A stretch of 64,000 bases of DNA, taken from NCBI GenBank assembly GCA_038087875.1, contig CM075985.1, positions 39,370,001 through 39,434,000 of the forward strand, in the 5' to 3' direction. The notes beneath the pieces were generated by a model, which saw only the letters and a program-made list of their open reading frames with translations, did no database searches and was not told the origin of the DNA. Shown here piece by piece: positions 1-64,000 of this stretch. The DNA is from Malacoraja senta. Taxonomy: Eukaryota. Made by a program: the position numbers and the translations under genes. Every line of letters starts with the position of its first letter. The stretch's first letter is position 1.

Positions 1-13195: not shown

Positions 13196-13452
13196 CCATC
13201 ACCATCACCATCACTGTGTCCTCGTCACCATCACTGTGTCCTCGTCACCATCACTGTGTCCTCGTCACCATCACTGTGTCCTCGTCACCATCACTCTCAC
13301 CATCACCATCACTGTGTCCTCGTCACCATCACTGTGTCCCCATCACCATCAGTGTGTCCCCGTCACCATCACTGTGTCACCATCACTGTGTCTCCATCAC
13401 CATTACTGTGTCCCCATCACCATCACTGTGTCACCATCACTGTGTCCCTGTC

Positions 13453-14026
13453 AAAAAATGTATTAAATTATTAAAAAATAATATTACACTACAATAAAAC
13501 AAACCAGATCCCACCAACATAATACAATACAAACAAATATCCTTAATAAACCACTGTACAATTATCTTACATTCCTTGTCAAGGATGCATTCAACACCCT
13601 GTGGAACCCAGCGGTCCCAGAACTCCCTCAGGGTGCCCGTGGACAGGGCGTATTCCCTTTCTAACCGCACCCGGGCACGGACGTAACCCCGGAAAAGGGG
13701 CAGGCAGCCGGCTCGGGTAAAGCCCTCCATGGCCTGGCGCCTTGACTCGCGGATGGCCAGCTTGGCCAGGCTCAGGAGCAACACAACCAGGACATCTTCA
13801 GCCCTATCCTCTCCCCTACGCTAAGGGTGTCCAAAGATGAGGATGGTGGGTGAGAAGTGCAGCCAGAAGGCAAGGAGCAGCCCCTTTAGGTATTCAAACA
13901 GTGGCTGCAGCTTCATGCACTCCATGTACACTCCATCTACCAGCCCGCAAAAGTGGCAGGCGGCTGGCGAGTCTGTGAACCGCGAGAGAAACAGGTTGCA
14001 GGGAACACCTCGGTGCAATACCCTCC
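13453..14026 (-). mobile_element. Tx1-type LINE 3' fragment inserted in the satellite
   Basis: RVLHRGVPCNLFLSRFTDSPAACHFCG and LAKLAIRESRRQA..FRGYVRARVRLEREYA, the ORF2 C-terminus of Tx1 elements. Confidence 0.8.
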
Positions 14027-14602
14027 CCTGTGTCATCAACACTGTGTCCCCATCACCATCACTGTGTCCCCGTCACCATCACTGTGTCCCTATCACCATC
14101 ACTGTGTCCCCGTCACCATCACTGTGTCCCCGTCACCATCACTGTGTCCCCGTCACCATCACTGTGTCCCCGTCACCATCACTGTGTCACCATAACCATT
14201 ACAATGGCCCTGTCACCATGTCCCCATCACAAATACCATGTCTCCATCACTGTGTCTCCATCACAGAGTCCCCGTCATCATTATCCCCATCATTGTGTCC
14301 CAGTCACCAACACCATGTCCCCATCATGTATCACCATGTCACTATCATTATGTTTCTGTCACCATCACCGTGCCCCATCACCATCACCATCACCGTGTCC
14401 CCATCACCAATACCTTGACACTGTCACTGTGTCACCATCACTGTGTCCCCATCACCATCACTGTGTCACCATCACTGTGTCCCCGTCACCATCACTGTGT
14501 CAACATCACCATCACTGTGTCCCCATCACCATCACTGTGTTCCTATCACCATCACTGTGTCACCATCACTGTGTCCCCGTCACCATCACTGTGTCACCAT
14601 CA

Positions 14603-16041
14603 CATATCTGCCAACTAGTCCGATTTTATCGTATTTGTTCCGAATTTTAAGTTAAAAAAGTGTGAAAAATCGGAACAGTACGGTTTTGAAATGAGGAAAA
14701 AAAAGCGGCCAATCAACCGCTGTCTCGAAGGGGTTTGCGTCCAATCACCGACCAGCTTCAATAAAATTCTCGTCCAATTAGCCGCTTTCTCCAAGGGCAT
14801 TGTATCCAATCACATAATGCGCTGGTCATGCGGCGGCCAATCAGACGCTGACTCCGAGGGGCGTTGCGGCCAATCAACGACCAGTTTCCCTCACTGAAGC
14901 ACAAGATGGCTGCAGCCAACACTGTGTCTGCACACAATGCTGGGCAAAGAGACATTTCAGGTGTAGGTGTGTGAGTATGGAGGGAGGGAGGGAGAGGGAG
15001 AGGGAGAGGGAGAGAGGGGGGAGGGAGAGAAAGAGGGGGAGGGAGGGAGAGAAAGAGGGGGAGGGAGGGAGGGAGAAAGTAGGGTGAGTGAGGTAGAGGG
15101 AGAGAGAGCATGGGGGAGAGGGAGGGGGGAAGAGGAGAGAGAGAGGGGGAGGTGGGGAGAGGGAGGGGGAAGAGGAGAGAGAGAGGGGGAGGTAGGGAGA
15201 GAGGGGGGAGAGTGGAGAGAGAGAGAGGGAGGGCGAGAGAGATAGAGGGGGGAGAGTGATGGAGGGAGAGAATGGGGAGAGAGGGGGCGTGAGAGAGAGA
15301 GAGATGGAGAGAGGGAGGGGGAGAGATGGGGGAGAGAGAGGAGGCGAGGGGGAGATGTTGGTGTGAGAGGGGGAGAGAGGGATGGAGAGAGAGAGAGAGA
15401 GGGAGTGAGAGGGGGAGCGAGAGAGGGAGTGAGTGGGAGAGAAAGAGAGAGAGGGAGGGAGAGGGGGTAGGATGAGAGAGAGAGGGGGAATGGAGAGTGA
15501 GGTAGAGGGAGAGAGAGCATGTGAGAGGGGGAGGGAGAGGGAGGGAGGGGGGAAGAGGGGGGAAGAGGGGGGAGGGAGAGAGAGAGCGGGGGGGAGGAGA
15601 GAGGGGAGAGAGATGGAGGGAGAGAATGGGGAGAGGGAGGGGGAGAGAGGAAGGGAGAGGGGGGAGGGGGAGGGAGAGGGGGGGAGAGAGAAGGCGAGGG
15701 GGAGATGGGGGAGAGAGAGAGGGGGAGAGAGGAATTGGAGAGAGAGGGAGGGGGGTGAGAGAGAGAGAGGGAGAGAGATTCCTTCCTTCCATCCAGCCCC
15801 TTAACGTTTCCTCAGACCATGGGGAAATGGTGCTGCCAAATGACTTTCAATGATATACCTGGACAATTGCAAGAAAGCACCTATGACATATAATACACAA
15901 TAAACCTTATTACAAATACACAATAAACAAGTTATGCATTCTTGTACTCTTGTAGGTGTCTTGTATGTGTCTAGTACATGGGTATGACCGCACATAAAAA
16001 TTCAAAATAAGATTTTTCATTTTCAAATGTTGGCAGGTATG
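14603..16041. mobile_element. Non-autonomous DNA transposon, 13-bp TIRs, apparent 6-bp TSD CCATCA (hAT6/DNA-6-like, inferred)
   Basis: Left CATATCTGCCAAC (14603-14615) and right GTTGGCAGGTATG (16029-16041), one mismatch; CCATCA on both flanks. Contains a CCAAT cluster and an ~800-bp GA tract. Confidence 0.8.
14975..15780. repeat. Polypurine (GA-rich) low-complexity tract
   Basis: Almost only G/A on the + strand. Confidence 0.95.
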
Positions 16042-16770
16042 CCATCACCATCACTGTATCACCATCACCATCACCATCACTGTGTCCCCGTCACCATCAC
16101 TGTGCCACCATCACCATCACTGTGTCACCATCACTGTGTCCTTGTCACCATCACTGTGTCACCATCACTTTGTCGCCTTCACTGTGTCACCGTCACCATC
16201 ACTGTGTCACCATCACTGTGTCACCATCACTTTGTCGCCTTCACTGTGTCACCGTCACCATCACTGTGTCACCATCACCATCACTGTGTCACCATCACTG
16301 TCACCATCACCATCACTGTGTCACCGTCACCACCACTGTCACCATCACCATCACTGTGTCACCGTCACCATCACTGTGTCACCATCACTGTCACCATCAC
16401 CATCACTGTGTCCCCGTCACCATCACTGTGTCACCATCACTGTCACCATCACCATCACTGTGTCCCCGTCACCATCACTGTGTCCCCGTCACCATCACTG
16501 TGTCACCATCACTGTGTCCCCGTCACCATCACTGTGTCACCATCACCATCACTGTGTCACCGTCACCATCACTGTGTCACCATCACTGTGTCACCATCAC
16601 CATCACTGTGTCACCATCACTGTGTCACCATCACCATCACTGTGTCACCGTCACCATCACTGTGTCACCATCACTGTGTCACCGTCACCATCACTATCAC
16701 TGTCCCCGTCACCATCACTGTGTCACCATCACCATCACTGTGTCACCATCACTGTGTCCTCGTCACCATC

Positions 16771-18507
16771 AAGTCACATTTATTTATATAGCACATTTAA
16801 AAAACAACTCTCATTGGCCAAAGTGCTTTAAATTTGTATAAGAATAAGAATTGTATAAGAATTTGTATAAGAATGGTGGAGCAGCAAGATGGATTCAACA
16901 GTGGGTGAATGGGAGTTGCCAGAGAGTAATGGTGGATGGCTGTTTGTCAGGTTGGAGGCCGGTGACTAGTGGGGTGCCTCAGGGGTCTGTGTTGGGTCCA
17001 CTGTTGTTTGTCATGTACATCAATGATCTGGATAATGGTGTGGAAAATTGGATTAGTAAGTATGCAGATGATACTAAGATAGGTGGTGTTGTGGATAATG
17101 AAGTAGATTTTCAAAGTCTACAGAGAGATTTAGGCCATTTGGAAGAGTGGGCTGAAAGATGGCAGATAGAGTTTAATGCTGATAAATGTGAGGTGCTACA
17201 TCTCGGCAGGACAAATCAAAATAGGACGTACATGGTAAATGGTAGAGAATTGAGGAATGTAGTTGAACAAAGGGATCTAGGAATAACTGTGCATAGTTCC
17301 CTGAAGGTGGAATCTCATGTAGATAGGGTGGTAAAGAAAGCTTTTGGTGTGCTGGCCTTTATAAATCTGAGCATTGAATATAGAAGTTGGGATGTAATGT
17401 TAAAATTGTACAAGGCATTGGTGAGACCAATTCTGGAGTATGGAGTACAATTTTGGTCGCCTAATTATAGGAATGATGTCAACAAAATAGAGAGAGTACA
17501 GAGGAGATTTACTAGAATGTTGCCTGGGTTTCAGCAACTAAGTTACAGAGAAAGGTTGAACAAGTTAGGTCTTTATTCTTTGGAGCGCAGAAGGTTAAGG
17601 GGGGACTTGATAGAGGTCTTTAAAATGATGAGCGGGTTAGACAGAGTTGACGTGGATAAGCTTTTCCCATTGAGAGTAGGGAAGATTCAAAGAAGGGGAC
17701 ATGACTTGAGAATTAAGGGACAGAAGTTTAGGGGTAACATTAGGGGGAACTTCTTTACTCAGAGAGTGGTAGCTGTGTGGAATGGGCTTCCAGTGGAAGT
17801 GGTGGAGGCAGGTTCGATTTTATCCTTTAAAAATAGATTGGATGGGTATATGGATGGGAAAGGAATGGAGGGTTATGGTCTGAGTGCAGGTAGTTGGGAC
17901 TAGGGGGAAGAAAGAAGAAAGAAGGGGAAAAAAAAAAAAAGTGTTCGGCACTGACTTGAAGGGCCGAGATGGCCTGTTTCTGTGCTGTAATGGTTATATG
18001 GTTAATAGTATAACAAACAAACTACATACATATAGCCCTCGCTCAGAGGACGTCAAGAAAGGCTTGGGAGTACAGATGGGTTTTTAGTCTTGACTTAAAG
18101 GAGTCGATGGAGGGGGGCAGTTCTGATGGGAAGAGGGATGCTGTTCTACAGTCTAGGAGCTGCAACCGCAAAGGCGCGGTCGCCCCTGAGCTTATGCTTA
18201 GTTGGAGGAAGTTCTGGGCCATCCAACACTTTATATCCTCGAGGCAGCGGGTAAGGTTAAGCAGATTTGATTGGTTTTTGGGCTTCAGGGGGAGATGGAG
18301 TTGTGTATCGTCTGCGTAGCAATGGAAGGAAATGCCGTGCCTTTCAATGACTTGGCCTAAGGGGAGCGTATACAGGGAGAAGAGAATGGGGCCAAGGATG
18401 GAACCTTGTGGAACCCCACAGCAGAGACTAGCTGGGGAGGAGAAAGAGTTGCCTATGTTAGTCGAGAAACTCCTACCTTTGAGGTAGGAGATGAACCAGC
18501 TCAGGGC
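16771..18507 (-). mobile_element. L2 LINE 3' fragment, split by a CR1 insertion
   Basis: Minus strand ALSWFISYL..CGVPQGSILGPILFSLYTLPLG..FHCYADDTQL (18300-18507); 3' end ...gtgctatataaataaatgtgacttga at ~16770. Confidence 0.8.
16865..18010 (+). mobile_element. CR1 LINE 3' portion (RT C-terminal half open)
   Basis: ORF 16851-17903: [38 protein letters not shown]; 3' tail gcctgtttctgtgctgtaatggttatatgg. Confidence 0.95.
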
Positions 18508-20480
18508 GGTTTTAATGTTTCACGTGTTCACAATTTAATTAATCCAACTTTATGGACTAAAACAAATAATAACATTGGGAATTAAAACACATTTCATTGC
18601 ATTCCGTTATCAAACATAGTTAATGTTCGCTCTGAAGACATTTCCAGCACAATAGGGTCAGGGAGGGGGGGGGGGTGTGAATCAGTGTGGGGTGGATAGA
18701 TGGCGGGGGGGCGAGAAGGCAATTGGTGTGGAATGGATGGATTGAGGGAGGTGAATTAGTACGTGTTGGTTAGAGTATGTAAAATTGTGAGGGGAGAGCA
18801 TGGGGGATGTCAGTGGTGTTGAATGGGGGGATCAGTATGGGATGGATGGGGGGGGGGTCAGTACAGGATGAATGGGTGGCTCAGTACAGGATGGATGGGG
18901 GGGGGGGTCAGCGCAGGATGAATGGGTGGGATCAGTACAGGATGAATGGGGAGCTGTCAGCACTGTGGATCGGAGGGTCTGTGCAGGATGAATGGAGGAT
19001 CACTGCAGGATGAATGAGGGGATCAGTACAGGATGAATGGGTGGATCAGTACAGGATGAATGGGGAGGATCAGTACAGGATGAATGGGGCTCACTACAGA
19101 ATGAATGGGGGTAGACAATAGTGCAGGAGAAACTCAGCGGGTGAGGCAGCATCTATGGAGCGAAGGAAATAGGCAACGTTTTGGGTCGAGACCCTTCTTC
19201 AGACTGTTTCCCCCATTCTTCTTGAATGGGGGGATCAGTACAGGATGGATGGGGGGGTTCAGTGCAGGATGAATGGGGCAGGGGGATCAGTACAGGATTA
19301 ATGGGGGGGCAGTACAGGATTAATGGGGGGGTCAGTACAGTGTGGATCGGAGGGTCTGTGCAGGATGAATGGGGGATCACTACACAATGAATGAGGGGAT
19401 CAGTTCAGGATGAATGGGTGGTTCAGTACAGGATGAATGGGGGATTCAGTAAATGATGAATGGGAGATCAGTAAAAGATGAATGGGTAGATCACTACAGG
19501 ATGGATGGGGGGGGGGGGGGTGGTGCAAAATGAATTGGGGGACCAGTGTAGGATGGATGGGGGGGGGGGGGTGGCAGGAGAATCAATGTGAGGTGGATAG
19601 GGTGATCAGCACAGATGGGAGTGGGGGGGTAGATGGGGAGGGGAGCACAGGGGATGTCAGTGAGGACTGAATAGAGGCGGGAATGGGGATCAGTGCGGGA
19701 TGGAGAGGAGGGGACTCAGGATAAGGGGGGAGGGTGGAGGGGGCATACAGAGAGAGAGAGGGGGGTGAGGGGCAGAGGAGGTGGGGAGGAAGGAAGGTCA
19801 GCGCTCCTCGGACAACATCGCCCCGCTGCCTTGGCCGTCCCTGTCCACCGCCAAGTGCCGCCACCAAAGGGGGAGGCGGTTGGGATCTCCTCGCCACCGC
19901 CTCCCCTCCTCCGCCAGCCAACAGCAAGGTGCGGGGCAGAGCGGTGCAGCTCAAAGATCCTACAGCTATAGGATCTTTGGTGCAGCTGCTTCTGACGGCG
20001 GAAGGAGGCCTCACCCTCCCTCCCTCCTCCCGGCCTCACCCTCCCTCCCTCCCTCCCTCCCTCCCTCCCTCCTCCCGGCCTCACCCTCCCTCCCTCCTCC
20101 CGGCCTCGGCGTGCGAGAGGGATTGTTTTGAAAGCGCCGTTGGCGGAGTGGCAGGCAGCGGCCGCTATCAGGGCGGGCGGTGGGTGGGAGGAGACGTTGG
20201 AGCCGCTGTCGCGGCCGCTGCAACCGCTGTGCTGGGCCCGTCATTCGCTCCGACCTTTCGTCACCACGCACCTAATATCATTGCCCCGCAATACAGCCGT
20301 CGCTGACACGAAACGTCACGTTCCTTTTCTCCAGAGATGCTGCCTGACCCGCCGAGTTCCTCCAGTTTTTTGTATCTATCTTCGGCAGTGCCAAGTCGGG
20401 CAAAATGACTCGCCGTTTAGGTTGCCCGGCTCACTTTGGGTGGTCAGTGGCACCCGGGCAACCATTAATTTTGAGCCCTG
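18506..20480. mobile_element. Left-truncated copy of the CAGGGCTC-TIR composite transposon
   Basis: Collinear with 46430-48118, including the GATCAGTACAGGATGAATGGG minisatellite, Penelope pLTR pieces and right TIR GAGCCCTG (20473-20480). Confidence 0.85.
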
Positions 20481-20785
20481 CCCTCACTGTGTCACCATCA
20501 CTGTGTCACCATCACCATCACTGTGTCACCGTCACCATCACTGTGTCACCATCACTGTGTCACCGTCACCATCACTGTGTCACCATCACCATCACTGTGT
20601 CACCGTCACCATCACTGTGTCACCATCACTGTGTCCCCATCACCATCACTGTGTCACCGTCACCATCACTGTGTCACCATCACCGTCACCGTGTCCCCGT
20701 CACCATCACTGTGTCACCATCACTGTGTCCCCGTCACCATCACTGTGTCACCATCACTGTGTCACCATCACTGTGTCCCCGTCAC

Positions 20786-20950
20786 ATACATAGATACATA
20801 GAAAGTAGGCCATTCGGCCCTTCGAGCCTGCACCGCCATTCAATATGATCATGGCTGATCATCCAACTCAGTATCCCGTACCTGCCTTCTCTCCATACCC
20901 CCTGATCCCTTTAGCCACAAGGGCCACATCTAACTCCCTCTTAAATATAG
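20786..20950 (-). mobile_element. Short 5'-truncated CR1 tail inserted in the satellite
   Basis: atacatagatacatagaaagtaggcc...ctcttaaatatagc sits between gtcac and atcactg of the satellite. Confidence 0.85.
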
Positions 20951-21469
20951 CATCACTGTGCCCGTCACCATCACTGTGTCACCGTCACCATCACTGTGTC
21001 ACCATCACTGTGTCCCCGTCACCATCACTGTGTCCCCGTCACCATCACTGTGTCACCGTCACCATCACTGTGACCCCGTCACCATCACTGTGTCCCCGTC
21101 ACCATCACTGTCACCATCACCATCACTGTGTCACCGTCACCATTACTGTGTCCCCGTCACCATCACTGTGTCACCATCACTGTGTCCCCATCACCATCAC
21201 TGTGTCCCCGTCACCATCACTGTGTCACCATCACCATCACTGTGTCCCCGTCACCATCACTGTGTTCCCGTCACCATCACTGTGTCACCATCACCATCAC
21301 TGTGTCACCGTCACCATTACTGTGTCACCATCACTGTGTCACCATCACTGTGTCACCGTCACCATCACTCTGTCCCCGTCACCATCACTGTGTCACCGTC
21401 ACCATTACTGTGTCCCCGTCACCATCACTGTGTCCCCGTCACCATCACTGTGTCACCATCACCATCCCC

Positions 21470-22815
21470 AGCCGTTCCATTCTCTCAGCATCTCAGAATG
21501 TGCTTCCTCAAATTATGGGACCAAACTGCACACAATACTCCAGGTGTGGTCTCACTAGGGCTCTGAACAACTGCAGAAGGACCTCTTTGCTCCTATACTC
21601 GACGACTCTTGTTATGAAGGCCAACATGTCATTTGCTTTCTTCACTGCCTGCTCTACCTGCATGCTTACTTTCATAGACTGATGAACAAGGATCCCCAGA
21701 TCCCGTTGTACTTCCCCTTTTCCCAACTTGACGCCATTTAGATAGTAATCTGCCTTCCTGTTTTTGATACCAGTGGATAACCTCACATTTATCCACATTA
21801 AACTTAATCTGCTATGCATCTGCCTCCTCACCTGTCCGTCACCCTGCATTCTCATAGCATTCTCATAGCATCCTTCTCACAGTTCACACTGCCACCCAGC
21901 TTTGTGTCATCTGCAAATTTGCTAATGTTACTTTGAATCCCTTCATCCAAATCATTGATGTATATTGTAAATAGATGTGGTCCCAGCATCGAGCCTTGCG
22001 GTACCCCACTAATCACTGCCTGCCATTCTGAAAGGGACCCGTTAATCCCTACACTTTGTTTCCTGTCTGCCAACCAATTTTCTATCCATGTCAGCACTCT
22101 ACCCCCAATACCATGTGCCCTAATTTTACCCACTATTCTCCTATGTGGGACCTTATCAAATGGTTTCTGAATATCCAGGTACACTACATCCACTGGCTCT
22201 CCCTTGTCCATTTTCCTAGTTACATCCTCAAAAAATTCCAGAAGATTAGTCAAGCATGATTTCCCCTTCGTAAACCCATGGTGACTCGGAACAATCCTGT
22301 TACTGCTATCCAAATGTGCCGCTATTTCATCTTTTATAATTGACTCCAGCTTCTTCCCCACCACCGATGTCAGGCTAACTGGTCTATAATTCCCTGTTTT
22401 CTCTCTCGCACCTTTATTAAAAAGTGGGATAACATTAACTGCCCTCCAATCCACAGGAACTGATCCCGAGTCTGTAGAACATTGGAAAATTATCACCAAT
22501 GCGTCCACGATTTCCAGAGCCACTTCCTAAAGTAGCCTGGGATGCAGACCATCAGGCCCTGGGGATTTATCAGCCTTCAGTCCCATTAGTCTACCCAACA
22601 CCATTTCCTGCCTAATGTGGATTTCGTTCAGTTCCTCCGTCACCCCAGATCCTCTGGCCACTACTATATCAGGAAGATTGTTTGTGTCCTCCTTAGTGAA
22701 GACGGATCCAAAGTACCTGTTCTACTCATCTGCCATTTCCTTGTTCCCCATAATAAATCCACCTTTTTCAGTCTTCAAGGGTCCAACTTTGGTCTTAACT
22801 AATTTTTTCCTCTTC
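21470..22815 (-). mobile_element. CR1 LINE internal fragment (RT)
   Basis: ORFs 21852-22523 ([34 protein letters not shown]) and 21508-21855. Confidence 0.92.
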
Positions 22816-22829
22816 TCATGGCCTTGAAC

Positions 22830-23290
22830 ACACTTATAGTCCACATCTAGCAGCAACTTGGGTCTCCAATTCCTGATGCCATCCTTCTCCCCCTTCTCCT
22901 TTTAGATTAGGGTGATGGTGCTCTTCCTCAGAGTCTGGCATGCTGCCAAGACCTCTGTGATAAATTCTGCTTGGCTTTTTATGGTCTTTAACATTTTAAA
23001 AATAAACTTTATTTATATCACTGGAAAACCATGCAGAGCTGTATACAATCTGAGTGTCAATCTAGACATTCATTGTTGTTGGCTCAATACATAGTTTTAT
23101 TAACACATTTTTACACACAGTCCCACTGCCACTCATGTGACCTCCCGGTGTGATATCCTTTCCCATGTTTGAGAGGTGACCCCACCAGGCTCTGCCTCTC
23201 AATATCCAGCAGTGAACAAAGAATTTCAATGTTCCATTTTGGGACATGAAAATAAAACACTCTTGACTCTTGGAAGGACCCAGAAGGCCG
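22830..23290 (-). mobile_element. Degenerate Tx1-type RT fragment
   Basis: Minus strand reads ..KGEKDGIRNWRPKLLLDVDYK (RT domain-1 motif). Confidence 0.5.
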
Positions 23291-23311
23291 TGGAGGCCAA
23301 GTCAATGGATA

Positions 23312-24305
23312 TTTCTTTTTTTTTAATTAATATTTTTATTAGAAGCAAAAAACATATTATGGTAAAAACATTTCAAGTATATCAATCATACATTATTAAT
23401 ATTATTAATTGTGGATTGATTCTGCTTCTAGTTTTTTTTATAGATAGAAAGTAAGAAAGAGAGAGAGAAAACCCCCCACAAATGTCAAGATAAAAAGAAA
23501 GAGTGGAATGATTTACTAATAATACATCATTGGAGATAGGTTCATAGGTTATAAAGTATAACTTTTCATCTAATCCTATGTTCAAGCTTCAGTTAGGTTC
23601 CCATGTCGAACCGATCTACCCCTTCAAATAGTCAATGAATGGAGACCATATTCTAACAAAAAGTTATTGTTTGTCCATTAAGACAAGTCTGATTCTTTCC
23701 AGGTGTAGGGTCTCCGACATTTCCACAATCCACATTTTAATTGTGGGGGTTATAGGGCCTTTCCAAAATTTTAATATTAATTTTTTCCCAGTTATTATAC
23801 TGTAGTCTAGGAAGTTTTTTTGGCTTGTTGTGAGTGTTAGACTTTGTTCTGATATTCCAAGTATTATTACTTTTGAGTCGGGATCCAATTTAGTATTGAC
23901 AACTTCAGAAATTATTCTAAAAATATCAATCCAGAATTTTTTATTTTTATACAATTTGCAAAAGTATATGTTAAGTTAGCCTCTAGATGCTGACATTTAT
24001 CACAGATAGGAGAGATATGTGGGAAAATTCTATTTAGTTTTGCTTTAGAATAATGTAATCTGTGTAATACTTTAAATTGTATTAAAGCATGTCTGGCATT
24101 TAACGAGCATTGATGTATATATTGTAGACATTCGTCCCAAATATCTTTCGTTATAGGTTGGCCTAATTCATTTTCCCATGTGTGTCTATATGATTCCATC
24201 GATGGGACCTCATTATCTAAGAGGGTGTTATAAATATAAGTTATTAATTTTTCTGTATTAGGATGTTTATTCAAACATTCGTCAATGGTTATTTCTAAGG
24301 CAGAG
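23312..24305 (-). mobile_element. L1 LINE 3' fragment
   Basis: [27 protein letters not shown] and LILKFWKGPITPTIKMW; T-rich tail at 23312. Confidence 0.88.
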
Positions 24306-24444
24306 ACAGATTCCTGATTAGTACAGGTATCAGGGGTTTTGGGGGGAAGGCAGGAGAATAGATCAGCCACAGTTGAATGGCAGAGTAGACTTGATGGGCC
24401 AAAAGGCCTAATTCTGCTCCTATTACCTGTGAACCTCTGACCCT

Positions 24445-24860
24445 AGACTGTGGTCCATCCCCACAGAGCCTTGGCATTGTCGACACCAAGATTCAATGTA
24501 TCCCTCAGCACTTTCTGCAGTCTGGGTTAGCTCCGTTTGCAATATTCCCTGATATCTCACTCTGCTGGAGTGACCAAACATTTTCAGGCAGAGCAAAAAG
24601 CATCTTTCACTGAGTTGATGGTTTTCCAGACCCTATCTGTGTTTTTTGCTGTCCTGCAGCCCAGATGGAAGGGTTGGATTATCCTTCATACATCCAACTG
24701 TGAAAGTATAACCAAGCCTTACGGCTGTGGCTCACGATAATCCCTCTGAGAACCTTTGAAAAAAAGTCCCATCTTGCTCCACAGAGTGGCCCCAGAGACT
24801 TGCGGAACAAGGACAATGTCTGCATGGGAGCAGAAGCCGTTTAATTGCTACTACCGGGTA
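24445..24860 (-). mobile_element. Degenerate Tx1-type 3' fragment
   Basis: Homologous by eye to 25780-25920 (cagagccttggc..caatgtatccctcagcac). Confidence 0.5.
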
Positions 24861-25624
24861 ATTTATTATTATTTTTTAAATTTCAAAATAGATTTATTCA
24901 AGTAAATAAATATATGTAAGACAGGAACCGTACAAAAAATGTATCCGACATTCTCAGAAGCTATGCAATTGAATACTTTAGTTTTCTTTTAATGGAATAC
25001 ATGTGACTAGGAACAGTGCGATTCTGTGCTTGCATACCCAATGTATACAAACAGCAGCCACCTACGGCACTGACAAAGTTACAAAGCACGCCGGCTCCCC
25101 CTTTTGCTCTCTCCCCCCCCCCCCCCACAGTGGTTCCCCCACGCCGGAGCCCCATTGTCCTTTGTTCTCCCTTCCCTCTCCGATTGTCCATATATGTCTC
25201 CCCACCTCCCTCACGGGCGTTCCCCCCACGCCGAATCCTCCATTGTTCTCCCCGATCCCCTCACGACAGTTCTCCACGCTCGCATCGACCGTCGACCGCG
25301 GGTCAACCCGTGAGGCTTCACCACTGCCAAGACCCCATTGTCACGGGGCTTCACCACTGCCGCCGCTTCACCGAGGCCTCACCGCTGTTGTCGCCCCACT
25401 TCACGCCTCCGTGGTGCCGACCCGGGCCCCAGCCGCGGGCTCCGTGGGCCACTCCACCGACCCGGACTCTGACCCGCGAGGCCTGGCTCCTCTGTCGGAC
25501 CCGTGAGGCCATGACCCGGGCTTCTGTGCGGCGATCCGGAAGTCATCGAGACCACGGCTCCTCGATAAAGGCCTCCGGCCCCTTTCCCAGTCCGTCGGGA
25601 AGCCTTCTGGCTGCGCGGCCTGTC

Positions 25625-25925
25625 GGACTATACATGTAAAATACCAATTTTACTCCACAACCTTGTTACTCATGTGGCCCACTGGCGTGAAATCCCTTCC
25701 TTTATTTTGGGGGGGGTCTCCACCACACTCTGCCCTCCCCCAATGTGCAGCAGCGGAAGGACCCCAGACTGCCCTCCCGCACAGAGCCTTGGCGTTAGTT
25801 GCGCCAAGCTTCAATGCGTCCCTCAGCACGTACTCCTGCAATCTGGAGCGGGCCAGTCGGCAACATTCCCTGATGGACAGCTCGCTCTGCTGGGAGACCA
25901 ACAAAAGTTCGGGCATCTTTCACCT
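25625..25925 (-). mobile_element. Tx1-type LINE 3' fragment abutting the promoter array
   Basis: LLVSQQSELSIRECCRLARSRLQEYVLRDALKLGATNAKALCG; 3' tail ...gtaaaattggtatttt. Confidence 0.75.
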
Positions 25926-25929
25926 GGCA

Positions 25930-27326
25930 GTGATTGGCTCCACTGTTCCCGGCAGTGATTGGTGGAGCGTTGCTGCGTGTGATTGGTGGAGCGTTGCTGT
26001 GTGTGATTGGTGGAGTTTTGCTGCGTGTGATTGGTGTAGTGTTGCTGCTGTGTGATTGGTGTAGGGTTGCTGCCTGTGATTGGTGTAGAGTTGCTGCGTG
26101 TGATTGGTGTAGAGTTGCTGCCTGTGATTGGTGTAGAGCTGCTGCTGTGTGATTGGTGTAGGGTTGCTGCCTGTGATTGGTGTAGAGTTGCTGCCTATGA
26201 TTGGTGGGGAGTTGCTGCTGTGTGATTGGTGGGGAGTTGCTGCCTGTGATTGGTGTAGAGTTGCTGCTGTGTGATTGGTGGGGAGTTGCTGCCTGTGATT
26301 GGTGTAGAGTTGCTGCCTGTGATTGGTGTAGCGTTGCTTCCTGTGTGATTGGTGTAGCGTTGCTGCCTGTGATTGGTGGGGAGTTGCTTCCTGTGATTGG
26401 TGTAGAGTTGCTGCCTGTGATTGGTGTAGGGTTGCTGCTGTGTGATTGGTGGGGAGTTGCTGCCTGTGATTGGTGTAGAGTTGCTGCTCTGTGATTGGTG
26501 TAGAGTTGCTGCCTGTGAATGGTGTAGATTTGCTGCTGTGTGATTGGTGTAGGGTTGCTGCCTGTGATTGGTGTAGAGTTGCTGCTGTGTGATTGGTGGG
26601 GAGTTGCTGCCTGTGATTGGTGGGGAGTTGCTGCCTGTGATTGGTGTAGAGTTGCTGCCTGTGATTGGTGGGAAGTTGCTTCCTGTGATTGGTGTAGAGT
26701 TGCTGCCTGTGATTGGTGTAGCGTTGCTGCCTGTGTGATTGGTGTAGCGTTGCTGCCTGTGATTGGTGGGGAGTTGCTTCCTGTGATTGGTGTAGTGATG
26801 CTGCCTGTGATTGGTGTAGGGTTGCTGCTGTGTGATTGGTGTAGCGTTGCTGCCTGTGATTGGTGTAGCGTTGCTTCCTGTGATTGGTGTAGTGTTGCTT
26901 CCTGTGATTGGTGTAGTGTTGCTGCCTGTGATTGGTGTAGTGTTGCTGCCTGTGATTGGTGTAGCGTTGCTTCCTGTGATTGGTGTAGTGTTGCTGCCTG
27001 TGATTGGGATAGGGTTGCTGCTGTGTGATTGGTGTAGCGTTGCTTCCTGTGATTGGTGTAGTGTTGCTGCCTGTGATTGGTGTAGGGTTGCTGCTGTGTG
27101 ATTGGTGTAGCGTTGCTGCCTGTGATTGGTGTAGGGTTGCTGCTGTGTGATTGGTGTAGCGTTGCTTCCTGTGATTGGTGTAGCGTTGCTGCCTGTGATT
27201 GGTGTAGGGTTGCTGCTGTGTGATTGGTGTAGCGTTGCTTCCTGTGATTGGTGTAGCGTTGCTGCCTGTGATTGGTGTAGGGTTGCTGCTGTGTGATTGC
27301 TGTAGCGTTGCTTCCTGTGATTGGTG
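25930..27326 (+). repeat. Promoter-proximal minisatellite, ~58 units of 24-26 bp, consensus TGTAGNGTTGCTGCCTGTGATTGG
   Basis: Hand count of 56 intact TGATTGG plus two variants (TGAATGG, TGATTGC). The last ATTGG is at 27320-27324, 16 nt before the TATA-like element. Confidence 0.97.
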
Positions 27327-27340
27327 TGCTCTGCCAGCCC

Positions 27341-27348
27341 TATTTAAA
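27341..27348 (+). promoter_or_regulatory. TATA-like box (TATTTAAA) of the class II beta gene
   Basis: Lies between the Y-box array and the ATG at 27397, at the start of a CpG-rich segment covering exon 1. Confidence 0.65.
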
Positions 27349-27396
27349 CTGCTGCAGACGCGGTTCCGCAGTTTCGCGGGAGCCCAGTGAGTGGTG

Positions 27397-27493
27397 ATGA
27401 GTGACTGCGCCGTCCAGCTCCGTGCCCTGTGGCTCAGGCTCCCTCTCCTCATCTGTGCCGCGCTGCTCCATGGACAGAAGGATGCCGGAGTCG
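27397..27493 (+). CDS. mhc2dab: MHC class II beta exon 1 (signal peptide)
   Basis: ATG at 27397, hydrophobic leader [16 protein letters not shown], strong phase-1 donor G|GTGAGT at 27494 compatible with exon 2, TATA-like element 49 nt upstream and Y-box array above it. Lower confidence because it lies 23 kb from exon 2. Confidence 0.82.
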
Positions 27494-30400
27494 GTGAGTA
27501 CCGGGGCCGGATCAGGGAAGGCCACTCGGCCCGTCGTCTCTGTGACAGATCCCCACAGTACATTCCTATCCCAGCGCCGTGCCGGGTTACGGCGCCCTCC
27601 TGCAGCCCCGACTGACCCCGCTTCCACCTGGGGCTCGGTGAGCCGGTTCTATTGTGAGGTGTGGATGGGCTGAGAGTGGAGAAAGTTCGGTAAAAGATAA
27701 GAGGGAACCCGTCCCACCATGAAATTGGGTTATGGCTGATCTACAGTGCCCTCCATAATGTTTGGGACAAAGACCCATCATTGATTTATTTGCATCTGTA
27801 CTACACAATTTGAGATTTGTAATAGAAAAAAACCACATGTGGTTAAATGCACATTGTCAGATTTTAATAAAGGGTATTTTTACACATTTTGGTTTCACCA
27901 TGTAGAAATTACAGCAGTGTTTATACATAGTCCCCTATTTCAGGACACCATAATGTTTGGTACACACCAATGTCATGTAAATGAAAGTAGATATGTTTAG
28001 TTTGTGTTGCATATACTTTGCATGCAATGACTGCTTGAAGTCTGCGATTCATGGACATCACCAGTTGCTGCATCACACAGGCAGCATCTCTGGTGATGCT
28101 CTGCCGGGCTTGTATTACAGCCACCTTTAGCTTCTGCTTGTTTTGGGGGCTAGTCCCCTTCAGTTTTCCCTTCAGCATATAAAAGGCATGCTCAATTGGA
28201 TTCAGATCAGGTGATTGACTTGGCTACTCAAGAATTGACCATTTTTTAGCTTTGAAAAACTCCTTTGTTGCTTTGGCAGTATGTTTAGGATCGTTGTCTT
28301 TCTGTAGAATGAACTGCCGGCTAATGAGTTTTGAGGCATTTGTTTGAACTTGAGCAGATAGATTGTGTCTATACACTTCAGAATTCATTATGCTACTACC
28401 ATCAGCAGTTGTATCATCAATGAAGATAAGTGAGCCAGTACCTTTAGCAGCTATACATGCCCAGGCCATAACACCCCCACCACTGTTTCACAGATGAGGT
28501 GGTATGCTGTGGATCTTGGGCAGTTACTTCTCTCCTCCATACTTTGCTCTTGCCATCACTCTGATACATTTTTTAGGAAGGAACTGCAGATGCTGGAAAA
28601 ATCAAAAGTAGACTAAAAGTGCTGGAGAAACTCAGTGGGTGAGGCAGCATCTATGGAGAAAAGGAGTTCATTGCCAGTGAGGACCAGCGGAAATTGGAGG
28701 AACAGTACCTCATATTTTTCTTAGGTAGGTTACACCCCAGCGGTATGAACATTGACCTCTAATTTCAGGTAGTCCTTGCTTCCTTCCTCTTTCCCCTCCC
28801 CCTTCCCAGCCCTCCCACATAACCTACTGTCTCTGACTCTTCCTTTCTTTTTCCCGGCCCCCCCACCCCGACATCAGTGTGAAGAAGGGTCTCGAGCCGA
28901 AATGTCACCTACTCCTTTTCTCCATAGATATTGCCTCTAAGTTTCTCTGAGTTTCTCCAGCATTTTTTGTCTAATTTCACTCGGATACAAGTTAATCTTC
29001 ATCTAATCTGTCCACAAGACCTTTTTCCAAAACTGGTTGTTCTTTTAAGTACTTCTTGGCAAATTTTTACTTGGCCATCCTATTTTTGCAGCTAACCAGT
29101 CAGTGGTTTGCATCTTGCAGTGTAGGCTCAGTATTTCTGTTCATGAAGTCTTCTGCGGACAGTGGTCACTGACAAATCCACACCTGACTCCTGAAGTGTT
29201 TCTGATTTGTTGGACAGGTGTTTGGGGTTTTTGCTTTATTATAGAGAGAATTCTTATGTCATCAGCTGTGGAGGTGTTCCTTGGCCTGCCAGTCCCTTTG
29301 CAATTAGTAAGCTCACCAGTACTCTCTTCTTCTTGATGATGTTCCAAACAGTTGATTTTGGTAAACCTACGGTTTGGCTGATGTCTCCAACAGTTTTATT
29401 CTTGTTTCTCAGTCTCATAATGGCTTCTTTGACTTTAATTGGCACAACTTTGGTCCTCGTGTTGATAAACAGCAATCAAAGTTTCCAAAGCTGATGGAAA
29501 GACTGGAGGAAAGACTAGGTGCTGTGAGCTCTCTTATACCTGCATTTAAACACACCTGAGCAATTACAAACACCCATGAAGACCTGTCCCAAACATTATG
29601 GTTCCCTGAAATGGGGGGACTTTGTATAAACACAGCTGTGAAACCAAATGTTTCACAGGTGAAATAAAAATGTCCGTTATTAAAATCTGACAACGTGCAC
29701 TTTAACCGTATGTGATTTTTTTTTCTATTAGAAATCTCAAATTGTGTAGTACAGAGGCAAATAAATAAATGAGTCTTTGTCCCAAACATTAGGGCACTGT
29801 ATCCCTACGTTATTTAATTTTCCTGTCATTTCCTTGAGGGCCTGTCCCACTTGGGCATCATTTGCGCATCATTTACGTGACATCATTTACGCATCATGGT
29901 GCACGTTACGAGTGCATGGTGCGTGGTGATGTAGGCAGTGACGCACAGTCGCGAGCGGCGCCACAGGATTTTGGGATTCACAAAATCTTCGTGCGCCACC
30001 TGCGTGACGCCCAAGTGGGACAGGCCCTTTAGATCCCCGATCAGTCCAGCAACGTATTGCAGTATCCTGAATGAACTCATCTCTGGGTGAAGGCATTTTC
30101 TGTCATCTCTGTCTCGTGTAAATTTATTCTGAGACGGACCTCTCATTTCTAGATTCCATGTTTTGCATCCAGTCTGTTAAACCCAGTTGTGATTGTATAA
30201 ATCCGAGCGTCTTCTCTCTAGACATGTTAGATTAATGCCAGTTTCCTATTTTCTTGCCGTTTGATAAGTGTGGTTACATTTGTAACTCTCTGATCCTGGG
30301 GATCAATTCCAGAATTGATGTTAATTGGAACGTCCATTATGTCTGCAGACAATTATTTCAGAACTCTGATGGATAAATGGCCTCTTGGTTTCAAAGTCAA

Positions 30401-33400
30401 TTTTATTCGTCACATGCACCCGGAGGTACCGTGAAATGAATTTGCCAGCAGCGATACACTTAAAAGAACACACAATACACAATAAAATTTAACACAAACA
30501 TCCACCACAGCATTCTTCACTGTGGTGGAAGGCAACAAAGTTCAGTCAGTCCTCCTCCTTTGTTCACCCGTGGTCGGGGCATGAACCCTCCATAGTCACC
30601 GCTGCAGACAGCCCGATGTACAGGCCCTCTCGTCGGGATGATCAAAACTCCGATTTCGGGACGGTCAAACACACTCCGTGGCTTGGAGGTCCCGAATCGG
30701 CACTTTACTACCGGAGACCGCGGCTCCAGGATGTTATAAGCTGTGGGCCGGTGGTCGGAGCTCCTCTCTAGCGATCCCGGCAAGGGATCGCAGGCTCCGG
30801 ATGGTAAGTCCATACAAGACACACCAAGAGACACCTAAACTAACATTAGACACACCAAAAAAAACAAAAGTCGAAATAACGAACACGCTGCTAGCAGCGC
30901 CCCCACCGACTAACCTATAGTTTTCAGTAATATATATGAAAAATGTTTTATCATTTGCAAGAAATATGTTACGTAAATGTTGAGGGATTGCTGAGCTTCG
31001 TCTGCATGCACATACTATGAGGGGGCGTCATGTTTTATGAGGCTATTATTCAGATGCAATAGTAACTGGAAAAGATAACAATATTATTTTTGCAAGAGTT
31101 GCATCATAAAACAGTCCTTCAGGATTGATGGTAATTACTTAAGGGTTTGAACTGGTCTTTTACTCTATGTTCTGGCATGTTTTGAATCTGATGCAAATCT
31201 GTTCTAATTAACTAATCTTGTGTAAGATCTGCATGAGCCTTGGCTAATTAACCTAACAGTCCAGCTTCTGTGATCTTGGCTGCCATTGTTTCCAATTTGT
31301 GGAAACTTTACATTGTGGACAGTTCTTGAAATCAGTGTCTACACTTAAACAGAGCAGACAAAATGTTGGAGTAACTCAGCGGGACTGCAGTATCTCTGGA
31401 GAGAAGGAATGGGTGACGTTTCTGGTTGAGACTCTTCAGAAGTTTCTCGACCTGAAACGTCACCCATTCCTTCTCTCCAGAGATGCTGCCTGTACCACTG
31501 AGTTACTCCAGCATTTTGTGCCTAACTTTGATATAAACCAGCATCTGCAGTTCTTTCCTACATACTTAAACAGAGCAGTTCTTCTGCCCAGGTGAAGGTG
31601 ATCAGGGTTAATTTCTGTGCTGACTTTTCTGTGGTTCTGCATGGGAGGCTGCTCTGGTAGGTTAGATTGTATGGGATCCAAGCAGAGATAACTGAATGGA
31701 TGGCAAATTGGCTCCATGGAAGGAAGCAGAGGGTGATGGTGGAAGGTTGCTTCTCGGACTGGAGGCGTGTGACCAGTGGTGTGCCTCAGGGTTCGGTGCT
31801 GGGCCCGTTACTGTTTGTCATTTATATCAATGATTTGGATGAGAACATACAGAGCAAAATTAGCAATTTTGCTGATGATACAAAAGTGAGTGGTTTTGCA
31901 GATCGTGAAGATGGTTGTGAAACAATTGCAGCAGGATCTGGATCAATTGGCCAGGTGGGCGGAGGAATAGTTGATGGAATTTAATACAGGGAAGTGTGAG
32001 GTGTTGCATTTTGTGACGTCGAACAAGGGCAGGACCTACACACTGAATGGTAGGCCTCTGGGTAGTGTTGTAGAACAGAGGGATCTAGGAGTACAGGTGC
32101 ATGGTTCCATGAAGGTCGAGTCGCAGGTAGATAAGGTGGTCAAAAGGTATTTGGGCTCATTGGCCTTCATCTGTCAGTCTTGCCCCAAGGATGCTGTACC
32201 AGAGTTTTGACGTGTAGCACCTAGTCCTGAGGCAGATGTGGGACTTGGATTATTTGATGGATAGGGCAGGTGTACATAGGTGCATAGTTTGAGGTAGTGT
32301 GCACCTTCCTCTTTATGCTGAGTTCTGTGTGTTCCAGATGTATGGGTTCAAGGTTCTTATTCCCAACCTGAATGCTCGTTTTTCAAAAGGAGCATGTGAA
32401 TTCCATGACAATGGAGAGGGGCTTTTCAATATTGAGTAACTGAAGACAGTGGGAGAGCAACCGTCTTGCTGGAAAAATGAAAATGAACTTTAAAAACCTG
32501 TGGGGGAAAAAGTGGGAGTTTTTTTAGTTCAGTGTTGCTAATTGAGGAGTTGCGACTTGGATCAAAGTAGGCACCCAATTGGCTGAGCAAGAGAAATAGT
32601 AGCGAACAAGAGGAAGGCAAGGTGTAGCTGAGTGGCCATGTTCAGGGGAAGTGAGGAAATGTGCAACTTGAGACTTTGTTTAGAGGTTTTGGATGGTTTT
32701 GGAGAGGCCAGGGCTGGGAACGGAATATTCAAGGATATACATCCTATGGAAAAGACAGACAGGTAGGCAGAGAGGGTGGGGTAGCTCTGTTGGTGAGGAA
32801 TGAAATTCAGTCCCTTGCAAGGGGTGACATTGAAACCGGAGAGGTGGAGTCAGTATGGATAGAACTAAGGAATTGTAAGGGTAAAAAGACCCTATTGGGA
32901 CTTATCTACAGGCCCCAAATTAGTAGCCTGGATATAGGGTGCAAGTTGATTCAAGAGATAAAATTGGCATGTCGTAAAGGTAATGGTACGGTTGTTATGG
33001 GAGATTTCAACATGCAGGTAGACTGGGGAAATCAGATTGGCACTGGACCCCAAGAAAGGGAGTTTGTGGAGTGCCTCCGTGATGGATTCTTAGAGCAACT
33101 TGTACTGGAGCCTGAAGGTAGACAAAAGTGCTGGAGAACTTTTGAAATTAGACTACCTGAAATTAGAGTTTTGAAATTTGAGACTACCTGAAATTAGCGA
33201 AGTCAATGTTCATACCACTGGGGTGCAAACTGCCCAAGCAAAATATGAGGTGCTGCTCCTCCAATTTACAGTGGGACTCACTCTGGCCATGGAGGAGGCC
33301 GAGGACAGAAAGGTCGGATTCGGAATGGGAGGGGGAGTTGAAGTGCTGAGCCACCGGGAGATCAGGTTGGTTATTGCGAACCGAGCGGAGGTGTTGGGCG

Positions 33401-36400
33401 AAGCGATTGCCAAGCCTGCGCTTGGTCTCACCGATGTAGAGCAGCTGACACCTAGAGCAGCGGATGCAATAGAATCTTTGCTCCACGGATGTCTCCCTCC
33501 TCCAAACGTCAGCCTGAATTATAATGTCTCGCCCCCCATTGCCTACTGACTGACGTCTCTCTCGTCCAATCAGAGCCCTCGATCATCAGTCCCACCCCCA
33601 CTGTCTCGCGGAAAGCAGAGATTTCACCGAGTTTTAAAATCCAGATTACAAAAAAATGGGGGGGGGGGGGGTAGTCCCCCACCTCTCAAAACGGGGGGGG
33701 GGGGGGGGGCATGTGTTGCCTTCTCCCTGGAGCCTAAGGAGGTTTTAAGGAGCCATTAGGAGGTAGTGACCATAATATTGTAAGTTTTAATCTACAATTT
33801 GAGAGGGAGAATGGTAAATCGGAGTTGTCAGTGTTACAGTTGAACAAAGGGGACTATGGAGCCATGAAGGAGGAGCTGGCCAAAGTTGACTGGAAAGATG
33901 CCCTACGGCAGGGCCGGAAATCCCGGGAGGGGGCCAGGGGGGGGACACGTTCCCCCCCTGTTTTGAGAGGTGGGGGACGATCCCCCCATTTTTTTGTAAT
34001 CCGGATTTTAAATCTCGGTAAAATCTCCGCTTTCCGCGAGACAGTGGGGGTGGGAATGATGATCGAGGGCGCCGATTGGACGAGAGAGACGTCAGTCAGT
34101 AGGCAATGGGGGACAGGACATTATAATTCAGCGCGACGTTTGGAGGAGGGAGACGTCCGTGGAGCAAAGATCATAGAGCGGAGCTTGAATTGCATGCCCA
34201 GGTCATAGGGTCACAAGCGAAAAACACTCTCTGCAGCAGCCCTGGACACAGACCTGCGCCTCATCCGCAGCCAGGATCGATCCCGGGTCTCCGGCGCTGC
34301 AATCGCTGCCGAACCACCACTGGACCATCCCCGTCCCCACCTGAGCGCCCCATGCCCGGGGGTGGCCAGAGACGTCGGGAGTCAGACGGGAGCGGTGCCC
34401 CCAGGCCCACAGCCAGCGCAGAGAAGCAGCGCTAAACCCAGCTCAACTCTGCCTGTCCCGCCGGGTTAACCTACAGCCCTGCCTGGACTTACGGGAACGA
34501 CGGCCCAGGTTTACAGCCAGCACGGAGAAGCAGCGCTAGCTCCACGACTCCGGACTGGTGTCCAGCTCAACTGTGCCTGTCTTGCCGGTTAACCTACAGC
34601 CCTACCTGGACTGACGGGACACCGGTCCGGAGCCATGGAGCTAGCGCTGCTTCTCCGTGCTGGCCGTAATTGCCGTCCACAGGGCCCACGGCTGAAGCCT
34701 CGTGTGCGGCCGCCAAGAAATTGTGTCTCCCCCCCCACCCCCACCCCATGATTTGATAGCGATTTCCGTGCCTGCCCTACAGTGGAACAACAATGGCAGG
34801 TGGAACAACAATGGGAATAATACAGAAGGTGCAGGATCAGTTCATTCCAAAGAGGAAGAAAGATTCCAAGGGGAGTAAGGGGCGACCGTGGCTGACAAGG
34901 GAAGTCGGGGACAGTATAAAAATAAAAGAGAAGAATTACAACATAGCAAAGATGAGCAGGAAGCCAGAGGATTGGGGAACGTTTAAAGAGCAACAGAAGA
35001 TAACTAAAAAGGCAATACGGGAAGAAAAGATGAGGTACGAAGGTAAGCTGGCCAAGAATATAAAGGAGGATAGTAAAAGCTTCTTTAGGTATGTGAAGGG
35101 GAAAAAATTAGTTGAGACCAAAATTGGACCCTTGAAGACTGAAACAGGTGAATTTATTAAGGGGAACAAGGAAATGGCAGATGAGTTGAACAGGTACTTT
35201 GGATCCATCTTCACTAAGGAGGACACAAATAATCTTCCTGATATAGTAGTGGCCAGAGGATCTCGGGTGACGGAGGAACTGAAGGAAATCCACATTAGGC
35301 AGGAAATGGTGTTGGGTAGACTGATGGGACTGAAGGCTGATAAATCCCCAGGGCCTGATGGTCTGCATCCCAGGGTACTTAAGGAAGAGGCTCTAGAAAT
35401 TGTGGACGCATTGGTGTTCATTTTCCTATGTTCTATAGATTCAGGATCAGTTCCTGTGGATTGGAGGGGAGCTAATGTTATCCCACTTTTTAAGAAAGGC
35501 AGGAGAGAGAAAACGGAATTATAGACCAGTTAGCTTGACATCGGTGGTGGGGAAGATGCTGGAGTCAATCATAAAAGATGAAATAGCGGCACATTTGGAT
35601 AGCAGTAACATAATCGGTCCGAGTCAGCATGGATTTACGAATGCTTGACTAATCTTCTGGAATTTTTTGAGGATGTAACTAGGAAAATGGACAAGGGAGA
35701 GCCAGTGGATGTAGTGTACCTGGACTTTCAAAAAGCATTTGATAAGGTCCCACATATGAGATTAGTGGGCAAAATTAGGGCACATGGTATTGGGGTTGGA
35801 GTACTGACATGGATAGAAAATTGGTTGGCAGACAGGAAACAAAGAGTATGGATTAACGGGTCATTTTCAGAATGGCAGGCAGTGACGAGTGGGGTACCGC
35901 AAGGCTCGGTGCAGGGATCGCAGCTATTTATAATATACATCAATGATTTAGATGAAGGGATTCAAAGTAACATTAGCAAATTTGCAGATGAGACAAAGCT
36001 GAGTGATAGTGTGAACTGTGAGGAGGATGCTATGAGAATGCAGGGTGACTTGGACAGGTTGGGTGAGTGGGCAGATGCATGGCAGATGCAGTTTAATGTG
36101 TTTATGTGAGGTTATCCACTTTGGTAGCAAAAACAGGAAGACAGATTATTATCTAAATAGTGTCAAATTCGGAAAAGGGGAAGTACAACGGGATTTAGGG
36201 GTCCTTGTTCATCAGTCAATGAAAGTAAGCATGCAGGTACAGCAGGCAGTGAAGAAAACGAATGGCATGTTGGCCTTTATAACAAGATTTGAATATCGGA
36301 GCAAAGAGGTCCTTCTGCAGTTGTACAGGGCTCTAGTGAGACCGCACCTGGAGTATTGTGTGCAGTTTTAGTCTCCTAATTTGAGTAAGGACATTCTTGC

Positions 36401-39400
36401 TATTGAGGGAGTGCAGCGTAGGTTCACAAGGTTAATTTCCGGAATGGCGGTACTGTCACATGCTGAGAGAATGGAGCGGCTGGGCTTGTATTCTCTGGAA
36501 TTTAGAAGGACGAGAAGCGATCTTATTGAAACATATAAGATTATTAAGGATGTGGACGCGCTAGAAACATAGAAACATAGAAAATAGGTGCAGGAGTAGG
36601 CCATTCGGCCATTCGGCCCTTCGGCCATTCAATATGATCATGGCTGATCATCCAACTCCGTATCCTGTACCTGAGGTATCCATACCCCCTGATACCTTTA
36701 GCCACAAGGGCCACATCTAATTCCCTCTTAAATATAGCCAATGAACTGGCCTCAACCACCTTCTGTGGCAGAGAATTCCAGAGATTCACCATTCTCTGTG
36801 TGAAAAATGTTTTTCTCATCTCGGTCCTAAAAGATTTCCCCCTTATCCTTAAACTGTGACCCCTTGTTCTGGACTTCCCCAACATCGGGAACAATCTTCC
36901 TGCATCTAGCCTGTCCAACCCCTTAAGAATTTTGTAAGTTTCTATAAGATCCCCCCTCAATCTTCTAAATTCTAGCGAGTACAAGCCGAGTCTATCCAGT
37001 CTTTCTTCATATGAAAGTCGTGACATCCCAGGAATCAGTCTGGTGAACCTTCTCTGTACTCCCTCTATGGCAAGAATGTCTTTCCTCAGATTAGGAGACC
37101 AAAACTGTACGCAATACTCCAGGTGTGGTCTCACCAAGACCCTGTACAACTGCAGTAGAACCTCCCTGCTCCTATACTCAAATCCTTTTGCTATGAATGC
37201 TAACATGCCATTCGCTTTCTTCACTGCCTGCTGCACCTGCTGCCTACTTTCAATGACTGGTGTACCTAGAGCGGCGCTGCAGTTCTGCCACTGGCCGTGT
37301 GCGCGACTTTGGCGCCTCTGGGGGGGGGTGGGGGGGGTGGGATTGAAATGCCGTTTTCTCCTGCCTGTCCGAGATGGATTTCCTCGGCCTGCCAGCTGAT
37401 GCAAAAAAATAGTTCCGAGTTCCGTTCTCGGAAGTTAAAAAAAAAATCGCGGGACAATTTAATCGATGGAGTAAAATAAAAAAAGCTACTTCTAACGCCC
37501 TCAACGCCTACAACGGGACGGATCTCACGTAGGGGACAAAACACGGGGAAAGTCGTATATTTTACATATAAACTTGCTTCTTAGGATGACTTTAATCAAA
37601 AATTCCTTGGGGAAAATGTGATTTTGGCCCCATTTGAACCGGCAGTGTTTTTCCTGCCGATATGGGGTTCAAATTCACCGCAACTGCAACGTTCCAATCG
37701 ATCGCGTTCCACAAAAACCCACTCGCAAGATGATTTAAATGCCCATTAATTTACAGGAATTAAACATTAAATTCCTTCCATTTGGCCTATAAATTCATGA
37801 CCATGAGATTTTAAAATCATGTTATATTGTGAATTCTTGTGTGAATGTTATTTGGACACTTAGGCTATTTAAAAATGTTAACCTTTTCTTAAGAAATGGA
37901 TAGATGTTTAGATCTAGTAATTGAATTTTATAATTCGCTACAATTGGGTAACTAACTAATTATATGCTTTAATTTCAGGTCATCCAAGTAAGATTGTTTC
38001 ATATTTGTTTCAGAATGCTTCAATATATAATAACTGAAAATTTCATTCAGTTCTCTTAATTCTTAAGAAAGTTATGGGCTTTTGACTGTCCTCGATCACA
38101 GCTTTTGAGTTAAGTCTTGAGTAAGATGCTAATTTCAGAGTATGAAAATGGCCATAACTTTTTTAATACTGAAGATATGAAAGTGAATTAGGTGTCAAAT
38201 TAAACTTCTTTTTATGCTTTATCTGATGGGATAAATTACAGACTTGATTTGTAAAATCTCAATTTTGTAACATTGCTATACACTGCGCACGCATGGCAAA
38301 GGGCAACCCCCCCCCCCCCAACTGCGCAGGCACGGCTGACGGGCCCAGCAAGTGGGAGCGCACTGCGCAGGTGTGACTGCCGTGTTGATTCACAGTGTAG
38401 AGTATAAAGTAAATTAAAGTTTATTAAGGGAATTACTTCGTCAAATGGAACAAAACTTGCTACTGCACACCCCAGGCGTAAGGCGCCCCTAAAATTGTAG
38501 CGCTATCGTGTACCGTTTTGGCTGTATTTCGGGCATATACAGGCTTACATTTAGTCATTTTTAAAGTTTACTAGACCAAATGTCCTCCTCTCCCAACGCA
38601 ATATTCTACCACTCACCTATACACAAGGCGATGTTCAGTGAAAATGGCGATTCCGGCCTGGTAACCCACGCCCAACTGCGCAGGCGCCGCTGACGCAGTT
38701 AATAGAAAAAGAAAATAAAAGTTTATTAAGTGAATAACTTGGGAATTACTTTGTCAAATGGAATGAAATTTGCTATTGCACACCCCAGGGGAATGTTGAG
38801 TAAGGCGGGCCTAAAATTGTTGCACTATCCTGTACTGTTTTGGCTGTAGTCCGGGCACAAACAGGCATACATTAAAAAATGACATTTTCGTCTTTTTTTT
38901 GTTTTGTTTGTTTGTTTATTTTATTAGAAGTAAATACAATACAAAACAATACCGTAGTACCTAATCTTAGGTGCCAACTATGTCATAACGTAATACATTC
39001 TATGTACAACCTCTAATTTTACATTTTTGAAAAGGAAGTAAAAAAAATAATAAAAATAGAGAGAAGAAAAAGAGGAAAAATAGATAGTTGAAAATAGAAA
39101 AACGTGAGGTGTGTATATAAGAAAAGAAAAAGTAGATAGTAGAAAAAGGCCCTTAAAATAAATTTTCAAATCTTTGTTTGGAGATGTAAATCTATCCACG
39201 ACCTGACCTGAAATCAGTAATCTTTACGGTACTGCTGCATCACATGATTCCAAAAAGTCGATGAAAGGGGACCAACTCCTTAAAAATTGGTCATATTTAT
39301 CTATTAGGCAGAGTCTCATTTCTTCAAGGTGTGCTATGTCCGTCATATTCCTAATCCACATTTTAATAGTTGGTATAGCTGTATTTTTCCAAGATTTAAG

Positions 39401-42400
39401 TATAAATTTCTTTCCAAATATTAACCCATAATTAAAGAAGACTTTTTGGTCTTTGTTTAAATTGATATCTTCTACTATTATTCCAAATATAATCCATTCC
39501 GTATTCGGTTCTATTCTTGACTTGAAGAGCTTTGTAAATATATCAAATATATCGCTCCAAAATTTATTCAACTTTGTACATCCTACAAATGAATGTGTTA
39601 TATTGGCATTTTGAAACAAACATTTATCGCATCTGGGAGAGACGTTTGGGTAGAATTTATTCAACCTCGTTTTTGAATAATGTAGTCTATGTAATAATTT
39701 AAATTGAATTAAATTATGTCTTGCATTAATGGAACAATTATGTGTGTTCATCAGATACTTTTCCCATCTATCTTTTGGGATCTTTATCATTAGTTCATGT
39801 TCCCAATCTTCTCTTAGTGCCTCTGTTGAGGGTAATTCTCTAATATACTATTATAAAAATATGATATTAGTTTTTGTGTATCAGCCTTAATATTCATTGC
39901 TTCTTCTAAAGGGTCTAAAATATAGTTTGAAATCTATGTATATATTTCTTCATAAAGTCACATATCTGTATATATTTAAAATATTGATTATCATTCAGTT
40001 TAAATTTTAATTTTAATTGTTGAAATGATAACAATTTGCCCAATTCATACATATCTCCTACTTTCCTAATCCCCAGTCTATCCCATTGTTTATATGTTTT
40101 GTCGATAAGAGATGGTTTGAATGCAGGATTGTTCAATATTGGGGTTAGTACTGATAGATTATTTAATTTCAAGGATAATTTTATTTGTTTCCAAATTCTT
40201 ATTGTATTGTGAATAATTGGGTTCTTCTTATATATTATACTATTCAATTTTATCGGTGAGAACAAGATCGTTCTTATATCGTACAGGAAACACTCCTCTT
40301 TCTCCATTCTTATCCACTCCGACTGGTGAGTGGAACTATCCAACCAGTACATTATGTTCTTAATATGCACTGCCCAGTAGTAATACGTAAAGTTAGGTAG
40401 TGAGAAACCCCCAGCTTCTTTAGGTTTACACAAATGCTTTCGTTGAATTCTGTGTGCTCTATAATCCCATATAAAATTAGTGATATTAGAATCTAGTTTT
40501 TTGAAAAAATATTTCGGAATATATATTGGGATCGCTTGAAACAAATATATTAATTGTGGTAAGGTCATTTTTATAGCGTTAATTCTACCTATCAATGAGA
40601 GTGGGAGCATTTTCCAAAATTTAATCATAACATTCAATTTATTTAATAGTGGCGTAAAATTGGCGCTAAATAATGATTTGTGTCTTCTCGTAATTTGAAT
40701 ACCTAAATACTTGAATTTTTCTGTTCCAATTTTGAAAGGGAATTTTAATAAGTGTCTCGCATCCTGTGGTTTTAAAGACATAATTTCGCTTTTATTCCAA
40801 TTTATTCTATATCCTGAAAAAGAACCAAATTCCTCAATTAGTGTTAATAAGGTGGGGATACTCGTTTGTGTATTAGTAATATATAAAAGAATATCATCAG
40901 CATATAATGAAATTTTATTCTTTGAGTCCTTAGTATTATATCCGTGAATATTCGGATGATTTCTAATCCTTTCAGCCAGCGGTTCTATCATAAGGGCAAA
41001 TAGCAATGGTGATAAGGCACAACCCTGCCTATTACCCCTTGATAAATAAAATTTTGGAGATAACATATTATTAGTTAATATTCTTGCTGTAGGTTTATCA
41101 TAAAGTAGTTTAACCCATCTAATAAAATTCTCTCCCGTATTAAATTTTTCGAGTACCTTATATAAATACTGCCATTCTACCTGATCAAATGCCTTCTCTG
41201 CATCCAGCGTAACGACTGAAATATCTTCAATGTCCTCTTTGTGAGAGTACATTATATTGAAAAGCCTTCTCAAGTTATTAAATGATTGTCTTTTGGGTAT
41301 AAATCCCGTTTGATCCGGGTTTACCAATTTGTTAATATTCAGTCTTCTTGCTAGAATCTTTGCTAAAATTTTCTGATCCGTATTTAAAAGTGATATAGCT
41401 CTGTAAGAACCCGGTTCATCTAAATCTTTATCTTTTTTTGGTATAAGCGTTATTGTTGATTCAGCTAAAGTTTCTGGTAGTTTATTTTCGGTATAAGCCT
41501 GCGTGTATAAGTTGAGCAATCTTGGTACAAGTGACTCCTGAAATCATTTATAAAATTCATTACTAAAACCATCTGGTCCTGGGGTCTTCCCATTTTTCAA
41601 TGAGTTTATTATTTGTTTTATTTCTTCACTAGTAATCCGTGCTCCTAATTCCTCTTGTTCTAAACTATCCAATTTAGGGAGGTTGCAATTATCTAAAAAA
41701 ATTGTAATTTTACTATCATCTGTATTTATTTTAGTTGTGTATAAATTATGATAAAATTGGGCAAACCTTTTATTAATATCCTTTGGTAATGTTAGAAGCT
41801 CACCCTTATCAAATTTAATTTTAGTAGTAGTATTTTCCTTTTCTTGTTGCTTCATTGCCTCGCTAATAATTTATGTGGCTTATCCCCAAATTCGAAGTGT
41901 GCCTGTTTTGTAATTTGGAATAGTCTTATTACTCTACCCGATAATATTCTATTGAGTTTATATTTCAATAAGGTTATCTGATTATGTTTATCTATAGTTG
42001 GGTCACTTGCATTGTCCAGTTCTAGTGATTTTATTTCCTGTTCTATCCTCTGAAGTTCTCTTTTATTTTCTTTATTTTGATAACTTTGATAAGAGATTAT
42101 AGCACCGCGAATGTATGCCTTAAAGGTTTCCCATAATAGCGATACAGAAATACCCGGCGTCTCATTTATCTCGAAAAAAAATGTTGTTTGTTCTTTTATA
42201 TACTCATAACCCTGCGGGTTATTTAATATTTGTGCGTTGAATCTCCATAAAGGTTTTATACCCGGCATTCCCTCGATTTTAAGTATAAAAGCCAGTGGTG
42301 AATGATCGGAAATAATACTATTATGGTATGATGGTTTAGTCGTATACGGGATTAATTTTGTATCCAATAAGAAATAGTCAATTCGTAAATAAGTTTTATG

Positions 42401-45400
42401 AGCCGATGAGTAAAACGAATATTACATTCCAATTGGGTTTGCTATTCTCCAAACATCAGTTATGTTATTTTTTTTTATATAAGTATTTAAAAATTCACAG
42501 GTCTTAGTTTTAACTAGACGCTTCCCTACCTTTATTGATTTATCTAAATATGGGTCTATAACACAATTAAAATCTCCCCCCATTATTATATTTTGATAAT
42601 TATGCTCTGCAATTATATCTACTATTTTCTTTAAAAATTGGGGGTTATTAAAATTAGGCACATAAATATTTATCATAGTTAATGGTGTATTATAAATTTC
42701 TCCCGTGACTATAACGTATCTTCCCTCTTTATCAGATATGGACTTCTTTAATTTAAAAGGTATACCTTTCCGAATTATAATGGCCGTGCCTCTTGCTTTA
42801 GAAGTGAATGCGGAGTAGTAGGTTTGACCTATCCAGTTTGCCCTTAATCTGATCTGAGTTTGTTGTTTCAAATGCATTTCTTGTAGGAAAGCAATATCCA
42901 TGTTTAATGATTTTAATTGTGCCAGAATTTTACCCCTCTTAATTGGCTCATTCGTACCGCTAATGTTCCAACTACAGAAAGTGAGACCTCCGGTGTTTAT
43001 TCGACTATTATCTTGCATTGGCTATTATTACCAGAATGTATGATTCATGTGATGCAGCCAAGTACCTCGAAATCCCGAGTCCAGGGTTGTCCTTCATAAT
43101 TTCTGCACTAGTTTTACATCTCCTGACACTATTAAACATAATTAAGGGAAAGAGAAAAACATAAAATGAAGTGTTCATAAAGATTGTTAAATCATACAAC
43201 TCATAATAGTGAATAAACAAAAAAAGTGAGTGTAAGTTATCGAAAAAGCAATATCTTACAAAAAAAGCCACCTATGGTGGCTAAGATTAATTTTAAATTG
43301 ACCTCCATCGATGGAATTATGCACTGGGCTTTGCCCTCCTAGTAAAGTATCATCCAACATTAGTCGGTTTCCTCCACTTATAACCAAAATTATCATGTCA
43401 GGTCGATTAATAGCTAAAAAATTTAAAATAAAATAGAAGAAAAGCTAGAAGATTTAAAACAAAATAAAATAGAGTTATTATGGGTTAAAGTACCTCGTCA
43501 TTAATCACACTTTTCATTAGCCTGTATGTTAGTTAATTCATAATTAGTATTTAGAATATCTGTCTAACCTCCCCCATCCTTCCTACTATATAGTTAGTCA
43601 TGTTAGTATAATACATTAAACCTTCAGCGTTAATTAAGTTTATTACGTGTATATATAGTTAATTAGTTAGTTAGTTATATGCTGTATATGTAAATAATAG
43701 ATCATATAGTACTGAGACAAAGGCAGACCATCAAGACTGTTTTAAATTCAAAAAAGAACAGTCTAATAATTACCAGGGCTGAAAAACTTGGCACAGAGCC
43801 TGCGACCTTGAACATTCCATCTGTTGAGCCTCAGTTTTTCAGTTCAAGATGAAGTTAGGACTCTGTTATTAAAAAACACATTCTTGCCAGATAAGTCTGT
43901 CTGAGAACCGTCTGAACAATTCTAGTGTATCATTTGAAACAAAAAAACAATTTCAGCAGGCGTAATGCCTTATTATTCCGTTTTTCCTTGAATTTAATTT
44001 AAAATCTCCTGGGCATATTTGCAAGCTGAATCCGGATCCGTGAATGAACGTTGCTCAGCCCTGTACGTAATTAACATTTTAGATGGGTAGATAACGCCGT
44101 AACGAACTTCAGAATGTCCTTGTAAGATACTGCTTGCACTTTTAAACTGGCGTCTTTTTGCCAGTATTTCCCGAGGGTAGTCTCTGTAAAATCTAACAAT
44201 ATTATCAGCAAATGTAAGATTTTCTCCATAGGATATCTTCTTTAATAAATTTTCCAAAGTCAAAATGTCTAAGAACTTTACGATAATTTGACGTGGTGGA
44301 GCATTCGCTCCTCTTTGGAAGCGACCAACACGATGAGCCACATCTATCTTTGGTTTTTCTGGCAGTTTGAAAACATCTTTAAGTAAATTAGTGATAAAAT
44401 CACACATTTCAGAGCCGTGTTCTGCCCCCTCTTTAACTCCTATTATTCTCAAATTCTGCCTCCTTGACCTGGCTTCCAAATCTTGACATTTCTCATTCGT
44501 CATTTTTAAAGCTTACTAGACCAAGTGGGACCCGCTGGGTCCCTGTCACATGGGAGGCCTGGTCCCCAACGCAATATTCCACAACTTACCCAGAGCCCCT
44601 AACAGTGCTGATGTGGCAATAACCTAAAAAATAAGATCAATGTGAACGCACGTCACTCTCCCTCTTCAGTACCCTGTTCCCCTCATCCTCCCCTCCCCCA
44701 CTCCCTCCCTCTCTCTCCATCTCCTTTTCCCTACCCTCAGTCATTCCCTCCCTTCATAACCCCTCTAGCTCCCTGCTCCCCCACTCCTCACCTCCCCCCT
44801 ATCTCACATCCCCACAATGAAAATCTCCTTGACCCGGGTGCTGCTCTTCTCCCTCTCTGTGCTTTCCCTCCCCACGGGCTCAGTGCCGCTCCTCGGGGCG
44901 GGGGCTGTTGGGGGGGACTAATGGAGGGGGAGGGAGAGCCCTAGGCTGTGGCCTACCTTGCCCCGGGTGCCGCTCCTCGCCCTCACCGTGGGCCTGGAGC
45001 AGCAGTGAAATGGAAGGACACTTAGCCGTGAAGACGTTGTGTCCCCGTTGTGAGGCGAGGAAAAAAGGATGGCGGTCTGAAATTTTGCAAAGGCTGCGCT
45101 GGGAGGTCGGGGCTGAAATTCAGGATGGCATTATGACGTCTTTGAGGTGGAACGCTGGTGACGGGCAGGGCAAGGGAATTTTTTTTGAACGTGTTTTAAA
45201 CGTGAATAACTTGTAAAATATGGGAGGGAGAGAGAAAACGGGGAATTACAGATCAGTTAGTCTAACATCGGTAGTGGGGAAACTGCTAGAGTCAGTAATT
45301 AAAGATGGGGTAGCAGCACATTTGGAAAATGGTGAAATCATTGGGCAAAGTCAGCATGGATTTATGAAAGGTAAATCATGTCTGACGAATCTTATAGAAT

Positions 45401-48400
45401 TTTTCGAGGATGTAACTAGTAGAGTGGATAAGGGAGAACCAGTGGATGTGTTATATCTGGTCTTTCAGAAGGCTTTTGACAAGGTCCCACATAAGAGATT
45501 AATATACAAACTTAAAGCACACGGTATTGGGGGTTCAGTATTGATGTGGGTAGAGAACTGGCTAGCAGACAGGAAGCAAAGTGTAGGAGTAAACGGGTCC
45601 TTTTCAGAATGGCAGGCAGTGACTAGTGGGGTACCGCAAGGCTCAGTTCTGGGACCCCAGCTATTTACAATATATATTAATGATTTGGACGAGGGAATTG
45701 AATGCAACATCTCCAAGTTTACGGATGACACGAAGCTGGGGGGCAGTGTTAGCTGTGAGGAGGGTGCTAGGAGGCTGCAAGATGACTTGGATAGGCTGGG
45801 TGAGTGGGCAAATGCATGGCAGATGCAGTATAATGTGGAGAAATGTGAGGTTATCCACTTTGGTGGCAAAAACAGGAAAGTAGACTATTACCTGACAGGG
45901 CTCTCACTTAACTTTTTTTCCCTGTTGCCAGCCGGGCAACCTTGGCAGCTTTTTAGGTTGCCAAATGACAGTTTAGGTGGTCATTTAAGACGGCTTGCAT
46001 GACGCGTGCGATAATGTACTTGGACGAAGTGCGTAGTTACCAGTCGGAATTGTACTCAATGAAGCATTCACATATTCTGCTTCAAATAAAGTCACAAACT
46101 AAACATATTCACCAATCAAGACATGATATATCCCACAATGACATGCAGCAAAATTATAAGACAGTATCTCAACTCTTTTTACACATTGCAATTAATGCAA
46201 TTTCTATTAGTTCTTTCCACCTCCAAACAAAAATGTGGTTGGATTATTCAGCGTATGGCCAACCTGTGTCAATAAATCTTGGACCATGGTAACGTATATG
46301 CGTACGTATAGTTGTGAATGTTGCTCATTAAATAACTACAGTACTGATACTCCATATTAAGAGCATTGATTTGCCGTTAAATTGAATTCTGTAATAACGT
46401 GTCATCGGCAGCTGTGACAATCGAACACTGCGGTTTTAATGTTTCACGTGTTCACAATTTAATTAATCCATCTTTATGGATTAAAACAAATAATAACATT
46501 GGCAATTAAAACACATTTGATTGCATTCCATTATCAAACATAGTCAATGTTCGCTCTGAAGACATTTCCAGCACAATAGGGTCAGGGAGGGGTGTGTGTG
46601 TGAATCAGTGCGGGGTGGATAGATGGTGGGTGGGGGGGGGGGAGGGTTAGAAGGCAGTCGGTGCAGAATGGATGGATTGAGGCAGGTGAATTAGTACGTG
46701 TTGGTTGGAGTAGGTAAAATTGTGAGGGAGAACCAGGGATGTCAGTGGTGTTGAATGGGGGGGTTCAGTACGGGATGGATCGGGGTAGACAAAAGTGCTG
46801 GAGAAACTCAGCGGGTGAGGCAGCATCTATGGAGCGAAGGAAATAGGCAACGTTTCGGGTGGAGACCCTTCTTCAGACTGTTCCCCCCCATTCTTCTTGA
46901 ATGGGAGGGTCGGTACAGGATGGATGGGGGGGGGGGAGATCAGTGCAGGATGAATGGGGGGGTCAGTACAGTGGATCGGAGGGTCTGTGCAGGATGAATG
47001 GGAGATCACTACAGGATGAAGGGGGGAAGGTGCAGGGTAAATGGAGGGTGGGTCAGTACGGGATGAATGCGTGGATTAGTACAGGATGGATGGGGGATCA
47101 GTACAGGATGGATGGAGAAGTGCAGGATGGATGGGAAAGGGGTAAGTACAGGGTGAATTGGGGGACCAGTGTAGGATGGATGGGGGGGGGGGGTGGCAGG
47201 AGAATCAATGCGAGGTGGATAGGGTGATCAGCGCAGGATGAATAGATGGGGGGGGGGGGGTAGATGTGGAGGGGAGCACAGGGGATGTCAGTGAGGACTG
47301 AATAGAGGCGGGAATGGGGATCAGTGCGGGATGGAGTGGAGGGGTCACAGGATAAGGGGGTGGAGGGGGGGTACGAGAGAGAGGGGGGGGAGAAAGGAAG
47401 GTCAGCGCTCCTCGGACAACATCACCCCGCTGCCTTGGCCGCTGGGAACTCCTCGCCACCGCCTCCCTCATCCGCCAGCCAACAGCAAGGTGCGGGGCCG
47501 AGCGGTGCAGCTCAGAGATCCTATAGCTATAAGATCTTTGGTGCAGCTGCTTCAGACGAGTCGGAGCGAATGACGGGCCCTGCACAGCGGCAGCGACAGC
47601 AGCTCCATCTCCTCCTCCCGCCCGCCCTGATAAGGGCCTCGGCTTGCAAACCCTTAAAAGCGATAACCGCTTTCAAAACAAACCCTCCTGCATGCCGAGG
47701 CCTCCCCCTCCCTCCTGGGCTCGGAGTGCGGGAGGGTTTGTTTTGAAAGCGGTTATCGCCGTTAGCGGATTTACAAGCCGAGGCCCTTATCAGGGCGGGC
47801 GGGGGGAGGAGAAGGAGATGGAGCCGCTGTCGCGGCCGCTGCTGCCGCTGTTCGGAGCCCATCATTCGCTCCGACCCTTCCTCACCCTCGCATCTAGTAT
47901 CTTTTCCCCGCACGACAGCCGCCGCCGACACGAAACGTCACGTTCCTTTTCTCCAGAGATGCTGCCTGACCCGTGGAGTTACTCCAGTTTTTTGTGTCTA
48001 TCTTCGGTACAAACCAGTATCTGGTTGGCAAGCCGGGCAAAATGACTTGGTGTTTAGGTTGCACGGCGGCGCTTTGAGTGGTCAGTGGCACCCGGGCAAC
48101 CGCTAGTTTTGAGCCCTGCCTGAATGGTGGCCGTTTAGGAAAAGGGGAGATGCAACGAGACCTGGGTGTCATGGTACACCAGTCATTGAAAGTAGGCATG
48201 CAGGTGCAGCAGGCAGTGAAGAAAGCGAATGGTATGTTAGCTTTCATAGCAAAAGGATTTGAGTATAAGAGCAGGGAGGTTCTACTGCAGTTGTACAGGG
48301 TCTTGGTGAGACCACACCTGGAGTATTGCATACAGTTTGGTCTCCTAATCTGAGGAAGGACATTTTTGCCATAGAGGGAGTACAGAGAAGGTTCACCAGA

Positions 48401-51400
48401 CTGATTCCTGGGATTCAGGACTTTCATATGAAGAAAGACTGGATAGACTTGGCTTATACTCGCTAGAATTTAGAAGATTGAGGGGGGATCTTATAGAAAC
48501 TTACAAAATTCTTAAGGGTTTGGACAGGCTAGATGCAGGAAGATTGTTCCCGATGTTGGGGAAGTCCAGAACAAGGGGTCACAGTTTAAGGATAAAGGGG
48601 AAATCTTTTAGGACTGAGATGAGAAAAACATTTTTCACACAGAGTGGTGAATCTCTGGAATTCTCTGCCACAGAATGTAGTTGAGGCCAGTTCATTGGTT
48701 ATATTTAAGAGGGAGTTAGATGTGGCCCTTGTGGCTAAAGGGATCAGGGGGTATGGAGAGAAGGCAGGTACAGGATACTGAGTTGGATGATCAGCCATGA
48801 TCATATTGAATGGCGGTGCAGGCTCGAAGGGCCGAATGGCCTACTTTGCACCTATTGTCTATGTTTCTATGTTTCAATGTAATTTTTCGTAGATCACAGG
48901 ACAATGGTGATGCAAAAATTGTAGCGCTATGGTGCACCGTTTTGCACAAATATAGGTACAAATATAGGAACAAACAAGATGAAAGATTTAGTAATATATA
49001 ATAATATATATAGAGTAAGGGAAAAACGTTGTCAAATCGAACAAAATTTGATACAGCATGCTAATAGTGAGTCAGGCGGGCCTAAAATTGTTGCACTGTC
49101 ATGTACCATTTTGGCATAAAGGGCATATACAGACAAATATGATGTGTGTGTGTATCTACCTAACCAAGTGTGGCCTGTTGGGTCCCGTTCCCCCAACGCA
49201 ATATTGCACCACTCGCCCATAGCCCGCAACTGCGCAGGCGTAGCAGACGTTTTTAAAGTTTAAAATGGCAATAACTTGTAAAATATAAGATCAATGTGAA
49301 TGCATCTCACTCTCCCTCTTCAGTCCCCTATTCCCCTCCTCCCTCTCCCCACCTTCCGTCAACCCTCCTCTGCTTCCTCCCCTCATCCCCTCCTCTCTCT
49401 TCCCACTCCCCTCCTCCATTACCTTGCCATCCCTCTTCCTACTCCTATCTTCCTCCATTCCCCAACATCACTCCCCCTCCACTTCACCCTCTTATTTCCC
49501 CTCCCTCCCTCTTCTTTCCCTTCTCCTCCTCCCCTCTCCCACTCCCTCCCTCACCTCTCCCTCCCTCTTCTTTCCCCTCTCCTCCTCCCCTTCAGAAGAA
49601 GGGTCTTGAGCCGAAACGTCACCCATTCCTTCTCTCCGGAGATGCTGCCTGTCCTGCTGAGTTACTCCAGCATTTTGTGTCTACCTTTGATTTAAACCAG
49701 CATCTGCAGTTCTTTCCTACATATCTTGATGCTCACATGTCCTATTTGCCCTTGCAACAGAACCGGAGTCAAATTTGCCACCACCTAGCATTGAAGTTAA
49801 ATTATTTTTCTGTTGTAACTTTCACTCTGCATTGAATGGTTTGGCTCTGCCAGACATTTATGAGCTCCCAAGGCAGAGCACCAATGGCGTCTGGTTCTCC
49901 ATGGTTCAACCAATGATTCTTCCTGGATATTAATATGAAACTCTAATTCTACATGTTTTCTGGATCTACTTCATTGCATAGTAATTAATTCTTGCATTCA
50001 ACTGGACTGCACAGCCTGTTACTGGGTCTCCAAAGATGCCCTGTCAAGCAAGCACTGCACCCAGCCTGTGGATTGATCCCTGCTCCATGCGTATTGCTGT
50101 CACTGTGCACTTTTGTTCATCGTACCCTGGACCCAGTCACCACCTCTACACACCTCACTTCCCTATCATGGTCAAATCTTGGCCTTGTTTTAATTCTGTT
50201 CTCCAGCCATCTTTGTTCATCCGCACTCATCAAATAACCTCATTAAGCTTCTTGGCTTCTGTTAGATTAAAAGTAATATTTCTGATGCTTTTATTTCTCT
50301 CAGACGTTGACCTTCATGTTATTCTTCTTCCAAAAAGCCAAGTTACATTATTACAAACATTGTGAACTAGCTCTGCTCTGCACCTGTATTGGATGGACTC
50401 CCCTAAACTGGGTCCACACCCCCCACCACTACCCCAGTGGGCAGTGGACCATGGCTGCGGCACTGGATCCCAATAAGGGTGGATGGGTGGGGCAAAGGAT
50501 GCAGGCATAGAATGGACTGTCTATTGTGGTAATAAATGTCCTCTTTTACCCCCACCACCCTCCCCAACAGGAGCTCACTCCGGTAATTTCATGTACGGCT
50601 GTAAGTTTAACAGCAGTGCTCCTGGGAACTGGACCTACGTCTACCTGTACGTGTATGACCACGAGCTGATTGCCTACTTCGATTATGACCAGAAGAGGTA
50701 TGTGGCGGCGAAGGACTGGATGCACGGGAACGTGGACAGATGGAACAATGATGGTTCAGCGGAAGCTCAGTACCAGGCCGGGATCAGAGTCTGTGAGAAC
50801 AACATTCCCATCTATGAGAGTCAGGTCCTGAACCGGAGAGGTGAGAGGATTGGGGTGGGAGGTTGAGGAAGAGCTGGCAAGTTTCTATTTGGTAGGGATC
50901 AGATGAAACCAACCCTTCCCATTGGTCTGGAGAGGAGGACCTGTACATCCAGCCCCCATCTACTTCAGCTGGATAAACTGCAGCCATGATTGCCAGCTAA
51001 CATTGACCCATCCATCCTTCATTTTCTCCACCACGAAACCACCATGGCAGAGTCTGTGTGCTGTGCTCCACACTGTCCACCCAACGGACAGCTGGTGGTA
51101 AGCCTGATATCCCAGGTGTGGTGGCCCAGACCGAGCACATATCTGGGTCAGTGGGAAGCTCCACTCAAATGGTCATACGGGACGAAACTGGACACTTCAG
51201 CCCATCATGTCCATGCCAACCCATCTATTGTATTTCCCTGCACTTGATCATGCCCATCTCCACCATGGAGATCCATGTGCTGGTCCAAATTCCTGAACGT
51301 TGAGTTTCAGCCTCATATCACACCCTCGGGTGTAGTCCCAGATTCCAGTATCCCTGTGAAAGAAGTTCTTTTTGGGATCTTTCCAGATTTGATTCCCTCG

Positions 51401-54400
51401 CCCTGAGCCCACAATGCCATTCTTGAGGACGTTGGGGACATTTCCAACAATCCTGACCATAGGATGCTGGAACTTTAAGTTGAAACTGCCTGTTGGCAGG
51501 ATTTTTGCTGCTGAGTTTTTACTGGACAATCGATGTAGTCCTGTCCCCAGTGTGGGGAGTTGGAGCTAGTGAGTGTGGGCAGCTGGTCAGTATTTCCAAC
51601 CCCCCCCCCCCCCCAAGGAGCCGGAGCAGCGTCCTGGTCAAGGTTCCAGCAGGGGGTCCAGGTTCCTGCTCTGCCAAGCCTGGCCTTGGTTGAATGTCCC
51701 ACGGTCACTGCAGACTCCCCCCTTCACTGCTTTTCTCTGCTGTGGCTGTGTCTCTGACCAGCTTATTATCAACATCTCCCAGTTCAACCCATTGTGGCTA
51801 TTCTGGTTCTGATGTTGGGCACCATCCTCTGCTATCCAATACTATAATCCCAGGATACCTGGAAGCTAAAAAAGTTGTGACGACATCTCTATATTCACCT
51901 TCCCTCCCCTCATTTATGCAGCCCACAATTGCAGAGTCATCTGAAAACTTCTACAGGTGGCAGTGGACCGAGTTATATCTGAGGTCCGAGGTGTAGATGG
52001 TGAACTGGAAGGGCGAGAGGTCTGTCCCCTGTGGGGCTCCTGCGTTGCTCATCACCATGTCCGAGACATAATTCTGTAGCCTGACATATTGTCGTCATTA
52101 GGTCAGGTAGTTGGTGATCCAGGACACCAATGGATCATCCACTCGCATCTTCATCAGTTTGCTCCTTAGCAGTGCTGGCCGGATGACGTTAAAAGCACTG
52201 AAGAAGTAAAAAATCATGACATTCTCAATGCTTCCTGGCTTATCCAGGTGAACATATGAATGATGGAGCAGGTGGGTGATGGCGTCAACCCCCATCTTTG
52301 TTTGGTAATCGAACTGCAGGGGGTCCAGGTCAGGTTTAACAAGGGGACCAGGCAGGATGTCTTGCACATCACAGGAACCCTCTCCAGGCTCGTTAGGGAA
52401 ATTAAGGTCCTGGATTGGAGGGAGTTGATATCAATATCATGAGACGGAATCTGGGAAAAATAGTGCGCCCCTGGGACAAGCTCTTTGTCCCAAAATATCT
52501 GTGCCGAACATAATGCCTGCATGTCAACCATATCCCTCAATTCCTGCCTCTTAAGCACCACTATCGTATCTGCCTAAACCAACACGGCTGGCCGTGTGTT
52601 ACAACGACCTACCACCCACTGTATAGAAACTGAACATTGACATGTGGATCCATGGTAGCATGGCCTTCACTGCAAATTAATCTGCAATAGTGGAAATAAA
52701 TTGCCACAATTGTATAGATCCAAAGACACTAAATTTGGAATATCCTGCACAGCTCTTGTGTTTGAGGCAGGATGTACTTGGTAAAGGAGGGAGTGTAACA
52801 CAATTCACCAGTTTATTTCCAGGAATGGTGGGTTTATCCTGAATGGAAATGACAGTCTAGTACTCAGCAAGGACACTAGGATAAAGTGTGGTCTGTTTTG
52901 AGAGTTCAGTGCGGAGTTGATAGAAGGAAAGCTTGAGACTGTAGGATGGTAAAGGTGGACAAGAGGGAAATGGAACTCTGCAGAGTGGGATGCATCAGAG
53001 CAGGTACCAAGTTAGTTTGGCAGAGGGCTGGTTTCGGGAAAAGAACGGGCTGTTGGATAGCAAGAATGTCCTTCTTCAAATTAGGGGACCAAAACTGCAC
53101 ACAATACTCCAGGTGTGGTCTCACTAGGGCTCTGTACAATTGCAGAAAGACCTCTTTGCTCTTATACTCGACTACTCTTGTTATAAAGGCCAACATGCCA
53201 TTCACTTTCTTCACTGCCTGCTGTACCTGCATGCTTACTTTCATAGACTAATGAACAAGGACCCCCCAGATCCCGTTGTACTTCCCCTTTTCCCAACTTG
53301 ACCCCATTTAGATAGTAATCTGCCTTTTTTTGATACCAAAGTGGATAACCTCACATTTATCCACATTAAACTTAATCTGCCATGCATCTGCCCACTCACC
53401 CAACCTGTCCAAGTCACCCTGCATTCTCATAGCATCCTCCTCACAGTTCACACTGCCACCCAGCTTTGTGTCATCTGCAAATTTGCTAATGTTACTTTGA
53501 ATCCCTTCATCCAAATCATTGTAAATAGCTGTGGTCCCAGCACCGAGCCTCGCGGTATCCCACTAGTCACTGCCTGCCATTCTGAAAGGGACCCGTTAAT
53601 CCCTACTCTTTGTTTCCTGTCTGCCAACCAATTTTCTATCCATGTCAGCACTCTACCCCCAATACCATGTGCCCTAATTTTGCCCACTAATCTCCTATGT
53701 GAGACCTTATCAATGGTTTCTGAAAGTCCAGGTACATTACATCCACTGGCTCTCCCTTATCCATTTTCCTAGTTACATCCTCAAAATTCCAGGGGCCTAA
53801 TTGAATGCTAGAATTGCACAAGAGGCTGATTGGCCTCCTGTTTATTTGATTCCCTTTTGCTTTGGACCTGTCCAAATGTTTGAGTGAAGATGGAGATTGG
53901 TCGGTTTTTTGTGCACAGGGCATTTAAAAATAAATCTATTCCATCAAAACAGTTTATAACAGTGCAACTTGCTTTTACTTTAATGCAATGGCAGCTTTCA
54001 TCCATTGCTGCTAAAAAGCTTTTTCCGTTTCTTTCACCCCAATTTTTCCCAAGCTAACTAAAGTTTAGATTTCTGTTTGTGCCCTGGAATGTCCAGGTCT
54101 CCATATTTTGTACAATCATCTTGCAGAGGAATGAAATCCTGGTTCTCTCCTCAGTCACTACTGACGGAGTCCAGTGATGATGTTGCATTGATGTACCATC
54201 CCTTAAGATCTGAACACCAATGGTTGAGTAATTAATGCCCCCAGTGTAGCAATGGCCTGTTGTACTCCTGGCAAAGGCCAAGTAGATCAAGCCATATATT
54301 CCCAAGTCTGACTTTGGATTGGTAAAGAATGCTAGACCCAATGAATGAATCACTGCTACTGAAAGACTGGAGGATTTGCTCCCCCTTTCTTGAGCAGCTA

Positions 54401-57400
54401 ATGTTGCCTTAGTATTTGTCTCAATGCTGAGCCTTCTGGCAGGACACTTGGTCACTGTTCCTGCTACAAAGTCAAGCAACTGTTTGCCATATTTTAGGTT
54501 GTCTTTGTGGGGCCATTGAGCTTGGAGTAAACAAGTTCTGGGAAGCAGGTGTGCATTGGATGGTTGTCTCCTTCATACTGAGCAACACCTGGGCAAGTGG
54601 ATAAATACCATGTGGTGGGGGCAAAGCATAAGGCAGAGGATTCTGCCCCTGAAGTCATTAGTCAGCAGGAAGCTCCACCCTTCCTCGAATGGTCTTCACT
54701 GGAACGTTCGTTCGTTCTGGAAGATTGGGATATTTGGAAGCTGACTGACACTGCTGGGGTTTAGGGGCAACAACTAATTGGCTGTGGTTGCCCCCTTCTG
54801 CTTTAACCCTCTGCTTTATAGGGTTTAACTTTCTGCTTTCTCCTCCAGTTGAACCTGAGATCACAATCCGACCCAAAGTCTCCTCCCGCGCGGGGCAGTC
54901 GGCCCTGCTCACCTGTCACGTCACTGGTTTCTACCCTCCTGAGATTGAAGTCACATGGCTGAAGAACGGCGGCCCAGTCCCCAGCGGTGCCATCAACACA
55001 GTGCTGATGTCAGACGGTGACTGGACCTATCAAGTGCAGGAACTCCTGGAGTACCACCCGGTGTCCGGGGATACCTACACCTGTCGTGTGGAACACAGCA
55101 GCCTGGCAGAGCCCAAGGCCATGGACTGGGGTAAGGTGCACAGCAGCCACAACCCTGCTTCCCCCAGCCTTGTCTCAGTAATGTTCTCATTCCAGACACT
55201 GATTCACTTCAGTAAAAGGTGCAGCTTTTAGTATTGTTTCAGATACTGTTGGGGAGGGGGGCTGGTGGTGACCATTTGGGAGAAAGCAACATAGGTTAGT
55301 GATTCCAAGGCTGGCTCTGAGGCACAATGGGGAAGATAAAGTCAGACGAGGCTATGTTGACGGGAGATTCTATGTAGGAAAGCTGTCAGGTGGTCTAGTC
55401 TAAAAGGTGAAAATGGGATCAAATGATTTGAAATCCAGGTGCAGCAAAGCATGAGGTAGACCTGTGGTTGGGTATTGTTTGAAGGAGAACCATGGGTCAG
55501 TTAGGTGAAACTTTAGCTGAGGCATAGAACATGGGACCAATAGAACTGTACAAGTTGTACATGCCAATGTCTCCATGTCCCCTTCTGCCTTTCTAATTCT
55601 GTTTGAAGTCATCCCCTGCACTCCACTCCCTCATTGATCCACGAGCCATGACCAGCTTCTCTGCCACATGTTGTATCTCTACTCTGTGGGCCAACAGTCA
55701 TTTGCTGGCATTTCATTCCTGTGATATTCTGATTTCTCACCAACACTGTTCTGTTCACTTGCTGCATTCTCAGTCTGCCCCATGTGTAGTTGGTTGGATA
55801 ATTTGTACATGGTGTTACTCTCACTATGTGTCAATCATGAGAGGAATAGATCGGGTAGACGCACATAGTCTCTTGCCCCGAGTAGGGGAATCGAGGATCA
55901 GAGGACACAGGTTTAAGGTGAAGGGGAAAAAATGTAATAGGAATCTGCAGGGTAACGTTTTCACAGGAAGGGTGGTGGGTGTATGGAATAAACAGCCAAA
56001 TGAGGTAGTTGAGGCTGGGACTATCCCAACGTTTAAGAAACGGTTAGACAGGTACATGGATGTGACAGGTTTGGAGTGGTACAGTATGTGCCAAACGCAG
56101 GCAGGTGGGGCTAGTGTAGCTGGAGCATGTTGGGCAGTGTGGGCAAGTTGGGCCGAAGGGCCGGTTTCCACGCTGTAGGACTCCCCTGAAGCTACTTTTG
56201 GAAACTGATGTGACTCTTCTACAGCTACAGCACCCGGCCATCAGCCTGCAGACTCTGTTAATTCAGTTACCAGTCAGTAGGGTGTCTGGTTCTCTAGCAG
56301 CATCTCCAGCACAGCCTATTGTGTGCATACTAGGTGGTGCGGGATGATGTTTCCCCAGATACAGATACTCCCTCAGACTGTTAATTTAATCCCTTCCCCC
56401 TTCCTATGCTGAGTGATTATTCAACTGATACAGATGACGGGCTGTTCCATATGTCGGCTCCCACTCTGTGTGCGTGTGTGTGTTCCCTCGGGGCTGTTCT
56501 AATTCTTGACTGTTCCACCCCACAGAGGTGCAGAGCTCAACTGAGTCTGGGACAACCAAGATCATCGTGGGAGTGCTGAGCTTTGTGTTTGGGCTGCTCA
56601 TCCTGCTGGCTGGAGTTATAATGAAGCTGAGGAATGCTAAAGGTGAGCTAGTGTGTGGGGGAGTCTGTCCCAGGCCTCCCGCCCAGGGCTCCACTAATGG
56701 ACACGTGTGATCCTGCTACTTGGCTGGAGGGTCTGGGCCCAACCCAAGGATCAACGACCCATTCCTCCCCTCCAAATGTGGACCAATACCCCAACACAGC
56801 CTGGAACAAGTTAACACCAGGCAAAATGGGGCAATAGGTAGGCCTGTTGCATCCTGGCCTAAGGTCCTGTCAGCTCAAACATTGCTTTAATTGTAAATGA
56901 AATTAAAATATCACAATGCCAAAACACAATCCCACAAATCTTCAGGGAATCTCACAAATCTGATTTTTTTTAAGACGTGACCAAAAATGGCAATGAGGGC
57001 AGAGCTGTGGATGTTGTGTACATGGATTTCAGTAAGTCATTCGACAAGGTTCCCCATGGTAGGCTGCTCTGGAAGGTTAGATCTCATGGGATCCAAGGAG
57101 AGATAGCTGAATAGACAGCAAATTGGCTTCATGAAGGAAGCAGAGGGTGACCGTGGAAGGTTGCTTCTCGGACTGGAGGCCTGTGACTAGTGGTGTGCCT
57201 CAGGGTTCAGTGCTGGGCCCGTCACAATTTGTCATCTACATCAATGATTTAGATGAGAACATACAGGGCAAGATTAGCAAGTTTGCTGATGATACAAAAG
57301 TGGGTGGTTTTGCAGATAGTGAAGATGGTTGTGAAACATTGCAGCAGGACCTTGATCGATTGGTCAGATGGGCTGAGAATTGGTTGATGGCATTTAATAG

Positions 57401-60400
57401 AAAAATGAGGTGTTGCATTTTGGGAAGTCTAACAAGGGCAGGACCTACACAGTGAATGGTAGGCCTCTGGGGAGTGTTGTAGAGCAGAGCGATCTAGGAG
57501 TGGAGGTGCATGGTCAAGTCGCAGGTAGACAAGGTGGTCAAAAAGGCTTTTGGCACATTGGCCTTCATCTGTCAGAGTATTAAGTATAGAAGTTGGGAGG
57601 TCATGTTGCAGTTGTGTAAGATGTTGGTCAGACTGCATTTAGAGTATTCTGTTCAGTTCTGGGCACCATGTTATAGGAAAGATGTTGTCAAGCTGGAAAG
57701 GGTACAGAGAAGATTTACAAGGATGGTACCAGGACTAGAGTGTCCGAGCTATAGGTAGAGGTTGAGTAGGCTGGGTCTCTATTCCATGGAGCACAGGAGG
57801 ATGAGGGGTGATCTTATAGAGGTGTATAAAATCATGAGATGAATTGATTGGGTAGATGCACAGTCTCTTGCCCAGTGTAGGTGATTTGTGGATCAGAGGT
57901 TTAAGGTGAAGGGGAAAAGATTTAATAGGAATCTGAGGGGTAACTTTTCACAAAGGGTGGTGGGTGTATGGAATGAACTGCAACAGGAGGTAGTGGAGGC
58001 AGGGACTATCCCAAAGTTTAAGAAACAGTTGGACAGGTACATGTATAGGATGAGTTTGGAGGGGTATGGACCAAACGCAGGCAGGTGGGACTAGTGTAGC
58101 TGGGGCATGTTGGCCGGTATGGTCACGTTGGTCAGATGGACCTGTTTCCACACTGTATCACTCTATGACTATGACTCTATGGTCTCCTGCTGGCATCCCA
58201 TCTGTGGGAGACCAGGTTGGGCCAAGATTGACTGCCATGTCTCAGACACTTGATACCCCTGGCTGTAGACAGAGTGCCAGATACTTGAATTGAAACTTCC
58301 CACCCCCAGCAAATGGGGGTGGGTAGTTTCAAATTCCTGGGCGTGCACATTTCCAAAGATCTTTCCTGGTCCCAGAACACTGATGCAATTATAAAGAAAG
58401 CACATCAGCGCCTCTACTTCCTGAGAAGATTACGGAGAGTCGGTATGTCAAGGAGGACTCTCTCGAACTTCTACAGATGCACAGTAGATAGCATGCTGAC
58501 CGGTTGCATCCTGGCTTGGTTCGGCAACTTGAGCATCCAGGAGCGGAAAAGAATGCAGAAAGTTGTGACCACTGCCCAGTCCATCATCGGCTCTGACCTC
58601 CCCACCATCGAAGGGATCTATCGCAGTCGCTGCCTCAAAAAGGCTGCCAACATCATCAAGGACCCACACCATCCTGGCCACACACGCATCTCTCCGCTAC
58701 CATCGGGAACAAGGTACAGGAGCTTGAAATCTGGTAGATCCAGGTCAGGAACAGCCTCTTCCCCACAGCCATCAGGCTATTAAACTCACCATCAAACAAA
58801 CTCTGAACTATAACAGCCTTTTGCACTTTATCTGTTTATTTATGTGTATATATATGGTCTATGCTATATAGACACACTGAACAGTTCTGTATTTATACTT
58901 ACAATATTCTGTTGTGCTACAGCAAACAAGAATTTCATTGTCCTATCTGGGACACATGACAATAAACTCCCTTGACTTGAGCGTTCTCCACAGTAAAAGC
59001 ACAGGGAATGACCAGTGGAATGGAGACCCTTCATTAAGTTTCTGACAGACCAGGGAAGGGGATGGGAAATTCCTTTCCCCTCAACTAGAGTTAGCCCTTG
59101 TTCATGCTGCTAGTTGTGGTCCAATGGTCCAAAGCTTCAGATGCAGTGAACTGTATGAAATATGTGGCAGTGATAACTCACAGTGGTGTTCTCTGGCCAG
59201 CAGGCTGTACCTAACATGATTTAATACTCCAGGGTGCAGTTAATGTTCCGAAACTGCTCCATAGCCAGATATTAAGGGGTCTTTAACATGATATTCTAGT
59301 AACATTTGTTGTGTAAATGTAGGGCTGTTCTGTTGCAACTTTGCAGGGAGCTAGTGACACCTCACCTGGGACACTTGTGTCTCCATATCCAAGGATGTAC
59401 TAATGTTGGAGAAGGTGGGGAAGTTGCACTGCTGGGATGAAAGGGTTAAGGGTGAAATAGTTGAGCTATATCCCTCTCAAAATGAGGTTCTATTAAATAT
59501 TGTTAGGGTGGATGCAGAAGATCTTTCCTCCAGGGGTGATGCAGTTTCAGAACAAGGATTGTCCACTGCAGGAGTGGTGGGCAGATGGAAATGGAGGCGA
59601 GGTGGAGATCGGAGCGGCCATGGTATCAAATGGTGGGCTGAATGGCCTCTTGCTGTTCCCATCCCCATTCTGGTCCTTGATAAGCAGGGCAAGATGAGTG
59701 GGGTAAATTGATACCCACAGTGTGGTGGGTGCATGGAACATGCTGACGGGTAGTGGAGGCAGACACAATAGAGGCTGTTAGATGGGCACATGGTGATGCA
59801 TGGAATGGAGAAGTATGGGTCGCGTGCAGCAGGCAGTTTAACCTGGTATCATGTTCAGCACAGACATTGTTAGTCGAAGGATTTGTTTCTGTTCTGTTCT
59901 ATGACACTGGTGGCGGTTGGGGAAGAAAGTCTGGATCAGGAGTTGAATTGGAGCAGGTTGTAGTTTCTGGGCTGGGTTTGATTTACTGAAGTGAGTTGGT
60001 GGCAGCTGCCTGGGTAACGGGGGAGGCTGGGGATAACTTTGACGGCTGCACTCTGACAGCAGCACAGACACCACCCCCACCAGTCTGTTCCCCCCCTCCC
60101 TATGCAAGATTGTCGCTGACCTACTGACCATGGGTGCTTTCTCTTCCAGCTATCCTGGATTCCACCAGCCACGGCCCACGTAAGTAAACATAGAAACATA
60201 GAAAATAGGTGCAGGAGTAGGCCATTCGGCCCTTCGAGCCTGCCTTCAAGTAGGCCATTCGGCCCATTCAATATGATCATGGCTGATCATCCAACTCGGT
60301 ATCCTGTACCTACCATCTCTCCATACCCCCTGCTCCCCTTAGCCACAAGGGCCACATTTAACTCCATCTTAAATATAGCCAATGAAGTGGCCTCAACTAC

Positions 60401-61178
60401 CCTCTGTGGCAGAGAATTCCAGCGATTCACCACTCTCTGTGTGAAAAATGTTTTTCTCATCTCAGTCCTAAAAGACTTCCCCCTTATCCTTAAACTGTGA
60501 CCCCTTGTCCTGGACTTCCCCAACATCGGGAACAATCTTCCTGCATCTAGCCTGTCCAACCCCTTAAGAATTATGTAAGTTTCTATAAGATCCCCCCTCA
60601 ATCTTCTAAATTCTAGCGAGTACAAGCTGAGTCTATCCAGTACCCAGGTTACTGATTACTTTGGGCTGCTGATTATTTTGGGAAGCACACTGAGACTGCT
60701 CCACACCCTCCATGGGATCCCCGGTTGGGGGCTGAAAGCTTGGATCCTTGATTCCCAGTCTGTGGGGACCTGCCCTGTCCCACAGCAATGGGTGGGCCGT
60801 GTGATGTGGGGCCGAGAGGCTTCCTCCCTCAGTGCAGAGACACTAGTAACACTGGGTCTGTATGAAGAGGACATCTGGGTCCCTCAATGTACAGTACTGG
60901 CACCATAGTAACACTAGGGGTGTACGAGGAGACAATCACCAGAACACTTCCTGGTCAGTGCAGACAGTGGTTGGGGTTGGGTGTGTATCAGGTTAATCCC
61001 CACGACTCCCTGGTGGGGGATGTACAAGGGGACATGGTCACTGGGACCCTCCTTGGTCAGTGCAGACACTGGGTGGGGGATGTACAAGGGGAAAATGGGA
61101 CAGTCTCCCAGCTGTGGTGTGGATCCTGACCTCTCTCCACCCTCTGTTCCAGGTCTGATGGCCGCTACGGTCAGTTAA
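27397..61178 (+). CDS. mhc2dab: MHC class II beta chain (DAB-like), 6 coding exons: join(27397..27493,50571..50840,54849..55130,56526..56642,60150..60179,61153..61178); 822 nt, 273 aa
   Basis: Hand-spliced protein: [273 protein letters not shown]. All introns are GT-AG phase 1, there are no stops or frameshifts, and the 270 and 282 nt domain exons are typical class II beta sizes. The DAB lineage label is by resemblance, not phylogeny. Confidence 0.93.
27744..29799 (-). mobile_element. Tc1/mariner transposon, IR/DR type, defective transposase
   Basis: TA-flanked ends CAGTGCCCT..AATGTTTGGGACAAAGAC; ~220-bp TIRs with an internal direct repeat (ccataatgtttgg at ~27751 and ~27948). Transposase pieces include the HTH ([18 protein letters not shown]) and [12 protein letters not shown]. 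Confidence 0.95.
28569..28976. mobile_element. Penelope fragment with inverted pLTR ends nested in the Tc1
   Basis: Inverted termini (~28609-28667 vs ~28913-28974), GIY-YIG C-terminal remnant, 13-bp TSD tcactctgataca / tcactcggataca. Confidence 0.85.
29837..30028. mobile_element. MITE with 20-bp perfect TIRs (PIF/Harbinger-like, inferred)
   Basis: AGGGCCTGTCCCACTTGGGC ... GCCCAAGTGGGACAGGCCCT; flanks TTG / TTA. Confidence 0.8.
31655..32190 (+). mobile_element. CR1 LINE fragment
   Basis: [30 protein letters not shown]. Confidence 0.88.
33115..33475 (-). mobile_element. Penelope 3' fragment (GIY-YIG endonuclease)
   Basis: [53 protein letters not shown]. Confidence 0.9.
33909..34774. mobile_element. 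hAT-type non-autonomous element
   Basis: TIRs CAGGGCCGGAAATC / GATTTCCGTGCCTG; 8-bp TSD CCCTACGG (33901-33908) / CCCTACAG (34775-34782). Confidence 0.85.
36568..37262 (-). mobile_element. CR1 LINE 3' fragment
   Basis: [45 protein letters not shown]..; (CATAGAAA)n tail at ~36568. Confidence 0.92.
38290..38892. mobile_element. Tandem ~300-bp units of a Helitron-like non-autonomous repeat
   Basis: Direct repeats at ~38418 and ~38719 (agtttattaag..gggaattact..gtcaaatggaa..cctaaaattgt); ctagaccaa at 38571 matches the terminus at 44516. Confidence 0.45.
38893..44501 (-). mobile_element. L1 LINE, 5'-truncated in ORF1, with ORF2 broken into five pieces
   Basis: ORF1 ([15 protein letters not shown]..) 43994-44500; EN (SWNISG..FLQEMH..IMGGDFN) 42422-43018; RT ([23 protein letters not shown]) 39915-41519; C-terminus 39224-39790. 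A-rich tail at 38893-38925; TSD ttcgtc(a)ttttt followed by aa. Confidence 0.96.
45896..48118. mobile_element. Complete 2,223-bp non-autonomous composite DNA transposon with 5-bp TSD (hAT5-like, inferred)
   Basis: TIR CAGGGCTC / GAGCCCTG, subterminal CCGGGCAACC and TTTAGGTTGC motifs at both ends, TSD CCTGA (45891-45895, 48119-48123). Excising it restores the CR1 sequence. Confidence 0.9.
46849..46876 (-). ncRNA. Minimal hammerhead-ribozyme-like core in a Penelope pLTR piece
   Basis: Minus strand CUGAAGA-A-GGGU(CUCC)ACCC-GAAA-CGUU: catalytic boxes, helix II and palindromic ACGU helix III are present, but helix I is only ~2 bp locally. Confidence 0.35.
50571..50840 (+). CDS. mhc2dab: MHC class II beta exon 2 (beta-1 peptide-binding domain)
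   Basis: Acceptor ccctccccaacag|GA, donor G|gtgaga, 270 nt. Cys pair (GCKF...RVCENN), N-glycan sequon NSS just after the first Cys, W-N motif (DRWNN), YFDYD core. Confidence 0.97.
51880..52400 (-). mobile_element. Degenerate Rex1/Babar RT fragment
   Basis: [27 protein letters not shown], then [16 protein letters not shown]. Confidence 0.75.
52995..53790 (-). mobile_element. CR1 LINE fragment
   Basis: [21 protein letters not shown].., [23 protein letters not shown].. Confidence 0.9.
54849..55130 (+). CDS. mhc2dab: MHC class II beta exon 3 (beta-2 Ig C1-set domain)
   Basis: Acceptor ttctcctccag|TT, donor G|gtaagg, 282 nt. [28 protein letters not shown] and [10 protein letters not shown] motifs. 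Confidence 0.98.
55825..56180 (+). mobile_element. CR1 LINE 3' fragment in intron 3
   Basis: [31 protein letters not shown].. Confidence 0.85.
56526..56642 (+). CDS. mhc2dab: MHC class II beta exon 4 (connecting peptide + transmembrane)
   Basis: Acceptor ccaccccacag|AG, donor G|gtgagc, 117 nt. [28 protein letters not shown] resembles class II beta TM segments. Confidence 0.95.
56985..58170 (+). mobile_element. CR1 LINE fragment in intron 4
   Basis: [22 protein letters not shown]; [12 protein letters not shown]; CR1 3' tail. Confidence 0.88.
58313..58985 (+). mobile_element. Rex1/Babar 3' fragment in intron 4
   Basis: [24 protein letters not shown]..; near-identical by eye to 6590-7255. Confidence 0.9.
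60150..60179 (+). CDS. mhc2dab: MHC class II beta exon 5 (cytoplasmic mini-exon)
   Basis: ctttctcttccag|CTATCCTGGATTCCACCAGCCACGGCCCAC|gtaagt; 30 nt, phase 1-1, encodes (A)ILDSTSHGP. Confidence 0.85.
60187..60642 (-). mobile_element. CR1 LINE 3' fragment in intron 5
   Basis: [16 protein letters not shown]..; (CATAGAAA)n tail starts ~7 nt after the exon 5 donor. Confidence 0.9.
61153..61178 (+). CDS. mhc2dab: MHC class II beta exon 6, coding part (ends in TAA)
   Basis: ctctgttccag|GT CTG ATG GCC GCT ACG GTC AGT TAA; completes the Arg codon split with exon 5 and gives RLMAATVS*. Confidence 0.82.
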
Positions 61179-61572
61179 CCACGCCGCTGGCACGATGCAG
61201 CTTCTGCCGCCGGTGACCGGTCAGGACTGCACGGTTTCCCTGGGACTGGGCAGTGACTCGGGAGTCACCGGAGTGGAGATCTGCTCGGTCCCGGCTGTGG
61301 AAGCAGGTTCACTGGTCACCTTGGGGTAGAGGTTCACCTGCGTCCGGTTCCTGCCGACTCAATGTGACGGCAGCTTGTGGCAACCAGAGATCGTCACCAT
61401 CTCACTCCACAGGTGAGGTCTGGGGGTCAACCCCAAGACTCCTGGAACTCCCCCTCACTCCAGTCTCACTGATGGTAAAGCTGCATCTATCTACCTGTTG
61501 CTATTTTCTACACTTTATAATGAATTACCTTTGTGTAAACCCTCATCTCTGTACCTGTCGCTGGAACATTTG

Positions 61573-61578
61573 ATTAAA
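61573..61578 (+). terminator. Candidate polyadenylation signal ATTAAA of the class II beta gene
   Basis: Variant hexamer 395 nt after the stop, followed by a GT-rich tract (cacgtgttgtgtctctctgttg). No AATAAA seen closer to the stop. Confidence 0.5.
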
Positions 61579-62499
61579 GACTCTGGGATACTTGTCACGT
61601 GTTGTGTCTCTCTGTTGCCACGATCGGTCACCTGCTGGTACTGTTCTCTCAGCTGCTCTCAGACCCACAACACCAGGGGCCTCAGTTCCTCACTGAATGT
61701 GGTGGTGGACACTGGTCAGACCCAGACCCTCCCACAAGCCGTCTGGGTCCAGGATAAACTGGATACTCTGCTTCCTGCTGTGTGGACTCAGTCCTGGGGT
61801 GAAGGTTGTTTACCTTCTGTCCTTCACACCTTCCACCCACAAGCAGCCAGGTGGTGATGGGGCATCGATTGCCTGTGGCTGGAGGTACAGACATTGACTC
61901 TGTTCCCCGTGAGCTTGGGTTCAGTCAGTGTCACTGGTCCTAAACATCACTGACGGTGGGAGTGATCTATGTGGAACCTGAGTGAGCTGATGTGCAAGGC
62001 ATTGATCTACTCATCCAGCCCACAGGCCCTGCTCCCCAACCCTCTCCTCAACCTGGGCTCCACTCAGGGCAGAAGGGAAACCCAATGGTGATGATCAAAG
62101 GAGACCAGCAACTGCAGATGCTGGAATCTTGAGCAAGACAGTGCTGAATCTTTGTAGCTTGGGGTGGGGGTGGGGGTGGGGGGGGGGAAGATAAAGCTGA
62201 AACCGTGTGAGTGGGACAGTTGATGGGGTATTTCACAGATCGGAGGTCAAAGGCTAGAGATGAAAAGAGTAGCAAAATGAATTGTGAAGGGATAGGAGTG
62301 GATGGGGAAGAAGTGAAAATCAAACTACAAATAAGGGAAATCTAAAATAATAACACTGAAGAATTCAACAGGTCAGTCAGTGTTTGCTGATGAGGCAGGT
62401 GGAGGAAATCTCCAGTGGGAGCTGAGCAGAGGGAGTGTGGGAGAGTCTGATGCAGAAGTCTGTTCTCCGGGTGGGGGGGGGGGGTGTTATGGGCTTAGG

Positions 62500-63760
62500 G
62501 GGGTGGTTTACTCCCCAGGATGTTGGGATCAGTGAACAGCTTCAGTGAGGGGTAAGGGATAGAGGGTGGGTCTGTGACTGGTGCACTGGGCCAACGCCAG
62601 GCTGAATGGTGGATGTGCCTGCAGTGGGTGGAGGGAGAGTGGGCATCCACAGGAGAAGGGAGCAGAAGGTGCTGGGATCTGGGAAACATTCCAGGGATGT
62701 GCAGAGAGAAGGTTGGGTGGGGAGGGATGTGGTCAAACTCCTCATCCATGGGAGAGGGCTGTTTTAGTGTGGGAAAGGCGGGGGGGGCAACTCTGAGGGA
62801 CAAGAGGTGGGGATTGGAGGAGGGACAACAGGCGTGATGTAGTGATGGAAGGAGGAGAAGTTCTTGGGAAAGGTCGTGGACGATGGAAGGAAACCACGGG
62901 TTGGGCCAGGAAATGAGGCTCCATCACATCTGGGTGACCCAGGCAGAGCTGGCTGGGCCCAGCTTCACCTGAGGCCCTGACCTCAGTGTCATCATCACCC
63001 AGTGAGGGGGAAGGGTTGGCACGGGCATGGATGAGTCTGCCACGGGCAGGTGTTGAAGGGGGTGGGTTGAGGACAGTCGGGGGTGGACAAAGGAGGGCAG
63101 CCAGGTGGGACATGGTGACAACACAAGCACCTGGTGCTCTGAATTGGGGCACGTGGAGAGAGGGGGAGTTGGGCTGGTCAGACAGTGGTCCTGAGGTAAA
63201 TCAGCCATGGGGAGAGATCCAGGACCTGATCAACTGCAGTCTGGAGAGGGAACAATGGTGGTGGCTGCTTGGACAATGAAGATGGTGGCAGCTTGGACAA
63301 TGAAGATGGTGGCAGCTTGGACAATGAAGATGGTGGCAGCTTGGATAATGAAGATGGTGGCTGCTTGAACAGTTCCCCAATCCCAGAACATTCCCCAGAC
63401 TGGTAGGAAATGGACGTCAGTGTGAGAGAGAGGGAGGGGGAGTTGGGGAAACATGGTACAGCTACCCCACCCCTGGGGAAACGTGAGATCGGTCACTGAG
63501 GAAGTGGTGATGGAGGCAACAACAGCTCTGGGCAAAGTTGGCCTGGACATGTCTGACAAAATGGCGTGGCCATCTCGGAGGAGGTGACCAGCAGTGACAT
63601 GGGTGAACCAGTCCTGTGTTCGGGTGCTGCTGGTAAGTTCAGATTAGAAACCAGGATCTGCAGGTGCTGGTTTACAAAAAAAGACAAAGTGCTGGAGTAA
63701 CTCAGTCGGGCAGCATCTCCGGAGAACATGGATGGTGATGTTTTGGGTCTGGACCCTTTT
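62500..63760 (-). mobile_element. Highly degenerate Penelope-like remnant with an internal 24-bp tandem (63270-63362) and pLTR piece (~63650-63760)
   Basis: The pLTR motif gtgctggagtaactcag..gcagcatctcc is clear. The coding resemblance (QAATIFIV repeats, TALSHG) is weak. Confidence 0.3.
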
Positions 63761-64000
63761 CCACACCTTTCAAGTGCACATTCCTGGGGTGATGTACGGA
63801 CATGGATTGAGGTCTGAAGAATATGTCTAAATCAGAGGGTGGACATGAGTGAGCATCAGCTTGGGTGAGTGGCCCATGGCTGCCACAGGGATGGGTACTG
63901 GGTCCAATTTGATGGTCAGTTGGGTCAAGTGTAAACTATCCAGGTTTACTGATGATACAGAGATGGTGGAATTGTGGCATGTGGGGAACACCGGAGATTG

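Follow-up and report, generated by a model that had tools for sequence, protein, structure and literature searches.

A 58-unit Y-box array in the proximal promoter of a skate MHC class II beta gene

Results

In the window, i.e., the whole 64-kb stretch of skate DNA analysed here, 58 tandem units of 24-26 bp stand head-to-tail at 25931-27324 of the assembled sequence, in front of the TATA-like box and first exon of an MHC class II beta gene. It is likely that this array is a lineage-specific tandem expansion of a Y-box repeat that is native to the proximal promoters of class II beta genes in elasmobranchs, with slippage or unequal exchange as the most likely origin. The array is an extreme expansion of an old promoter design and not a multiplied version of the whole mammalian S-X-Y module. 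New here are the phased runs of four to eight boxes at the homologous place in rays and sharks, as well as the position of the skate array between ancestral boxes. In the open-access literature searched, neither elasmobranch class II promoters nor an array of this kind were found described, and the two principal papers on class II genes and the organisation of the MHC in cartilaginous fish make no mention of promoters.

The promoter region contains the following features, in window coordinates.

25650-25926, no strand assigned: fragment of a high-copy interspersed repeat adjoining the 5' end of the array, from word depth and diverged copies
25931-25955, + strand: proto-unit TGATTGGCTCCACTGTTCCCGGCAG, the ancestral penultimate Y box plus spacer, from a gapless alignment to Hypanus
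25956-27317, + strand: 56 expanded units, each 24-26 bp long and containing one Y box (inverted CCAAT); consensus TGATTGGTGTAGAGTTGCTGCCTG
27318-27340, + strand: last (ancestral) Y box TGATTGG plus 16-nt spacer, aligning to TGATTGGTTTGTTCTGCCGG..TATTTAAA of the rays
27341-27348, + strand: TATA-like box TATTTAAA, kept in relatives
27365-27380, + strand: predicted transcription start zone, around 27371, by homology from a relative's transcripts

The gene behind the array

An earlier reading of this DNA, made from its letters (the sequence-only reading), had described the array as an MHC class II beta promoter. That it is the proximal promoter of such a gene is well supported by leader homology, a five-exon gene and a splice junction in a sister species. 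The coding exons are as follows.

27397-27493, + strand: coding part of exon 1, leader peptide, donor at 27494; from the leader of Rhinoraja longicauda P0001 and sister-species RNA
50571-50840, + strand: beta1 exon, AG/GT borders, phase 1, two cysteines 64 residues apart
54849-55130, + strand: beta2 exon (Ig C1-set), Pfam C1-set E=3.4e-24
56526-56642, + strand: connecting peptide and transmembrane exon
60150-60179, + strand: cytoplasmic exon

The gene has a leader, a beta1 exon, a C1-set beta2 exon, transmembrane and cytoplasmic exons and phase-1 introns. All five exons have AG/GT borders, and the spliced product is 82.6% identical to the annotated Rhinoraja longicauda class II beta. The beta1 exon scores 20.2 bits against Pfam MHC_II_beta (PF00969), slightly below the cut-off of 20.9. 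The beta2 exon is 89% identical to Rhinoraja class II beta, and in the Protein Data Bank its top single-domain hits are class II beta chains. The leader, starting at ATG 27397, matches annotated class II beta leaders of skate, rays and sharks, closely so for Rhinoraja longicauda P0001. As it is shared with annotated class II beta proteins, 27397-27493 must be the true first exon, and intron 1 is 23 kb long.

In a small RNA run of a sister species (X7), a contig of depth 318 lies on 27409-27494 and then goes over into AGCTCACTCC..., the first bases of the beta1 exon. This spliced contig departs from the window at 27493/27494, and the beta1 exon is found 23 kb further downstream. Exon 1 was seen in X7 only; the sister-species RNA-labelled runs X11, X12 and X14 gave nothing. 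These data show that the class II beta gene is intact and that its ortholog is expressed in a sister species. In Rhinoraja, the class II beta gene model extends over 161 kb.

No same-species RNA run containing the exons was found; for the start site, transcript contigs from a related skate or ray served as a proxy. One of them (L006) starts at TTTAGCTCC, 30 nt after the first T of TATAAA, and a second (L008) has a template-switch-oligo junction at the same place, also 30 nt past that T. A third contig (L005) has such a junction within the TATA box, while a fourth (L004), in which the box reads TATAAAG, extends back as far as the last Y box. Together, these ends and extents indicate a main TATA-directed start and minor upstream starts in the relative. 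Because some of the relative's transcripts have their 5' ends at the TATA box or before it, an array of this kind could be partly transcribed instead of lying wholly upstream. By homology the start in the window should lie near 27371, and the start range of 27350-27390 predicted by the sequence-only reading agrees with the TATA-to-start distance in the relative's transcripts.

Anatomy of the array

Splitting on the TGATTGG anchor divides the array into one proto-unit, 56 full units and one last partial unit; the full units are 24 bp (n=40), 25 bp (n=14) or 26 bp (n=2) long. Tandem Repeats Finder places the array at 25955-27327 with period 24, 56.5 copies, 88% matches and a score of 1926, and a period of 73 scores about equally (1933). 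With tandem units within 10-100 bp and a higher-order structure, the array has the make-up of a minisatellite and is a candidate VNTR. The unit pattern has 55 matches in the window, all of them within the array, and none in 100 shuffles.

TGATTGG is exact in 56 of the 58 boxes, the two broken ones reading TGAATGG and TGATTGC, and GTTGCT is found in 52 of the 56 full units. After TGTAG, 22 units have A, 16 have C, 10 have G and 8 have T. On the 3' side, the last ATTGG ends at 27324 and is followed by 16 nt (27325-27340), the TATA-like box and, at 27397, the ATG. The re-parsing confirms what had been read from the letters, namely 24-26-bp units ending 16 nt before TATTTAAA, TGATTGG in 56 units, GTTGCT in all but about four and all four nucleotides after TGTAG.

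On the reverse strand the units read ACACCAATCAC, and the boxes share one orientation at 24-26 bp from each other. The last ATTGG is at -77 relative to the ATG, about 50 bp before the predicted start. The NF-Y consensus has a purine two positions before CCAAT; in the array units this base is C, which speaks against the NF-Y reading. The Y-box call rests on the pentamer, the flanks and the conservation across species. The boxes precede the start site and read as inverted CCAAT on the coding strand, and both strand and position are those seen in rays and sharks.

Turnover inside the array

Unit positions 1-9 (TGATTGGTG) and 16-19 (TGCT) are nearly invariant across the array, while positions 10, 11, 13, 20 and 22-25 carry high-frequency variants that define the unit types. 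Rare changes confined to single units number roughly 4 in the 9 core positions and 8 in the 15 others, and two of them break the core. Because these rare changes are spread evenly over the unit, the conservation of the core inside the array shows no selection, and selection on the cores as read from within-array variation was rejected. Recent homogenisation and copying account for the uniform cores, a caveat that the sequence-only reading had raised and that is upheld here.

Perfect three-unit repeats of 73 bp (25+24+24) are found at 27097-27300, the TATA-proximal end of the array, and at the far, TATA-distal end the units are unique and more diverged. The perfect copies close to the TATA box indicate that the array was changing until recently. 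Taken together with the diverged far end they suggest ongoing unequal exchange and, as a probable consequence, length polymorphism. Tandem Repeats Finder also detects abundant other minisatellites with 14-34-bp units in the 64-kb window, so short-unit expansion is common here and could be neutral.

It is possible, if on balance doubtful, that the array is such a neutral minisatellite, in which only the last one or two Y boxes work and the other ~55 units are harmless slippage with no effect on expression, maybe in ordinary or silent chromatin. The even spread of single-unit changes with two broken cores, the recent turnover seen in the perfect 73-bp copies and the many neighbouring arrays all fit this explanation, as does the fact that four to six boxes suffice in rays. 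However, the cores are intact in 56 of 58 boxes, and a further argument against it comes from the relatives discussed below.

On the + strand, the window contains no second phased ATTGG run. The - strand has a cluster of six boxes at 14709-14880; these are spaced differently from those of the array and have no gene behind them.

Phased Y boxes in rays and sharks

The comparison covers four genomic loci, from two rays (Mobula and Hypanus) and two sharks (Scyliorhinus and Rhincodon). Positions of ATTGG are given relative to the ATG.

Mobula hypostoma (L001): -228, -175, -150, -125, -100, -75; TATA-like box TATTTAAA
Hypanus sabinus (L002): -147, -122, -97, -72; TATA-like box TATTTAAA
Scyliorhinus canicula (L003): -250, -225, -201, -150, -126, -101, -76; TATA-like box TGTTTAAAG
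Rhincodon typus (L007): -272, -176, -145, -120, -68; TATA-like box TATATAAAG

Both rays and both sharks have four to eight ATTGG boxes on the same strand at the homologous position, mostly 24-25 bp apart, with a looser phasing in Rhincodon (spacings 96, 31, 25 and 52). The last box lies about 68-77 bp before the ATG in all five species. Every box at the four relatives' promoters is on the coding strand, with no CCAAT in the opposite orientation. ATTGG has a background frequency of about 0.3 per 200 bp and strand. Within the 26-62 kb loci, these promoters are the only places with chains of at least four boxes at 24-26 bp, and even a three-box chain at this spacing appeared in only 2 of 300 simulated 60-kb sequences. 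One three-CCAAT chain at 24-26 bp was found by chance within a LINE reading frame. No class II alpha genes are present in the fetched loci of the relatives.

In the sharks, the spacers between the boxes are unrelated to one another, and it follows that boxes and phase are conserved and are not recent copies. The case for several functional NF-Y sites with this spacing rests mainly on this observation. As multiple phased boxes have been kept over roughly the whole elasmobranch tree, more than one NF-Y site appears to matter, contrary to what a neutral array with one or two working boxes would predict. The unit length also equals the packing distance of NF-Y, which speaks against neutrality as well. 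All of these points are compatible with a role for the first few copies alone. The earlier identification of TGATTGG as a Y box is credible, given that same-strand ATTGG at ~25-bp spacing is kept in rays and sharks despite diverged spacers.

Origin between two ancestral boxes

The proto-unit plus the next box form a gapless alignment with the interval between the penultimate and the last Y box of Hypanus, with 28 of 36 bases identical. At the other end, the last box, its spacer and the TATA box of the window align to both rays. From these two alignments it can be concluded that the 56 extra units sit between the ancestral penultimate and last boxes, and we prefer a tandem expansion at this place as the explanation of the array.

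Upstream, the array borders on an interspersed repeat. In same-species read sets, word depth climbs to 4.3e5 at 25650-25904, the single-copy flank being at 38. A small deletion at 25904 sets other copies of the repeat apart from the window, and diverged copies are found in the window at 8696-8895 (-) and 24439-24577 (+). The consensus of the repeat extends to TCTTTCAC at ~25926, 4 nt before the first Y box. The similarity of the diverged copies runs to this point, so the repeat abuts the first box.

This junction raises the alternative that the array was brought in by, or is part of, the adjoining repeat, as the tail satellite of a mobile element, or that it is an assembly artefact. The very high-copy repeat does stop 4 nt before the first Y box, and its other copies go on with a loosely similar GTGATGGTCTTCCAG. 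Nevertheless, we find this explanation hardly credible, as the proto-unit fits the rays' promoter (score 32) far better than it fits the repeat copies (10-13), and array words are at single-copy depth. A derivation of the first Y box from the repeat was rejected on these alignment scores. Further, both array borders are matched without differences by contigs from two public same-species read sets, one of which may be the sample behind the assembly. The contigs cover 25853-26071 at the 5' border and 27270-27671 and 27301-27700 at the 3' border; they are short and leave the interior of the array unspanned. Contigs of the sister species also cover part of the array, at the single-copy depth of that species.

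Array word depth is at most 57, set against 38 for the single-copy flank and about 4e5 for the neighbouring repeat. The sequence-only reading had named a minisatellite scattered genome-wide as an observation that would refute it; at single-copy depth, the array is not a genome-wide satellite. A few further copies may exist at other class II genes. Upstream of the tandem expansion, no distal ancestral promoter (further Y boxes, or the X1-X2 box of the sharks) was found in the window.

Only the Y box is amplified

Class II promoters contain a single S-X1-X2-Y module, in which RFX, CREB and NF-Y recruit CIITA and the X-Y spacing is fixed. The X1 box is an RFX site of about 14 bp, CCYAGCAACNGATG, upstream of the Y box and in the same orientation. 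Beside it lies X2, a CRE-like TGACG/TGCGTCA, and the distance from X2 to Y is about 18-20 bp.

The sharks have this module, upstream of their run of Y boxes. In Scyliorhinus, X1-X2-Y is found in the canonical orientation at -651 (GGCAACAGATGACG, 19 bp, CTGATTGG); more Y boxes follow on its 3' side, with a palindromic insertion with duplicated flanks in between. Rhincodon has two X1-X2 copies, at -544 and -413, and the X2-to-Y spacing in the sharks' true module is 18-19 bp.

A search for the sharks' X1-X2 motif with up to two mismatches gave nothing above chance in the array and the 27 kb upstream of it in the window, and no match above chance in Hypanus. X1-X2 was not found within 10 kb upstream of the rays' genes; Mobula has three two-mismatch matches, more than in shuffles, all of them within or downstream of the gene. 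For X2 in the form TGACG[TC][CA], the 3 kb before the ATG gave no match, in-array hits set aside, and TGACG is absent from the listed array unit types.

The sequence-only reading had proposed that the S-X-Y module itself was amplified, with GTTGCT as an X1-like half-site. Each unit would then be a compact Y + X1 module, and RFX and NF-Y would recruit CIITA repeatedly to a multi-enhanceosome whose length sets expression. AGCAAC, the core of X1, is indeed present in 52 of 56 units, and the TGCT part is nearly invariant. However, the match is limited to this 6-mer, which lies on the opposite strand downstream of ATTGG, inverted relative to the Y box and without X2. GTTGCT starts 7-8 bp after ATTGG, instead of a spacing of ~30, and the homologous units of the rays have GTTCTGCC or TTTTCCTCTGCC in its place. 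The true module in the sharks is located elsewhere in the promoter and in the canonical orientation. In addition, with a period of 24 bp GTTGCT sits at +12 to +17 of the neighbouring CCAAT. The contacts of NF-Y span -7 to +17 of CCAAT, which sets a minimum of 24 bp between two NF-Y sites (PMC4982600). GTTGCT therefore lies among the bases contacted by NF-Y; RFX would find no space on a fully loaded array, and joint occupancy is unlikely. Taken together, we consider an amplified Y + X1 module very improbable, and the cautions that came with the proposal (a half-site that is inverted and nearer to Y, and no X2) hold in the motif search.

The GTTGCTGCC of the unit is the counterpart of GTTCTGCC after the last box in the rays and of TGTGCTCTGCC in the window's own last unit. 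The occurrence of these two at the matching place makes the X1-like 6-mer a derived feature of the amplified spacer. GTTGCT would then be a by-product of the amplified spacer and not an RFX site.

A putative NF-Y platform

We suggest that an ancestral, functional repeat of close-packed NF-Y sites underwent a runaway expansion between the penultimate and the last box, so that each unit of the array would be an NF-Y site. The array has the sequence properties of a multi-site NF-Y element, with compatible CCAAT flanks, one orientation, 24-26-bp spacing and a proximal site less than 100 bp from the start. Since the period of 24-25 bp is the minimum centre-to-centre distance of side-by-side NF-Y trimers, the array could load a contiguous run of NF-Y. 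Such a run could hold nucleosomes off ~1.4 kb of DNA upstream of the start and keep it open. For the TATA-directed start, the usual Y-box role would probably fall to the last few boxes, and most of the distal copies are probably redundant.

A bolder version can be formulated, in which the ~58 close-packed NF-Y sites would be the main upstream control of the classical class II beta gene of the skate and would replace the distal promoter. The still-changing length would set chromatin opening and expression per allele, and the dependence on RFX and CIITA may be lower than in other jawed vertebrates. We regard this as distinctly unlikely.

Comparison with known systems

The textbook class II promoter is a rigid single-copy S-X-Y module, conserved among jawed vertebrates. 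The skate array belongs to the same gene family as the mammalian S-X1-X2-Y promoters and shares with them a Y box that is located tens of bp before the start and reads as inverted CCAAT. In the two sharks the likeness extends to X1-X2-19 bp-Y almost letter for letter (GGCAACAGATGACG ... CTGATTGG). The difference from the mammalian promoter is that only the Y box has been multiplied, to 4-8 copies in rays and sharks and to 58 in the skate. Also, a TATA box is present, and X1-X2 is missing from the 27 kb upstream in the window and from 10 kb in the rays.

In the U3 region of human ERV9/LTR12, NF-Y is bound to 5-17 tandem repeats (review, PMC11853044), and CCAAT pairs 24 bp apart have been read as side-by-side NF-Y trimers (PMC4982600, PMC11853044). 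Both there and in the skate a variable number of tandem units (~41 bp in LTR12) carry a CCAAT each, and for LTR12 the binding of NF-Y has been demonstrated by experiment. However, the LTR12 repeats are retroviral, occur at thousands of loci and also contain GATA and MZF1 sites, whereas the skate array is a single-copy element of a host promoter with one recognisable motif and far more copies. Cell-cycle promoters with multiple CCAAT boxes (TOP2A/TOP2B, CCNB1/2) have several NF-Y sites of the same orientation before the start, acting additively (PMC4982600). They have 2-5 boxes, typically 31-33 bp apart, in contrast to 58 boxes at 24-25 bp here. In the dolphin DQA promoter the T-box is duplicated in tandem, an example from cetacean class II genes (PMC6155461). 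This is also a regulatory motif of a class II promoter that was tandemly duplicated in one lineage, but it amounts to one extra copy of 11-22 bp, compared with the 1.4-kb array in the skate.

In summary, sharks keep X1-X2-Y, and in elasmobranchs the class II beta promoters additionally have a phased series of Y boxes, packed as tightly as NF-Y permits; in one skate lineage this series has grown to 58 copies beside the TATA box. With promoters of 4, 6, 7 and 58 sites, nature offers a series in which one could determine the number of neighbouring NF-Y trimers that a promoter is able to exploit, and the ability of NF-Y to keep a long DNA segment open by itself. It could also reveal whether MHC haplotypes differ in expression partly through the length of such an array. 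Finally, for genome annotation, the phased ATTGG run is a practical guide to the leader exon of class II beta genes in elasmobranchs, which lies far upstream.

Promoter elements around the class II beta start site

Both catshark and whale shark retain, in their class II beta promoters, an X1-X2-(18-19 bp)-Y module close to the mammalian one, GGCAACAGATGACG...CTGATTGG. The catshark promoter is split by a palindromic insertion flanked by duplicated ACATTAACCTTGTAA, while that of the whale shark carries two X1-X2 copies. A further conserved element lies near the start site, a short way 3' of the TATA box, and reads TTCCG(C/T)AGTTTC in batoids and TTTCAGTTTC in catshark; we take it to resemble an interferon-response/IRF motif.

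Shark X1-X2-Y promoter features:
L003 (catshark) 9351-9392 and 9497-9738
L007 (whale shark) 2457-2492 and 2587-2600

Conserved post-TATA element:
window 27364-27375
L001 (Mobula hypostoma) ~9972-9986
L002 (Hypanus sabinus) ~9978-9992
L003 (catshark) ~9963-9975

The 5' ends of related-species transcripts fall in some cases 30 nt past the TATA box and in others at or upstream of it, the most upstream ones extending to the last Y box. Library adapters (Nextera end, template-switch oligo) remain on these skate or ray contigs, at L004 1-60, L005 1-40 and L008 1-30.

Repeats in and around the Y-box array

Adjoining the Y-box array, window 25650-25926 holds an interspersed repeat of very high copy number (word depth ~4e5 vs 38) that stops 4 nt short of the first Y box. 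Compared with the genomic consensus, this copy has a small deletion at ~25904.

Further copies of the interspersed repeat:
8696-8895, minus strand
24439-24577, plus strand

Besides the Y-box array, two minisatellite families are repeatedly present, one of TCACCATCACTGTG-type with periods of 14, 20 and 34 bp and the other, TGAATGGGGGGATCAGTACAGGA, with a period of 23 bp. The region as a whole is minisatellite-prone.

Two recurring minisatellite families:
window 13199-14603, 16042-16771 and 20491-21466
also 18820-19512 and 46933-47188

Minisatellites also flank a second group of ATTGG boxes, which is followed by a T-run. No gene is evident downstream of it on the minus strand, and the cluster could be a mobile-element promoter.

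Minus-strand cluster:
window 14709-14880, minus strand, six ATTGG boxes in GATTGGCCGC-type units, spacing ~35-40 bp

Gene structure and domain annotation

In the class II beta gene, the first intron (window 27494-50570, 23 kb) is packed with reverse-transcriptase reading frames belonging to LINE-like elements. The model of the Rhinoraja ortholog spans 161 kb. Within it, on the other strand, lies a second class II beta model, a partial one, and the long model may therefore join exons from different copies.

Elasmobranch class II beta1 domains score at or under the Pfam MHC_II_beta cut-off: the window domain (50573-50839) reaches 20.2 against 20.9, and, with E values up to 1 allowed, P0001 (the Rhinoraja longicauda class II beta protein) and P0011 give no match. 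Annotation by domain therefore shows these chains as Ig C1-set proteins only.
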